A stretch of 64,000 bases of DNA, taken from positions 1-64,000 of the forward strand of contig JBAXAI010000020.1 in NCBI GenBank assembly GCA_037142615.1, in the 5' to 3' direction. Made by a program: the position numbers and the translations under genes. The notes beneath the pieces were generated by a model, which was not told the DNA's origin, made no database searches, and worked only from the letters and a program-made list of their open reading frames with translations. Below are positions 1-64,000 of the stretch, one piece after another (position 1 is the first letter of the stretch; each line of letters begins with the position of its first letter). Origin of the DNA: Spirochaetales bacterium (GTDB lineage Bacteria; Spirochaetota; Spirochaetia; JABEVK01).

Positions 1-143
1 CCGGCAGTTCTTGGCCACGTCGCTGGCGCTCCTTAGGCCCACAGTTTCCGGGCCCGCGCCCATGGTCCCTGCGGAGAACCAACCGGGCCGGTTTGTGCGG
101 ACACGCCCATATATCAGGGCTTCCGTTTATGCTATAAAGCGAC

Positions 144-1100
144 ATGAAATCCGCCTTTGTGGCCATTGTCGGCCGCCCGTCCAGTGGCAAGTCCACCTTG
201 CTCAATGCCCTGTGCGGGCACAAAGTGAGCATCGTCAGCCCCATTCCGCAGACCACCCGCAACCAAGTGCGCGGCATTGTGAACCGTCCGCAGGGGCAGA
301 TCGTGTTCCTCGACACCCCCGGGTTTCACCTGAGCGAAAAGAAGTTCAACCTGCAGATGATGGACAACGTGGTGCGCAGCCTCAAAGACGCCGACGTCGT
401 GATTTACACCATCGACGCCAGCCGTCCCGCCGGGGCCGAAGAGAACGCACTGATCGAAAAACTGAAAAAAGCCCACAAGCCGCTGGTGCTGGCGCTCAAC
501 AAGATGGACTTCAAGCTGCAGAGCGCCGACAGCATCGAGGCGCACGTGCGCAGTCAACTGGAGCTGGCGGCTGCGGTGCGCATCAGCGCGCTCAAACAGA
601 CCAACCTCGACGCACTGTTCGACGCGGTGTTTGCCGAGGCGAAAGAGGGTCAGGCCTGGTACCCAGAAGAGTACTACACCGACCAGGACCCCAGCTTCCG
701 CATCAGCGAGATCATCCGGGAGCAGGCCATCAACCGCCTCAAGGACGAGATTCCGCACGCGCTGTACGTCGAGGTGGCCGATGCCGAGGTGAAGGCCACC
801 GCGAACTCGGGGCTCATCGACAAGACCGACGAGTTCCTCGCCGACGAGAGCGGCAAGAAGGCGAAAGAAACTCTCTGGGTGAGAGCCTTTCTGACGGTGG
901 AGCGCGACAGCCAGGTGGGCATCGTGGTGGGCAAGGACGGAGCCGGCATCAAGGCCATCCGCCAAGCTGCGCAGAAGGAGCTGGGCAAGATTTTCAGCCA
1001 GCACATCCAGCTCGACCTGCGCGTGAAGGTCAACTCCAAATGGCGCACCAAGGACCACCTGATCAGCGGCATTTTGGGGTCGAGTCAGCCCAAGGAATAG
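144..1100 (+). CDS. era: GTPase Era
   Basis: GRPSSGKS P-loop, PQTTRN, DTPG, NKMD, then a KH domain (REQAI..EIPH, SQVGIVVGKDG); ~20 aa insertion in the KH region. Confidence 0.97.
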   Translation: MKSAFVAIVGRPSSGKSTLLNALCGHKVSIVSPIPQTTRNQVRGIVNRPQGQIVFLDTPGFHLSEKKFNLQMMDNVVRSLKDADVVIYTIDASRPAGAEENALIEKLKKAHKPLVLALNKMDFKLQSADSIEAHVRSQLELAAAVRISALKQTNLDALFDAVFAEAKEGQAWYPEEYYTDQDPSFRISEIIREQAINRLKDEIPHALYVEVADAEVKATANSGLIDKTDEFLADESGKKAKETLWVRAFLTVERDSQVGIVVGKDGAGIKAIRQAAQKELGKIFSQHIQLDLRVKVNSKWRTKDHLISGILGSSQPKE

Positions 1101-1106
1101 GAAGCC

Positions 1107-1406
1107 CTACTTTCCCCCGGCGTTGCGGATGAGCTTGGCCGCTTCCGAGTTGCCGTTGTCGGTGGCATAGCCCAGGGCCGTCAGGTTGCTTTTCGACACC
1201 AAGGCGAGGTTGGTCTTTGCTGCGATCAACTGCTTGATGGCCCCCAGAAAGTTGCGACCCGCCGCCAGCATCAACGCTGTCTGGCCGTACTTGTCGACCA
1301 GATTGACGTCGGCTTTGGCGGCCAGAAGTTCCTTCACCAGTTTGATGTTCTTCGTCGTAACGGCGTGCATCAACGGTGTTGTACCGTTCGCATCCTGAAT
1401 GTCCAT
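1107..1406 (-). CDS. Small ankyrin-repeat protein
   Basis: GTTPLMHA / GQTALMLA / NLTALGYA repeats; GGAGG upstream. Confidence 0.9.
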   Translation of the reverse strand: MDIQDANGTTPLMHAVTTKNIKLVKELLAAKADVNLVDKYGQTALMLAAGRNFLGAIKQLIAAKTNLALVSKSNLTALGYATDNGNSEAAKLIRNAGGK

Positions 1407-1425
1407 AGGTCCCTCCTTGGGAGTG

Positions 1426-2241
1426 TCAGCGGCGGTTGGTCGTCATCCATGGGGTGGCAAAGTCGACCAGCTCGCGCTGGCTCATCAACCGCGCCTGCGC
1501 CAGACCGACGAGACCGAAGCGGGTTTGCCCGGTGGCGTCGAACGCGTTGCCCAGCGCGCCAAAGTCATCACAATCGAGCTCGAGATCGTCAAACTCGGAC
1601 CAGCGCCTCGTGCCGTCTTCCAGCACGGGCATTCCGTTGCGCTTCCACGACTTACCGGCGTAGCCCACCCGGTAGTCAGCCAAGTGGAGCGACGTGTTGC
1701 GCTCGTGCCCGACTCCGAGCAAAAGCACCCGCCCATCGAGGTCACACAGCCGCGCCAGCGGGCTGGTCTCGCCCAAGCTCATCGCCAGGCCGTGGTCGCG
1801 CGTCACCAGGCCGCGGTGACGGCCCCAGGCGGCGAACGACACCTGCGGGTGGCCGCTTCGCACCACGCCAGTTTGCTTGCGAAAGGTCTCGGCCAAACGG
1901 CCCATGCCCCGGGTGGGTGTCAGGTCGGGGTCAAACGCCGGCATTTCGGCCCGGATGACGGGCCACCAGGCTTCGGGCACCGGCGGGTTCTGCCACGGGG
2001 CTGGGTCGGAAAGCTCGGCGCTGTGGGTGGGCATCACCAAGGTCCCTTCCGGCGTCAGAACCTCTTCCAGCGCCAAGATCACGGCCTGGGCCCCACCCAC
2101 CACCCAGCCCAGCGAACTGAGCGAGGAGTGCACCAGCAGCGTGTCACCGGCGCTCACGCCCAGCGCCCGCAGGTCGGCGGCCAGTGAGGTCACGGTAGCC
2201 GGGAGGTCTCCGGTTCGGGCGATCGCGTCGGCTTCGCTCAC
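1426..2241 (-). CDS. AAC(3)/YokD-family N-acetyltransferase
   Basis: [45 protein letters not shown]. Confidence 0.93.
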
Positions 2242-2717
2242 GTTGTCGGCGTCGCCTCGAGCTCGGCTAAGTCGGCCAGCAACGTCTCCACCTCGTCTTC
2301 GGTGCTGGTCTTGAGGGCTTCGCGGGCCAGACGAACCTGGTCGAGAACCGCTTCGGGACGACCCTGAAGCCTGTAGGCTCGAGCCAGCGCCTCGCGGGCG
2401 TAGGCCCGGTAAAAGCCATCGACGGCCGGACTGCCGAGGGATCCGGGGTCAGCGGCGGCAGCCAGCGAACGCAATGCCCAGGCCTCGGCCAAGCGGGCCT
2501 CGCCCGCCAGCACGTGGGCACGGCTCACCTGCCAGGAGCCGATCGATTCGTGGGTGAGGGTATGGTCTGGGACTTCGAGCCACGCCGCGAACGAGGCGTT
2601 GGCGCGGGCCAGCATATCGAGCGTTTCGGTGGGAGTGCGATCGGGCTTGTCCATCAGGGCCCAGGCCGCGTTGTACCAAGCGGCAGCCTGGCTTTTCATC
2701 GGGTGTTTTTCGCTCAT
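2238..2717 (-). CDS. Conserved hypothetical helical protein
   Basis: ATG at 2717 chosen; stop overlaps next gene (GTGA); [29 protein letters not shown]. Confidence 0.7.
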
Positions 2718-2748
2718 GGTTCTGCTATTGTGGGGCTGGAGAGTCCCC

Positions 2749-3900
2749 TTGTCCATCTTTGTCCGTTTCATGGTGCTCAACTTCCTCGTCAACTGCGCCA
2801 ACGGCTCGACGTCGTTGCTGCCACCGTACCTGGTGTCGCTCGGCGCAAGCCAGACCTTTGTCGGTGTCTACAACGTGCTCAGCGTGCTCATGATCGTCCT
2901 GACGGTGGTGGTGTTCGGCAAGCAATTGGTGCGACTGCCCCGGGTGGGAGCCTTGCGCTGGGGCTATGTGGTGACCGCCGGCGCGTACTTGCTTTCGTGG
3001 TATTTCAGCGGTTCGTTGCCCTTGTTGGTGGTATTTCGGGTGATTGGCGCCGTTTCGCAGGTGTTTTCATCGACCATCATGATCGCGGCGGTGTTCGAGT
3101 CGACGCCTCCGGGTCAACGGGCGGGACGCTTGGCCCTGTTCAGCGTGGCAGGCATGCTGACCAACCCGATGACCTCGCTTTTGGGAGAGACCCTGTTGGC
3201 GAACTTCGGCGGGCCCTCGCTGTTCCTTCTCGGCGCGGGGTTTGTGCTGGCCGCCTTTGTCTGGTCTTTTCTGCTGCGGGAACTCCCTCCGCTGGAGAGG
3301 GCCGAAACTCCCTCGGTGTTCCAGGTGTACCGCCGGCCCGAACTAAGGTCGCTGTTTGTGCTGACAGCCCTGTTTGGAATCTACTATTCCGCGCTGCTGA
3401 CCTTTCTGCCCCACCACACCATGGCGACGCTCGGTCAGGCCAACTTGAGCGCCTTTCTGGTGCCGTTTTCGATCGTAGCCGTTTTGATGCGGGTGTTTGT
3501 CGGCAAGCAATTCGACCGACACCCTCCCAGGCGGTTTTTGCACCTGTCGTTTTTTGCCATCTTCGTGGCCATGCTCTGCCTGCTGTTGCCCTCGTGGTGG
3601 GCCCTCGTGGTGGCGGGAACGCTGTACGGGCTCGGCCACTCGGTGCTGTACCCGATGCTCAACAGCCAGGTGGTGCAAACCGGAGGCGAGGACCACAAGG
3701 CGGCCTACAGCAACGCGTTCACGGTGGTGAACCTGACTTCCGCCGTAACCATGACGCCGTTGCTGGGCCTCTTGGGCGACTTCTGGGGCTTCGGTGCCAT
3801 CGTCACGGTGCTGGCGGTGGTGGCGCTGGCGGGGTTCTTCGTTTCGCGGCGGAGTTTTCCCAAGCCAGCATCAGGTCGACCATACGGCCATAACTCTTGA
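2749..3900 (+). CDS. MFS transporter
   Basis: About 12 hydrophobic segments, GKQFDRHPPR loop; TTG start after GGAG inferred. Confidence 0.85.
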   Translation: MSIFVRFMVLNFLVNCANGSTSLLPPYLVSLGASQTFVGVYNVLSVLMIVLTVVVFGKQLVRLPRVGALRWGYVVTAGAYLLSWYFSGSLPLLVVFRVIGAVSQVFSSTIMIAAVFESTPPGQRAGRLALFSVAGMLTNPMTSLLGETLLANFGGPSLFLLGAGFVLAAFVWSFLLRELPPLERAETPSVFQVYRRPELRSLFVLTALFGIYYSALLTFLPHHTMATLGQANLSAFLVPFSIVAVLMRVFVGKQFDRHPPRRFLHLSFFAIFVAMLCLLLPSWWALVVAGTLYGLGHSVLYPMLNSQVVQTGGEDHKAAYSNAFTVVNLTSAVTMTPLLGLLGDFWGFGAIVTVLAVVALAGFFVSRRSFPKPASGRPYGHNS

Positions 3901-4828
3901 CGCCGTCGGACTGACCTTGGCTTTTGAGGTAGGTGTCGTTCACGGCCTGCGAAACACGCTGCACAGGCCCTTGGTAGCGTTGCCAGTAGGCCTGCAGCGC
4001 GTTCCAGTCGTCTTTCACTGGCTCGGACAGGGTGGCGGAAACGCGCTTCCAGGCGTCGGCCCCTTGCGGACCCTGAGCCACGAGGGCCCCGGCGACGTGG
4101 GGGAGTGCTCCCATGGCCGCCGAATAGTTGGCACCAGGCTCACCACGCGCCATCAAAGTCTTCCAAGCCAAGAAATTAGCTTCATCTTCGCGGGCCCAGC
4201 CCAACTGGTGCTGAGCCTCGTGGGCCGCCGTAAACACCAGCGAAAACACCGGGGGGCCCACATTGACCAAGGGCTCGGCGGTCCAGGGAAGGTAGATGCC
4301 CGCGATCCCCAGCCACGACAGCGCCTCGGAGTACAACGCCGGTTTGGCGGCCGGGATGAGCGCTTTCCACGAAGCGGGAACGGCGGGGCGGCTGGTGTTG
4401 GCGGTGGCTACCAAGCCCGAAGCGAGAGATTCCAGCTCGGCCAGACTCCCACCGGTCACCTCGAGCCCGGCGCTGACCGCCCAGGGTTGCCGCTGGTAGT
4501 TCAGGCCCCAGCCAAACACAAACCACGCCAACACCAGCGACAAGATCGTCAGGTCGTACAACCAGGCGCGGGGGGTGACGAACCACAGGCCGATCAGCAG
4601 CAGAATCAGGAGCGGCAAGGCGAACTCGGCCAACGCCAGCGGCATCCAGCCCGTGACGCGCGCCCACAGGGGGTTGAGAGCGGCAAACAACCCACGGCTG
4701 TACCACGCCTCGACCAGCGCCGAGTTCAGGGAAGCCAGCCAAAACAACGCTAGGGCCAGCGGGCCGGCCGCCAGTGCCGCGAACAGCCAAGGCGACACGG
4801 CCCTAGGCCCGCGGGGTGAGGACGTCAC
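3803..4828 (-). CDS. DUF3810-family membrane protein (HExxH)
   Basis: VEAWYSRG, WGLNYQR, GIYLPWTAEP, AHEAQHQLGWAREDEANF, YLKSQGQSDGVKSY. Confidence 0.85.
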   Translation of the reverse strand: MTSSPRGPRAVSPWLFAALAAGPLALALFWLASLNSALVEAWYSRGLFAALNPLWARVTGWMPLALAEFALPLLILLLIGLWFVTPRAWLYDLTILSLVLAWFVFGWGLNYQRQPWAVSAGLEVTGGSLAELESLASGLVATANTSRPAVPASWKALIPAAKPALYSEALSWLGIAGIYLPWTAEPLVNVGPPVFSLVFTAAHEAQHQLGWAREDEANFLAWKTLMARGEPGANYSAAMGALPHVAGALVAQGPQGADAWKRVSATLSEPVKDDWNALQAYWQRYQGPVQRVSQAVNDTYLKSQGQSDGVKSYGRMVDLMLAWENSAAKRRTPPAPPPPAP

Positions 4829-5516
4829 AACTGCCGTCGGCCCGCCCTAGGTAGGCCTTTTGCGCGCGGCCGCCAAAAAGTCCGACTTCGATCACGCCGG
4901 TCAGAGTCTGGATGCGGGCTTCCATCGCCGAGCAGTCCACAGGCTGGGCAAACGTGAGGTCGAGGATGAGGTTGCCGTTGTCGGTGACCACCGGGCCGGC
5001 TTTGCCCTTGCCGTAGCGCAGCACCACCTTGGCACCGAGGGCCTCAAGCCGCCGGGTCAGGGGCACACGCGCCAGCGCGGCGATTTCGACGGGAATCGGG
5101 AACTTGGTGCCCAAGTGGGCCACGGCCTTCGACTCGTCGGCGATGATCACGAAACTTTTGCTCGCGTCGCACACGATCTTCTCTTGCAACTGTGCCGCGC
5201 CGCCACCCTTGATGCAGTCCAGGTTGGGCGAAAACTCGTCGGCCCCGTCGAGGTACAGGTCAAGCTGGCCGTTCACCTCGGGGCTCGCGAGACTGCGAAC
5301 CTGCAGCCCTTCGTTCTGGCATTGGATTTCGGTGTCAAAACTGGTGGAAACGACCACCAGCCCGGGCAGTTTGCCCTCCCGGTACAATTCGCCCGTCTTG
5401 GCAATAGCCCAATAGGCTGTGCTGCCTGTACCCAAACCCAGCTTCATGCCGGGTTTGACCAGGTCGACCACGGCTTGTTCGCCGGCGGCCTTCTTTCCGC
5501 GATCTTGTGCTTCCAT
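4803..5516 (-). CDS. rpiA: Ribose-5-phosphate isomerase A
   Basis: GLGTGST, DGADE, IKGGGAA..EKIV, VVTDNGNLILD. Confidence 0.97.
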   Translation of the reverse strand: MEAQDRGKKAAGEQAVVDLVKPGMKLGLGTGSTAYWAIAKTGELYREGKLPGLVVVSTSFDTEIQCQNEGLQVRSLASPEVNGQLDLYLDGADEFSPNLDCIKGGGAAQLQEKIVCDASKSFVIIADESKAVAHLGTKFPIPVEIAALARVPLTRRLEALGAKVVLRYGKGKAGPVVTDNGNLILDLTFAQPVDCSAMEARIQTLTGVIEVGLFGGRAQKAYLGRADGSCDVLTPRA

Positions 5517-5532
5517 GGCGAAAGTCTAGCGT

Positions 5533-5865
5533 CTAGTTGCCCTTCTGGGCCAGATACGCGTCAAACTTTTCTTCCAGCATCGACTCGATCCTTTCGGCGA
5601 AGTTTTCGTACAGGTCGAGGGTTTCGAGGTACTTGCGGTACGCAGCCAACTCCGGAGGAGGCATCAGCAACTGCCAAGCCTGCACAAACAGCACTTTGGC
5701 CAAGCGGTCCAGCCGTTCGGGCGATGGGAACTTGCGGCCCACCTCGATGTCACCCAGATAACCCAGCGAAATCTTGGCCTTTTCGGCCAAAACCGCTTGC
5801 GTCAAGTCGTAGCGGGCTCTCAGGGTTTTGAGGTTGGTGGCGAGGCTGAGCCGGGTTTCGGTCAT
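5533..5865 (-). CDS. XRE-family HTH regulator
   Basis: LTQAVLAEKAKISLGYLGDIEVGRKFPS. Confidence 0.9.
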   Translation of the reverse strand: MTETRLSLATNLKTLRARYDLTQAVLAEKAKISLGYLGDIEVGRKFPSPERLDRLAKVLFVQAWQLLMPPPELAAYRKYLETLDLYENFAERIESMLEEKFDAYLAQKGN

Positions 5866-5920
5866 AGTTCATGATGCGACCGCGAGTGCTGACTGGCAAA
5901 CTGCCAAAAGATACGATCTC

Positions 5921-5937
5921 ACTCGCTGATAGCGAGT
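5921..5937. promoter_or_regulatory. Palindrome, candidate operator between the divergent XRE and SRPBCC genes
   Basis: ACTCGCT-gat-AGCGAGT perfect 7-bp inverted repeat. Confidence 0.4.
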
Positions 5938-5988
5938 TCTGGTGAGACAGTTGAGTCCCGACGCAAGGAGTATTACACTCTGTTCATC

Positions 5989-6381
5989 ATGAACCAAATC
6001 GAACTGAAGGCGAGTTTCGCGATCCCGGCAGAAAAACTGTACAAGGCCTGGCTGAGCCCGGTCCACCATGGGGCGATGAGCTACGGCGGTGACGCCCACA
6101 TCGACGGCGTGGTGGGCGGCCATTTCGACTGTGGCGACGGCTACGTGTGGGGCCAGACTCTCGAGCTCGATCCCGGCAAGCGGATCGTGCAAAGCTGGCG
6201 TACCACCGACTTCGCCGAAGAGCAGCCCGACACCACCCTCGAAATCCTGTTTGAAGAAACCGACACAGGCTGTACCATGACCCTCGTCCACAACGGCTTT
6301 CCCGACGATCAGGTGGCGGACTACCTGCATGGCTGGAACGAGTTCTACCTCGTTCCCATGAAAGTCTACTTTGGCGGATAG
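5989..6381 (+). CDS. SRPBCC/AHA1-like domain protein
   Basis: LYKAWLS, LELDPGKRIVQSWRT, GWNEFY. Confidence 0.9.
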   Translation: MNQIELKASFAIPAEKLYKAWLSPVHHGAMSYGGDAHIDGVVGGHFDCGDGYVWGQTLELDPGKRIVQSWRTTDFAEEQPDTTLEILFEETDTGCTMTLVHNGFPDDQVADYLHGWNEFYLVPMKVYFGG

Positions 6382-7054
6382 CTCGCGGAATCTCGCGGGG
6401 TTCAGTGTCTTGGTGTGCGCCCTGATGTTGTTGGGGTCGGCGCCTGTTTTGGCGGCGCAGGATACTTTGGCGGCGCAGGACGCGCCCGTGGATTACTTGG
6501 CCGGTGTAGCCCCGGCAAAAGACCCTGCCTTTCTGGGAATCGCTGTTTCGCGGGAATCGCACAGCTGGGGTGGTTATGTTTCCGGAGGTCTGCTGGCTGC
6601 GGCAAGTGTCGCCGGGCTGGTGCGCTACCTCGACATGGAAAGCCGGGCCCATGCCTTCCGCACCCGCGGGCAAGAAGACTTTTTGCCGGCCAATGTTCCC
6701 GTTTTGCGGCAGGCCTGGGCCGATGGGCAATGGCTTCGGTGGACGCACATCGGTTTGCTGGCTGCCGGCGAAACGGTCTACCTGTACAACACCGCAACCG
6801 GAGTGAGCATGCTGTCGACCGAGACCGACGACACCAGCCAGTCGCGCCTGCACCGGTATTTGTTTTTTGGCCACTTGGGACTCATGGCGGCCGAAATCGG
6901 CGTGGGCTTTTGGGAAACCTATGCCCTCGAGCAGGGCCAGCACGAACTAGTCACCGGCTTGGGCGCCGCGCATTTGGCCCTTGGTCTTGCCATCCCGGCG
7001 CTCATCCTGGGGTCAGGGTTGGTGATCGACTTTTTTCCCGCGCTGGGGTGGTGA
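6371..7054 (+). CDS. Hypothetical membrane protein with His-containing TM helices
   Basis: Signal-like N-terminus, several TM segments; short tandem duplication LAAQDT-LAAQDA. Confidence 0.7.
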   Translation: MADSSRNLAGFSVLVCALMLLGSAPVLAAQDTLAAQDAPVDYLAGVAPAKDPAFLGIAVSRESHSWGGYVSGGLLAAASVAGLVRYLDMESRAHAFRTRGQEDFLPANVPVLRQAWADGQWLRWTHIGLLAAGETVYLYNTATGVSMLSTETDDTSQSRLHRYLFFGHLGLMAAEIGVGFWETYALEQGQHELVTGLGAAHLALGLAIPALILGSGLVIDFFPALGW

Positions 7055-7081
7055 GGCGCGGGTGACACCCAAAATTTCGAT

Positions 7082-7103
7082 GGCAAAAGTGCGTTCTGCT
7101 TCA
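7082..7103 (-). repeat. Island leader repeat, truncated terminal copy A
   Basis: ggcaaaagtgcgttctgcttca, identical to 7640-7661. Confidence 0.85.
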
Positions 7104-7114
7104 ACCAACGCGCG

Positions 7115-7312
7115 TTATTCGGCAGCCATTCGCGGCAGCTCGCGCGCGAGGATGGCCTCGAGAACTTCGTCGGCGTCTTTACCGGCTTTCTCGGCAAAAG
7201 ACCGTAACGCCAATTCTGTTGCCGGCTGGAGGTAGTGAGGGAGGATCATGTCTTCTTCTTTGATGGTGAACTTACCCTGCACAGCGCCGGTAAAGTCGTA
7301 ACTCTTTTTCAA
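7115..7312 (-). CDS. BrnA/CopG-like antitoxin
   Basis: MKKSYDFTGAVQGKF N-terminus; TTG start overlaps the brnT stop. Confidence 0.8.
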   Translation of the reverse strand: MKKSYDFTGAVQGKFTIKEEDMILPHYLQPATELALRSFAEKAGKDADEVLEAILARELPRMAAE

Positions 7313-7611
7313 AACAAACTCCTCTGCTCGTACGCGAGCGTTTCCGCCAAACTGGCCTTGCGTGCCGAGATGATTCGCAGCACGGTTTCGTCGACCGCAT
7401 GAACACGCTCGACGTGGACGACAAAGAGCAGGCGGCTGGCCTTCGAAACGCCGAGCGAAAGCCAGCGGTCTTCGGTACTCGAGTTCTCGCTATCATATTT
7501 CGACAGCATAAAAGGATCAAGGAACACGCTCGCTGCCTCGATGAACGAGATCCCGTGTTTCTCGAGATTAAGTCGGGCCTTCCGGGCATCCCACGCAAAC
7601 TGGTTCGGCAT
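7309..7611 (-). CDS. BrnT-family toxin
   Basis: FAWDARKARLNLEKHGISF, EDRWLSLG, LRIISARKA. Confidence 0.93.
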   Translation of the reverse strand: MPNQFAWDARKARLNLEKHGISFIEAASVFLDPFMLSKYDSENSSTEDRWLSLGVSKASRLLFVVHVERVHAVDETVLRIISARKASLAETLAYEQRSLF

Positions 7612-7630
7612 ACTTCATCACTTCCACCTC

Positions 7631-7678
7631 ACCAGACGGGGCAAAAGTGCGTTCTGCTTCACGCTTTGCGAAAAAATC
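7631..7678 (-). repeat. Island leader repeat copy B (upstream of brnT)
   Basis: 36/40 identical to copy C and 36/48 ungapped to copy E (manual count). Confidence 0.85.
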
Positions 7679-7763
7679 ATCCGTTCGAGATTGCTTCACG
7701 CGTGTCGGCGGGATGATAGTGCTTACCAACCACGGCGTTCTTGAAGTTATAGTGTCGCTTCAT
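7677..7763 (-). pseudogene. Truncated BrnA-like antitoxin
   Basis: MKRHYNFKNAVVGKHY matches the start of the 7115-7312 protein, but stops after 28 aa. Confidence 0.65.
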
Positions 7764-7969
7764 AAAAGCTCCTGTTCTGCAAATATACCACCGTTCCGGA
7801 GCATACCGAGCGAGACTTCCCTGTCCTCCAATTCGGAGTGAACCGTATCGGGTACCGACATGACAAACCGGTCGCCAAAAATGTTTGTAGCGTCCTCGAA
7901 TCGGACCCCGTGTTTTCGCCAATTGCTGGCTTTCTTGGCTTCATCCCACTCAAACTGAACTTTACCCAA
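7760..7969 (-). pseudogene. BrnT toxin with internal deletion
   Basis: FEWDEAKKASNWRKHGVRFEDA..EDREVSLG present; the VVH..RIISAR segment is missing. Confidence 0.8.
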
Positions 7970-7984
7970 ATCTGGCCTCGGTGT

Positions 7985-8024
7985 ACCAGACAGGCAAGAA
8001 GTGCGTTCTGCTTCACGCTTTGCG
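7985..8024 (-). repeat. Island leader repeat copy C (contains the stop codon of the MmeI-like gene)
   Basis: accagacaggcaagaagtgcgttctgcttcacgctttgcg. Confidence 0.85.
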
Positions 8025-10916
8025 CGTTTTTCTGCCGCTCGCCAACAACCCCGCCGTGTACTGCTCGTACAACCCGAACAGAAACTCCACCCGCTCCAGT
8101 TCGCTGGCAAACGGCGCGGCGCGGTAGCACTTGTCCACCGCCTTGTCGAGGGCTTGGTGCGCCTTCACCAGCTCGGGCGGCATGGTCAGCGGGTCGTACA
8201 AGTCGGCCAAACTGCTGGCCGGGTACAGCGCCCGGGCATCGAGCACCCCCTGGGCGGCCTTTTCCACAGCCAGGACTTTGGGGTCTGGAGGGGAAAGCCT
8301 TCCCCTGGCTTCAGCCGCTGGCGCGTCTTCCGCCACCCCTTCGCCGGGGACACCCCGGAACCCCGGCTCAACGACTTCGTCGTTGAGCCCTGGAGTTTTG
8401 CCTTTGGCAAAACTCCCCGTTCCGTCGTAGTGACCGGGAGTACACGCCGGCCAGGGGAAGTTGTTGTAGACGATGGAGTTGGAATATCGATAGCGCCCCT
8501 CGAGGCGGCCACACACCTGGCGCATCCACGCCATGTGTTGGGTGCTTTGCAGCACGCCAAAGTGGAACAAGGTGGCGTTGGGGACGAGCTGAACCAGATC
8601 GCTGCAAACAACGTCGGGGGTCATGAACCCGATTGGAAGGAAAGGTCGACGTTCGGAACTGACCTTGGGAACAACCAGGTAGGTCGAGGTGGGAAAGTTC
8701 TCAACGTGGAACCGGGTAGGTGTCGTGGCAAGCTTTTGTGTCGGTGAACTTTTGCTGGCCAACCGTGAGTTCCTAACGGCATCAACGCGTTTGAGCGACT
8801 CCGGCATGGCGCGGAGCACTTGAGGAGCACAGTCGCCCAGCCACAGCACCCAGCGGTGCCACCCGTTGAGAAATTCATCGCTCCCCAGCCACATCTTGAA
8901 GTACGGCTCAGCCTGCGGTTCCTTGGCCAAGAAATCCGCTTTTTCATCATCCGAAAACAGGTAATTGCCGCCGTCAATTGGCTTGTTTCCAATGCCCATC
9001 GATGGCACTTCACAAAGCGGTGTCGAGCGATTGCCAATCAGCACATTCCGCGAGTCGATCAAGTACGGGTTGATGTTCTTGGCCGGGCGCTCCACCGCTT
9101 GGCCACGAATGTCGGGGTAGTCGAAAATCCGTTTGGTCGGGCGCTCACCCAGTCCAAACCCGACGATGACGCAGTACACCGCAGCGTTGCCCTTGGCTTC
9201 GTTGCTCCACTTGAACGTGCGGTGAGCAAAGTGAATCACCACGCCACGGCCCAGCAGATAGCTCCACAGGATTCCCACTTGTTCGCCCTGTGAAATGGAA
9301 TTGGTCGACACAAAGGCACAGCCAATTTTGGTTCCCTGAAGGTAGTCGGCGGCCTTGACGTACCACGTGGCCACAAAGTCGAGAGTGCCCGAGTTGGCCA
9401 CGTGACCCATGGCAAATTCCACGTCGGTGCGCTGAGCTTCGTTCTGCATCTTGCTGCCTACAAACGGCGGATTCCCCAGAAGGTAGCTCAGCTCGCTCGG
9501 GTCCACCACGTCGGCCCAGTCCAGGCGCAGGGCGTTGCCGTGCACGATCTTGGGGCTGGCGGTGAGCGGCATGCGCGGTAGGTATTCGCCAAACTCCTCG
9601 CCCAGCCGCACGTTCATCAAATGGTCCATAATCCAGAGCGCCACCCGGGCAATTTGCGCCGGGAACTCTTCGATCTCGATGCCGTACAGGTTGTTCACGT
9701 CGATGCCGTGGTAAAAGCCCAGGTCGGCGTATTTGTGCTTGGTCAGCTTTTGGATGGCTTTGTGAGCCTCGATTTCGAGCAGGCGCAGCTCGCGGTAGGC
9801 CAGAATCAAAAAGTTGCCGCAGCCGCAGGCCGGATCGAGCAGCTTGATCCTGCGGATCTTGGCCAACAAGGCGTTCAGCCCAGTCTCGCTCGAGCGGCTG
9901 TGTTCCAGCTCGGCCAGCAGGTCGTCCAAAAACAACGGGTGGATGGTCTTGAGGATGTTCTTTTCGCTGGTGTAATGGGCACCCAGGTGGCGGCGGGCCC
10001 CGGCATCCATCACGCTCTGGAAAAGGCTGCCAAAAATGGCGGGGCTCACCTTGGCCCAGTTGAACCGGCACACGTGCAGCAGCGTGGCGCGCATGGGTCC
10101 GGTAAAGCTGGGAATGGTCAGCGCCTCGTCGAAAAGGCCGCCGTTGACGTACGGAAAAGCCTTCAGGTCGTCGTCGAGGCTCGACTGGCGCCGTTCGGGG
10201 GCGGTGTTGAGCACCTGAAAGATCTGCGCCAGGTGCATGCCCAGGTCACTGCCGTCGTCGCGGGTTTTGTCTTCCAGGTAGTACATCAGGTGGTCTTTGG
10301 CAAAGATGCCCGTGTCGTCGGCAAACAGGCAGAACATCAGACGCACCAAGAACACTTCCAACTCGTGGCCAGCAAACCCCGAGGCCAGCAGGTCGTCGTG
10401 AATTGCCCCCATCAGCTCGGCAGCGCGGATGTTCACCGGGTCCTCATCGCGATAGGTGCGCTTTTCCCAGCCCAAAATAAACCCGAACAGGTGGATATTT
10501 TCGTGCAGCGCACTTAGGGGGAACTCGGTGGGCGGCGCGCCCTCCCCGGCCTCAAGGTCAACAAGCCGAAAACGGGCAAAGTCGCTCACCACGATGTAGC
10601 GGGGCAATTCCTCGTTGGCGATGCCGCCGGTTGCACAGTAATCGAGCGCTTGTTTCAGGGCCTTGTCGAGGTCGTGGCCCCGGCTTTTGTGTTCCACCAC
10701 CAGCATGCCGGGCCAGAAAAAGTCCACGAACCCGGTGTTGCCGCTCAACGTTTTGGCGCGGGCCTCGAACACCCCCAACCGCTTGGCGGGAATGCCCCAC
10801 ACCTCAAAAAAGTCGCGCCAGAACGTCTGTGCCTGGCTCTTTTCATCGGCGTCGTCGGCGTGCTCGCGGGCAAACTCAAAGGCGCGCTTTTTGATCTCGG
10901 CGAGGGTGAAGGACAT
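8013..10916 (-). CDS. MmeI-like type IIL restriction-modification enzyme (YeeA family)
   Basis: N-terminal D-x9-EHK nuclease motif, LGAHYTSEKNI, LDPACGCGNF, GNPPF, C-terminal YRYS..YNNFPWP and LADLYDPLTMP. Confidence 0.95.
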   Translation of the reverse strand: MSFTLAEIKKRAFEFAREHADDADEKSQAQTFWRDFFEVWGIPAKRLGVFEARAKTLSGNTGFVDFFWPGMLVVEHKSRGHDLDKALKQALDYCATGGIANEELPRYIVVSDFARFRLVDLEAGEGAPPTEFPLSALHENIHLFGFILGWEKRTYRDEDPVNIRAAELMGAIHDDLLASGFAGHELEVFLVRLMFCLFADDTGIFAKDHLMYYLEDKTRDDGSDLGMHLAQIFQVLNTAPERRQSSLDDDLKAFPYVNGGLFDEALTIPSFTGPMRATLLHVCRFNWAKVSPAIFGSLFQSVMDAGARRHLGAHYTSEKNILKTIHPLFLDDLLAELEHSRSSETGLNALLAKIRRIKLLDPACGCGNFLILAYRELRLLEIEAHKAIQKLTKHKYADLGFYHGIDVNNLYGIEIEEFPAQIARVALWIMDHLMNVRLGEEFGEYLPRMPLTASPKIVHGNALRLDWADVVDPSELSYLLGNPPFVGSKMQNEAQRTDVEFAMGHVANSGTLDFVATWYVKAADYLQGTKIGCAFVSTNSISQGEQVGILWSYLLGRGVVIHFAHRTFKWSNEAKGNAAVYCVIVGFGLGERPTKRIFDYPDIRGQAVERPAKNINPYLIDSRNVLIGNRSTPLCEVPSMGIGNKPIDGGNYLFSDDEKADFLAKEPQAEPYFKMWLGSDEFLNGWHRWVLWLGDCAPQVLRAMPESLKRVDAVRNSRLASKSSPTQKLATTPTRFHVENFPTSTYLVVPKVSSERRPFLPIGFMTPDVVCSDLVQLVPNATLFHFGVLQSTQHMAWMRQVCGRLEGRYRYSNSIVYNNFPWPACTPGHYDGTGSFAKGKTPGLNDEVVEPGFRGVPGEGVAEDAPAAEARGRLSPPDPKVLAVEKAAQGVLDARALYPASSLADLYDPLTMPPELVKAHQALDKAVDKCYRAAPFASELERVEFLFGLYEQYTAGLLASGRKTRKA
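8280..8416. repeat. Multi-hairpin palindromic element inserted in frame in the R-M gene
   Basis: Perfect stems at 8289-8306 (7 bp), 8365-8389 (11 bp), 8392-8416 (11 bp), plus ggggacacccc. Confidence 0.8.
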
Positions 10917-11254
10917 TAATTCAGGACCAACTGCGTCTCGTCAGCGAGGGCCTTTTCCACGAACTTGTTCAGCGACAGGCCAAGCTTTGCAGCCGCCAGA
11001 GCCGCTCGCCCGTGTTGCTGCGGGTCAATCCGAACGACAAACTTGCCCGAGTAAGGTTTTTCGGCCGGCCGGTTCTCGGTGCTGCACCACTCGATGTAGT
11101 CGTCCACGGACTCCCTGAAAGCCAGGCGAAGTTCATCAACGGTCGCCCCTTCGAAGGTTATTCCATCTTTGGAAAGATTGACCACCTTACCAAAAAACGT
11201 GCTCGCCTCGTCATCAAACTGCACCAACCCGACGTAGCCTTTGTATTCCATCAT
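10916..11254 (-). CDS. hicB: HicB antitoxin
   Basis: MEYKGYVG, ITFEGATVDEL..F.ESVDDY, KPYSGKFVVRIDP, SLNKFV. Confidence 0.95.
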   Translation of the reverse strand: MMEYKGYVGLVQFDDEASTFFGKVVNLSKDGITFEGATVDELRLAFRESVDDYIEWCSTENRPAEKPYSGKFVVRIDPQQHGRAALAAAKLGLSLNKFVEKALADETQLVLN

Positions 11255-11425
11255 GGTACGAAACCCGCCTTTTCCAACTGCTCGCGCACCGACTCAACGG
11301 CACCCTTGATTGCGCTTCGATCGGGATGAGGTCGGTGGTACACAGACCTAGTCCCATTCAGTGAAACCGGAACGTGTGGGGCGTTCAAAGACCGACTCGA
11401 GAACCTTGCGCTGCTTGCTGTTCAC
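11251..11425 (-). pseudogene. hicA: HicA toxin disrupted by internal deletion and frameshift
   Basis: GTG-NSKQRKVLESVFERPTRS, then in another frame VSLNGTRSVYHRPHPDRSAIKGAVESVREQLEKAGFVP-TGA overlapping the hicB ATG. Confidence 0.85.
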
Positions 11426-11431
11426 GACGAT

Positions 11432-11460
11432 ATGATACTACAAAATGATATCGCAGTCAA
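11432..11460 (-). promoter_or_regulatory. sigma70 promoter of hicAB (leaderless)
   Basis: TTGACT-N17-TATCAT-N6-GTG. Confidence 0.8.
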
Positions 11461-12104
11461 TTCACAATCCCCCACGTCATGCTGACGGTTTCGTCCTGCT
11501 CGATTTCGTCCTCGTCGGGCATTCCATCCATGCTGTCGGCACGGTCGGCAACTCCAGCATCCCAAGGACGCGGATGACTCTTGAACGCCAATTCCGATTC
11601 GCCAAAGTTGATGGACTCGACCTCACCCAGCCGCACACCGGATGCCGAAGCCAGGACGCTGGCCTTGGTGGCGGCATCCACGACGGCGGCACGCAGCAAC
11701 TGTTCCAAGGCGCGTTCTGGATGCTCCAACGTGTAGGTAATGGCTACGGCCAGCTCAGGAAAGCCTTGGCTCGACAGTGTCAGAAGTGCCATCATGTGGT
11801 TCCGGGCTAGGCGCATCGACATGTTGCACTTCGAGGAGGCCCGGAACCCGATGTGGTGGTGCTTCCCGTCATGGTACTCGGTTTCGGCCTGCAAACGGAT
11901 GCTCCCAAGGCGCAGGCTGTCTGCCGGTACCTGACGTTCAGCCAAAGCCGCCTGAAACCGCTGCAGTGAACTCTCCAGCCGCTCAAAGGCCGCCGCCTGC
12001 ACGCGGTCGACAAGGGCAAAGTCCAGCTGAATCTTCATCCAATCGGGCGGAAGTGTGACTTTTCCCAGACCTTGAACGTGAATTGTGCGCGAAGAACTGA
12101 CCAT
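11457..12104 (-). CDS. SIMPL (DUF541) domain protein
   Basis: RTIHVQGLGKV..PD, AVVDAATKASVLASASGVRLGEVESI; ATG after GAGGG. Confidence 0.85.
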   Translation of the reverse strand: MVSSSRTIHVQGLGKVTLPPDWMKIQLDFALVDRVQAAAFERLESSLQRFQAALAERQVPADSLRLGSIRLQAETEYHDGKHHHIGFRASSKCNMSMRLARNHMMALLTLSSQGFPELAVAITYTLEHPERALEQLLRAAVVDAATKASVLASASGVRLGEVESINFGESELAFKSHPRPWDAGVADRADSMDGMPDEDEIEQDETVSMTWGIVN

Positions 12105-12160
12105 GATGGCCCTCCATGGGCCCAGCATAGTCGACGCGAAAGCACCAATGGTGCATCGCC

Positions 12161-12282
12161 AAAAAAAAAGAACGCCCCTCAAGTTGGGAACAAGGCATAC
12201 GTAAGCCGAGTCCGCATGAAGGGCGTCGTCAGGGGTGTTCGGAGCCGTAAGCCCCTAGTCACCTGGCCACCTCGCGGTAGTT
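12161..12282 (-). ncRNA. Candidate structured small RNA or attenuator, copy 1
   Basis: Own promoter, 5' GCGA tetraloop hairpin, GC stem followed by U9; paralogue at 13756-13853. Confidence 0.6.
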
Positions 12283-12288
12283 AGCTAA

Positions 12289-12317
12289 AGTATCGGCCCA
12301 CGGGCCAAGATTGTCAA
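12289..12317 (-). promoter_or_regulatory. sigma70 promoter of candidate sRNA copy 1
   Basis: TTGACA-N17-GATACT with palindrome GGCCC-gt-GGGCC in the spacer; the -35 overlaps the uma2 stop codon. Confidence 0.7.
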
Positions 12318-12928
12318 TCAGCCTGCCACAGCTGGGCGACATCCAGCGAGAACCCCGCCAACACCGCCGAGGTGACGGTGCCGGTGGACTCAAAGGTAAC
12401 CTCGGGAGCGAAACGGGGGCCCGAGCCTGCCTTGGCCGGTGCCAACACATACTGCTGCAACCAACGCCCCACGGGGTCAATCACCCAGTACTCGCGCACA
12501 CCCGAGCGCTCGTACAGGGCGTACTTTTCGTGCAGGTCTTTGCGGCTGGTTGACGGCGATAGAATTTCGATGACCAGGTCGGGGGCACCCCAGATGCCGT
12601 TGGGTTTGAGCTTGTCAGAGTCGCAGACCACCAGCACATCGGGCTGCACCACGGTGTCGACATCGTCTTCGCGCTGCTCGCGCACCCGAGGAAAAAACAC
12701 ATCCAGCGGTGCCGGGTAAACTCGACAGTCCCCGTCTTTGCCTTCTAGGAAATTGCCAAGCCGACGGGTGAGCAGAGCGCCGATGCCCTGATGAAGCCGC
12801 GTAGGGCTGCTCATGCTGTAGGCCACACCATCGATAAGCTCCCAGCGCTCATCCTCGGGCCATTGGCGGTAGTCGCAGTACGTGTACTTTTGTTCCTCTT
12901 TGCGAACCGGTAGTCCCATTTTCCTCAT
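12314..12928 (-). CDS. Uma2 (DUF820) family PD-(D/E)xK endonuclease, copy 1
   Basis: ELIDG, SP..HQ, VQPDVLVVCD, GAPDLVIEILSPST, K..LYERSGVREYWVIDP. Confidence 0.95.
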   Translation of the reverse strand: MRKMGLPVRKEEQKYTYCDYRQWPEDERWELIDGVAYSMSSPTRLHQGIGALLTRRLGNFLEGKDGDCRVYPAPLDVFFPRVREQREDDVDTVVQPDVLVVCDSDKLKPNGIWGAPDLVIEILSPSTSRKDLHEKYALYERSGVREYWVIDPVGRWLQQYVLAPAKAGSGPRFAPEVTFESTGTVTSAVLAGFSLDVAQLWQAD

Positions 12929-12944
12929 TCCTCCATTCTACCTG

Positions 12945-12992
12945 ACCAGACAAGGGAAAGGGAGGTTTTGCTTGAGGTTGGGGCTAAGAATC
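12945..12992 (-). repeat. Island leader repeat copy D (diverged)
   Basis: accagacaagggaaagggaggttttgcttga..aatc, 17 nt from the uma2 ATG. Confidence 0.65.
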
Positions 12993-13010
12993 TGCAAAGA
13001 GACGTGAGAA

Positions 13011-13622
13011 CTACTCCTGCCACAGCTGGGCGACATCCAGCGAGAACCCCGCCAGCACTGCCGAGGTGACGGTTCCGGTGGACTCAAAGGTAACCTCGGG
13101 AGCGAACCGGGGGCCCAAGCCCGCCTTGGCCGGTGCCAGCACATACTGCTGCAACCAACGCCCCACGGGGTCAATCACCCAGTACTCGCGCACCCCCGAG
13201 CGCTCGTAGAGCGCGTACTTCTCGTGCAGGTCTTTGCGGCTGGTTGAGGGCGACAGGATTTCGACCACCAGATCGGGAGCGCCCCAAATGCCGTTGGGTT
13301 TGAGCTTGTCAGAGTCGCAGACCACCAGCACGTCCGGCTGAACCACGGTGTCGACATCGTCTTCCCTTTGTTCTCGCACCCGAGGAAAGAACACATCCAG
13401 CGGCGCGGCGTAGACCCGGCAATCACCCTTCTTGCCCTCCAAATGCGCAAGTATCCGAGTTGAAATCAACAAGCCAATGCCCTGATGAGACCGCGTCGGG
13501 CTGCTCATGCTGTAGGCCACACCGTCGATCAGTTCCCACCGCTCATCCTCGGGCCATTGGCGATAGTCGCTGTACGTGTACGTTTGTTCTTCTTTGCGCA
13601 CCGGTAGTCCCATTTTCCTCAT
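13011..13622 (-). CDS. Uma2 (DUF820) family endonuclease, copy 2
   Basis: Same motifs; near-identical to copy 1 except one block. Confidence 0.95.
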   Translation of the reverse strand: MRKMGLPVRKEEQTYTYSDYRQWPEDERWELIDGVAYSMSSPTRSHQGIGLLISTRILAHLEGKKGDCRVYAAPLDVFFPRVREQREDDVDTVVQPDVLVVCDSDKLKPNGIWGAPDLVVEILSPSTSRKDLHEKYALYERSGVREYWVIDPVGRWLQQYVLAPAKAGLGPRFAPEVTFESTGTVTSAVLAGFSLDVAQLWQE

Positions 13623-13638
13623 GCCTCCATCTTAATGA

Positions 13639-13686
13639 ACAAGACGGGGGAAGTGGAGGGTTTGCTTCACGGGTTGGGAAAAAATC
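13639..13686 (-). repeat. Island leader repeat copy E
   Basis: 36/48 ungapped identity to copy B. Confidence 0.75.
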
Positions 13687-13755
13687 GGAGTGCAGATGGG
13701 GCACTGTGGGCCACCTTGCGGGACTTCATTGCCGAGACAGGACGGACGCTGAAAT

Positions 13756-13853
13756 AAAAAAAGGACGCCCCTTGAGCGTCCTGAACCGACGTCTGGGGTA
13801 CCCCTGCTCCTAGCGAAACAGGCCCCTAGTCTCATGGCCACCTCGCGGTGGTT
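13756..13853 (-). ncRNA. Candidate structured small RNA or attenuator, copy 2
   Basis: CCACC-GCGA-GGTGG hairpin, GACTAGGGG..ACCCC, terminator AGGACGC..GCGTCCT-U tract. Confidence 0.6.
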
Positions 13854-13859
13854 AACCAA

Positions 13860-13888
13860 AATATCGGCCCACGGACCAAGATTGTCAA
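13860..13888 (-). promoter_or_regulatory. sigma70 promoter of candidate sRNA copy 2
   Basis: TTGACA-N17-GATATT. Confidence 0.7.
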
Positions 13889-13942
13889 ACGAACGAAACC
13901 CAAGGGAGGGTCTTTTGATCTCGACGAGGGGGAAGGACACCG

Positions 13943-14260
13943 TCAAAACCCCACAAACAGCAGATCGAGGGCCGCCACCATTTCATCACGGCGGCTTTTC
14001 AATGAGGCCTGAACCGGCCCCAGAACGGTCATCGGCACCGAGGCCAGCTCGTGCATTACGACGAGGTAGGTGTCCCCGGCGAGGGCGACCGTGGGGTGCA
14101 ACCGCCCAATAGGGAGGACTGTGCAGGTGGCTCGAGTCAGCGGTGCGACGACGCGCGTGGCCAAGGCAGCAACGACGTCGTGCTGGAGTATCAAAAGGTA
14201 TGGGTAGAGCCCGCGTGTGTTGGGGTTCAGGTTGGTACAGATGTCAAACTGGAGGCTCAA
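13943..14260 (-). CDS. ccdB: CcdB-family toxin
   Basis: QFDI..N.N....YPYLLILQHD, TRVVAPL, RL.P, ALDLLFVGF C-terminus. Confidence 0.9.
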   Translation of the reverse strand: MSLQFDICTNLNPNTRGLYPYLLILQHDVVAALATRVVAPLTRATCTVLPIGRLHPTVALAGDTYLVVMHELASVPMTVLGPVQASLKSRRDEMVAALDLLFVGF

Positions 14261-14484
14261 AACGAACGCAACCCGTCAGAAAAGACTCCATGGGCGTCCA
14301 CCTCGCGATTCCACGCTTCGATCGCCGCCTGATTTTCCACTTTCCACGCGCTTTCCGCTCGCCTAGCAAGCTCCAGGCGGATTGCCTGCTCCAAAAGTGT
14401 CGACAGAACCAACTTTTGAAGTCGGGCCGCTTCCAGCAGCTCGGAGTCGAGACTCACATTCGTGCGCAATTTCGTGTTCTTCAT
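14257..14484 (-). CDS. ccdA: CcdA-family antitoxin
   Basis: RTNVSLDSELL..AR, WKVENQAAIEAWN..V..HGVFSDGLRSF. Confidence 0.9.
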   Translation of the reverse strand: MKNTKLRTNVSLDSELLEAARLQKLVLSTLLEQAIRLELARRAESAWKVENQAAIEAWNREVDAHGVFSDGLRSF

Positions 14485-14493
14485 CGTGTGTAA

Positions 14494-14522
14494 AAGGTAG
14501 CACAGGGGCATGGAATCCTCAA
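14494..14522 (-). promoter_or_regulatory. Candidate ccdAB promoter
   Basis: TTGAGG-N17-TACCTT with TGn extension. Confidence 0.5.
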
Positions 14523-14760
14523 GAGCGAAACGGGGGCCCGAGTCTACCTTGGGGGTGCCAATACATACTGCTGCAACCAACGCCCCACGGGGTCGATCAC
14601 CCAGTACTCTCGTACGCCGGAGCGTTCGTAAAGGGCGTACTTCTCGTGCAGGTCTTTGCGGCTGGTTGAGGGCGACAGGATTTCGACCACCAGGTCGGGG
14701 GCACCCCAGATGCCGTTGGGTTTGAGCTTGTCAGCGGGGCGGCGTAGACGTGAAGTTCGC
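14517..14760 (-). pseudogene. Third, decayed Uma2 copy
   Basis: VYAAPL joined out of frame to DKLKPNGIWGAPDLVVEILSPST..QQYVLAP (PD motif deleted), a further frameshift, both ends missing. Confidence 0.9.
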
Positions 14761-14812
14761 CAGGCCGGAACTGTAGGGCTAAGCGCCGAAGGTGCGTGCC
14801 CGCGCTCTGCGC

Positions 14813-16390
14813 CTACTCGTACGCCCCCAACACCTTCAGCAGCCTCTCCCGACCGATAATCTTCAAAAAGCTGGCCAACCGCGGCCCCTGGTCCTTCCCC
14901 ACCAGGGCTTGGTAGGTGACGAGGAACAGCGCCTTGGGATCGACGCCCGACTCTTCGGCCACGGCGTAGATCCGGTTGTTCAGGGCCTTCTCGTCGAGGG
15001 CCTCGAGCTCTGCGTCGATGACGGCTACCAGCTTCTTCAGCGCGAGGGCCTGCGCCGGCTCCAGCGGCCGCGCAGGCGTGCCGTCGGGCTGGATGGCGAA
15101 GCGGAAGTCTTCGGGAGCGAAGTTGGTGATCCAGTTCCAGGTGCACTGCGCTCGGGTGCGCAGGCGGGCCTTTTGGCTGTCCTTCACCCCGTCGAGGGCA
15201 GCAAGGGTGCGCTCGACGTCGCCGGAATAGGTCTGCAGCAGCGTGCCCAGGTGGCGGATGGTCACCTGGTAGGGCATTTCGGCTTCGCACGGCCCCATCT
15301 GGCTGAGTTCGTAGATGCGGCTCTGCTTGGCCTTTTCCTTTTCGTTCACCTCGTGGGCACCATAATAGATGCGTTCACACTTGTCGTAGTCCTCGTATAT
15401 CTTCAGCACGTCGAGGTCGAAGCTGATGGCAAACTCGGCGTTGGGCCGCGTACCGGCGAACAAAAAGCGCGTCACCTCGGGGGTGTAGACCTCGAGCACG
15501 TCGTCGAGGCCAATGACCTCGCCGCTTGACGAGCTGATCTTGCCCCCCCGCCCCTTGATACTGATGAAGTCGTATTGAAAGCTCACCGGGGCCGTGCCGC
15601 CGTAGACTTGAACCGTCAGGCGGGCCGTGTCGAAACTGCCGCCTTCGCTGTGATGGTCCTTGCCGGCGGGCTCAAAGTCGACGCCCTCCTTGACCCAGCG
15701 CATGGGCCAGTCGATGCGCCACGGCAGTTTGGCGCCCTTGGCCGTGCGTAAGTCGATGGTCTCTTTGTTGCCACAGTCGGGGCAGGAGTAGCTCAGGGCC
15801 CAGTCGCCGTCCCAGCCTTCGATCTTGGTGTCGTCGCGGTTGCAGGCGTGGCAAAACACGCTCACCGGCCACCAGTCGGCCTCCAGCGGTTCGGTGCGAT
15901 ACTCGTCGAGCGTTTTACGGATGTCGTCCTTTTTGAGCAAGGCGTGGCGGATGCCCTCGGCGTAATACCCCTTGGTGTAGCGCTCGGCCTGGTAGATGTA
16001 TTCGGGGGTGACGCCTACCAGCGGCAGGAGCTTTTCGAGGTCGAGCTCGTTGCCCCGGGCGTAGTTTTCGCCACGGCCGAGTGTGTCGGGCACCAGCGTG
16101 ATGGGCATGCGCAGGTACTTGGTCAGCAGCTCAGGCTGGGGCATGTTTTTGGGCACTTTGCGGAACACGTCGTAGTCGTCCCAACTGTAGATGAAGCGCA
16201 CTTGCTTGCCCCGGTCGCGGAGGGCCCGCACCACCAGGTCGACCGAAATGATTTCGCGGAAGTTGCCGATGTGGACGGTACCCGACGGTGTGATGCCGCT
16301 GGCGCAGGTGTAGAGGGGTTTGTCGCCCTTTTCGCGGAGGACTTTTTCGGCGTTCAGGTCGGCCCAGTGGCCAGTGTTCAGGCTGCTCAT
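14813..16390 (-). CDS. lysS: Lysyl-tRNA synthetase, class I
   Basis: SGITPSGTVHIGN, DWPMRW, EPAGKDH, KISSS, GPRLA. Confidence 0.97.
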   Translation of the reverse strand: MSSLNTGHWADLNAEKVLREKGDKPLYTCASGITPSGTVHIGNFREIISVDLVVRALRDRGKQVRFIYSWDDYDVFRKVPKNMPQPELLTKYLRMPITLVPDTLGRGENYARGNELDLEKLLPLVGVTPEYIYQAERYTKGYYAEGIRHALLKKDDIRKTLDEYRTEPLEADWWPVSVFCHACNRDDTKIEGWDGDWALSYSCPDCGNKETIDLRTAKGAKLPWRIDWPMRWVKEGVDFEPAGKDHHSEGGSFDTARLTVQVYGGTAPVSFQYDFISIKGRGGKISSSSGEVIGLDDVLEVYTPEVTRFLFAGTRPNAEFAISFDLDVLKIYEDYDKCERIYYGAHEVNEKEKAKQSRIYELSQMGPCEAEMPYQVTIRHLGTLLQTYSGDVERTLAALDGVKDSQKARLRTRAQCTWNWITNFAPEDFRFAIQPDGTPARPLEPAQALALKKLVAVIDAELEALDEKALNNRIYAVAEESGVDPKALFLVTYQALVGKDQGPRLASFLKIIGRERLLKVLGAYE

Positions 16391-16416
16391 GGGGCCGGAT
16401 TATAGCGGGTGGCGGC

Positions 16417-17709
16417 CTAGAACTGCAACAGCAACTCACCCCGATGCCAAAACGACACCGGACCGTTCTGACTGATCTTGATGCTCAGGCCAAAGAAGCT
16501 GGCGGCGATGCCGGCCTGGCTGCGCCCCCCTCCCTGGCTCTGCAAGAGTGCGGCCCGGCTGATGTCGATAATGTCGCCGCAGCGGAGGATGCGCCCGTCG
16601 CGGCTGATGGTCGTCAGCCCGTCGCTCGACACGATGCCCAGCAGGGAATTGGTGGCGTTGAGTTCGGCGATGTGCTGCTTTTGGATGAGCGCGCGCAAGT
16701 GGTCGCCCACCTCGGTATGGTCAATCTTGCCGATGGCGGTGGGAAGCACGGCCGAGTCCTCGGGAATCAGAATGCTGGCGCCCAAACCTCCCTCGCTCAG
16801 GGCAAAGAAGAGGCTGACCAGCAATTCCTGCAAGTCAGTCGCTAGGCCGAAGCGGGCCAGCAGCGTGAACAGCAGGCTCCGGTCGCGCAGTTGCCAGTGG
16901 TTGCGGCTCCACTTGAGCTGCACTTCGGGGCTGACGATGACAAACACCTCTTCGCGCAGGCCCACAAAGGCCACCCACGGCTGACCGGGCATGCCGGCGA
17001 GCAGGCCCTTGAGGTGCTGGTTGCGCAGCCGGGCCACCAGACTGTACTGGTCGGGATTCTTCAGGCGGACGATTCCATGGAGCTTGAGCTGGGCGTCGAC
17101 CACGTAGTAGCTGTTTCGTCCATCGACGTAGCGGAAGCTGGCCGGGCTGGAAAACAGGTCGTAGTGGAAGTCCACGGGGGTCTCGAAAGGCGAATACAGA
17201 AACCCCGAGGCGGACAAGGCGGCGGTGAAGGCTTCGAGGTCGCTGGTAAAGCAGAACCCGCTGGAGCACCGCTTATCTTCGTAGTACCGGAAGCTGAGGT
17301 CCTGCAGCACGGCCAACAGACCGATACGGAGGCCCTCGGGGTCAGCCTTCTCCGGATCGAGAAAGCGGGCCACCAACAGGTCGCCAAAGCCGATCTTGTT
17401 CGAGAACTTGAGACCAAGACCGAGAAAGGCCTGCGACCCGGCGCTCGAGAGCTCGGCGATGGCGGGCGGAACCAGCCGGAGCAAGTCCATCTCGCGGTCG
17501 GTCAGGCCCATTTCGCGTTCCAGGGAAATGACGAGAGGCTCCTGGTCGGGCCCCGGGCAGAACCAGAGGCGAACGTTCCGCCCTTCGGTCACCTGGAACC
17601 CCGACGAGGTCAGCGGGGGTGCCGCCTCGATTTGCTGTCGTATCCGGGTGTTGGGAATGAGCTGGCCAAGCGAGACGAGCACGCCTTCCACAAGCTGAGC
17701 GGGAGTCAT
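16417..17709 (-). CDS. Protein with C-terminal DisA_N/diadenylate-cyclase-like domain, degenerate motifs
   Basis: GASILI..SSDGLTTI..DG.I..CG.I, GGGRSQAG, IKISQNGPVS. Confidence 0.7.
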   Translation of the reverse strand: MTPAQLVEGVLVSLGQLIPNTRIRQQIEAAPPLTSSGFQVTEGRNVRLWFCPGPDQEPLVISLEREMGLTDREMDLLRLVPPAIAELSSAGSQAFLGLGLKFSNKIGFGDLLVARFLDPEKADPEGLRIGLLAVLQDLSFRYYEDKRCSSGFCFTSDLEAFTAALSASGFLYSPFETPVDFHYDLFSSPASFRYVDGRNSYYVVDAQLKLHGIVRLKNPDQYSLVARLRNQHLKGLLAGMPGQPWVAFVGLREEVFVIVSPEVQLKWSRNHWQLRDRSLLFTLLARFGLATDLQELLVSLFFALSEGGLGASILIPEDSAVLPTAIGKIDHTEVGDHLRALIQKQHIAELNATNSLLGIVSSDGLTTISRDGRILRCGDIIDISRAALLQSQGGGRSQAGIAASFFGLSIKISQNGPVSFWHRGELLLQF

Positions 17710-17782
17710 GTAAGCACCCTAATGCCGCCGGGACCCGAAAACAAGCGTTGACCCGAAGGCGAAGATGCGCTTAACTCGCCCA

Positions 17783-18862
17783 ATGACGACGGAACCGGTT
17801 CAGCTGAAGCTGCAGTTTGTGCTCGAAAAGTACGGGATCAAACCCCGGGCGAACTTCAAGTTCAGCTTTTTCAGCATGGCCAACGAGGTCTTCTTCCTGA
17901 CGGACACCAAAGGCCGCAAGCTGGTGCTCAAGAACTGCCTCAAGAACCGCAGCCCCGAGCTGCTGGCGGTGGAGGTGGCCATCATGGACCACCTTCGCGC
18001 CAACGGTTGTGGCGCCGCCGAGGTGGTGAAGACCAAGGACGGCGAAAGTTTTGTGGCCTACAACGGCGACTACTGGATGATGACAGGTTTTTTGCCCGGG
18101 CACATGCCGTCGTGGAACGTGCGGTTGAAGAAATGACACCAGCGGGGGGCCGTGCGGGGTCTGGCCACCTACCACAAGGCCATCGCCACGCTCGACCCGG
18201 GGCTGGACACCGGCCGCATCAAGGCCGACGATTCCGAGCGAACCTTGGCTTGGGTCCAGGACCTCGACCGGCAGCTGAAGGCTGATACCTCGGGCCGCGA
18301 CAGCGTGGCCAAAATGCTCACGCTGCTGCCGCACTACCTGGACTGGGCCCTCCGCCTGCCGGAGTTTCTGCCGCCCGAACAGGTCGCCGAGTGCGACCGG
18401 GTGATGATCCACGGTGACTTTCACGCGTTCAATGTCGCCTACCGCTGGCACCGCTTTTCGGCTTGCTACGACTTCGACTTCTGCCGCCGCGACCTCAAAG
18501 TGATGGACGTCATCTGGACCTTTGGCTTCACGCAGCGGATGTTCTACCGCAAAAAATACGGCAAAAAGATGTGGAAGGACGACTTCGCCCCCCCTCTGAA
18601 CGAGGTGGAAGACCTCGAAACCGCGTCGCTGCGATGGTTTGTCGGCGAGTACCGCAAAGTCTACCAGCTTTCGAAGGCCGAGATCGCGCTGTTGCCGGGG
18701 CTGCAGATCGCCCTCGCCCTTTACAACATGAGGTTTTTTGCCCTCAGCAACAGCGAGGAAGAATGCCTGGAGCACTTTGGTTGGTTCGACTGGCAACGCA
18801 AGCGGCTGGAGCGCACCGCACCGGCCTTTCAAAAGGCCGTCGACAGGGTGCTCAAGGAATGA
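17783..18862 (+). pseudogene. APH/homoserine kinase type II-like phosphotransferase interrupted by an in-frame TGA at 18134-18136
   Basis: Two ORFs in the same frame; LVLK N-lobe, then IHGDFHAFN and YDFD motifs. Confidence 0.8.
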
Positions 18863-20214
18863 AACGGCGCATTTGGCGCTTTGGCCGCCTCGAAAAGGCC
18901 CTCACCGCGCTGGCCCTGCCGCTGATCGTGAACAACGTGCTCGGTACGCTGATGGGCTTTGTCGATGCGTTGATGGTCGGCCAACTCGGCGAGGATGTCA
19001 TCTCGGCGGTGGGCAACTCGGCGCAGGTGCAGATGTTCCTGTTCCTGCTGTTTGCGGCCATCGGTCAAGGAGGATCGATCTTGATCGCGCAGGCCTTCGG
19101 AGCCAAGAATGAGGAGCAACTGCGGCGCACGGCCGGCACCATCATCGTCAGCGGCGTGTTCATCGGCGCGCTGGTCGGGCTGGCCACCTGGTTCGGCGGC
19201 ACGCTGTTCCTGCAAGCGCTGACCTTGGGCCGCATGCCGCGTGTGGTCGAGCTCGGCTCGAAGTGGCTGCAGGTCGTCAGCTTCAGCTATGTGTTTCTGG
19301 TGCCTGGAAATATGGTCGCCAGCGTGTTGCGCTCGGTGGGTGACACCAAGACGCCGGTGTTCTTTGGGCTCACGGCCAACGTGGTGAACGTCGCGGGCAA
19401 TGCCGTGCTCATCTTCGGCCTGCTGGGGGTGCCCGCGTTTGGCTACCTCGGGTCGGCCTGGTCCACGCTGGGAGCGCAGAGCCTGCAGGGCCTCACGCTG
19501 GTCCTGTTTGTGCTCAGCCGCCGGTCAAAGCTGAGGCTGACTCCCCGCGAATTGCTGTCTGTCGACTGGCCTTCGCTGAAACGGATCTTGGTCATCGGTT
19601 ACCCCTTGTCGGTGGACGGCTTTTACTGGCAGGGCGCCCGCATTGCGTTCACCATCATCTTCAACGCCATCGGCAGCCACGCGTACGCCGCCTACACCAT
19701 CGTGCGCAACCTCAAGGGCATGAGCACGCTGCCGACGCAGGGCCTGCAAAGCGCGACGATGATTCTGGTGGGCCAGGAACTCGGCCGGGGCAACAAGACC
19801 CTCGCTCGGGTGAAGGCCTACGTGGGCGTGCGCCTGAGCGTGGTGGTGATGGCCGTGCCTGCGTTGCTGGTGATGGCGCTGGCCTACCCCCTGGTCAGCC
19901 TGTTCCGCATCGAACCGCAGACGTTTCAGGACGCGGTGGTCTGCACCATGATCCTCGGGCTGTCGATTTTTTTCACGACGATCAACTCGGTGATCCCCGG
20001 AGTGCTGCGGGCCGGGGGCGACACCGTGGTGGTGATGAAGTACACGCTGCTGAGTTTTGTGCTCGTCGGTGGCCCGCTGGCCTGGTTGTTGGGCATCGGG
20101 CTGGGCTTTGGCGCCATTGGCGCCTTCTTGGGTGTGAGCCTGGAAGAGGTGTTCAAAGCCTGGCTGTTCTCGCGCCGCATGAAGAAGGGACTTTGGCTCA
20201 AGAAACTGGCCTGA
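18859..20214 (+). CDS. MATE family efflux transporter
   Basis: LALPLI..VDALMVGQLG, LRSVGDTKTP, LRAGGDT; ATGA overlap with upstream gene. Confidence 0.93.
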   Translation: MKRRIWRFGRLEKALTALALPLIVNNVLGTLMGFVDALMVGQLGEDVISAVGNSAQVQMFLFLLFAAIGQGGSILIAQAFGAKNEEQLRRTAGTIIVSGVFIGALVGLATWFGGTLFLQALTLGRMPRVVELGSKWLQVVSFSYVFLVPGNMVASVLRSVGDTKTPVFFGLTANVVNVAGNAVLIFGLLGVPAFGYLGSAWSTLGAQSLQGLTLVLFVLSRRSKLRLTPRELLSVDWPSLKRILVIGYPLSVDGFYWQGARIAFTIIFNAIGSHAYAAYTIVRNLKGMSTLPTQGLQSATMILVGQELGRGNKTLARVKAYVGVRLSVVVMAVPALLVMALAYPLVSLFRIEPQTFQDAVVCTMILGLSIFFTTINSVIPGVLRAGGDTVVVMKYTLLSFVLVGGPLAWLLGIGLGFGAIGAFLGVSLEEVFKAWLFSRRMKKGLWLKKLA

Positions 20215-20229
20215 GGCCCCTGCCGCGAC

Positions 20230-20949
20230 TCAGGCCTGACAGCGCTCCACCAGAAGCTCGAAGATGCCCAGGAATCCGGGCACAGGGGCGAGGCTTTCGG
20301 GATGAAACTGTACCCCCAGCACCCAGCGACCAGCCCGGGCGGCCTCGTAGTCTTCCTCGAAGGCCTCCAGGATTCCATCGGCACTGGTAGCGGTGGAGCG
20401 TAACCCGGCCCCCAGAACTTTCACGGCCTGATGATGAAACGAGTTGGTCAGCACGGTGGCCTGGCCAAAAGCCCGGAAAAGTCGGCTCGAGGGATCGATG
20501 TGAACCGGGTGGTGCAATTCCGCCATCGAGTTGCCGGGCTGAAAGTGCGAAACACCGGTCGGGTTCTGACTCAGCAGGTCCTGCCACAGCGTCCCGCCGG
20601 CCGCCACGTTGATCACCTGATGCCCCCGGCAAATGCCAAGCATAGGGATGCGAAAAGTGCCCTCCAGAACCCCCCGCGCCAGCGAAAGCTCCCACTCGTC
20701 ACGGCGGAAATCAACGGGCCCCAGAGCCGGGACAGGGACTTCGCCGTACGTGCGAGGAGCCAAATCGCTGCCACCGGTGAGGATCAGGCCATCGAGCCGC
20801 TCGAGCACCTTGATCGGGGTGCCCATGGGCAGGAGCACAGCAAGGCCCCCCGCCTCCTGAACCGACTGGCCGTAGGCACGGTTGAGGCTGTCGTAGTCGC
20901 CCCGTTCGCGGGGGTATTGGTGGGTGGTCAGGCCGATCAGCGGGGTCAT
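20230..20949 (-). CDS. Gamma-glutamyl-gamma-aminobutyrate hydrolase family (peptidase C26)
   Basis: DGLILTGG.D, GICRGHQ, NSFHHQAV, GVQFHPE. Confidence 0.93.
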   Translation of the reverse strand: MTPLIGLTTHQYPRERGDYDSLNRAYGQSVQEAGGLAVLLPMGTPIKVLERLDGLILTGGSDLAPRTYGEVPVPALGPVDFRRDEWELSLARGVLEGTFRIPMLGICRGHQVINVAAGGTLWQDLLSQNPTGVSHFQPGNSMAELHHPVHIDPSSRLFRAFGQATVLTNSFHHQAVKVLGAGLRSTATSADGILEAFEEDYEAARAGRWVLGVQFHPESLAPVPGFLGIFELLVERCQA

Positions 20950-22643
20950 TCGTCCTCCTGCGGGGCGTCCATCAGCGAGCTCCAACGAGCCTTTGCTCGC
21001 ATGAGTTGGGTTGGGGTGGCCAAATGGGACACCTGATGAAGCAGCTCGGAGGCCCGTTTGGCCAGCGTTTTACCTTTGTCCATCGTCGCGTCGAGGGTCG
21101 TGTCGCCCAAAAAGCGCCCGGCCAGAAAACTCACGCGAGCGCATTCGACCAGCGCCTCGATGACCGTCAAACCGGCCCAAGCGGCGGGAGCCTCCAGCTT
21201 GACTTGCTCGTGCGGCAAGGGGTCGGTGAGGTTTTCCGGGTCCGCCGCCCGGATCAGGGCCTCACCCCAGCGGGAACGGTTGCGAATCAGCACCACCAGG
21301 GTTTTGCCCAGGGCAATGAGCACCCGGGCCACGTCGTGGACCGGAGCGGCCTTCTTGGCCTGCGCGGGGTCCAGCAACTGTTCCTTCAGGGTGGCCAGCC
21401 GGTCGAGCGACGACACCAAGGCCTCGTTGCGAAACAAAGTGACCGACTCGCCGGTGACCAGCGAGATTGTCCCGGTCAAGAGTGGCCGGTAGGTCAGTTC
21501 CACAAGGTCGAGAAACCCGACGGCCCAAGGCCCGGGGTCCAGCGCGTCATCGGCCGGGAAGAAGCGTGTGAGGGTTTCACCGGAGGGAACAAAGTAGCTC
21601 ACACGCAGCACGTCGAGGCTTTCTTTCTCGAGGCCTGCGAGCTGCGCGTCAAACTGGTCCAAAGCCTTGTCGAGGTCGGCCTGAACGTCGGGCGCGGCGT
21701 CGAAACTGTCGCGGCAAAAGTAGTCGCCTCCGTCGTCCGGATAGAACTCGGCCAAGCCGACGACCCGCCGACAGCGGAGACTGAACAGGGCCCGCACCGA
21801 CTCAGGGAGCGAAATTTGGTCCGACCGGGACTCTAGCAGCGTTCGAATCGACTCCGAGCCGGCGCTGCGCTGCCCATCGGGAAGCCCCAGTTTGAGGCAG
21901 GACTGGTTCCACGCCTGAAGCGTACGGCGGGGCAACCCGGCAGAAGTCCGGAACAGGACCAGCGACGTTACAACGGGGTCGAGAAGGCCAAACCAGGCCC
22001 GGCTCGTGCGGGCCACGGTCGGCGCCCGAACGCTGGCGGTCAACTGAACCAGCGTGTTGAGCGCGACCAAGAGGTTGTAGTCAAGTTTGGGCAGGACGCT
22101 CCAAGCCCGCTTGAGCACCGCTGGGAGGCCAGCCTGGAGGGGTGGTAGTACTTGGTCGGGAAGTGTTGTCGACAGGAAGACTTTGAAGTCATCGCTGAAC
22201 TTCAGCCGAAACGGCAACCAATGCTTTCTCAAGGTGCCCGAGTCGACCCCAAAATGCATGAGCGACGAATACTCGGTGGCAAAGTAGCCCAGCCAGGAAC
22301 CCATGCGCGACGAAAGGCCCAGTGACCGGCGAGCAAGTTCCACCGATGCGCGCTCCCGCCGGGAGGGTTCCTCCAGAGGCAGAACTTCAGCAGGCGGATC
22401 TGGGTTAGGCGTCGGGGATTCGGGGACCGGCGCATGGGGGCGGACCAAGGACCCGCGCGGTTTGGTGGGACCAACGGGCTTGGGGGCCGCTTCGGCCAGC
22501 AGGTCGATCATCTCAATGCGCTGGATCTTTTCTTCGGTGGCCAAGACCTGCACCTGCACGGCTTCGACCAGCGCCGCCTTCACCTCGGAGCGGGAAACCT
22601 GCAAGAGAGCCTCGAGTTTGCGTGACGCATCTGGATCAGCCAT
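20946..22643 (-). CDS. Hypothetical protein
   Basis: Long ORF coupled to the downstream gene; TACACT-N6-ATG at 22643. Confidence 0.7.
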   Translation of the reverse strand: MADPDASRKLEALLQVSRSEVKAALVEAVQVQVLATEEKIQRIEMIDLLAEAAPKPVGPTKPRGSLVRPHAPVPESPTPNPDPPAEVLPLEEPSRRERASVELARRSLGLSSRMGSWLGYFATEYSSLMHFGVDSGTLRKHWLPFRLKFSDDFKVFLSTTLPDQVLPPLQAGLPAVLKRAWSVLPKLDYNLLVALNTLVQLTASVRAPTVARTSRAWFGLLDPVVTSLVLFRTSAGLPRRTLQAWNQSCLKLGLPDGQRSAGSESIRTLLESRSDQISLPESVRALFSLRCRRVVGLAEFYPDDGGDYFCRDSFDAAPDVQADLDKALDQFDAQLAGLEKESLDVLRVSYFVPSGETLTRFFPADDALDPGPWAVGFLDLVELTYRPLLTGTISLVTGESVTLFRNEALVSSLDRLATLKEQLLDPAQAKKAAPVHDVARVLIALGKTLVVLIRNRSRWGEALIRAADPENLTDPLPHEQVKLEAPAAWAGLTVIEALVECARVSFLAGRFLGDTTLDATMDKGKTLAKRASELLHQVSHLATPTQLMRAKARWSSLMDAPQEDE

Positions 22644-22730
22644 GGACAGAGTGTAATCTGCCCCCGGCGATTCCAACACCCCCTCTTGCTTTAATATATG
22701 ACTTTCACTATATTCATCAAAGGAGTTGCC

Positions 22731-24404
22731 ATGAAACTATTGATCATTGGCGGCGTTGCCGGGGGAGCCACGGCGGCTGCCAGGGCCCGACGCCTTTCCG
22801 AGACCGCTGAAATCACCTTGCTCGAGCGAGGCCCCTACGTGAGCTTCGCCAACTGCGGTCTGCCGTACTTCCTTTCCGGTGATATTGCCAAGCGCTCGCA
22901 ACTCCTGCTTCAAACCCCCGAGGGCTTTGACGGCCGTTACGGCGTGAAGGTGCATCTGCGCACCGAGGCCCTCGAGATCGACCGCACCGCCAAGCGTGTC
23001 CGCGCACGGACGACCGACGAAACGGGCGTCGTCAGCGAGGTTTGGTTTGCCTACGATCAGCTGATCCTGGCGCAGGGGGGCAACCCGATCCTGCCGCCCC
23101 TTCCCGGTGCCGACGCTCCGCATGCCTTCAAGCTGTGGACGGTGCCCGACATGGACCGCATTCACGCGTTCATCAAGGACAAAGGCCCCAAGACGGCCGT
23201 GGTGGCCGGTGGTGGCTTCATCGGGCTCGAAATGGCCGAGGCGTTTCATGCCCGCGGGCTGAAAGTGACCGTGGTCGAGCTGGCGCCACAAATCATGATC
23301 ACCATGGACCGTGAGTTTGCCGAGCGCGCCAAGAGCCACTTGCAGGAACACGGCGTGACCATCGAAACAGGAGTGGGACTCAAGGCCGTCTTGGCCGACA
23401 GCCACGAGGTCGAACTCAGCGACGGACGCAAACTGCCCGCCGACCTGGTGCTGTTCTCGGTGGGGGTGCGCCCCGAGCTGACGCTGGTCAAACAGGCAGG
23501 TCTGACCCTCGGCGAAAGCGGGGGCCTTTTGGTCAGCGACACCCTGCAAACCAGCGACCCGAGCATTTGGGCGGCCGGCGACATGGTCGAGGTGTTGCAG
23601 CGCGTGAGCGGCAAGCGGGTCAGAGTGCCGCTGGCCGGTCCCGCCAACCGCCAAGGCCGCATCGCCGCCACCAACGCCGTTGCAGCGATGACCGGCAAAA
23701 AAGCCACCATGAAGTACCAGGGCGCGCTCGGCACAGCGATCGTGAAGCTGTTCGACGCCACCGCGGCCAGCACAGGCCTCAGCGAAAAAGCCGCCCGCGA
23801 CGCCGGGTTCGACGTCGGGGTCGCCATCATTCACAAGGACCACCACGCGGGGTATTACCCGGGTGGCCAGCAACTGACGCTCAAACTCGTGTACGACAAG
23901 AAGACCAGCCGTTTGCTCGGCGCGCAGGGCTTTGGTCTCGAGGGCGTCGATAAACGCATCGACGTCGCAGCCACGGCGCTCCTGGGTAAGCTCACGCTCG
24001 ACGACCTGGCCGAGCTCGACCTCGCCTACGCCCCGCCGTATTCGAGCGCCAACGACCCGCTCAATCTGGCCGCCTTCGTGGCGCAAAACGATGTGTCGGG
24101 CTTCAGCCCGCTGATCACCGCCGAGCAGGCCAAGGCCGCCTTCCGCGCCGAAACTCACCTCGTGCTCGACGTTCGCAACCTGGGCGAATACGCACAAGGC
24201 AATGTGCCGGGCTCGCTCAATATTCCCGTGGACGAACTGCGCGGTCGCCTGGCCGAGGTGCCGCACGACAAAGTGCTGTTCGTCCACTGCAAAATTGGTT
24301 TCCGGGGCCACCTCGCGGCCCGCATCTTGATCGAAAACGGGTACACCCAGGTGTTCAACATCACCGGCGGGTACCTCAGCATGAAAGGAGTTTTCTATGG
24401 CTGA
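22731..24404 (+). CDS. CoA-disulfide reductase with C-terminal rhodanese domain
   Basis: GGVAGGA, SFANCGLPY, GGGFIGLE, LAYAPPYS, VHCKIGFRG. Confidence 0.95.
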   Translation: MKLLIIGGVAGGATAAARARRLSETAEITLLERGPYVSFANCGLPYFLSGDIAKRSQLLLQTPEGFDGRYGVKVHLRTEALEIDRTAKRVRARTTDETGVVSEVWFAYDQLILAQGGNPILPPLPGADAPHAFKLWTVPDMDRIHAFIKDKGPKTAVVAGGGFIGLEMAEAFHARGLKVTVVELAPQIMITMDREFAERAKSHLQEHGVTIETGVGLKAVLADSHEVELSDGRKLPADLVLFSVGVRPELTLVKQAGLTLGESGGLLVSDTLQTSDPSIWAAGDMVEVLQRVSGKRVRVPLAGPANRQGRIAATNAVAAMTGKKATMKYQGALGTAIVKLFDATAASTGLSEKAARDAGFDVGVAIIHKDHHAGYYPGGQQLTLKLVYDKKTSRLLGAQGFGLEGVDKRIDVAATALLGKLTLDDLAELDLAYAPPYSSANDPLNLAAFVAQNDVSGFSPLITAEQAKAAFRAETHLVLDVRNLGEYAQGNVPGSLNIPVDELRGRLAEVPHDKVLFVHCKIGFRGHLAARILIENGYTQVFNITGGYLSMKGVFYG

Positions 24405-24681
24405 TAACATCATTCAACAAAAAGTGAAGGCCGGCGCCACGCTCATCGATGTGCGCTCGCCCGACGAGTTCGCTGACGGCAGCTACCCCGGCGCCAAAAA
24501 CATTCCCGTGAACACCCTTCCCAACCGGATGGCCGAGGTGGGTGCCAAAGACAAGGCCGTGGTGGTGTTCTGCGCCTCGGGCGGCCGCAGTGCCGTCGCG
24601 ATGCAAATGCTCAAGGCCAGCGGCTTTGCCGACGTGACCAACGCCGGTGGGCTCGAGGACCTCGAAGGGGCGATGCGATGA
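24397..24681 (+). CDS. Rhodanese-like protein
   Basis: IDVRSPDEF, FCASGGRS. Confidence 0.92.
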   Translation: MADNIIQQKVKAGATLIDVRSPDEFADGSYPGAKNIPVNTLPNRMAEVGAKDKAVVVFCASGGRSAVAMQMLKASGFADVTNAGGLEDLEGAMR

Positions 24682-25046
24682 ACGACGTGCTGGCCAACGC
24701 CCCCATCGTTCCGCTTCTGGTGGTCGTCGCCGTCATCGTCGTCGGCTGGGTCGCCAGTCAGGGTGGCAAAAAAAAGAAGGCCGAACTGGCCGCCAAAATT
24801 GAAGCGGGAGCCAAAGTGATCGACGTGCGCAGCAAAGGCGAGTTCGCCACCGGCCACTACGAGGGCGCCGTGAACATTCCCGTCGAGGCTCTGGCGGGCA
24901 AGCTCAAGTCGCTTGGCGCGCTCGACAAGCCCCTTGTGGTGTACTGCGCCTCGGGGGCACGGGCGGGTCAGGCCACTGCCCAGCTGAAGGCCGCGGGCTT
25001 CACCGACGTGACCAACGCTGGGGGGCTGGGGAGCATGCCGAGGTGA
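24678..25046 (+). CDS. Membrane-anchored rhodanese-like protein
   Basis: N-terminal TM, IDVRSKGEF, YCASGARA; paralogue of the preceding gene. Confidence 0.92.
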   Translation: MNDVLANAPIVPLLVVVAVIVVGWVASQGGKKKKAELAAKIEAGAKVIDVRSKGEFATGHYEGAVNIPVEALAGKLKSLGALDKPLVVYCASGARAGQATAQLKAAGFTDVTNAGGLGSMPR

Positions 25047-25063
25047 CCAGCTGCCAAGGAGCT

Positions 25064-25092
25064 TGACGGGACATAGGTATGGTGTTAAGGTA
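25064..25092 (+). promoter_or_regulatory. Promoter of the vapBC-like pair
   Basis: TTGACG-N17-TAAGGT close to the ATG; GGTATGG direct repeats. Confidence 0.6.
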
Positions 25093-25096
25093 TGGT

Positions 25097-25363
25097 ATGA
25101 TCAACGTCGCACACCGCACCACTTTTGCACTCGATGAACTGGCCGTCCAAAGGCTCAGGTTGCTCGCTGCGCGCTGGCACATCTCGCAGTCCGAGGTGAT
25201 TCGCCGGGCCCTCGAAAAGCTCGAAGCTGAGCCCGCACCAGTAGAACCCGATCCGGCCACCGAGCTGGCGTACTATCACTCGCAAGGCGGGCTGGACTCC
25301 GAGGTCGCTGAAAGCTATATCGCGACGGTAAGTGAAGACCGCAAGAGCTGGCGCGGCGAATGA
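25097..25363 (+). CDS. RHH/CopG antitoxin
   Basis: RTTFALD..LA....SQSEVIRRAL. Confidence 0.85.
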   Translation: MINVAHRTTFALDELAVQRLRLLAARWHISQSEVIRRALEKLEAEPAPVEPDPATELAYYHSQGGLDSEVAESYIATVSEDRKSWRGE

Positions 25364-25737
25364 TCTGCCTCGACACCAACTACCTCATCCATGCACTGGT
25401 GGCGGGAACGCCAGAGGCGGCTCAGGTCGCGCTTTGGTTGCGCCAGAAAACGCCGCTTGCCATGTCGGCGGTGGCGTGGTACGAGTTCTGCTGTGGCCCT
25501 CTCAGTCCCAAGGATCACAGGATGGCGCAGGTGATCTTGACCGGTGGAGTGTTGCCTTTTGGGCCGGAACAAGCGGCCGAAGCCGCCCGCCTGTTCAATG
25601 GAGTTGGTCGCAGGCGCCCGTTGCGGGTGGATGCCATGATCGCTGCCACAGCCCTCGTCGCCAAGGCCAGCCTCGCCACCGACAATACCGACGACTTTCG
25701 GCCGTTTGAGGCGCTGGGCCTAAGGTTGGAGGGGTAG
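25360..25737 (+). CDS. PIN-domain VapC-type toxin
   Basis: ICLDTNYLI, WYEF, DAMIAATA, LATDNTDDF. Confidence 0.92.
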   Translation: MICLDTNYLIHALVAGTPEAAQVALWLRQKTPLAMSAVAWYEFCCGPLSPKDHRMAQVILTGGVLPFGPEQAAEAARLFNGVGRRRPLRVDAMIAATALVAKASLATDNTDDFRPFEALGLRLEG

Positions 25738-25746
25738 CGGCGGTCG

Positions 25747-27531
25747 CTACTCCTTCTGGAACACGTAGTAGTAGGGTTTGTTGCCCATGATGGAATAGTC
25801 GCCGGACTTCCACTGGACGAAGAGGTAGTTCTTGCCCCCGGTGTCGAGGTGGGTGTATTCCATGGCTCCCATGTCGGCTCCCCAAACGATTCCGTTGGTC
25901 CAGGTGACGCCGCCGAGGGGCGAGGTCCAAGAAGCGCTGGAAGTCGGTGTCGCATACGGGTAGAAGGTCACCTGCGGCCCGAAATAGAGCGAGCCCGTAA
26001 AGGACTTCGATCCCGGCACGAAGTCCACTTGGTCTTTCACGAAGTCGACGACATTCCAGGTACCGACCAGCGCGGCATCATTCACGAAAGTCATATCGGG
26101 ATGATCGACGATGTTGTAGCTGAATTGCCCGTGCTTGAAAGTGGGGGTGACCGTGGAAGTGGACGCCAGCCAGGGCCGATCGGCACGGAAAGATGCCTCA
26201 GAGGCAGAGCCCCAGGCATCGAACTGGGCTTTGGCGGCAATCCAAGGCGCAGAGTGGGTTGTCGCCACGGTCTTCCCGATGCTGTTGACCTCGAGCCAGT
26301 CGAGGCCGGACTGTTGGTACTCCACAAGGTAGCCACGCCAGGGTTCGGTGGCCTCGGCACCATTCATGCAAACATACAAGGCCAAGCCGTCGGCGCCCCA
26401 ACCGAAGGCATAAAAGTCGTCATCGACTTCCATATGCGACACCATCAGGGTTTTGCCGTCGGGCGCGATATCCGACACGAAGTTGACCCCGCCCTGGTTG
26501 ATCGACGCGGGCAATTGTTGCACGTTGACAAACCGACCGCTGGCGTCGATATCGGCTTGATAGACCACCGTCTGGATCAGACTGGGATCGTATACGTCTG
26601 TCACACCACTGGTCCCGAGGTTCTGCACATTCGGGGTCGGGAAAATCAGCGGGTCGCCGGGTTTGAGAATTCCATAGTCCTCACCGAAGGAGTCGTTCAG
26701 CGCGTTGAAGTAGGCCCGAGTTCCGTCCGCGGTAACGTACAGGCGCCCGATCCAACCGATGCCCATGCGGCCAGGGAAGTCATTCTCGCTGTGCCGCAAA
26801 CCGTCGACATAGTGGCTGGGGTCGTAGGGGTCGATCTCGCCCTGAGATTCGGTGGGCGTCTGGAATTGGGTCCCAATCAACTTCGACTCGTAGACCCGGA
26901 TGCGGATGAAGTCGCCCTTGGTGGCATTGACTTCCCACTTGGCCAGCGTGAAGTACAGGGTTTGCCGGGCTTCCGACCACACGGGGCAGAAAATCCAGGC
27001 GTTGTTTTGACCGTTGTAGAGGATCGACTTAACGTAGGTAGAGATTGCCGAAAAGTCCCAGAGTGTCGACTTCTTGTAGACGATGGAATCGTCGTTCTCG
27101 CTGTTCTGGCGATACAGCTCAAAGTCCTTGGAAACCGAGTAGAGCAGGTAATTCTCGCCATCCTTGGTGAAGGCAAAAGGGTAAGGCGAAGGCTGAACCG
27201 CCTTGTCGTTGAAGACTACCGCTTTGTGAGTGGTTCCGGCGGCACCGCGCTTTTCCTGAAACAAGATCTTTTCAGGTTCCAGTTGACTTCCAGCTGCCTT
27301 GCCCTTGCTGGCTCCCACATAAACAGTGAGCGGACTGGCGTCAGAGGCCCTCGCCAGCGACTTCGTGATTCCGTCGCGCCCGTAGACAGCGTTGCCAAAC
27401 TTGGCCATATCACCGAAGAGGGGAACGAGAATCCCGCCACCACCGGTCGGCAACCCACCCAACCCCTGGGACCCACACGCTGCCAACAGCAAAACCCCAA
27501 CCAGCAGCAACCCGCCAACAAAGTACTTCAT
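25747..27531 (-). CDS. Hypothetical lipoprotein, possible PD40-like beta-propeller plus C-terminal beta domain
   Basis: Lipobox LLAAC; SIN..VNFVSDIAPDGKTL; ends FVQWKSGDY..PYYYVF. Confidence 0.7.
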   Translation of the reverse strand: MKYFVGGLLLVGVLLLAACGSQGLGGLPTGGGGILVPLFGDMAKFGNAVYGRDGITKSLARASDASPLTVYVGASKGKAAGSQLEPEKILFQEKRGAAGTTHKAVVFNDKAVQPSPYPFAFTKDGENYLLYSVSKDFELYRQNSENDDSIVYKKSTLWDFSAISTYVKSILYNGQNNAWIFCPVWSEARQTLYFTLAKWEVNATKGDFIRIRVYESKLIGTQFQTPTESQGEIDPYDPSHYVDGLRHSENDFPGRMGIGWIGRLYVTADGTRAYFNALNDSFGEDYGILKPGDPLIFPTPNVQNLGTSGVTDVYDPSLIQTVVYQADIDASGRFVNVQQLPASINQGGVNFVSDIAPDGKTLMVSHMEVDDDFYAFGWGADGLALYVCMNGAEATEPWRGYLVEYQQSGLDWLEVNSIGKTVATTHSAPWIAAKAQFDAWGSASEASFRADRPWLASTSTVTPTFKHGQFSYNIVDHPDMTFVNDAALVGTWNVVDFVKDQVDFVPGSKSFTGSLYFGPQVTFYPYATPTSSASWTSPLGGVTWTNGIVWGADMGAMEYTHLDTGGKNYLFVQWKSGDYSIMGNKPYYYVFQKE

Positions 27532-27587
27532 AGCAGCCCCCTCTTCATGCCAATAAAGATAAGACACGGGGACCATTCCGTAAACCC

Positions 27588-28073
27588 CTAAGTCACTACA
27601 GCCACCTCGAACCGAGGCAACAACCTCGCACCCAGCGCCAGCAGATCTGCCGGAGCCAGCTCCACTTGCAACCCCCTCGCCCCCGCGCTGATCAAAATGG
27701 TGTCGAACAGGAGCGCCGTCTCGTCGAGAAAAGTCGGGAAGGCCTTTTTCATCGCCAACGGACTGCAGCCGCCACGCTCGTAGCCAGTCAGGTCGAGCAG
27801 GTTGTCCTGCGGAATCAGGCCGATCTTGCGGGTACCGGCGACCTCGGTGGCCTTACGCCAGTTGAGCTCCAAACTCAACGGAAGGCAGAACACGAAGTAC
27901 AGGTTGCCGCCGCCGCTCGTCACCAGAGTCTTGAAAATGTTCTCGGCCCGGGAGGCAGCGCCCCCCTCGCGCAGGTCGGTCTCCCATTGCGAAGGGTCGT
28001 ACACGTGCACCTGGTGGGCGATGCCTTCGGCCTCGAGAAGCCGCAAAACGTTGGTTTTCTTGCCGGGGGTCAT
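27588..28073 (-). CDS. YbaK/EbsC aminoacyl-tRNA deacylase
   Basis: KTNVLRLL, IFKTLV, TGYERGGCSP, ISAGARG. Confidence 0.92.
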   Translation of the reverse strand: MTPGKKTNVLRLLEAEGIAHQVHVYDPSQWETDLREGGAASRAENIFKTLVTSGGGNLYFVFCLPLSLELNWRKATEVAGTRKIGLIPQDNLLDLTGYERGGCSPLAMKKAFPTFLDETALLFDTILISAGARGLQVELAPADLLALGARLLPRFEVAVVT

Positions 28074-28108
28074 TGTGCTATCGTAGAGCGAACAGGGAGA
28101 CCATCACA

Positions 28109-28552
28109 ATGCCGTCGATTATTGTCGCCAGTTTGCATCACCTTTTGGCGTTCACCGTCTTTGCCTCGCTTCTGGGCGAGACCCTGCTGTTCCGCAAAGA
28201 CCTCACCGCCACCGACGCCAAGCGTCTGCAGGTCCTCGACACGGTGTACGGTCTGGCCGTGCTGGCCCTCATCGCCGTGGGGCTGTCGCGGGTGTTCTTT
28301 TTCAGCGACGAACCGGCGAGCCATTATCTGAACTCGGTGCCGTTTTGGACCAAGATGGTCACCTTCGGCGTCGTGGGCGCGCTATCGGCCTACCCGACCA
28401 TCCGATTCCTCAGCTGGTCGAAGGCCACCGCCGCCGGTGAAGCTCCCGTGATCTCGGACCGTGACGCCAAACTCATCCCGTGGCTGCTGCGCGGCGAACT
28501 GCTGGGCCTGGCCGTCATCATTGTCAGCGCCGTGACCCTGGCCCAAAGTTGA
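28109..28552 (+). CDS. DUF2214 family membrane protein
   Basis: LHHL, D..YG, FWTKM..F..VGALSAYPTIRF..W. Confidence 0.88.
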   Translation: MPSIIVASLHHLLAFTVFASLLGETLLFRKDLTATDAKRLQVLDTVYGLAVLALIAVGLSRVFFFSDEPASHYLNSVPFWTKMVTFGVVGALSAYPTIRFLSWSKATAAGEAPVISDRDAKLIPWLLRGELLGLAVIIVSAVTLAQS

Positions 28553-29853
28553 CCAACAAGAAACTCAACACCCTCAACGGGGTTCTCAACAGCATCTCGA
28601 CCGACTTGGTGGCGCCGTTCGCTGTCATTTTTGCGCTTCGGCTGGGTTCCAGCAGCTTTCAGACCGCCATGCTGTCGTCGGGCCCGGCCATCGCCGGCCT
28701 GTTGGTGCTGATTCCTGGTGCACGCTGGGTCGACCGCCAGCGCGACAAGAAGCGCGTCACCGCGTGGCTCATGGCCGCCAACCGGCTGTTCTATCTGCTC
28801 ATGGTAGCGGTGCCGTTCCTTCTGCCCGCGTGGCAGGCGGCCACCTTCATTATGCTCGTCACCGTGATGAACGCGCCCGGAGCCATCGCCAACTCGGCCT
28901 GGCAAGGCTACATGGCGCGCATTTTCCCGGCCAATCAGCGCGCCGACGCGTTTGCCGACCGCAACAAAGCCATGAACATCTTTGGCACGGCCACCACGTT
29001 CACGGCCGGCATGGCCCTCGACGTCATTGGCACAACCTGGGGCTACCAGCTGATGTTCTTTGGCGCGTTTCTGGTCGCCCTTGCCGAAGTCCAGTCGTTC
29101 ACCAAGCTCCGGGAACCCACCCTCGACCCGGCGCAGGTTTTTGCCGACTCGGCCACCCAGCCCGAGCCCCCGCCCCCGTTCGATCAAATCCACGTGCCCG
29201 CCACCACCGAGGCCGCCCCCCTGCTGCCGCTGGTGTTCAAGCTGAAGCGCAAAATCCGCGAAATCGCCTCAAACAAGACCTTTGTGCGCTACCTGCTGGC
29301 CAGCGTGGTGTTTTATTTCAGTTGGCAGACGCCGTGGACGCTGTTCTCGCTCTACCAGGTCAAAGAGCTCCACGCCGGCAACTTCGCCCTGGGCCTGCTC
29401 ACCCTGGCCAACACCGGTGGCAACCTGATGGGTTACAAGTTCTGGGTGGGTCAAATCGAAAAAAAGGGCAACCTGCACGTGCAGTGGATGTCGGCCTCGG
29501 CGCTCATCCTGGTGCCCCTCACCTACGCGCTCACGGGCTTCTTGCCGCGCATCAGCCTGCTGGGCATCGACTTGTCGCTCTACATCATCGGAACGCTGAG
29601 CATACTGGTCGGGGCGGCCCTCTCGGGTCTCATCCTTTCGATGTTCAATTCCCTGCTCGAGGCCACCCCCGAAAAAAACCGCACCAGCTACATCGCCTAC
29701 TTCAACACCGCGAACACCATCACCGCCATCATCGCGCCCCTTTGGGGAGTCACCGCCTACGAACTGTGGGGCTGGCAGACCGCGTTCTGGATCTGCTTTG
29801 GTCAGCGCCTTGTCGGCGTTTCAGCCTTGATTCTCCTTTGGCGTGCCAAGTAA
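28549..29853 (+). CDS. MFS transporter
   Basis: About 12 TM segments with Pro-rich central loop; TTG start overlaps upstream stop. Confidence 0.85.
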   Translation: MTNKKLNTLNGVLNSISTDLVAPFAVIFALRLGSSSFQTAMLSSGPAIAGLLVLIPGARWVDRQRDKKRVTAWLMAANRLFYLLMVAVPFLLPAWQAATFIMLVTVMNAPGAIANSAWQGYMARIFPANQRADAFADRNKAMNIFGTATTFTAGMALDVIGTTWGYQLMFFGAFLVALAEVQSFTKLREPTLDPAQVFADSATQPEPPPPFDQIHVPATTEAAPLLPLVFKLKRKIREIASNKTFVRYLLASVVFYFSWQTPWTLFSLYQVKELHAGNFALGLLTLANTGGNLMGYKFWVGQIEKKGNLHVQWMSASALILVPLTYALTGFLPRISLLGIDLSLYIIGTLSILVGAALSGLILSMFNSLLEATPEKNRTSYIAYFNTANTITAIIAPLWGVTAYELWGWQTAFWICFGQRLVGVSALILLWRAK

Positions 29854-29863
29854 ACTCAGGCCC

Positions 29864-30418
29864 ATGGCTGGTATTCCTTCGCTTTTCCGTTCCATTGTCC
29901 GCTTTCTCGTCATCCTGGTGATGCTGGGGGCCGTGCTCTACGGTGTGCAGCTGATCTGGCACCCGTTTGACCCCATCATCGCCTTCGTCAACCAGGACGT
30001 CGCCGCCGCCGGGGCCACGCTGTCGAACCAGATCGTCGCGGGGGTGTCGCTCGGAGCGCTGGTCCTGTTCGTCATCCTGATGCTGGTGCCGCTGCTCTTG
30101 CGCGGGGTCGACAACAAGCAGTTTCTGGGCAGCTTTTTTCGTGGCATTTTGGCCTCGGTCGTCTTTTTGGCCACCGACTGGCTCTACGGCGAACTCGAAC
30201 ACCTGGGCCGCATCTACCTCGTTGTCGGCATTGTCGCGTCCGTGGTCGTCACCTTCTTCCTTATCGAAATCATCACCCGCGCCGGCAAGTCCAAGCACGA
30301 GGTGAGCACCCGCACCGATCTGTTGGCGAGCATCACGTCCGGTCTGGCGTTCTCGCTGCTGCTGAAGATTGGCACCTACGCCTGGGAGTATGCGGCAAAA
30401 GTGCTGGGCTCACAGTAA
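29864..30418 (+). CDS. Hypothetical membrane protein
   Basis: About 5 TM segments. Confidence 0.75.
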   Translation: MAGIPSLFRSIVRFLVILVMLGAVLYGVQLIWHPFDPIIAFVNQDVAAAGATLSNQIVAGVSLGALVLFVILMLVPLLLRGVDNKQFLGSFFRGILASVVFLATDWLYGELEHLGRIYLVVGIVASVVVTFFLIEIITRAGKSKHEVSTRTDLLASITSGLAFSLLLKIGTYAWEYAAKVLGSQ

Positions 30419-30468
30419 GGACGTGTCCACCGAGACAAACAAGACGCAAGGGCGGCGAGAAGGGCGAA

Positions 30469-30610
30469 TTGGAGCGTATGGGCAAACGTCCCGACCTCTG
30501 CTACATCAGCGCCCGCTGCCCCGACGCGTTTCCCTCGGGTGCGCCTTTTGAGTACTTCGACCTTGAGCAGGCGGCCGAGGCGGCCGAGTTCGCCGGGCGA
30601 CCCGTTGATG
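30469..30610 (+). pseudogene. HEPN-domain C-terminal remnant
   Basis: DLCYISARCPDAFPSGAPFEYFDLEQAAEA resembles the YIxxRYPDxxPxGxP tail of HEPN proteins. Confidence 0.55.
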
Positions 30611-30621
30611 GGGCGACTCGC

Positions 30622-31146
30622 CTAGGAGTCCGCCGCCTTCCTGTGGAACACTCCGTATGCCAGCGCGATCACCGCCAGCGAGAAGATCGTGTACACGGGC
30701 CATGATCGCGAGGCACCCGCCGGATCGAGCCCCAGACTTTCGAGGGTCGGTGTGTCGGCCGTCAGCAACATCGGGCAAAGCCAGGGGATGTCGAACGCGA
30801 CGTTGCCCAGGTTAAGGGCCATCAGTGACAGCAGAGGAGCGCCCACCGCGAAGGCCAGAGCCACGAGGTAGCTGCGCGCCAGCATCACCACGATGAAAAC
30901 CACAACGAGGCAGGGAAGCACGAGCAAAGTGCCAAGCACGACCTGAAAGCTCCCGTTTGCCACTTCGGACCATACCAGATTGACGCCGGCCGCCAGGTCG
31001 AGGCCGAAGACGCGGAGCAGGGTTGTCTTGCCCGCTCCATTGCGACCCAGGAGTCCATGCACCTCACCAGCCGCAACCCGCAGGGCCACGCTTTTGAGCA
31101 CCACTTTACCGTGAAAGGCCTTACACAAACCCGAGACTTCAACCAT
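30622..31146 (-). pseudogene. Deletion fusion of ABC ATPase N-terminus and permease C-terminus
   Basis: GRNGAGKTT Walker A followed directly by TM segments; no signature or Walker B motif. Confidence 0.75.
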
Positions 31147-31160
31147 GTGTTGAGTCTACC

Positions 31161-32123
31161 TCAAAAGGCTCCCGCTCGACTGGACCGGGAACTCGTGGCC
31201 AACGCCTGGCCCACCAGTTGCATGGCCACGGCTGGCTCGAGGAACCGATGCTGACCGCCCTTGACCGGGTCGCGGAACAAGGGCGCACTGTTGCGGTACT
31301 CGTGCCGGTATTCCAGCGGCGTGCAGCCGAAGTCCGCCAGAAACGCCTTGGTCATGTAGCGGGTGTCGGAAAAGCCACAGTCCAGGCAGATGTCGATCAG
31401 CGACTTTCGCGTGCTGTGGATGAGCAGGATGGCCCGCTCGAGCCTCAGCTTGGTCAGATAGGCCTGGAACGAGATGCCCAGATGGTCGCTGATAAAGTGC
31501 GAAAGGTAGGTCATTTCCAGCCCTTCCTGCTCGGCTAGCTGGCTGAGCGAGACCCTCCCTGAGAAGTTGGATTCCAGATAGTCAAGCACCCGCTTCAGGC
31601 GAAGGACGCTCAGCCCCTCGGCAGCGAGTTGAGCCTCGTCATCCTCGGCCCATTCGAGTTGATCGATGAGCGTGAAGACCAACTGGTTGAGTTGCCCCAT
31701 CGTCTTGAGCGAGTTCCCCGGCTCTTTGCTGAACGAGTCTACGGCGAGCTGAAGGAGCCCCCGGCGCAGTGCCAGCCACCCTTGCGGACGTTCGATGCCC
31801 TTCAGGTGACGGGTCTGGAACCGGATGCGGCCCACCAGGGGTTCGTACGCGTGGCAGAACTTGGGGTGAAACTGGAGCGCCAACAGCACGTTGGCTTCCT
31901 TGGTCCTCACCAGGTTGTGAACTTCGTTTCGGTTGATGACGAAGATGTCGCCGTGGTGGAGAACCGACTTGGCCCCGGCGATCTCGACGATGACTGAACC
32001 TTGCAGGATAAGGAGGACTTCGATGTCGGCGTGCCAGTGGTGGAGCCGCTGCTCAATGCTCACGAGGAAGACCCGGAAATCGGTGCCCTCCTCGTGCTTG
32101 ATCACTTCGTATTCGTAGGCCAC
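31161..32123 (-). CDS. AraC-family regulator
   Basis: Cupin HWH..IE, C-terminal GFSD.RY..K.F...FG.TP.EYR. Confidence 0.93.
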   Translation of the reverse strand: MAYEYEVIKHEEGTDFRVFLVSIEQRLHHWHADIEVLLILQGSVIVEIAGAKSVLHHGDIFVINRNEVHNLVRTKEANVLLALQFHPKFCHAYEPLVGRIRFQTRHLKGIERPQGWLALRRGLLQLAVDSFSKEPGNSLKTMGQLNQLVFTLIDQLEWAEDDEAQLAAEGLSVLRLKRVLDYLESNFSGRVSLSQLAEQEGLEMTYLSHFISDHLGISFQAYLTKLRLERAILLIHSTRKSLIDICLDCGFSDTRYMTKAFLADFGCTPLEYRHEYRNSAPLFRDPVKGGQHRFLEPAVAMQLVGQALATSSRSSRAGAF

Positions 32124-32157
32124 GGGGATCTCCCGCTGCCCAGACTACCACAGACGG

Positions 32158-33189
32158 CTAGCCGCGTAGCAGGTGGTTCACCACGTACATCTCGAGCGCC
32201 TCGTAGTTGCGCTCAGCCACGCACTTTTTCTGGAAGGCGTAGTCGAACTTCAGGGCCTTCTCTTCCAGCAACTTGGCGATGGCCAAACTGTTGCTCAGGT
32301 GCTCGTAGCCGGCGGCATCCTTGGTGGTACGCATGGCCTTCACGTCGAGGCCGATGTACTCGCCGTTCTTGCCGTAGCCGTTTTCGACCAACACCTTGAT
32401 CTGATTGAAGGCCTGGCGGAGGTTCTCGGCGCCAAACGAGCGGTCCTGGTCGAACTTGAGGCCGTTCTGGTCGTTGAGGTGCACCCCCCACAGCTTGCCG
32501 AAGGCCAGGCCGAAGGCGATCTCGTTGGCGGGGTCGAGGCCCGCGAGGATGGCGTGGGCCGACTCGAGCAATCCGCCGACGCGGCTGGGGTCGATGGTCG
32601 CGGCGCTCACCCCCATGACGTGGCCGATGGTGCCACAGTAGCTGCGGTCGACCGGTTCGTTGGGCTTGGGCTCGATGAGGATTTTGATCGTCTTGTCGTA
32701 GGCGAGCATGGCATCGACGGCCTCGACGAGGTGCTTGATGGCCATCACCGGATCCTTGCTCTCAGCGCAGCTGGTGCCTTCGCGGGCCAGCCAAAGCACG
32801 ATCTTGTCGCAGCCGAGCTCGCGCGCGATGTCGATCGATTTGAGCGACCGATCGATGGCGTATTTGCGATCCGCAGCGCTGTTCGACGTGTAGGCACCGT
32901 CGACGCAGTGCTCGTCCATCCACAGACGGGGGGCCACAAACTCGGCGGCCAAACCCTGCGAATCCAACAGTTTTTTCACTTCCTTGGCCTTGGCCGCAAT
33001 CTGGGCGGGGGTTTTGCCATTGATTTCGGGCACGGCGTCGTCGTCGTGGAACTGCACGGCGTCAAAGCCGAGCTTTTTGAAGGTTTCCACCTTCTTTTCA
33101 AACGAAATGGTGGTGCGGGTGGCCGGGCCGTAGACATCAGCCCCTTCGGCCACGTTCCATGGGCCCACAGAAAAACGGAACTTCGACAT
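32158..33189 (-). CDS. Xylose isomerase-like TIM-barrel sugar isomerase
   Basis: FHDDD, VLWLAREG, IEPKPNEP, ESAH, VHLNDQNGLKFDQD. Confidence 0.9.
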   Translation of the reverse strand: MSKFRFSVGPWNVAEGADVYGPATRTTISFEKKVETFKKLGFDAVQFHDDDAVPEINGKTPAQIAAKAKEVKKLLDSQGLAAEFVAPRLWMDEHCVDGAYTSNSAADRKYAIDRSLKSIDIARELGCDKIVLWLAREGTSCAESKDPVMAIKHLVEAVDAMLAYDKTIKILIEPKPNEPVDRSYCGTIGHVMGVSAATIDPSRVGGLLESAHAILAGLDPANEIAFGLAFGKLWGVHLNDQNGLKFDQDRSFGAENLRQAFNQIKVLVENGYGKNGEYIGLDVKAMRTTKDAAGYEHLSNSLAIAKLLEEKALKFDYAFQKKCVAERNYEALEMYVVNHLLRG

Positions 33190-33246
33190 GGATGGATTCT
33201 CCTTCTTGATGCTTCCACCTTACGCCCAGTTGCGACTCCCGGCCCA

Positions 33247-33280
33247 GACGAGTTTGAGGAATCCCTACGACAAGTTTGTG
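33247..33280 (-). promoter_or_regulatory. Candidate AraC tandem binding sites
   Basis: gacgagtttg / gacaagtttg direct repeat 22 bp apart, near the -35 region of a TAAGGT -10. Confidence 0.5.
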
Positions 33281-33367
33281 TTTTTGCGGTTCTGGCTTGG
33301 TGCGCCAGCGTGGGTTTCCAGCCCGCTCTCCGGTGGGCAGCACGATCATGCGCTTGAGGTCCATCCA

Positions 33368-33496
33368 CACTGGTGTCAGGCTCGGAACGAACCCGGACAC
33401 GCACCTGCGGTGCTTAGTCCTGTAGAATCGCGGGCGATTCTACAGAAGACTTTTGCCGCACTGGTGTCAGGCTCGGAACGAGCCTGACACCAGTGC
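33368..33496. repeat. Composite REP-like palindromic element
   Basis: 23-bp direct repeat (33368, 33459), 12-bp stem 33420-33445, 17-bp perfect stem 33458-33496. Confidence 0.8.
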
Positions 33497-34678
33497 CTTC
33501 TCCAGCCCGTCGTAGACTGGCAGAATCTCCTCGAGGAACTTTGGGTCGATGTTCACGGCTTTGTTGGCGATGCGGTGGCAGTAGCCGCACTTGGCGCAGT
33601 CTTTATCGGCGCAGTTGCCTTCGCCGCCGACGGCGCTGTCAAAATGATCCAAAAAGTTGGCCGGAATCTGCGCACTGTCGATTTGCACGGGGTTGTGCTG
33701 TTGCGTGGCGATCAGCATGCCCTGCTTTTGCATGAACTTCAGCGCGGTGCCGGCCATTCCCAGTGGCATCTTCCAGCCTCGGAACGCCCGGAACGTGTGC
33801 AGCAACGAGGCATTCGGCGCTTTGCTCTTGAACCCCCAGCTGAGTAGCAGGTCGGCCAGATTTCCTTCATATTTTCTTTCGTGGTAGGCTTTTGCTCGGG
33901 CCACGAGCGCGTCGCTGGGAATATTGCGCTCGAGCAGCTTGAACGTCGTGTAGCCGATTTCCTCGTAGCGGGCGATGTCTTCGGGGCGGATCCACCCGGC
34001 GCTGACGAAAAGATGCTTGTGCGTCAGGCGGTTCTTGTTGCACTGCATCAGGGGGTAGTCGATGTAGAACTTGGGGTTGAGCCCGCTGGCGTGCGCATGG
34101 CCGTTCTGGTGTTGAATCTGATACGGGCAGTTGGGCTGGCAGAAATGGTTGGCGATGAGCACGAGGTCGGCCTTCACCGCAGCGCGGATCTTGCGCAGCT
34201 TGTCGAAGTCGCGGTTGATGCTGAAGCTTTCGAGATTGATGGTGTCGGCCCCGAGGTCTTCCCAGTATTTGGCGCGGCTGACGGTGTCGACCTGAGCGTA
34301 GATGCCCACCTTGATCTTGAACTGCGGAAACCGCTTTTTGACCACCTGCACCAGGTACGGGGCTGCGATGGTCAGCGTTTCGACCTTCTGGTCGGCACAC
34401 CATCCGAGCAGCTTGTCGAGCTCGCGGTGGAAGCGCGGGGTCCACTCCTCGTTACCAAAGCAGGCGGCGTTCATCAGGTAGTTGAACTCCAGCCCGGTGG
34501 CGTGCACGTCGGTAATATAGCGGGCCAAACCTTTCTTGCTCAGCGCCGTGCTCATCGCGCTTGGACGCCCCCCCCCGGTGATGTCGAACGGCAATTTTCC
34601 GTAGAGTTCGACGGCTCCATACCCCTTGAGGGACGGCAAAATGGAGGAGTCGTAGTTGGCAGGAACGGTGAGTTTCAT
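33467..34678 (-). CDS. U32-family (Fe-S, hydroxylase-like) protein
   Basis: GGGRP, FNYLMNAAC, CQPNCP, WIRPED, FKLLER, C-terminal C-x4-C-x2-C-x2-C. Confidence 0.88.
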   Translation of the reverse strand: MKLTVPANYDSSILPSLKGYGAVELYGKLPFDITGGGRPSAMSTALSKKGLARYITDVHATGLEFNYLMNAACFGNEEWTPRFHRELDKLLGWCADQKVETLTIAAPYLVQVVKKRFPQFKIKVGIYAQVDTVSRAKYWEDLGADTINLESFSINRDFDKLRKIRAAVKADLVLIANHFCQPNCPYQIQHQNGHAHASGLNPKFYIDYPLMQCNKNRLTHKHLFVSAGWIRPEDIARYEEIGYTTFKLLERNIPSDALVARAKAYHERKYEGNLADLLLSWGFKSKAPNASLLHTFRAFRGWKMPLGMAGTALKFMQKQGMLIATQQHNPVQIDSAQIPANFLDHFDSAVGGEGNCADKDCAKCGYCHRIANKAVNIDPKFLEEILPVYDGLEKALVSGSFRA

Positions 34679-34743
34679 ATTAACGAGGATAAACAGAATC
34701 GAGCGCGCTTGTCATCTGCGGGCGGTGGCCTTACACTTCTGCA

Positions 34744-35172
34744 ATGCGAATCGTAATCTACCGCGCGCTCGGTATCTTGTTCACGGGAATCGGCATCGTC
34801 GGCATCTTTGTCCCGCTGCTGCCCACCACAGACTTGCTTTTGATCGCCCTGTGGTTTTTCGCCCGGAGTTCCCGAAGGCTGGAGAACTGGCTGTTGCACC
34901 ACCGCATCTTTGGCAAGTACGTGTACGACCTGTGGGTGCGCGGTGGCATGACCCGGCAAGCCAAGAAGCGTGCCGTGATCGCGATGAGCTCCGTCCTGTT
35001 GCTTTCTGCGGTGGTCATGCCCTTCTTCTTGAAGAAACTTCCGGTATGGATTTTCGAGCTGATCCTGGCTGGGGTGTGGGGCATCGCGACCACCTATATT
35101 CTTAGTCGGAAGACGCTTGACGAGCTGACCGAAGCGGAGCGACTCGAGAAGATCGCGTCCAAAAACCCTTGA
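34744..35172 (+). CDS. YbaN (DUF454) membrane protein
   Basis: GIFVPLLPTT, FARSS.RL..WLL.H..FG. Confidence 0.9.
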   Translation: MRIVIYRALGILFTGIGIVGIFVPLLPTTDLLLIALWFFARSSRRLENWLLHHRIFGKYVYDLWVRGGMTRQAKKRAVIAMSSVLLLSAVVMPFFLKKLPVWIFELILAGVWGIATTYILSRKTLDELTEAERLEKIASKNP

Positions 35173-35227
35173 TTAGCCCCGGTCCATCCGTTACAGTGAA
35201 GCCAGCGTCTGCTATGCAGGAGACAGT

Positions 35228-35665
35228 ATGAAGACCAAAGTCGATTTCCCCACCATCAACGCCAAGACTCCCGACGGCCAGAAAGAAGACGGAACACCCT
35301 GGCGCGTGCTTATCGTCGACGACTCCATGTTCGTCACCAAGCAGATCGGCCAAATCCTCACCAGCGAAGGGTTTGATATTGTTGGTACAGCCGCCGACGG
35401 CGAAGCCGGGGTAGAAAAGTACAAGGAACTGTTTCCGAACGTCGATTTCGTCACCATGGACATCACGATGCCCAAAATGGACGGCGTCACCGCCCTCGAG
35501 AAGATCGTCGAGTTCGACGCGAACGCCCGGGTGATCATGGTCAGTGCTCTGGGCAAGCAGGATCTGGTGAAGGACGCCCTCATCAAGGGTGCCAAGAACT
35601 ACATTGTTAAGCCGCTTGACCGCGAAAAAGTGCTCGAACGCGTCTTGATGAGCCTCAAGAAGTAA
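35228..35665 (+). CDS. cheY: CheY response regulator, spirochaete type
   Basis: VLIVDDS, MDITMPKMDG, YIVKP; N-terminal extension. Confidence 0.9.
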   Translation: MKTKVDFPTINAKTPDGQKEDGTPWRVLIVDDSMFVTKQIGQILTSEGFDIVGTAADGEAGVEKYKELFPNVDFVTMDITMPKMDGVTALEKIVEFDANARVIMVSALGKQDLVKDALIKGAKNYIVKPLDREKVLERVLMSLKK

Positions 35666-35696
35666 ACCAACACCCAAGTCCGGTACCATACAGCAG

Positions 35697-35727
35697 GCGA
35701 CGCTCCCGGGCGTCGCTTTGTTATTTC
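35697..35727 (+). terminator. Possible intrinsic terminator after cheY
   Basis: GCGACGC-tcccgg-GCGTCGC followed by TTTGTTATTT. Confidence 0.5.
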
Positions 35728-35744
35728 TGACGCAAGGAACTGCC

Positions 35745-36950
35745 ATGATTGTCAAAGCCAAAATTATCAACAACATCTGCCTCACCTCGCACCCGGTGGG
35801 CTGCGCCGCCGACGTCCAGCGGCAAATCGCTACCGTGCAGGCGCGCGGGAAGGTCGAAAACGGCCCCAAGAACGTGCTGGTGATTGGTTCGTCCACGGGC
35901 TACGGCCTTGCCAGCCGCATCCTGTCGGCCTTCGGGGCGGGTGCCAAGACCCTCGGGGTGGCCTTCGAAAAGGCAGGCAGCGAGAAGGGACCCGGCACCG
36001 CAGGGTTCTACAATACGCTCGCCTTCGACGCGGCCGCCAAAAAGGCGGGGCTGTTCAGCAGAAGCTTCAACGGCGATGCGTTCGCCGACGCCACCAAGGC
36101 TGAAGTCATCGAAGCCATCCGCCAGGACCTCGGCAAAATCGACCTGATGATCTATTCGCTGGCCAGCCCCGTGCGCACCGACCCCAAGGACGGCGTGATG
36201 CACCGATCAGTGCTCAAGCCCGTAGGCCAGGAGTTTGTCGCCAAGTCGATCGACCCGTTCAAGGGTGAGGTTCGGGTTCACACCATCGCACCGGCCACCG
36301 AAGAAGAGGTTGCCGCCACGATCAAGGTGATGGGCGGTGAAGACTGGGAACTGTGGATCGACGCGCTCGAGAAGGCCGGCGTGCTGGCGCAGGGCTTCCG
36401 CACCGTCGCCTACACGTACATCGGGCCCAAGGTCACCTACCCCTTTTACCGCGAGGGCACCATCGGCAAGGCCAAGGAGCACCTGGAGGCCACCAGCAAG
36501 GGCCTGCACGCCAAGCTGAAGAAGTCCGTCGGTGGTGGGGCCTGGATCAGCGTCAACAAAGCGTTGGTGACCCGCGCGAGCTCGGTCATTCCTGCGGTCA
36601 GCCTGTACATTTCGCTCTTGTACAAAGTGATGAAGGGCAAGAAGTTGCACGAAGGTTGCATCGAGCAGATCGACCGCTTGTTCCGCGATCGCCTGAGCAA
36701 GGGGCAGGATATTCCCGTTGATTCGCTGGGCATGATCCGGCTCGACGACTGGGAAATGCGTGACGACGTGCAGGCAGAAGTGTCGGCTCAGTGGGACAAG
36801 GTCGACGGCGAAAACCTGCGCGAGCTGTGCGACGTCAAGGGTTTCGAGGAGGAGTTCCTCCAGCTCAACGGGTTCGCCATCCCGGGAGTGGACTACGAAG
36901 CTGACCTTTCGACCGAGGTTCTGGAACACGGCCCCGGTCACGGGTTATGA
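35745..36950 (+). CDS. fabV: Enoyl-ACP / trans-2-enoyl-CoA reductase
   Basis: HPVGC, GSSTGYGLASR, YSLASP.R, VMGGEDWELW, GTIGKAK. Confidence 0.95.
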   Translation: MIVKAKIINNICLTSHPVGCAADVQRQIATVQARGKVENGPKNVLVIGSSTGYGLASRILSAFGAGAKTLGVAFEKAGSEKGPGTAGFYNTLAFDAAAKKAGLFSRSFNGDAFADATKAEVIEAIRQDLGKIDLMIYSLASPVRTDPKDGVMHRSVLKPVGQEFVAKSIDPFKGEVRVHTIAPATEEEVAATIKVMGGEDWELWIDALEKAGVLAQGFRTVAYTYIGPKVTYPFYREGTIGKAKEHLEATSKGLHAKLKKSVGGGAWISVNKALVTRASSVIPAVSLYISLLYKVMKGKKLHEGCIEQIDRLFRDRLSKGQDIPVDSLGMIRLDDWEMRDDVQAEVSAQWDKVDGENLRELCDVKGFEEEFLQLNGFAIPGVDYEADLSTEVLEHGPGHGL

Positions 36951-38998
36951 CCACCCCGCCGAAGTTCCGCCAGCGACTGTTCCTGACGTTGACGGCGGTT
37001 GTTTTTGCCTCGCTGGTGTTGCAGACCTGGTTGATGTTCCGGGTGGGCGAAGTCATGCTCGGCATTTCGGACCCCGTTGGTTTTCTGGTATCGCGCTTGG
37101 TGCCGCTGCTGTGGCAGTCGTTGCCCATCATCTTGGTGGCCGGCGCCCTTTTGATGCGAAAGCTCGAGTTCCTCGACGCGGTGACCAACCGGTTGCACCG
37201 TAAGGAACCCGTAGCGCCCGAGGAGCTTTCACGGGCCAAGAAGGATCTGCTCGCCATCCCGCTTTGGGTGTACTCCATCAACTTGGTCGGCTACACGGTC
37301 GGCCTCGTGGTGCAGATGCTGGTGTACCCCCAGCGACTGTTCAGCTGGTCTGGCGGTCTCGAAATCCTGTTCAATTTTGCGTCGGCGGGCCTCATCGCTT
37401 CGCTCATCCTCGGGCTGTTCAATCTTATTCTGGGCAGGGTGCGCGAACTGCTGCACGTGACCCGCCTCGACCCGAGTTTGGGGAAACCTCAAAAGCAGCA
37501 CACCGCCACGTTCTGGATGGCCTTCTTCCTGTCGGCTTACGTCATCCTGTTCGGCCTGATGGTCGGTGCGCGGTACGCCGACACGCAAACCGAGTACATT
37601 CACGCGTTGCAGAGGGTGATGTCTGGGGAAGACCGGGCCGCCGTCTCGAAGCAGTACTACGACAACCTCCGCCAGACCTATTCCGAGGCCGGGATTGCCA
37701 CCCGTGACGACCTGTTGGCCATTGCCCCCGCCCTCTACACCGCTGGAAGCTTTTTCCTGCCTGTTGCTCTGCTGTTTTTGGCCCTTGCCTCGGGCGGGTG
37801 GTGGATCTCGACCCGCTACCAGGCCCTGCAACTGGTCAAACTCCGCGACCGAATGGAGGAAGCCCTCGAGGGCGGCAACTTGGAGCGTGAGCTCGAAATC
37901 GTACAACTCGACGAAGTCGGGCAGCTGGCGCACGCCATCAACCTGCTCACTCACAGCCAGAATCAGCGGCTTCATCAACTGACCCGAGCCGCCGTCAGCG
38001 TGGAGCAGGCCACACGTCCACTGCCAGAAATCACCCGGCAGTCGCAGGAAGCGGCGCTGCAGATACAAGTCTCGTCGAGCTCGATCGTGTCGGTGGCCGA
38101 CCGGGAGATCGTGTCGGTGCACGAAGCCCAATCGCGGCTCGATGCTGCCCTGACCTCGTTCGACGACATCGTCGTGGGTGTGGATGCCCAGTCGGCGCAC
38201 GTGAGTTCGGCCTCGAGCGCGATGAAGCAGATGGCCTCGAGCATCGCGGGGGTCACCAAGACCACACAGGAAGCCAAGTCTTTGGCTGAGCGGCTCAAAG
38301 TCAACTCGCAAAGCGGCACCAAGGCCCTGGCTTCGGCGGTTCTCGCCATCCAGGCGATCGAAACCGCCAGCCGCGAGGTCGACAAACTCACCTCTTCGAT
38401 CGCCAAGATCAGCTCCCAAACCAGCCTTTTGGCCATGAATGCCGCCATCGAGGCTGCCCACGCCGGCGACACCGGTTCGGGCTTTGCGGTGGTGGCCGAA
38501 GAAGTGCGCGAACTTGCCACCTCGAGTTCCGCGAGCAACACCAAAATCAAGAAAAAAATCGCCGAGATGCTCGTGCTGGTCGAGAACGGCGTGCACCAAA
38601 GCACCGAAGTCGGCCAGTCGTTCGACAAGATCGGCAAAGATATCGCCAGCACGGCGGCCCTGGTGAGTGAAATCGCCAGCGCCATGCAGGAGCAGAACGT
38701 CGGCACCGAGCAGATTCTTGTTTCGATGGCAGCCCTTGTCGAAGCCTCGAACCTCATCCGCGAAACCGCTGGCGTTCAAAAGGAACACAACGTCCACTTG
38801 CGCCAAGCGGTGGGTCACATCACCGGTTCGTTCGAGACCATACGGGGCGGAGGGGTGACCGTAGCGCAGGATTCCCGCAAGATCCAGGAAGCGGTCTCTC
38901 GACTCGAAGCTTTCACCGAAGACAGCAACGTAGTTGTCGACAAGCTTGCGGCGGTGGTGAAGGCGATGGGTGGCAAGACGGAGAGCGACCGGACGTGA
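36947..38998 (+). CDS. Methyl-accepting chemotaxis protein with multi-TM N-terminus
   Basis: HAMP DEVGQL; LLAMNAAIEAAHAG..GFAVVAEEVR. Confidence 0.93.
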   Translation: MTTPPKFRQRLFLTLTAVVFASLVLQTWLMFRVGEVMLGISDPVGFLVSRLVPLLWQSLPIILVAGALLMRKLEFLDAVTNRLHRKEPVAPEELSRAKKDLLAIPLWVYSINLVGYTVGLVVQMLVYPQRLFSWSGGLEILFNFASAGLIASLILGLFNLILGRVRELLHVTRLDPSLGKPQKQHTATFWMAFFLSAYVILFGLMVGARYADTQTEYIHALQRVMSGEDRAAVSKQYYDNLRQTYSEAGIATRDDLLAIAPALYTAGSFFLPVALLFLALASGGWWISTRYQALQLVKLRDRMEEALEGGNLERELEIVQLDEVGQLAHAINLLTHSQNQRLHQLTRAAVSVEQATRPLPEITRQSQEAALQIQVSSSSIVSVADREIVSVHEAQSRLDAALTSFDDIVVGVDAQSAHVSSASSAMKQMASSIAGVTKTTQEAKSLAERLKVNSQSGTKALASAVLAIQAIETASREVDKLTSSIAKISSQTSLLAMNAAIEAAHAGDTGSGFAVVAEEVRELATSSSASNTKIKKKIAEMLVLVENGVHQSTEVGQSFDKIGKDIASTAALVSEIASAMQEQNVGTEQILVSMAALVEASNLIRETAGVQKEHNVHLRQAVGHITGSFETIRGGGVTVAQDSRKIQEAVSRLEAFTEDSNVVVDKLAAVVKAMGGKTESDRT

Positions 38999-40314
38999 AC
39001 GCGATCACCGCAGAGATTCTCCTGCTCCTCGTCTTGCTTCTGCTCAATGGCTTCTTCGTGATGGCCGAGATTTCTATCCTGTTGTCGCGCAAGTCCAAGC
39101 TCAAGCAAAAGGCCGAGGACGGCAAAAAGTCGTACCAGAAGGTGCTCGCCCTGGCCCAGCACCCGGGCCCGTTCTTGTCGACGATGCAGGTGGGCATCAC
39201 GCTCATTGGCATCCTGGTGGGGGCTTTGGGTGAAAAGACCCTGTCGGCAGATTTGGAGGTGACCGTCTCGAGCGTGGCCTTTTTGGCACCGTGGTCGGAG
39301 CTGATCAGCTTTATTGTGGTGGTCATCGGCATCGCCCTGGTGTCGGTGTTCATCGGCGAGCTGGTGCCCAAACGCATTGCGCTGAGCAACCCGGAGCGAA
39401 TCGCGGCTTCGGTCGTCGTTCCCATCCGGGTCTTTTCGCTGATCTTCTACCCGCTGGAGCGCTTTTTGACCTACTGCACCGACGCGGTGCTCAAAGTGCT
39501 GGGCGTCAAACCTGCGGAGGACTCTCCGGTTACCGAAGAGGAACTGCTGGTAATGCTCCGCGAAGGCCGCGAGGCCGGAGTCTTTCACGAGGTGGAGCAG
39601 AATCTGGTCGAAAACGTCCTGGACCTGGACGACAAGGGTACCCATGGGTACCTCACGCCCCGCATCGACGTTCTGTTCTTTGAAAAAGACACGCCCATGG
39701 AAGAAGTCAAGCGCGCGGTACTCGACAACCCTAGCCTGGTGTCGTTCCCGGTGTGCGACAGCGGCTTGGACAACGTGATCGGCGTGGTGGAATGCAAACG
39801 CCTGCTGATGGCGATGGCCGAGGGGAAGGTGGGCGAGCTGCAGGACTACCTCGAAACCCCGATTTTTGTGCCCTCGTCGGTGAGCGCACTCAAGGTGCTG
39901 TCGGTGTTCAAAGAAAAGCGCGTCACGATGGTGCTGATCGTCGACGAGTACGGCGGCATTCAGGGAGTGATGACCATTCAGAACATTCTGGAGCGCCTGT
40001 TCGGCGAAGTCGTTACTCAGCCTGAAGATACACCCCAGATCATTCGCCGCGAGGATGGCTCGTACCTGGTCGACGGCCCGTTGGCCTTTGCCGACTTCGC
40101 CAAGTTTTTCGACGTGGAAAAGGAATGGGAGCTCGAGAAGGGTGACTACCACACGGTGGCTGGCTTTATTCTCAAGCGCATGGGGCGCATCCCCTCGGCG
40201 GCCAATTACTTCGTGTGGAAGACCTTCTACTTCGAGGTGCTCGACATGGACGGCGTGCGGGTCGACAAGATCCTGGTGCGGCGCTTTGAGAAGAAGAGCA
40301 AACCGGTTGCTTGA
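38995..40314 (+). CDS. Hemolysin/CNNM family (DUF21-CBS-CorC)
   Basis: NGFFVMAE, FLSTMQVGIT, GELVPK, VDEYGG. Confidence 0.93.
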   Translation: MNAITAEILLLLVLLLLNGFFVMAEISILLSRKSKLKQKAEDGKKSYQKVLALAQHPGPFLSTMQVGITLIGILVGALGEKTLSADLEVTVSSVAFLAPWSELISFIVVVIGIALVSVFIGELVPKRIALSNPERIAASVVVPIRVFSLIFYPLERFLTYCTDAVLKVLGVKPAEDSPVTEEELLVMLREGREAGVFHEVEQNLVENVLDLDDKGTHGYLTPRIDVLFFEKDTPMEEVKRAVLDNPSLVSFPVCDSGLDNVIGVVECKRLLMAMAEGKVGELQDYLETPIFVPSSVSALKVLSVFKEKRVTMVLIVDEYGGIQGVMTIQNILERLFGEVVTQPEDTPQIIRREDGSYLVDGPLAFADFAKFFDVEKEWELEKGDYHTVAGFILKRMGRIPSAANYFVWKTFYFEVLDMDGVRVDKILVRRFEKKSKPVA

Positions 40315-40356
40315 CAGACGATCCTCGACATGTTAATGATCATTAACGAGGAATCC

Positions 40357-41271
40357 ATGAAGAAACTTGCTATCACAGTCCTTTCTTGTCTGCTGCTGAC
40401 CGTTTTGAGTCCTGCGCAGTCGCTCAGTAAGGTCAGGGTTCCCGTGGCGCGTACCGTGTCTTCCATAGCGGTGCTGGAGCTGGGAGGCAAGACGATTGCC
40501 GGCGTTGCCATCGAGACACCGTTTTTCGACGACCACCCTTTGGCCGTGGCCGAATTGCTGGGGGGCAACTCGCAGGTCCTGCTCACCGGCAGCTCCCTCG
40601 GCATCAAGAACTCGCAAGCCGGTGGCCCGCTGGTGCAGGTTGGCACCCCGGTATGGGATGTCTCCGGCCTCGTGACGCTGGACCCCGCGATCAAGAGCCT
40701 CGACGACCTGGCCGGCAAGTTGGTGCTGTTGCCCCTGGTGAACGGGCCGCTGGACCTGCAATTCAAGGCCATTCTCAAGGCCAAGGGCCTCGACACCAAG
40801 GTGAAGATTGATTACGCCGAACCCGCTCAAAGCATGGCGCTCCTGCTCGCCAAAAAGGCCGACGCCGCCGGGCTGCCCGAGCCGCTGGTGAGTTCCTTGG
40901 TACTGCTCAAGGGAGCCACCGAGATCACGACCTTCGCCAAGGCCTGGGCTCCGCTCAACGGTGGCGATGGCCGTGCGCCTCAGGTGAGCTTGCTGGCTCG
41001 CCGCGACTTCGCCGCCGCCAACCCCGGGTTTCTGAAAGCGCTGGTGGCCGAAGTGCGCAAGACCATCGCCGCCGTTCAGGCCGACCCGAAGGCCTTCGCC
41101 GCCAAGTACTCGACGGTGCTGAACCTGCCGGCGGCGGTGGTCGAACGGGGCCTGAGCAACACCCAGTTCGACCTGCCCAACCCCGCCACAGCCGCTCAAC
41201 TCTACGCCAACTACCTGAGCCTGACCGGCGAGATCAAACCTGTCGCGGCTGACTTCTTTTTTCAGGAATAG
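40357..41271 (+). CDS. NitT/TauT-type ABC substrate-binding protein
   Basis: Signal peptide, SLDDLAGK, ADAAGLPEP. Confidence 0.82.
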   Translation: MKKLAITVLSCLLLTVLSPAQSLSKVRVPVARTVSSIAVLELGGKTIAGVAIETPFFDDHPLAVAELLGGNSQVLLTGSSLGIKNSQAGGPLVQVGTPVWDVSGLVTLDPAIKSLDDLAGKLVLLPLVNGPLDLQFKAILKAKGLDTKVKIDYAEPAQSMALLLAKKADAAGLPEPLVSSLVLLKGATEITTFAKAWAPLNGGDGRAPQVSLLARRDFAAANPGFLKALVAEVRKTIAAVQADPKAFAAKYSTVLNLPAAVVERGLSNTQFDLPNPATAAQLYANYLSLTGEIKPVAADFFFQE

Positions 41272-41272
41272 C

Positions 41273-42676
41273 ATGAGGACCAGCCCTTGGCGAGCGGCGT
41301 TTGCGCTCCCCGCACTGGGGTTGGTTCCCGTCATAGCGCTCTGGTACGCCGGAACATGGCTCTTCAGTCCCGATATTGTCCCCTGGCTGCCCGACATTCT
41401 GGCCCGCCTGGGGACAGACCTCTTGCTGGGGTCCACGTGGACCGACCTGGGCCTGACGCTGGCCCGGACGCTTGCGGGCTTTGTGCTGGCCTTTGCCTTG
41501 GGTCTCCCTTTGGGCCTCTTCATGGGCAAGTCGAGCGGGGCCAACGCATCGCTGTTTCTGCCGGTGATCCTGTTGCAGGCCTGCCCCCCGCTGTTCTGGG
41601 TGATTCCACTGATTCTGATTCTCGGCACCGATGGTCAGGCCCCGATTGCGGTGGTGTTTCTGGTGGTGTTCCCGCTGGTGGTGCTCAACGTGCGCGACGC
41701 CCGCAAGGCCATCTTCGCGTCGGCCTTTGACCTGTTTGCGGTGTATGCACCCTCGCGCCGCCTGGTGTGGAGCGAACTGCTGTTACCGGCCCTTACCCCT
41801 GCCCTGCGTGCCAGCCTGGTGCTGGGTCTCGTGCTCGGCCTCAAAAGTTCCGTGATCGGCGAGTGGTTTGGCAGCCACACGGGCTTGGGCCGTGCCATCT
41901 ACCGCTTTTACGGTGTGTTCGACATGCCCGGTTTTTTCGCGTTGGTGTTCCTGTTCCTCGTGGTGGGCGCGTTGGTGGGTCTGGGGGCTCAGGCTGCCGC
42001 TGACCGCTTCCTGCCCGAACGACGCCCCGGGAGCGGACTGAGCTCGCGGGGACGGCGGGAACAACCGGAAGTGTTGCCCCCAGCGGGGGTACAGTTTCAG
42101 GGCGTCTGGTTCGCGTGGGGGCACAAACAGGTGCTGCGCGGGTACGACTTGAGCCTCGCACCGGCCGAGAGCGTGGTTCTGGTGGGACCCTCGGGTTGCG
42201 GCAAGACCACCTTGGCGCGGCTCGCGCTGGGGCTGCTTTCACCCAAAGAGGGTCGCGTGACCGGCCCCCAGCGCCCCGCGGTCCTGTTTCAGGAAGACGG
42301 CCTGTTGGCGCACCGCGATGTGCTGGGCAATGTGCTGCTCCCGGCGCGTGAGCAAAATCGAGGCCCCGGGGCTGAGGCAGAAGCCCGCGCGCTGATCGCC
42401 AGGGTCGGCCTTGCCGGCGAAGAAGCCAGCTTTCCCGCCGAACTCTCGGGCGGCATGAAAAAGCGGGTGGCCCTTGCGCGCGCTCTCATGCAAAGACCCG
42501 ACTTCTTGCTGCTCGATGAGCCATTCCAAAACCTCGACCAAGCCTCGCGCAACGACTTGTGGGACCTTGTGTTTGAGGTCCTCGCCGCCACCGGAATTGG
42601 CGCGCTCATCATCACGCACTATCCCGCCGAGCTCGAAGGCAGGCCCGTGACGCGGACGGTGGCTTTTCCCGCCTAA
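41273..42676 (+). CDS. Fused ABC permease-ATPase (NitT/TauT type)
   Basis: TM domain with GEWFG..GLG, then GPSGCGKTT, LSGGM, LLLDEPF. Confidence 0.88.
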   Translation: MRTSPWRAAFALPALGLVPVIALWYAGTWLFSPDIVPWLPDILARLGTDLLLGSTWTDLGLTLARTLAGFVLAFALGLPLGLFMGKSSGANASLFLPVILLQACPPLFWVIPLILILGTDGQAPIAVVFLVVFPLVVLNVRDARKAIFASAFDLFAVYAPSRRLVWSELLLPALTPALRASLVLGLVLGLKSSVIGEWFGSHTGLGRAIYRFYGVFDMPGFFALVFLFLVVGALVGLGAQAAADRFLPERRPGSGLSSRGRREQPEVLPPAGVQFQGVWFAWGHKQVLRGYDLSLAPAESVVLVGPSGCGKTTLARLALGLLSPKEGRVTGPQRPAVLFQEDGLLAHRDVLGNVLLPAREQNRGPGAEAEARALIARVGLAGEEASFPAELSGGMKKRVALARALMQRPDFLLLDEPFQNLDQASRNDLWDLVFEVLAATGIGALIITHYPAELEGRPVTRTVAFPA

Positions 42677-45315
42677 CTCCGCCCTGGCTTCTGGAACCTT
42701 TGCAGCGCTTCCATTCCCAAGCCGGCCACGACCGCAGCGCCGACGGTCAAACCAAGGTCAAAGGGCGAGAGCGGCACCAGCCTCAGGAACCCGTCCGACA
42801 GGCCGGGGAGGTACATCGCCAGCAACTGCAAAGCCAAGACTCCCAGGGCCATGAAGAACGTCGGAGGCAGCCCCTTGGCGCTTCGCGAACGGCTGATCCA
42901 CGCCTGAACAATCTGCGAAAACGCCAGGGTGACGAACAGGAGAGTCTGGGCGTGTTGTGGTGAGCCCCCGCCCAGCAACCCGACCGCGAGGGCGACGGCT
43001 GCGATCAGGGCGCCGGTGGCAAGTACCCTTAGTCCCCGGCCCGTGAAGATGCCGGCGGATGGATCCTGAGGTGAGCGCTGCATCACCCCCTTTTCGGCCT
43101 TTTCGAGGCCCAGACCCAAGCCGAGCAACCCGTCGGTCAAAAGATTGAGCCAGAGTAGCTGGAGCGGTTGCAGGGCGGCGGCGGACTCCCAGTTTCCACC
43201 GGCGAAGAGGATGGGCAGTGGCCAAAGCAGCATCACAAGGACCTTGCCGAGGTTGCCGGCCACGACAAAGTACACAAACCGTTTGAGGTTGTCGTAGATT
43301 GTCCGGCCCTCTTCCACGGCCGCCACAATGGTGGCAAAGTTGTCGTCGGTGAGAATCATGGCCGAGGCCTCTTTCGACACATCGGTGCCCGTAATTCCCA
43401 TGGCGATGCCGATATCGGCGCGTTTGAGGGCCGGTGCGTCGTTGACCCCGTCGCCGGTCATCGCAACCACCTGGTTCTGCTTCTGGAGCGCTTCGACAAG
43501 CCTGAGTTTGTGCTCGGGGCTGACGCGGGCAAACACGTTGACCGAGGCGGCCTGCCGCGCCAAAAGAGTCTCGTCGCCTTGGCTAAGGTCGATGCCGGTG
43601 ACCACGGCCGAGTTTTCCTCGGCGATGCCCAGATCCTTGGCAATCGCCAGAGCCGTCAGCGGGTGGTCTCCGGTGATCATGATGGTGCGGATTCCAGCGG
43701 CTGTAGCCAGCGCGACGGCCTGCCGCACTTCGGGTCGGGGCGGATCCACCAGTGCCGCAAGGCCCACAAAAACGAGGTCTTTCTCGTCCTGTTCCGAAGA
43801 GGTCAGTTGGGTCGTGCTCATCGGCTTGAGCGCCAGGGTGAGCACCCGGAGGCCCTGGGCGGCCCAGCGGTCGTGAGCCGTGCGCACCAGCGCCTCGTGT
43901 TCGGGGTTCCAAGACGCAAGCACGCCGTCGTTGAGCACCTGCGTCACGCGGGGAAGGATGGTGTCGAGGGCGCCCTTGACCAGCAGAACGTAGTCCGCCG
44001 GGATTTGTAGACCCAGCAGGTTGCCCAGAGCCACCGAGGCGTGGAGCGTGCTCATGCGTTTGCGCTCGGAGTCGAAGGGCCATTCCCCGAGCCGGGGCAG
44101 AAGCTCGGAAAGCCCTTGTTTCGTCAGGCCCAGCCGCACCAGGCCGCCCAGAAAAGCCGTCTCGGTCGGGTCGCCGTTCTCGGGCGTCTCGGCATCGTTG
44201 CACAGCGAGCCGACGAGCACAGGGCCCAAGGCGGCTGTTTTCGGCGACTGGGGTGAAAACTCGGTGACTTCGCCCACAGCGGTCCAGGTTCGTACCAGGG
44301 TCATCCGGTTTTCGGTCAGCGTTCCGGTCTTGTCGGAGCAGATGACCGTCACGCTGCCCAGAGTCTCGACGGCCGGCAGCTTGCGGATGAGCGCGTTGCG
44401 CTTGAGCATGCGCTGGGCCCCGATGGCGAGGGTAAGCGTGACCACCGCAGGCAGGCCCTCGGGAATCACGGCGACCGCCACCGAGATAGCCGTGAGAATC
44501 AAGTCAACCAGTTGGCCGCCCGAGGCCAAGCCCAGCGCCAACACGGCCAGCGCAACGGCGGCACCGGCACCCGCCAACTGTTTGCCGACCTTGTCGAGGC
44601 GCTTTTGCAAAGGTGTCTCGTGCGCACCCACGTCCTGGATCAGCGTGGCGATCCGGCCGAGTTCGGTGGCCATGCCCGTCGCCGTGACCACGAAAACTCC
44701 GCGACCATAGGTGACCTGCGTGCCGAGGTACACCGAGTTTCGGCGGTCGCCCAGGGGCGCGGCTTCGGAGCAGACTTCCTTCGCGTCTTTTTCGACCGCT
44801 TCCGACTCGCCGGTCAAGGCCGACTCCTGAATCCGCAGGTTGGCACCCTCGGTCAGTCGTCCGTCGGCGGGTACAACGGAACCGGCTTCCAAAAGGACCA
44901 GGTCGCCGGGCACCAACTGGTCGCCGGGGACGGTGACGACGATGCCGTTCCGGCGCACCCGGACCAGGGGAACGCTAAGCTTTTTCAGCGCGGCGATGGC
45001 CTTTTCGGCCCGGAACTCCTGAAAGAAGCCGAATGCGACAAACAGCACGACAATCGCCAGGATGGATACCGCTTCGAGGGTCTTGCCCAGCACGCCCGAA
45101 AGGAGCGCGGCCCCGAGCAAGAGCAGCACCATGACGGCCGAAACCTGCTCCCACAGGAGCATCCAGGGATTGAACTGGGCCTTTTCGGTCAGGCGGTTGG
45201 GTCCCCAAGTCTGGAACCCTTGCTGAACTTGCTGGTCCGAAAGGCCGGTGGTCGGTTCGACCCCCAGGCTGTTGCAGACTTCGGTACTTGTCGCTGTATG
45301 GGGCAAAGGGTTCAT
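42673..45315 (-). CDS. Cation-transporting P-type ATPase (type IIA, Ca2+-like)
   Basis: TGES, IPEGL, DKTGTLT, MITGD, GDGVND. Confidence 0.95.
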
Positions 45316-45367
45316 GATTCCGCCAGATTAGGGATTCCTCATAAAGTGACTTAGTGGGGCGCTCAAG

Positions 45368-46885
45368 TCAAGCTGACGGGGCGAGCGACACAACCAGAAC
45401 CAGCACGCCCAGTAGCAAAACGTAGCCCAGACAGAACAAGAAGGTCTGCTGCAGGATCTTGCCTTCCTGACCGGTGAGGCCGGTGGCTCCGGTAGCCACA
45501 GCGATGGACTGCGGCGAGATCATTTTGCCTGCCGTGGCGCCTGCCGTGTTGGCCGCCGCCAACCAATACGGGTCCAGCCCGGTCTGGCCGGCCACCGTCA
45601 ACTGAAGCTTGCCGAACAGGACGTTGCTGGAAGTGTCGCTGCCGGTGACAAATGTGCCAAGCGCCCCGATCATCGGAGCAACCAACGGGTAGAGCCCGCC
45701 GGTGACGGCTACCAGCACCTGCGCCAGGTTGCTTATCATACCGCTGGCATCCATCACCTTGGCCATGGCCAGAATACTCACCACGGTGAGGGTCGATTTT
45801 CTGAGCTTCCAAAGGGTCTTTCCGAAGGTTCGGGCGATCTGGCTGAACTTCGCACCCTGGATCTGCGCCCCCACAAACGCGGCGAACAGGATGAGCACCC
45901 CCGGTGTCGCGACCCACTTGAAGTCGACCGGCTTACCGCCTTCCCAGAAGACCACGCTTGACTTGAACTGGCCCAGAAACCCGTACACCGGGGGCACCAG
46001 TTTGCTGGCCAGCAAGATGACCGCGAGAATCAAGAGGTAGGGCAGCCACGCGAGCACACCCTGCCGCCAACTGATCCTGGGCCCGCCTGGGGCCGCCGAC
46101 TCGTGATGAAAGACCTTCGCCCAAGCGATCGTGCTCACCAGCGCCACGATGGACCCCAGCAACGCCGGCAGTTCGGGCCCCAAAAAGGCCGCTGCCAGCA
46201 ATTGCGGAATCGCGAACGAGACTCCGGCGACGAGGGTGATGCCGACCACGCCTTTGAGGGCCTTGAACCCGCCCCCGGTGAGAAACACCAGCACGAAGGG
46301 AACCAGAATAATGAACGGTGTCAGTTGCAGGGCGACCGCGAGGCTCAACTTGGAGGCCTCGAGCCCTGTCAGGGCGGCCAGCGTGGAAACGGGAATGCCC
46401 ACCGCACCGAAGGCCGTCGGCACCGTATTGGCGATCAAACTGATGACGGCTGCGAACACGGGGTTGAACCCCAAGAGGGCCAAAATGGACGCCGGAATGG
46501 CAACTGCGGTGCCGTAGCCGGCGACGGCTTCGAGGAAGCCGCCGAAGCCCCAAGCCAGAATGAGCACCTGGATGCGCTTGTCGGTGGTGATGCCGGTCAG
46601 CATGGTCTCGATGGTTTTGAGCGAACCGGTTTCTTCGGCCAGGTGGTAGGTGAAGATGGCCGCGATGATAACAAGCATGATGGGCCACAGGGCAAAAGCC
46701 ACGCCTTCGACCGTTGCCCCCAGCCACCGGTGAGGGTCCAGCTGCCAGAAAACCAGCGCCAGCACGCCGGTGACGACCCAGGCCGCGGGCGTGGCCCAAT
46801 GGGCGGGCACCTGAAACACTCCCAGCGCGAGAATCAATCCGACGATGGGAACGAGAGCAAGGAAGAACAAGAGTACGTCAGCCAT
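45368..46885 (-). CDS. lctP: L-lactate permease
   Basis: FLEAVAGYGT, ANTVPTAFGAVG, TGSDTSSN, GKMISPQSI. Confidence 0.92.
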   Translation of the reverse strand: MADVLLFFLALVPIVGLILALGVFQVPAHWATPAAWVVTGVLALVFWQLDPHRWLGATVEGVAFALWPIMLVIIAAIFTYHLAEETGSLKTIETMLTGITTDKRIQVLILAWGFGGFLEAVAGYGTAVAIPASILALLGFNPVFAAVISLIANTVPTAFGAVGIPVSTLAALTGLEASKLSLAVALQLTPFIILVPFVLVFLTGGGFKALKGVVGITLVAGVSFAIPQLLAAAFLGPELPALLGSIVALVSTIAWAKVFHHESAAPGGPRISWRQGVLAWLPYLLILAVILLASKLVPPVYGFLGQFKSSVVFWEGGKPVDFKWVATPGVLILFAAFVGAQIQGAKFSQIARTFGKTLWKLRKSTLTVVSILAMAKVMDASGMISNLAQVLVAVTGGLYPLVAPMIGALGTFVTGSDTSSNVLFGKLQLTVAGQTGLDPYWLAAANTAGATAGKMISPQSIAVATGATGLTGQEGKILQQTFLFCLGYVLLLGVLVLVVSLAPSA

Positions 46886-46893
46886 CCTGGAGA

Positions 46894-48786
46894 CTACAGC
46901 CTGCTCACCCGGTCGAGCAGTTCACGCAGGGTTTCCGCCGGGCAGGGCTTGCTGAGGATGGCGAAGACCTTCCGTCCGGCGGTCAGTTTGGGGTCGAGGG
47001 CCTCACCCCAGCCCGTGAGCACGACCACCTTGGTGTTCGGGTCACGGTGCCCCACCTGTTCGGCCAGTAGCCAGCCATCCAAATCGGGCATTCCCAAATC
47101 GGTGATCACCAGATCAAACGCTTGCTTGGAAAGAAGCTCGAGGGCCGAGGTGCCCGAAAAGGCCGCCTGCGCCCGGTGACCGAGCAGCTCCACCATCTCC
47201 TGACCGGCGGTGGCGATCATTTCGTCGTCGTCGACCCACAACACCTCGAGCGGGCCCCGAGTTGCCCCCAGCGCCGGTTCGCCGACCTGAGCCCGAGAAG
47301 ACGAAAGCTGAGCGAGAGGAAAGACGGCCTCGAGGTGCGTGCCCTGCTCGGGCGTGGAGGCCACGACCCGGATGGTGGCTCCGTGGCTGTCGAGCACGGA
47401 ACGAACCGAGCTCATGCCCAGCCCGCGGCCCTCTTCGGCGCCCTTGGTCGAAAAAAACGGCAAGAAGAGCTTCTTGCGGGTGGCCTCGTCCATCCCGACG
47501 CCGGTGTCACGCACGGTGACGACGGCGCCAAGGCCCACTTTGGCGCATTCCAGCGTCAGGCCGCCGCCTTGAGGCATGGCCTCGATAGCGTTCTTGACCA
47601 GGTTGTAGAACGCGCTTCGCAAGGCACCGGCGTTGGCGTCGATCAGCACGCTTTCGAGCCGGAGTTCGAGCTCGACGGAGCCTGAGCCGCCGCGTCCTTC
47701 CCACAGCGCACGGGTCTGATCGACTACCTCTTCCAGCAGAGGCTTCAGGTCGAGCGTCGTCAGCTCAAGCGGCTCGCTGCGACCCGACGCCCAGCGTTGC
47801 AGGGGTCGAATGCGCTGGCTGGCGTCGTGGACAAGGGTCTTGGCAGTCGTCAGGTGACCCCGGTATGCGTCGGGAAATTGAGCCGCAAGAAGAGTCAGGT
47901 CCAGCTGGCTGGCAATGGCCTGGAGCACGTTGTTGAAGTCGTGCGCCACGCTGGAAGTGGCCTCGCCGATGGCGCTCAGCCGTTCCCGCTCCAAGGCGGC
48001 CAGCTCGGCCTGCTTCTGCTTGGTGATGTCGCGGCAAATCACGTACGACTCGCGGTAGGCGCCGTTGTCGTAGAGGAACCGGGCGTTGTCCTGCCTGTAA
48101 AAGTAGTGGCCGTCGGTATGTTTGACGCGGAACTCGTAGGTGAGCGAGGCTTCCTTGTTGCCAATGGCGGCGAAGATGCGGTCCATGGTTTGCTGACGGT
48201 CGTCGGGATGAATCTTGGCTGCGACAGCTTTCGCATCGTAGCGATATTCCAGCCCGGGCGGCAGGCCCAATTGCGTCAAGTACGGTCCCGATGCGTAGTC
48301 GATCTCAAACTTCGAGTTGGAGTGGATGAGGCCGTCGGCGATGTTCTCGGTCACCAGTTCGATGACTTCATTGCGTCGCTGGAGCTCGGCGACCAGACGT
48401 GCACGCTCTTCTTGCATGGTGAACAGGCGGAACGCGGCCTTGAGCGTTTGCTTGAGCACGAGCAGGGGGAAGGGTTTGCTGACGAACCCATAGTGGGAAA
48501 TCTGCTCGATGCGGTCGATGAAATCGTGGTCGGAATGGGCACTGAGAAACACCAGGGGAACCTGGCGTTCCAGCAGCAGCAACCTCGCCGTTTCGCTCCC
48601 GTCGGGCTGGGAACGGAGGTCGATGTCCATCAACACGAGGTCAAACGGGACGCCCTGTCGGCAGAACCCAAGCGCCTCCAGGCCGGAAGAGGCCTGGAGC
48701 ACGGCAAAACCCAGTTTTGCCAACGCGGCCGAGGTGATCAGAGCTTCGAGTCGGTCGTCCTCGACATGCAGAATCGTTTGTGCCAC
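46894..48786 (-). CDS. Hybrid histidine kinase REC-PAS-HisKA-HATPase-REC
   Basis: ILHVEDD, AHDFNN, NAIEA, DTGVGM, GLGM, ITDLGMP. Confidence 0.92.
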   Translation of the reverse strand: MAQTILHVEDDRLEALITSAALAKLGFAVLQASSGLEALGFCRQGVPFDLVLMDIDLRSQPDGSETARLLLLERQVPLVFLSAHSDHDFIDRIEQISHYGFVSKPFPLLVLKQTLKAAFRLFTMQEERARLVAELQRRNEVIELVTENIADGLIHSNSKFEIDYASGPYLTQLGLPPGLEYRYDAKAVAAKIHPDDRQQTMDRIFAAIGNKEASLTYEFRVKHTDGHYFYRQDNARFLYDNGAYRESYVICRDITKQKQAELAALERERLSAIGEATSSVAHDFNNVLQAIASQLDLTLLAAQFPDAYRGHLTTAKTLVHDASQRIRPLQRWASGRSEPLELTTLDLKPLLEEVVDQTRALWEGRGGSGSVELELRLESVLIDANAGALRSAFYNLVKNAIEAMPQGGGLTLECAKVGLGAVVTVRDTGVGMDEATRKKLFLPFFSTKGAEEGRGLGMSSVRSVLDSHGATIRVVASTPEQGTHLEAVFPLAQLSSSRAQVGEPALGATRGPLEVLWVDDDEMIATAGQEMVELLGHRAQAAFSGTSALELLSKQAFDLVITDLGMPDLDGWLLAEQVGHRDPNTKVVVLTGWGEALDPKLTAGRKVFAILSKPCPAETLRELLDRVSRL

Positions 48787-48876
48787 GGTTGCTTCCTTGG
48801 GTCTTCTGCCACTATCGGTCAAGCCGCTGAGGAATGCAACCTTGCCACTGTCCCGAGGGTTGGGTATTCTGGGGCC

Positions 48877-49401
48877 ATGATTTTATCCGGCTTGGAGATC
48901 CAGCGTCGTCTGGGCAAAGACATCGTGATCGAGCCCTACGAGGAGCGTTTGCTCAACCCCAACAGTTACAACCTGCGGCTCAGCGACGAACTGCTGGTGT
49001 ACACCGAACCGGTGCTCGACATGGCCAAACCCAACCCCTTCGAACGCCGCTCGATTCCGCCCGAAGGGTTGTTGCTCGAAACCGGTAGGCTGTACCTGGG
49101 GCGTACTCTGGAGTTCACCGGCACCGAGAATCTGGTGCCCATGCTCGAGGGCCGCTCGTCGGTAGGTCGCCTGGGCCTGTTCATCCATGTCACGGCTGGC
49201 TTCGGCGACGTGGGGTTCCGGGGGTTCTGGACGCTCGAGATCTTGTGCGTGCAGCCGGTGCGCATCTACGCGGGGGTCGAGATCTGCCAGATCTTCTACC
49301 ACACCCTCGAAGGCGATTATGTGAACTACAAAAGCGGAAAGTACCAGAACAACCAGGGCATTCAGCCCAGCCTGCTTTACAAGGACTTTGAGAAGAAATG
49401 A
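48877..49401 (+). CDS. dcd: dCTP deaminase
   Basis: NPNSYNLRL, GRSSVGRLG, AGFGDVGF.G..TLE, ICQI. Confidence 0.93.
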   Translation: MILSGLEIQRRLGKDIVIEPYEERLLNPNSYNLRLSDELLVYTEPVLDMAKPNPFERRSIPPEGLLLETGRLYLGRTLEFTGTENLVPMLEGRSSVGRLGLFIHVTAGFGDVGFRGFWTLEILCVQPVRIYAGVEICQIFYHTLEGDYVNYKSGKYQNNQGIQPSLLYKDFEKK

Positions 49402-49673
49402 GCGACACCCCGGCCCCTGCCACCGAAAAAGTCATCTACCTGCACGGCTTCGACAAAAAAGAGCTGTTCGCCTTGGTCGATCTGATCAAAAAGAACGTGC
49501 CCGACCCCAAGGACATTGCGTTTGCCACGAGCACCAAGAACAACATGACATTCACGCTGGAGCAGCTGATTTTCGAGGCCCGCAAAGACCACGCGCTGAT
49601 GACCAAGTACAACCAGGACCGCAAAGCCGCCTTGGCTGCGGGACTACCGCCGCCGCCCTTCCCTCAGGGCTAG
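49398..49673 (+). CDS. Small conserved protein (DUF3783-like)
   Basis: YLHGF, IAFATST.NN....L..LI.E...DH. Confidence 0.7.
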   Translation: MSDTPAPATEKVIYLHGFDKKELFALVDLIKKNVPDPKDIAFATSTKNNMTFTLEQLIFEARKDHALMTKYNQDRKAALAAGLPPPPFPQG

Positions 49674-50483
49674 AACCAGCGCCTCGAGTTCGCTCGCTTC
49701 CGGAGGCCTTTCCAGCGGCGTTCCGGCCAGCACGGTGATTCGCCCTAGCGCGGACTTCGGCCCCGTGCCATACCCCCGAAACACTTGCCAGGCCAGCTGA
49801 AGCACGGCGGCCGTCCACTCACGGTCCTCGGGGCGGCGGCGCCAACGGGCCAGCCACGGGTCTATGAAGCGAGGCAAACGAACTCCCCCCACCAGCAAGG
49901 GCTGAATCTGGAGCCCTGGAACCCGCCGAACAAAAAGACTGGTGCTGCGCGACCAACGCTCAAACTGGCCCCCGACCGGCAACCACGCGGGATCGGGTTC
50001 GATGCGGCCGGCCGGGAACGTGAGAACCGCCCCGCCCTGGTTCAGATGCTTTTCGATTTCGCGCAGAACGCCGGCGCTGTGGTTCTCGGGCACGACCAGC
50101 AAGGACCGGTGGAGCGCCGGCAGCGCGGCCAAAAACTCCCGCTCGCGAGCTACCACGCGCAAACCGGGCTGATCGAGCACTGTGAAGAGAGCCAGCGCGT
50201 CGCCCAACCCCGGGTGATTGCTCACAAACAGCCGCGGTCCCGAAGTGACCAGGCTCGCGCCTGCCAAGTCGACACGCTGGCCCAGGCGCGCCAGCAGCGC
50301 CCTCGCCGCCGCGCTTCGCTGCCCCTTGGCCACGCCGGCGTCGAAGGCCTCGAGCAGCTCGGCCAGCGCGTTGGCCGGTCCGTCGCCCAGCCGCCGGAGC
50401 GCTGGAAACCGCTTGGTCAGCTCCAAAACACCGGCCGCTTGGAACAGATCGTCAAGGTTCAGGTCGCGCAGGCGTCGGTTCAT
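49644..50483 (-). CDS. PlsC-like acyltransferase
   Basis: SNHPGLGD (NHxxxxD) and TFPAG motifs. Confidence 0.82.
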   Translation of the reverse strand: MNRRLRDLNLDDLFQAAGVLELTKRFPALRRLGDGPANALAELLEAFDAGVAKGQRSAAARALLARLGQRVDLAGASLVTSGPRLFVSNHPGLGDALALFTVLDQPGLRVVAREREFLAALPALHRSLLVVPENHSAGVLREIEKHLNQGGAVLTFPAGRIEPDPAWLPVGGQFERWSRSTSLFVRRVPGLQIQPLLVGGVRLPRFIDPWLARWRRRPEDREWTAAVLQLAWQVFRGYGTGPKSALGRITVLAGTPLERPPEASELEALVLALREGRRR

Positions 50484-50499
50484 GGGGTAAGCTTACGCC
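50484..50499. promoter_or_regulatory. Symmetric bidirectional leaderless promoter
   Basis: CAT-gggg-TAAGCTTA-cgcc-ATG: TAAGCT lies 6 nt before the ATG on both strands. Confidence 0.7.
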
Positions 50500-52482
50500 A
50501 TGAAGCTTGCCCTTGTCCTTCCCGGGCCGCTGGACCGCCGGTCCGGGGGCTATTCGTACGACGTTGACCTGGTGGTGGCCTTGCAATCGGCCGGCCATGC
50601 CGTGGAAGTTTGGGATATCACCCGCGAGCCACTGCGCCTGGACGCCGGGAGTGCCGACGTACTGATTTTCGACGCGCTGGTGCACCCGCTGGTCGTGGAA
50701 CAGCTCTCGGACGGCCTGCGTCGGGTCGCGAACGAAGCGGGCACCAAAGCCCTGTGGCTGGGCCTGGTGCATCATCTGGCGTGGTTGGAAGACCCCGAGC
50801 CGACCGCAGAAACTCCTGCCAAGCGCGAGCTGGAGCGCCGTTTTTTGGAGCTCATGGACGGCTACCTTTTCAACAGTGAGGACACGCGGCGGTCGGTGGC
50901 CGAACTCCGGGGCGCGGGTGCGCGGTTTATGCCCAGCCAGCTGTGCTTGCCGCCCCTGCCGCCGCCGAGCGTGGACCCGGCTCCCCTCGCAAGCTCCTTG
51001 CAGACCGCAGCCACGCTTCGCCTGTTCTTTTTGGCCAATATCACTCCCCGCAAAAACCTGCCTGGCCTGCTGATGGCATTGGCGTTGCTGAGCGCCCGGC
51101 GGCCCGAGCTGGACTGGTCACTCGTGATTGCCGGCAGCGAGACCTTCGACCCGGAACACGCGAGGAGCTGCCGGGAGCTGGCTTTGCGGCCCGGGCTGAA
51201 GGGCCGAGTGAGGTGGACGGGGCGACTCGAGGGCAGCGAACTCGCAGCCCAGTGGGCGCAAACCGACGTGCTGGCCGTTCCCTCGTTCCACGAAGGCTGG
51301 GGCATGGTGTACGCCGAGGCCCTGGTGCGCGGAGTGATCCCCTTGGCGGCGAACCGGGGGGGCGGCGCCGAGGCCGTGGGCAACGCCGGCCTTTTGGTCG
51401 AGCCCGGCTCGCCAGAGTCCATTGCGGCAGCGCTCGAATCGCTGTCCGATCCCGGGCTGCGCCAACGCTTGCATCAGCGAGCCCTCCGGCGCGGCCAGGT
51501 GCTGGCAGCGACCACCGGCTTTGCCGGGCTCGACGGGTTTGTCCGCTCGCTGGCGGCCGAGGTCCAACCGTCGGTCTTGCGCGCGCTGCCTCCGCCCTTT
51601 GACTTCGGCGCCTACCTCGACGCCAAGGCCGAGCTCGACACGCGCTCGCTCAACCCGCGGGTGCAAGCCGCCGCTTGGAAGAACCTCGTTCTGACGCCGG
51701 GCAACGCCGGCCTGACAGTACTCGAATTGGGCGCGGGAACCGGCACTATGGCCGTGCGTCTGCTTGACTCCGCTGCACTGATAGCTGGAAGCGTTGAGAA
51801 ATACACGCTGGTCGACGAGCGCGCCGAGGGCCTCGAGGTGGCAAGGGGCCGCCTGCAACCGCGTTTGGGCCAAGCTTTTCGCACCGAAACCGCCGACGTG
51901 TACGACTACCTCGCGGCGCACCAGAAACCCGCCGGAAAGGGGCCGGAGGTGCTGATCGCGCACGCGTTCCTCGATCTTTTTGACCCCTCGACTCTGGCTC
52001 CGCTCCTGGCGGGTACGGGGGCCAAGCGGTACTGGTTGACGCATTTGTTCGACGGCTTGACGGCCTGGGAGCCCCGCTTGGATGCCGAACTCGACGAGGC
52101 TCTGGTACGGGCCTACCACGTGAGCATGGACGAGCGGACGGCCCACGGCGGCGAAGGCAGTTCCCGCTCGGGCCGCGACTGGCTGACCGCCCTACCGGTG
52201 GCCGGGCTGACTATTCTCGAGGCTGGAAGCTCCGACTGGCTGGTGTACCCGCGCGCGCCTCGCGAAGGAGCTCCGGGCGCTGTTGCCGCCTATACCGCGA
52301 ACGAGCGAACCTTCCTGTTGAGTCTGCTCCACTTCTTCCGCACGAGCCTGACCGACCGCGCCGATGTCGACCAAAAGGGGCTGGCGTGGTGGCTGGCCCG
52401 ACGACAGGAGCAGGTGGCGCGCGGCGAGGTGATTTTGCTGGCGCACCAGTTGGACATTGCCGCCTCGGGTTTGTACCTTTAA
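50500..52482 (+). CDS. GT4 glycosyltransferase fused to class I SAM methyltransferase
   Basis: [21 protein letters not shown], then [26 protein letters not shown]. Confidence 0.88.
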
Positions 52483-52486
52483 CCGT

Positions 52487-55078
<2,592 letters not shown>

Positions 55079-55103
55079 CGTGACTCCTGGGAGCCTGTCG
55101 GAC

Positions 55104-55823
55104 TTAGGGGCTGAGCAGTGCTGGTTCTTCCTTCCAAGCGGGAGCACCGGGCTCCAGAAGCAGGCGGTAGACGGCAAAGGGCTTGGGTTCGACCACCGGC
55201 GGCACCGCCACAGTCCGTTGCCAGGCGACCGGGATCAGCGCCAACGGTATTCTGACCGCGGTGGGAGGATTGACGCGAAACCAGTGCCTGAGCGGCGTCG
55301 GGAACCAGAGGGGCACGTCGAGGCGTTCCACGCGGGGCACAGGCCAGTCGCCCGCCCGGCGTTCTTCCAGGGTTTCCTGGACTCGACCTGCCCCTTGTTC
55401 CACCCTCAGCTCGACGGTCCAGCTTTGGGCCGTCTCGGTCATTAACCGCGCCCTCGCCACCGAGGTCAGGCCGTCGAGCGGCGCGTACCCGGCCAGTTCC
55501 TGCGACAATTGCCAGCCGAGCGCCGCTCCCGCCACCACCAAAGGAAGCCCCGCCGCGCGCGGAAACCGGAACAGGAGAAACGACACGACGGCACCGACCC
55601 CGAACTCCAAACCCCACGAGAGTGGCGAATGCGCCAAGTTGTCAGCGCTGTTCCCCGCGAAAAGCACAGCTCCCAACAGCCCGGCCGCCGCCAGGTTCAG
55701 CCCCAGGGGAACCAGCCAGGCCCGATTGCGCCTCGAGTCCGGTTTGTAGCGGGTCGCCCAAGCCAAGCCCAAGCCCAGGAAGAACGAAGAGGCCAGCAAC
55801 CAAAGGCGGGGGTCGGTGCTCAT
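55104..55823 (-). CDS. Hypothetical membrane protein
   Basis: N-terminal TM segments; last gene of the ABC operon. Confidence 0.65.
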   Translation of the reverse strand: MSTDPRLWLLASSFFLGLGLAWATRYKPDSRRNRAWLVPLGLNLAAAGLLGAVLFAGNSADNLAHSPLSWGLEFGVGAVVSFLLFRFPRAAGLPLVVAGAALGWQLSQELAGYAPLDGLTSVARARLMTETAQSWTVELRVEQGAGRVQETLEERRAGDWPVPRVERLDVPLWFPTPLRHWFRVNPPTAVRIPLALIPVAWQRTVAVPPVVEPKPFAVYRLLLEPGAPAWKEEPALLSP

Positions 55824-55830
55824 GAGTGGC

Positions 55831-56994
55831 TCATACCGTGTTCAGCACGGCCTCGGACTCGAAGGCGCGTGCCGTCATCCCTACGAGCAGGGCCCCGGCC
55901 GCCACGTTGACGGCCAGCGCCATGAGCACGGTCAGGGGTTGCAGCGAGCCCAGAATGCTCGCCTTGATCACGAGCGCCGTGTTGAGCAGCGGAACCAAAT
56001 GCAACCAGAACGACGACGACGCGTCGAGGCTCGACCCGGCGACGGCACCGACGATGACGAGCAGGTACACCGGCATGATGTAGCCGCCGGCCTCCTTCAT
56101 CGTTTTGGCCCGCACGCCGATGACCACGATGATCGACGCGGCGAGCACACTGGCGACCACCACCGACACCGCCAGCACGGCGAAGTTTTCCCAGTGCGAC
56201 AAGGCGCCGAGGCTTCCGCTCCCCAAAGGCCCCGAACCGCCAAGCTGACTCTGCAGGTACAGGCCGCCGAGCACGCCGACAGCGCTGGTGAGCGCATTCA
56301 CGACCGCTGAGGCCAGCACAAACAGGATCTTGCCGACGGCGATGCTGGTTCGCGACACCTGATTGACCAGCAGGCTCGCCAGGCTGCCCTTTTCTTTTTC
56401 GCCGGTGGTGACCGCCAGGCCCAGGCTCATCGAGCCGGCAAACAGCATCAGCAGAATCATGTACGGCAACAGGAAGGCCAGCCCCTGCGAACCCTGAACC
56501 TCGGGAGCTGCCAAATCGCGAACCGTGCCTTGAAGCGGAGTCATGACCTCGGGGTTCAGACCCTTGGCCGCCAGCAGGTCGGCCGCTAGCACGCGGTTGT
56601 AGCGGTCGAGGGCCGCCAACACCATTTGCCCGGCAAAAGAAAGATCCTGGCGGCTGGAGTCAAACGCGACCTCGACCTTGCCGGGCTGGCCGGTCGTGTG
56701 CCCGGGCGCAAAGGTCACCGTGAGGCCAGCAGGGTCTCCAGGGGCCAAGTCGCCGACAAACTGCAGGCTCTGGGCCAGCATCCGCTCAAACTCCGCATCG
56801 CGCCCCCCCGCGAAGGCAAGGTGGTACACCGTCTGCCGGTGGCTGTCCTCCTGCACTTTGTTGATCGACCCGAGAACCCCAAAAATCAGGGGCATGAGCA
56901 CCAGCGGCAGCAGGTAATTGGCGAACACGGCCCCCCGGTCGCGCAAAACGTTGCCGGCTTCCTTGCGGAACAAGATGAGCGCGTCACTCCACAT
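55831..56994 (-). CDS. ABC-2 permease, NatB-like
   Basis: FRKE...LRD, GEKEKGSL..LL. Confidence 0.88.
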   Translation of the reverse strand: MWSDALILFRKEAGNVLRDRGAVFANYLLPLVLMPLIFGVLGSINKVQEDSHRQTVYHLAFAGGRDAEFERMLAQSLQFVGDLAPGDPAGLTVTFAPGHTTGQPGKVEVAFDSSRQDLSFAGQMVLAALDRYNRVLAADLLAAKGLNPEVMTPLQGTVRDLAAPEVQGSQGLAFLLPYMILLMLFAGSMSLGLAVTTGEKEKGSLASLLVNQVSRTSIAVGKILFVLASAVVNALTSAVGVLGGLYLQSQLGGSGPLGSGSLGALSHWENFAVLAVSVVVASVLAASIIVVIGVRAKTMKEAGGYIMPVYLLVIVGAVAGSSLDASSSFWLHLVPLLNTALVIKASILGSLQPLTVLMALAVNVAAGALLVGMTARAFESEAVLNTV

Positions 56995-57736
56995 GGCTGA
57001 CTCCTTGCTGGGCGGCGATGGCAAAGAACGCCGCGTCGAGGCTGGTGGTGGCGGTGCGCGCTTGCAGTTCGGCGACGGTACCTTCGGCCGCGAGGTGCCC
57101 CTCGAGCAAAATGCCCACCCGGTCGCACAGCGTTTCGGCCTCGCTCATCACGTGGGTCGACAGCAGAACGGTCTTGCCGCGCGCCTTGAACGCCCGCAAA
57201 AAGTCGACCACCGTTTTGGCCGCGAACAGGTCGAGCCCGTTGGTGGGCTCGTCAAACAGAATCACGTCCGGGTCGTGGATCAGGCTCACCGCCAGCGCCG
57301 CGCGCTGCTTTTGGCCCGTGGAGCACTTTTCCACCTGCAGATCCAAAAAACCCGCCAGCCCAAACTCGACGGCGAGTTCGTCGATGCGCCGTGCAATGAC
57401 GGGCTTGCCCAGGTGGTTGAGCTCGCCGAAGAACCTCAGCAGCTCGCGCGGGGTCAAATTGCCCGACAGTTTCATGTCGCTGGTCAGCAGGCCCACCCGC
57501 GAGCGCACCTGTTTGGCGTGGGTGAGCACGTCGAGCCCCAGAACGCTGATGTGTCCCGCATCGGGCTTGAGCAGCGTGGCCACGCACCGCAGCGCGGTCG
57601 TCTTGCCCGCCCCGTTGGGACCCAAAAGGCCATAGATCTGCCCGGCCGGTGCTTGCAGCGACACTTGACGGAGAACCGACTTCCGCGAGTTCCGCTTGAG
57701 AGGAAAACTTTTATCAACCGTCTGAAGGATAACCAT
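56984..57736 (-). CDS. ABC ATPase, NatA-like
   Basis: GPNGAGKTT, STGQKQR, FDEPTNGLD. Confidence 0.9.
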   Translation of the reverse strand: MVILQTVDKSFPLKRNSRKSVLRQVSLQAPAGQIYGLLGPNGAGKTTALRCVATLLKPDAGHISVLGLDVLTHAKQVRSRVGLLTSDMKLSGNLTPRELLRFFGELNHLGKPVIARRIDELAVEFGLAGFLDLQVEKCSTGQKQRAALAVSLIHDPDVILFDEPTNGLDLFAAKTVVDFLRAFKARGKTVLLSTHVMSEAETLCDRVGILLEGHLAAEGTVAELQARTATTSLDAAFFAIAAQQGVSHVE

Positions 57737-57816
57737 GTTTCACCCAAGTTAACGCAGGAGCTTGAACCCTGCAAGCAATCCCGGTAAAATGGCCCGCATC
57801 CAACGGAGGATATTTC

Positions 57817-59247
57817 ATGGTCAAAAAGCAGACGAAAATCGTTGCGACGATTTCCGACCTGATGTGTGACGAGGCTCACATCAAGGCCCTCTACGAAGCG
57901 GGCGTGAACGTGGTGCGCCTGAATACCGCTCACCAGAAAGAAGACGATACCCTCAAGGTGATCAAGAGCGTCCGCAACGTGTCGGACAAGTTGGCTCTTT
58001 TGCTCGATACCAAGGGACCTGAGGTCCGCACCGCCGAAATCGCCGAGCCGATCGAGGTGACCGAAGGCGAGACCATCCGCATCTACAAGGGCGCCGTTCC
58101 CGCCGGCCAAAAGGGCTTTCAAACCAATTACGACGGTTTTGTGAAAGAAGTGGCCGTTGGCGCGCGCGTGCTCATCGACGACGGCGAAACCGGCATGACC
58201 GTCACCGGCAAGGGCACTGACTACCTCGAGCTGAAAATCGGCAACAGCGGCAAGATTAAGAACCGCAAGTCGATCAACGCCCCCGACACGCAACTCACCC
58301 TGCCGTCGATCACCGAAAAGGACCGCAACTACCTCAAGTTTGCCGCCGAGAACGACCTCGACTTTGTCGCCCACTCGTTTGTACGCAGCAAGCAGGACGT
58401 GTTGGACGTGCAGACCATTCTCGACCAGTACGGCTCCAAGGCCAAAATCATCGCCAAGATCGAGAACATGGAAGGCGTCAAGAACATCGACGAGATCCTC
58501 GACGTCGCCTACGGCGTCATGGTGGCCCGTGGCGACCTCGGCATCGAAGTTCCCGCAGAAGAAGTCCCTGTGTACCAAAAGATGATGATCCGCAAGTGCA
58601 TCGCCCGGGGCAAGCCCGTCATCACGGCCACCCAGATGCTGCACACCATGATCGAAAACCCCCGCCCCACCCGTGCCGAAGTCAGCGACGTGGCCAACGC
58701 CGTGTTCGACGGCACCGACGCGCTGATGCTCAGCGGCGAAACCGCTTACGGCAAGTACCCCCTCGAAGCGGTGGGGACCATGGCCCGCATCGCCATGCAG
58801 ATCGAAAAGGTGAAGGAAAAGGTGCGGGCCCACGGCGCGTATGCCACCGACAACCCCATCCGCGACTACCTGGCCCAGGCTGCCATCCAAGCCATCGAGA
58901 CCTTGCCCATCAAGGCCGTGGTTTGCGACACCCAGAGCGGTCGCTCGGCCCGCATCATTTCGACCTACCGCGCCGATGTGCCGCTGTACGTCAAGGCCCA
59001 CGACGCCCGCGTGGTGCGCCAGTTGGCCCTGAGCTACGGCGTCGAGGCCGAGTACATGCCCCTGCCCAAGAACACCAACGACCTCATTGTGCAGTCGCTG
59101 CAGAGCTTGCTCGACGAAAAGGCCCTCAAGAAAGACGACCTGGTCGTGATTCTCGCCGGTGCCGCCGGCCACGATGGGGGCTCGAACATCCTCGAGATCA
59201 ATACCGTCGAGAAAAGTCTGCGGGGTCGAACCGAAGGGTATTGCTGA
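57817..59247 (+). CDS. pyk: Pyruvate kinase
   Basis: TKIVATI, DTKGPEVRT, AKIEN, MVARGDLG, LMLSGETA. Confidence 0.97.
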   Translation: MVKKQTKIVATISDLMCDEAHIKALYEAGVNVVRLNTAHQKEDDTLKVIKSVRNVSDKLALLLDTKGPEVRTAEIAEPIEVTEGETIRIYKGAVPAGQKGFQTNYDGFVKEVAVGARVLIDDGETGMTVTGKGTDYLELKIGNSGKIKNRKSINAPDTQLTLPSITEKDRNYLKFAAENDLDFVAHSFVRSKQDVLDVQTILDQYGSKAKIIAKIENMEGVKNIDEILDVAYGVMVARGDLGIEVPAEEVPVYQKMMIRKCIARGKPVITATQMLHTMIENPRPTRAEVSDVANAVFDGTDALMLSGETAYGKYPLEAVGTMARIAMQIEKVKEKVRAHGAYATDNPIRDYLAQAAIQAIETLPIKAVVCDTQSGRSARIISTYRADVPLYVKAHDARVVRQLALSYGVEAEYMPLPKNTNDLIVQSLQSLLDEKALKKDDLVVILAGAAGHDGGSNILEINTVEKSLRGRTEGYC

Positions 59248-59279
59248 ACTGAAGCGTCGGTCAGAGAGGAGGCAGCCTG

Positions 59280-61721
59280 ATGCTGAATTGTGTCTTTTTC
59301 CAAAAGTCGGGGCCTGCCTCCCTGTTCCTCCTTTTCTGCGTGGCTCTGCCTTTGACGGCCGACGGTCGCGCCGCGCTGGTGATCGGCAACAGTGCCTACG
59401 CCAGCAACGCGCTGACCAACCCGGTCAATGATGCCACCGACATCGCCGCGGCTTTGAAAGGCCAGGGCTTCGAAGTGCAGTTGCGCACCGACGCCGACTA
59501 CGCTGGCATGGACGCCGCACTGGCCGACTTTGAAAAGGCGCTCAAGGGCAAAGATACCGCCCTCTTCTACTACGCCGGCCATGGCGTGCAGGCCGACGGC
59601 GAAAACTATCTGATTCCTGTCAAAGAAGATATCTCGAGCCTCGCGAAGGCCAAGAGCCGGGGAGTGCCCCTGGCCGACGTGCTGGCGCGCATCAAGGACT
59701 CCGGGGTTTCCACCGCGCTCATCTTTCTCGACGCGTGCCGCGACAATCCGTTTCCCGGCTCCAACCGGTCGGGCGCCAGAGGTCTGGCCGCCATCGCCGC
59801 CCCCCGCGACGTCGAGACCCTGATTGCCTATGCCACCCAGCCCGGTGATGTGGCCCAGGACGGGAGCGGCCGCAACGGTGTGTTCACCGCCGCCGTGCTC
59901 AAGAATCTGGGCACGCCGGGCAAAACCGTGGGCGAGGTGATGACCCAAGTGAAGGCCGATGTGAAGGCCGCGACCGGTGGCAAGCAGCAACCCCGCGTGG
60001 ACGATGGGCTGTCGCGGGCGGTCTACCTCAACGACCCCAGCCTCGCCTCGGCCCGTGCCCAGCTTGCCGCCGCCAAGAGCCAGAGCGAGCTGGCCGCGAT
60101 CGACAAGCAAATGAGCGACCTGCAGACCAAGTTGAACGCGGCCAAAACCAACGCCGAGAAGCAGAAACTTCAGGTCGAGCAACAGCGGCAACAGGCCCTT
60201 CAGGCCGCCATGAAGCTCGAAGCCGACAATCTGGCGGCCGAGGCTGCACGTCAGGCCCTGCTGGTGGCTCAGGCCCAACAGGCAGCACTTCAGCGGCAGC
60301 AGGCCGCGCTCGAGGCCCAACAGCAGCAGGACGCACTGGGCCAATTGGCAGCCAGCCGACGCGCCGAGCTGGAAAGGCTGTCTCAAAGCGCGGCCAGCGA
60401 AGATCCTGACATTTTGATCAACACGGTGGAGCGTTTGGAAGCGGCGCTCGCGGAGGTCGATGCACAGTTCGCTTCGGCCAAGGTGACCAGTCTGGCGGCG
60501 TCGAAAGCGGCCTACGAGAAGCAGGAAGCGTCACTTTCGGCCGAAAAGCCCAGCATCACCGAAAGCGACGCCGAGTTCTCCCAGCGGATGTCGCGCGAGC
60601 TCCAGGCCCGTCAAACGGCCCACGAGCGTGAGCTTGCCGACATCGTCAGTCGCGCCGAACTGCAAAGGCTGCTCCAGACCAAGAGCATCCGAACTCAGTA
60701 CGAAGCCACCAAGACCACCTTGTACGGCAGGACGTGGACCATCACCGGCCAAGCGCTCGAGGTGGTTGTCGGCGAGTTTGACCGCAACAGCAAGACTTGG
60801 CCGCTGACCGTGCTCAGTCGTGAACCTTCGCTGCCCTTTCTCCCCCGCACGTACGTGAAGGACCTGTCCCGGGCTCCGAACCCCGCTGGGGCCATTTTGG
60901 CGCTGGATGCCGCCGTCAAAGCCAACGCACTGGTAGCCGAGGCCGATTGGGGCATCACCGCCAAGTCGGGCACGAGCTACTCGGCGGTGCTGCGTCAACT
61001 TCGTGTTCGAAATCTGGCCACAGGCGAAGTCGTGGTGGCCTCCGACCAAACCGAACCAGTCTTCTCGTTCCTGCCAGGAGAGAGAACACAGCCCACCCTG
61101 GGTCGGCTGGTGGTCAAGTCCGGGAGCGAGGCCCTTTCCGCCATTGGCATCAACGGGCAATGGATTCAGGCGAGCAACCTGGATATCGAACTTCCGCCGC
61201 AGAACTACCAGCTCGATTTCAAGTGGCCCGGCGACTACGCCACGCGCCAAATTGTGCACATCACCCCCGGATCGTCGCCGGTACGGGCCAGCAAGCCCTC
61301 ACAGACACTGGCCACGCAGCTCAACCAACTGCAGCTCGAACGGGAGGCCGCCGAAAGTTCGCAAGCGTCGGTCAATAACCTGAGGGGCTTTTGGAGTTGG
61401 CGCGACAAGCCCGAGAATATTCTCGGTGTTCTCGTCTACGGTACGCTGGGCTATGGGGTCCTATGGTGGCCCGCGGTAATTCCCTACGGGCTCGCTCTTA
61501 TGTCGCGAATGTCGAGTGCGCCGGCAACGCTGGCCGAGGCACGAGCGACCCTCGCCACCGACAAGGCCCTGTTCGTGGGTGCGCAGGTCACCGCCGCAAT
61601 CATCGATGCGCTGTATGTTTTCGCGCTCGCTGGCGACCTCGTGCTCCCCTCTGCGCGGTCCTTTTCCGACAGACTGTCGGACCTCGACACTCGAATCGCA
61701 AACCTCGAGGCGCTCCGATGA
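59280..61721 (+). CDS. Caspase-family (peptidase C14) protein with coiled coil and C-terminal TM region
   Basis: ALVIGNSAY, YAGHG, DACR; Gln/Ala-rich coiled coil. Confidence 0.88.
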   Translation: MLNCVFFQKSGPASLFLLFCVALPLTADGRAALVIGNSAYASNALTNPVNDATDIAAALKGQGFEVQLRTDADYAGMDAALADFEKALKGKDTALFYYAGHGVQADGENYLIPVKEDISSLAKAKSRGVPLADVLARIKDSGVSTALIFLDACRDNPFPGSNRSGARGLAAIAAPRDVETLIAYATQPGDVAQDGSGRNGVFTAAVLKNLGTPGKTVGEVMTQVKADVKAATGGKQQPRVDDGLSRAVYLNDPSLASARAQLAAAKSQSELAAIDKQMSDLQTKLNAAKTNAEKQKLQVEQQRQQALQAAMKLEADNLAAEAARQALLVAQAQQAALQRQQAALEAQQQQDALGQLAASRRAELERLSQSAASEDPDILINTVERLEAALAEVDAQFASAKVTSLAASKAAYEKQEASLSAEKPSITESDAEFSQRMSRELQARQTAHERELADIVSRAELQRLLQTKSIRTQYEATKTTLYGRTWTITGQALEVVVGEFDRNSKTWPLTVLSREPSLPFLPRTYVKDLSRAPNPAGAILALDAAVKANALVAEADWGITAKSGTSYSAVLRQLRVRNLATGEVVVASDQTEPVFSFLPGERTQPTLGRLVVKSGSEALSAIGINGQWIQASNLDIELPPQNYQLDFKWPGDYATRQIVHITPGSSPVRASKPSQTLATQLNQLQLEREAAESSQASVNNLRGFWSWRDKPENILGVLVYGTLGYGVLWWPAVIPYGLALMSRMSSAPATLAEARATLATDKALFVGAQVTAAIIDALYVFALAGDLVLPSARSFSDRLSDLDTRIANLEALR

Positions 61722-62350
61722 TCCCGAGAGTGCTGGCTCCCATCGCAGGACTGGTGGGCCTGCTACTGGCCCAATCGTGCAGCCTGGGAATCCTGTTCTT
61801 CTCAAATGACACCTACAATCACCTGATTGAATCCACTTATGTGGGAAAGTACAAACTGGGCGACACGGGCCCGGCCGGCGGCTTGGTGTTCTACGACAAG
61901 GGCTCGGTTACAAACGGTTGGCAATACCTCGAGGCAGCTCCGTCCGACCTCGCCGCCACGGTGGCCTGGAGCACCCGTTGGACCCCCTCGGCCTCGAGTG
62001 ACCTGTCGAGTTCGGTGGGCGCGGGCAAAGCCAACACGAAGACGATCGTGAACTCACAATCGACCGGAGTGACGGCTGCTGAGCAGTGCACGCAACTGTC
62101 GGTGGGAGGCTTCGCAGACTGGTTCCTCCCCAGTAGGGATGAGTTGGCTGCCCTGTACTACGGCTTGGCTTCGCAGAAGTTGGGTAACTTCTCACCAAAG
62201 AGCTACTGGTCGTCCTCCTATTACACCAGTACCAGTAGCAGCAGCAGCAGCAGCACCGGAGCTTGGTTTCAGGACTTCAGCAGCGGTACCCAAGACCAAA
62301 ATAGCGCCACCAGCCTCGCTTACCTCGTCCGCCCCATCCGATCCTTCTAG
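61718..62350 (+). CDS. DUF1566-type lipoprotein
   Basis: Lipobox-like AQSC; GPAGGLVFY, YLEAAP, DWFLPS.DEL, YWSSS, VRPIRSF. Confidence 0.85.
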   Translation: MIPRVLAPIAGLVGLLLAQSCSLGILFFSNDTYNHLIESTYVGKYKLGDTGPAGGLVFYDKGSVTNGWQYLEAAPSDLAATVAWSTRWTPSASSDLSSSVGAGKANTKTIVNSQSTGVTAAEQCTQLSVGGFADWFLPSRDELAALYYGLASQKLGNFSPKSYWSSSYYTSTSSSSSSSTGAWFQDFSSGTQDQNSATSLAYLVRPIRSF

Positions 62351-62385
62351 CGCCAAAAAGTAGTATCTTGCGTTCAGGAGTTTCC

Positions 62386-62904
62386 ATGAAAGTTGTCTTT
62401 GCGCTTTTTACCTTGTTCGCCACGTTGCTGGCAGCCCCACTTTCGGCGCAGGAGGCCGTCGCGGCTTCCGACGTCCCCGCGCCGACCAACCTCCTTGCCG
62501 ATGCAGCCGAGTTCGTCAAATCCACCCACCTGCACCAGATCGCGGGCGGCACGACCATCCTCCTGGCCGGCGCCACCGGAGTTGCTGGGGTGGCTTCGGC
62601 CCTTGATTGGGACGTGCCAGGGGGCTGGGTGACGCACAAAGCGCTGGCCGGAGGCACCATTCTAGCTGGTGCAGGCACCTTGGCGCTGGGTTTGACCGCC
62701 TATTCCGACCGCCTGGACGAGGTGTGGCCCCACGCCGCGCTGATGGGTCTGGCCGAGCTCGGCTGGATTGTATCGGCAAGCCTTGCCGACACCGAGGCAG
62801 GCCCCAACCCGCAAGGCGTCCTGGTCCACCGTGTCGCCGAAGGCGTCTCGACCGCCAGCCTCATCGCCGGCCTAGCCGCCATGATCCTGATCAACCTGCA
62901 GTAG
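62386..62904 (+). CDS. Hypothetical membrane protein with a His at the start of each TM
   Basis: Signal peptide; LHQ, THK, PHA, VHR precede four hydrophobic helices. Confidence 0.72.
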   Translation: MKVVFALFTLFATLLAAPLSAQEAVAASDVPAPTNLLADAAEFVKSTHLHQIAGGTTILLAGATGVAGVASALDWDVPGGWVTHKALAGGTILAGAGTLALGLTAYSDRLDEVWPHAALMGLAELGWIVSASLADTEAGPNPQGVLVHRVAEGVSTASLIAGLAAMILINLQ

Positions 62905-62983
62905 CCCCCAGCCTGTGAGGACCGAACGAGATCGCGACGCGGCCCCGAGTCGCCGCAGTAGCTCCCGGCCCAGTTTGGGCCCG

Positions 62984-64000
62984 TCAGGCGTCGCGTTCTA
63001 CTCGGAAGTTGGAGACCAGCTCGCCCAGATGCTGCGCCAGGTTGGCTAGTTCCTCGGCCGAGCTCGAGCTCTCCTCGGCACCGGCCGCGTTGGCTTGGGT
63101 CACCTGGTCGATCTGGTCGAGGCCCGCGTTCACCTGCGAAAGGGCCATCGCCTGTTCCTGCGCTGAGGTCGCCGTCTCGGTGACAATCTGGTACAGCTTT
63201 TCGGAGTCTTCGAGAATAGACTGGAACAGCGCCATCGTTGTTTCGGCCTGCTTCTTGCCGCTTTGCACCGCCCCGAACGAGGCGTCAACCATGCCGGTGG
63301 TCTCGACAACCGACTGGCCGCTGCGGTTGGCCAGCGAGCGCACTTCATCGGCCACCACGCTGAAGCCCTTGCCCGCCGAACCGGCCCGGGCGGCTTCGAT
63401 GCTCGCGTTCAGGCTGAGCACATTGGTCTGGAAGGCGATGTCGTCGATAGTCTTGACGATGGCCTTGATGGACCGGAACGACTCGTAGATTTTTTCCATC
63501 GAGTCACGCAGTTGTTCCATTTCGGCGTAGCCGGTGCGAGAACGTTGCAAGGCCCGCTGCGACAATTCTTTGCCTGTGCTGGCTTTGGTGAAGTTCTCTT
63601 TGGACTGTGCCTGAATGAGCCCCAGCGACGAGTTGATTTCTTGCACCGACGCGGCTTGTTCCACGGTACCACTGGCCAGCGAACGTCCCGCATCATTGAG
63701 CGCGCCGGCGCCGGTGGTGACCTTGGCCACCACTTCGGTGATCTGAAGCAGAAGTGTGCGCAAGGACGCCTGCATGCGCGCCAGGCTGTTGCCAAACTCG
63801 TCGGCCTCATTCACCTCGCCCAGTTCGACCGTGAGGTCCCCCTTCGAAATGGAATCGAGGAAGTCGGCCCGGTTCTTGAGCGACGAACGCATGGCGTTGA
63901 GGCTATTGGCCAACGCGCCCACTTCATCGCGGCGGTCAAAGGTCAGGCTGTCGGTCAGGACCCCCTGCTCGACCTTGCGGGCCAACGCGGCGCACGCCTG
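62984..64000 (-). CDS. Methyl-accepting chemotaxis protein (5' end outside window)
   Basis: HAMP domains; [32 protein letters not shown]. Confidence 0.93.

Follow-up and report, generated by a model that had tools for sequence, protein, structure and literature searches.

Two paralogous small-RNA-like units in a strain-specific toxin-antitoxin island of a Spirochaetales bacterium seem to be remnants of a phage head-gene spacer

Two look-alike units on the minus strand, A (12317 to 12161) and B (13888 to 13756), of a 64,000-nt stretch of DNA from a Spirochaetales bacterium (the window) appear to be left over from a spacer between phage head genes and now reside in a strain-specific toxin-antitoxin (TA) island. 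An earlier note on this DNA had described them as paralogous, structured small RNA candidates that it could not match to a known riboswitch or sRNA family, and had suggested that they are partners of the two Uma2 nuclease genes that they bracket. The first part of this description stands: as judged from their sequence, A and B are predicted paralogous, structured, small-RNA-like transcription units outside Rfam. The second part is not supported, and the supposed nuclease-partner RNA appears to be phage-derived, without a link to the Uma2 family. On balance, we give slightly better than an even chance to the interpretation that A and B are diverged copies of phage-derived, stand-alone small RNA units whose native role was that of an antisense RNA to a late-gene spacer, and which are orphans here. 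The features of the region are listed in Table 1.

Table 1. Features of the region around units A and B (positions in the window).
Feature	Position	Strand	Remarks
TA/restriction island	6385..14810		~8.4 kb; between AHSA1-like gene and lysS
SIMPL/DUF541	11457..12104	-	Pfam PF04402, E 1.3e-22
Predicted RNA A	12161..12282	-	~122 nt, start assumed; without Rfam match
RNA A long terminator hairpin	12227-12171	-	followed by U9 at 12169-12161
RNA A P1 hairpin	12280-12267	-	GCGA loop; followed by variable middle, then terminator
Promoter A	12289..12317	-	TTGACA 12317-12312, 17-nt spacer, GATACT 12294-12289; 10/12
Uma2-1	12314-12928	-	Pfam PF05685, E 1.7e-33
Uma2-2	13011-13622	-	Pfam PF05685, E 1.2e-32
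MuF2 (Phage_min_cap2) 3'-part fragment	13713..13757	+	reads ...RDFIAETGRTLK-stop; convergent with RNA B
Predicted RNA B	13756..13853	-	~98 nt, start assumed
RNA B parts	P1 13851-13838; terminator 13782-13762	-	P2 with inner hairpin; U-run
Promoter B	13860..13888	-	TTGACA, 17-nt spacer (GGTCCGTGGGCC), GATATT; 10/12
Scaffold-gene 5'UTR and ribosome-binding site remnant	13889..13912	+	AAGGGAGG
ccdB	13943-14260	-	Pfam, E 2.8e-22
ccdA	14257-14478	-	Pfam, E 1e-22
Third Uma2 copy	14523..14734	-	truncated at both ends

The island is strain-specific and is missing in all three same-genus relatives with an assembled junction (G002, G003, and G004, compared by synteny). It also holds an MmeI-family restriction-modification gene, two BrnT-like genes, and HicB (Pfam), and it is a mosaic that includes a truncated Uma2 gene and a truncated BrnT-like gene. 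Uma2-1 and Uma2-2 form a tandem with ~92% DNA identity and a divergent central patch (repeats D1 and D2). The ccdA/ccdB toxin-antitoxin pair is located directly upstream of unit B, and the SIMPL gene starts 56 nt past the terminator of RNA A. Parts of the stretch are present in 20 of the 24 sequencing runs listed.

The anatomy of the two units, which can be observed directly, largely agrees with the earlier description. Positions 12251-12317 and 13822-13888 are identical at 60 of 67 nt in an ungapped alignment (BLAST E 3.6e-19 within the genome), and the homology begins at TTGACA. The motif TTGACA-N17-GATAYT was indeed called as a minus-strand sigma-70-like promoter in both units; altogether, the region from 11000 to 15000 contains three promoter-like sites, compared with 1.1 +/- 1.0 in shuffled sequences. 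The spacer of promoter A carries a 12-bp palindrome, GGCCCGTGGGCC. The host uses a sigma-70-type promoter like that of A and B for its stable RNA genes: a score of at least 9/12 is reached by 26 of the 48 regions upstream of tRNA/tmRNA genes, versus 40 of 2,000 random 120-mers. Genome-wide, 254 promoter-like sites score at least 10/12, and 4 of them, including that of B, are followed by a strict terminator 40-170 nt further on.

The RNA lengths in Table 1 rest on an assumed start ~7 nt past the -10 element. The predicted fold of RNA A has a free energy of -48.2 kcal/mol (z -3.1; none of the 200 shuffles was as good) and that of RNA B -42.8 kcal/mol (z -2.9; 2 of 200 shuffles were as good). Both contain the CYACC-GCGA-GGUGG hairpin (P1) that had been proposed, and the proposed terminators were likewise recovered, with 9 bp and a T-run in B, and a long hairpin followed by T9 in A. 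The pairing-preserving change invoked earlier exists as a single C/U opposite G in P1, but its evidential value is nil, with only two homologous sequences available for covariation. A further hairpin at 13709-13721 had been considered related to P1; the sequence is present, but its stem folds only as an irregular 2+3 bp, and its 5' half is a piece of a phage gene fragment. Between A and B no reading frame is conserved, as had been noted, and a small-protein reading was rejected because the two have no frame in common. The motif AGGGGCGTYCTTTTT has only two sites in the 4.27-Mb genome, both in units A and B, where 0.01 would be expected. A and B are also the only genomic sites of ACCCCWGACGWCG, yet 1.1 sites are expected for this motif, which therefore gains weight only through its collinear position. 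Further motif matches, on C40, C10, and C20:24306, were located in coding-like sequence and were dismissed as chance.

The earlier note could not match A and B to a known family, and the whole window likewise yielded no Rfam 15 match at the gathering threshold. At E<=10, the region from 11000 to 15000 gave only two chance-level matches, both elsewhere (15.6 and 13.4 bits), and ARAGORN reported neither tRNA nor tmRNA between 6000 and 17000. No homologue of A or B outside the source strain was found in the relatives, phage records, or contig collections searched. BLAST of unit B with its flank did not find the repeat in 40 relatives, and a 19-nt match of G002 to the terminator part (E 0.009) was taken as chance. 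The covariance-model search that had been suggested was run with a model of 67 nt covering P1 only (R1) and produced no match in 11 genomes of the order. With blastn ("distant"), neither A nor B was found in 50,697 phage records, and a scaffold-protein search of viral contigs found no match. Exact-pattern scans of viral and genome contig collections had a single match, contig L028 (see below), and the two matches among metagenome contigs were both identical to the window, that is, from the same strain.

The likely origin of the units is indicated by their similarity to a phage module. Promoter A is identical to a copy on contig C38 at 30 of 30 positions, and promoter B, together with 22 nt upstream, at 47 of 49. 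On C38, this promoter is located between the genes for Phage_min_cap2 (MuF2) and the head scaffolding protein, in a module that also encodes terminase, portal, major head, adaptor, and tape-measure proteins; it is the sole 10/12 promoter in 17 kb of the module and is antisense to it. On the IMG/VR contig L028, which encodes a MuF2 with 95% identity to that of C38, TTGACA-N17-TATGTT (10/12) occupies the equivalent position and is followed by an RNA unrelated in sequence. At 95% protein identity, conservation of the promoter between the two contigs is not in itself a sign of selection. Both predicted phage RNAs, of which that of C38 would run from 17741 to 17808, are ~70-90 nt long, terminated, and convergent with the MuF2 gene. 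They fold with -28.3 and -44.7 kcal/mol, each at a z of -4.8 that none of 200 shuffles equalled. Both end in a hairpin and a U-run, on the strand of the RNA alone (a long hairpin and U7 in C38; a predicted hairpin and U-run in L028). A tRNA was the sole Rfam match in the two phage copies. An antisense unit in the MuF2-scaffold spacer was seen in these two phage contigs only: in six more distant relatives (57-67% amino acid identity) the spacer is absent or contains small sense-strand ORFs, and five further matches to a MuF2 N-terminal query among 400 genomes of the phylum (31-32% identity) are too remote for a comparison of spacers.

Remnants of this phage context flank unit B, in the phage order and orientation, over ~40 nt on one side and ~25 nt on the other; none are found beside A. 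The MuF2 fragment is collinear with the MuF2 genes of C38 and L028, with 19 nt exact and ~37 nt similar, and its peptide RDFIAETGR is identical to that of L028. Its stop codon sits in the A-run opposite the U-run of RNA B. The remnant of the scaffold-gene 5'UTR contains CCCTCCCTTGGGTTTCGTTCG, which is common to C38 and L028 and occurs only twice in the genome. The scaffold gene itself has been lost next to unit B, and ccdB is found in its stead.

These observations suggest the following scenario, in which we infer rather than observe the transcription of A and B, their antisense action, and whatever function they have today. The unit would consist of a sigma-70 promoter with a palindrome in its spacer, a structured non-coding RNA of 100-120 nt, and an intrinsic terminator, and its native site would be the MuF2-scaffold gene spacer of a siphovirus-like phage of the host. 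Because the unit is oriented against the late genes, its RNA would be fully complementary to the late mRNA across the spacer and the final MuF2 codons; it could pair with the late polycistronic transcript and dampen or process it in the manner of OOP or STnc6030. The body of the RNA could vary freely between phages, since it would target the strand opposite to its own gene. The phage would then have been lost from the window, leaving A and B as orphan units in the TA/restriction island, where they probably still make small RNAs. One possibility is that the orphans target, in trans, infecting phages whose spacer matches theirs; none of the contig collections and phage records searched contained a phage spacer of the A or B type, so that such a target would be hypothetical. 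Alternatively, they might just serve neighbouring genes as promoter/terminator punctuation. P1, GACUAGGGG, ACCCCWGACGWCG, and AGGGGCGUYC are blocks shared by A and B that a pure cis-antisense model, under which drift would be expected, leaves unexplained. If transcribed, the units would be an uncatalogued example of a phage-borne antisense small RNA, in an unusual place, the MuF2-scaffold spacer, and would imply that phage antisense units can persist as orphans in a chromosomal TA/restriction island. The idea that phage antisense RNAs offer cheap, sequence-specific protection against related phages would then become testable. A more far-reaching version, which we consider a long shot, is that A and B are domesticated orphan antisense RNAs serving RNA-only exclusion, which would be constitutive, pair with the MuF2-scaffold spacer in the late mRNA of an incoming phage that carries a matching spacer allele, and trigger cleavage of this mRNA. 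If this were true, an arms race over the spacer would have left its mark in the replaced middles of A and B and in the unrelated RNAs of C38 and L028.

The same remnants could also be read as functionless scraps of phage DNA that decay in a recombination-prone island and owe their features to recent copying, a reading that we consider unlikely but serious. Unit B is a phage scrap of ~200 nt with broken genes on its flanks, the mosaic island contains other truncated genes, and the searches in 40 relatives (BLAST), 11 genomes of the order (covariance model), and public pattern scans found no homologue. In two small metatranscriptomes the contigs cover only 12388-12583 and 13180-13373, in the interiors of the Uma2 genes, but assembled contigs cannot reveal small RNAs and are uninformative on this point. 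What decay does not readily explain is that exactly the segment from the -35 element to the U-run, complete with a strong terminator and a 10/12 promoter, is kept in two separate copies, whereas all other phage parts were lost. Moreover, the middles of A and B differ by replacement and not by point divergence, which is ~10% in the repeat alongside and in the Uma2 genes; this looks like module exchange rather than decay. The 67-bp direct repeats might instead be att-like scars of the insertion of a Uma2 cassette, or substrates for amplification and loss. They are 1571 bp apart with two tandem genes between them, and the homology break-points of all four copies cluster at the promoter and palindrome. 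We find this hardly credible, however, as the segment neither contains nor adjoins an integrase or recombinase gene, the repeats are 90% identical, i.e., not identical, and contigs of two DNA runs contain no repeat-repeat junction with the Uma2 pair removed.

Two further readings assign the units a role next to their present neighbours. The attenuator alternative raised in the earlier note is improbable; in this reading, B would be the promoter and a cis-acting, riboswitch-like leader of Uma2-2/Uma2-1, and A those of SIMPL. A and B are the sole minus-strand promoter-like sites of at least 9/12 upstream of Uma2 and SIMPL between 11000 and 15000, and, in predicted folds of transcripts cut ahead of the 3' arm of the terminator, the 5' arm is paired elsewhere in both RNAs, with probabilities of mostly 0.7-0.99. 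However, the competing helix involves the P1 region in A and the GACGUC block in B, so there is no conserved antiterminator; the downstream genes are of unrelated classes, a cut-off as loose as E<=10 gave no match to a riboswitch or leader of Rfam, and transcripts from the two phage copies would enter MuF2 on its antisense strand, with nothing to regulate. The proposal that RNAs A and B serve the neighbouring Uma2 PD-(D/E)xK nucleases as antitoxins or guide-like partners fared worse and is very improbable. In its favour are the bracketing of the Uma2 pair, the -35 element of promoter A, which overlaps the TGA stop codon of Uma2-1, the third, truncated Uma2 upstream of ccdAB and B, and the combination of a conserved frame with variable inserts in the RNAs. 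Yet the genome has 11 Uma2 (PF05685) matches, and the repeat is present at one locus: it accompanies the 3 copies here and none of the 8 elsewhere, which include a tandem pair on C25. The promoter unit is also found in phage head modules that contain no Uma2 gene, at least one of them with no TA gene nearby either, and beside B a phage gene fragment intervenes before Uma2-2. Complementarity of the RNAs to neighbouring mRNAs was no better than in 40 shuffles (RNAduplex; z -1.7 and -1.5, further values 0.1 and 1.0), and thus there is no trans-target signal among these mRNAs. Type III TA systems of the ToxI kind are organized as promoter, structured RNA, terminator, and protein gene, and A and B show an equivalent layout. 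They lack, however, the tandem repeats of type III antitoxin RNAs (Tandem Repeats Finder returned no rows with a score of at least 30 between 12100 and 13950), their downstream proteins are Uma2 or SIMPL and not RNases of the ToxN/AbiQ type, and the unit also occurs without a downstream gene.

The interpretation as phage-derived antisense units can be compared with several known systems. Phage morons are independent promoter-gene-terminator insertions between phage genes; the units described here are likewise self-contained, located between two late genes, and variable among close phages, but their cargo is non-coding and their orientation opposite to that of the flanking genes. The C38 and L028 units are phage-encoded and lie on the strand opposite the late module, and for A, B, L028, and C38 alike an antisense-strand promoter and a terminator of their own are predicted, as expected of RNAs of the OOP/STnc6030 type. 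The OOP RNA of phage lambda is described as a short RNA running from pO to tO that overlaps the 3' end of cII, for which cleavage of the hybrid by RNase III was proposed; a repressor site in the promoter region has also been reported (PMC5869508), to which the palindrome in the spacer here may be likened. OOP and the RNAs predicted here are alike short non-coding RNAs with a constitutive-type promoter and an intrinsic terminator, and convergent to a phage gene, with the 3' part of the RNA over the 3' end of the gene. However, OOP is located between cII and O in the early region and not in the MuF2-scaffold spacer of a late operon, the coding overlap here amounts to a few codons only, and there is no sequence or Rfam kinship. 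STnc6030 of the Salmonella prophage BTP1 is reported to be a non-coding RNA antisense to and within late structural genes that excludes superinfecting BTP1, and when expressed without the prophage it excluded the matching phage alone (PMC7067206). By analogy, it is a precedent for an orphan copy that acts in trans, with the differences that STnc6030 is ~500-786 nt long and lies inside coding sequence, in contrast to ~70-120 nt in a spacer here, and that for A and B no phage is known whose spacer matches.

The phage gene beside the unit encodes PF06152, the MuF2 domain of the superfamily to which the MuF polymorphic toxins of temperate phages belong. Among 191 muf toxin genes, 89.4% were reported to have a small ORF, taken as the immunity gene, directly after them (Jamet et al., 2017, PMC5576092); here this slot is occupied by a convergent RNA unit and contains no plausible ORF. 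In a bolder variant of the exclusion idea that we consider a long shot, the RNA in this slot might take the place of the protein immunity gene that a MuF-type polymorphic cargo lacks here. The C-terminal extensions beyond PF06152 are variable: C38 has a weak LPD3, and L028 an intein and a weak CdiA_C match that is under the Pfam cut-off (E 6e-4, 20.3 bits). The ancestral MuF2 of unit B seems to have had no such extension.

Units A and B, two minus-strand promoter-to-terminator units, are identical at 60 of 67 ungapped positions (12317 to 12251 and 13888 to 13822, respectively). Each opens with TTGACA-N17-GATAYT; about 7 nt past the −10 element comes a GCGA-loop hairpin of 5 bp, then a variable middle and a predicted intrinsic terminator. 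Common to both are the promoter, 37 nt at the 5′ end, a pair of short blocks and the end of the terminator; the block AGGGGCGTYCTTTTT occurs twice in the 4.27 Mb genome, only in these units (0.01 expected). The −35 element of unit A overlaps the Uma2-1 stop codon. Both promoters score 10/12, and the region 11000–15000 has three such sites versus 1.1 ± 1.0 in shuffled sequences. The predicted RNAs fold with −48.2 kcal/mol (A, z −3.1 versus shuffles) and −42.8 kcal/mol (B, z −2.9). Thus, the two paralogous structured units described in the earlier note are borne out, as is its statement that no reading frame is common to the copies, and the Rfam check that it suggested yielded no family, either at gathering thresholds across the window or at E ≤ 10 locally. 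Tandem repeats are absent from the units.

The promoter type is believable in this organism, because a sigma-70 match of at least 9/12 lies upstream of 26 of the 48 tRNA/tmRNA genes, mostly as TTGACA-N16-18-TAnnnT ending 9–20 nt 5′ of the gene, whereas only 40 of 2000 random 120-mers score that high. The sole pairing-neutral change between A and B is one C/U opposite G. Homologues outside this strain were found neither by BLAST in 40 relatives, nor with a covariance model in 11 genomes of the order, nor in pattern scans of viral, genome and metagenome contigs, nor in a phage record collection, so that the predicted structure is drawn from two homologous sequences.

The units bracket a tandem Uma2 pair within a series of toxin-antitoxin (TA) and restriction genes. 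In the three same-genus genomes with an assembled junction (G002, G003 and G004), lysS directly adjoins an AHSA1-like gene (5989–6381 here); in a fourth, the contig stops within lysS. The segment from about 6385 to 14810 is thus a strain-specific TA/restriction island of 8.4 kb, in which no integrase was seen. A repeat of about 40 nt (68–100% identical) lies just 5′ of the BrnT-like genes, and each of the two Uma2 genes is preceded by a weaker look-alike (63–70%). A common promoter or operator is one possible explanation; for the Uma2 copies, chance is another.

Features of the island and its neighbours, from lysS through the BrnT-like genes, followed by the repeats
Feature	Position	Strand	Basis
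lysS (class I LysRS)		minus	Pfam
Truncated Uma2 copy		minus	Pfam
CcdA/CcdB		minus	Pfam
Unit B	13888–13756	minus	
Uma2-2	13011–13622	minus	Pfam
Uma2-1	12314–12928	minus	Pfam
Unit A	12317–12161	minus	
SIMPL		minus	Pfam
HicB		minus	Pfam
MmeI-family restriction-modification gene	8013–10916	minus	Pfam
BrnT-like gene (first 50 of 77 profile positions only)	7760–8110	minus	Pfam
BrnT-like gene	7309–7611	minus	Pfam
~40-nt repeat	7073–7112, 7631–7670, 7985–8024	minus	
Look-alikes of the repeat	12945–12984, 13639–13678		

The location of the units had suggested an RNA partner of the Uma2 nucleases. The genome contains 11 PF05685 matches, eight of them outside the A/B locus, but the repeat was found at this locus only, by BLAST and by covariance model. 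Therefore, linkage to Uma2 is not a property of the RNA, and a new RNA partner of these nucleases is unsupported. A second tandem Uma2 pair with equal Pfam scores (contig C25, 47820–49003) lacks the repeat. Metatranscriptome contigs from runs X19 and X20 (20 of the 24 runs listed contain part of the stretch) are 100% identical to internal segments of Uma2-1 and Uma2-2, at 12388–12583 and 13180–13373 only; they are uninformative on small RNAs and at most a weak hint of Uma2 expression, DNA carry-over also being possible.

A third copy of the promoter, identical to that of A at 30 of 30 positions and to B at 47 of 49 (including 22 nt upstream), was found on contig C38 of the same genome, within an apparently complete phage structural module (terminase, portal, Phage_min_cap2, scaffold, major head, adaptor, tape measure). 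PF06152 (Phage_min_cap2) corresponds to the "MuF2" domain of Jamet et al. (2017; PMC5576092). The promoter, the only one scoring 10/12 in 17 kb of the module, lies in the 120-nt MuF2-scaffold spacer, oriented against both genes. Its predicted RNA of about 68 nt is a single long hairpin plus U7 (−28.3 kcal/mol, z −4.8). The closest IMG/VR relative, L028 (MuF2 core 95% identical in protein), has TTGACA-N17-TATGTT at the same spot. The homology to C38 stops immediately past the palindrome in the promoter spacer, and the predicted RNA of about 90 nt is unrelated, containing three hairpins plus a terminator of 9 bp (−44.7 kcal/mol, z −4.8); hairpin and U-run read as a terminator in the antisense direction but not in the sense direction. 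In six more distant phages (57–67% amino acid identity), the spacer is absent or holds small sense-strand ORFs, so the unit belongs to a single narrow lineage of phages.

Phage sequence also flanks unit B: 13889–13912 is a remnant of the scaffold 5′ UTR/RBS, and 13713–13749 is a 37-nt MuF2 fragment, which reads RDFIAETGR, identical to L028, and is convergent with RNA B, its stop lying opposite the U-run. Since both sides are phage-derived, 13713–13912 is, judged by sequence, an approximately 200-nt relic of exactly this spacer with a third kind of RNA body. The related hairpin previously noted at 13709–13721 is not an equivalent one, and half of it is phage gene fragment. Unit A lacks a phage flank.

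With nothing downstream to regulate, the phage unit is a putative stand-alone small RNA gene, whose RNA would by construction be complementary to the spacer within the polycistronic late mRNA. We infer both transcription and antisense action. A cis-antisense RNA would always match its own target, which would explain why the bodies differ freely among C38, L028 and A/B while promoter and terminator function persist. Such a gene would follow the logic of lambda OOP, a short RNA that starts at pO, ends at tO and overlaps the cII 3′ end. The OOP promoter region has a repressor site, and RNase III-dependent and -independent cleavage of the OOP-mRNA hybrid has been suggested as the mechanism (PMC5869508). 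A second parallel would be STnc6030 from prophage BTP1, which is antisense and encoded within late genes; when it is expressed by itself, BTP1 is excluded but P22 is not (PMC7067206).

On balance, we lean towards A and B being two orphan paralogues of a phage-derived small antisense-type RNA unit, now in a TA/restriction island. The main rival, functionless phage debris, appears unlikely, and the blocks conserved between A and B count against our own preference, as the antisense model does not account for them. As orphans, A and B may be relics. Alternatively, they might target matching phages in trans or simply provide promoter/terminator punctuation in the island; they are no more complementary to neighbouring mRNAs than shuffled sequences are. 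For the attenuator considered in the earlier note, competing helices are indeed predicted in both RNAs, but the partners differ.

Several further observations concern the phages and promoter-terminator units across the genome. A tRNA-Met (CAT) lies between scaffold and major head on the minus strand, codirectional with the late genes (L003, a piece of C38, 668–739; C38 ~16872–16943). In L028, the MuF2 gene (2258–4960, plus strand) is one ORF of 900 aa; it contains an insert resembling an intein (Intein_splicing, E 9e-8) and, at the C-terminus, a weak match to CdiA_C (E 6e-4), both matches being below cut-off. This is the MuF-type architecture of polymorphic cargo, and the gene is not followed by any ORF that could act as immunity gene. 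Genome-wide, 254 promoter-like sites score at least 10/12, and only four, including unit B, have a strictly defined hairpin with T-run 40–170 nt further on, a definition that leaves out the long terminator of unit A. Promoter-terminator units of this kind are thus rare. Two others, C38 32235–32325 (plus strand, on the phage contig, with a palindrome in the spacer) and contig C1 398453–398380 (minus strand), have no obvious ORF and are candidate small RNAs or leaders.
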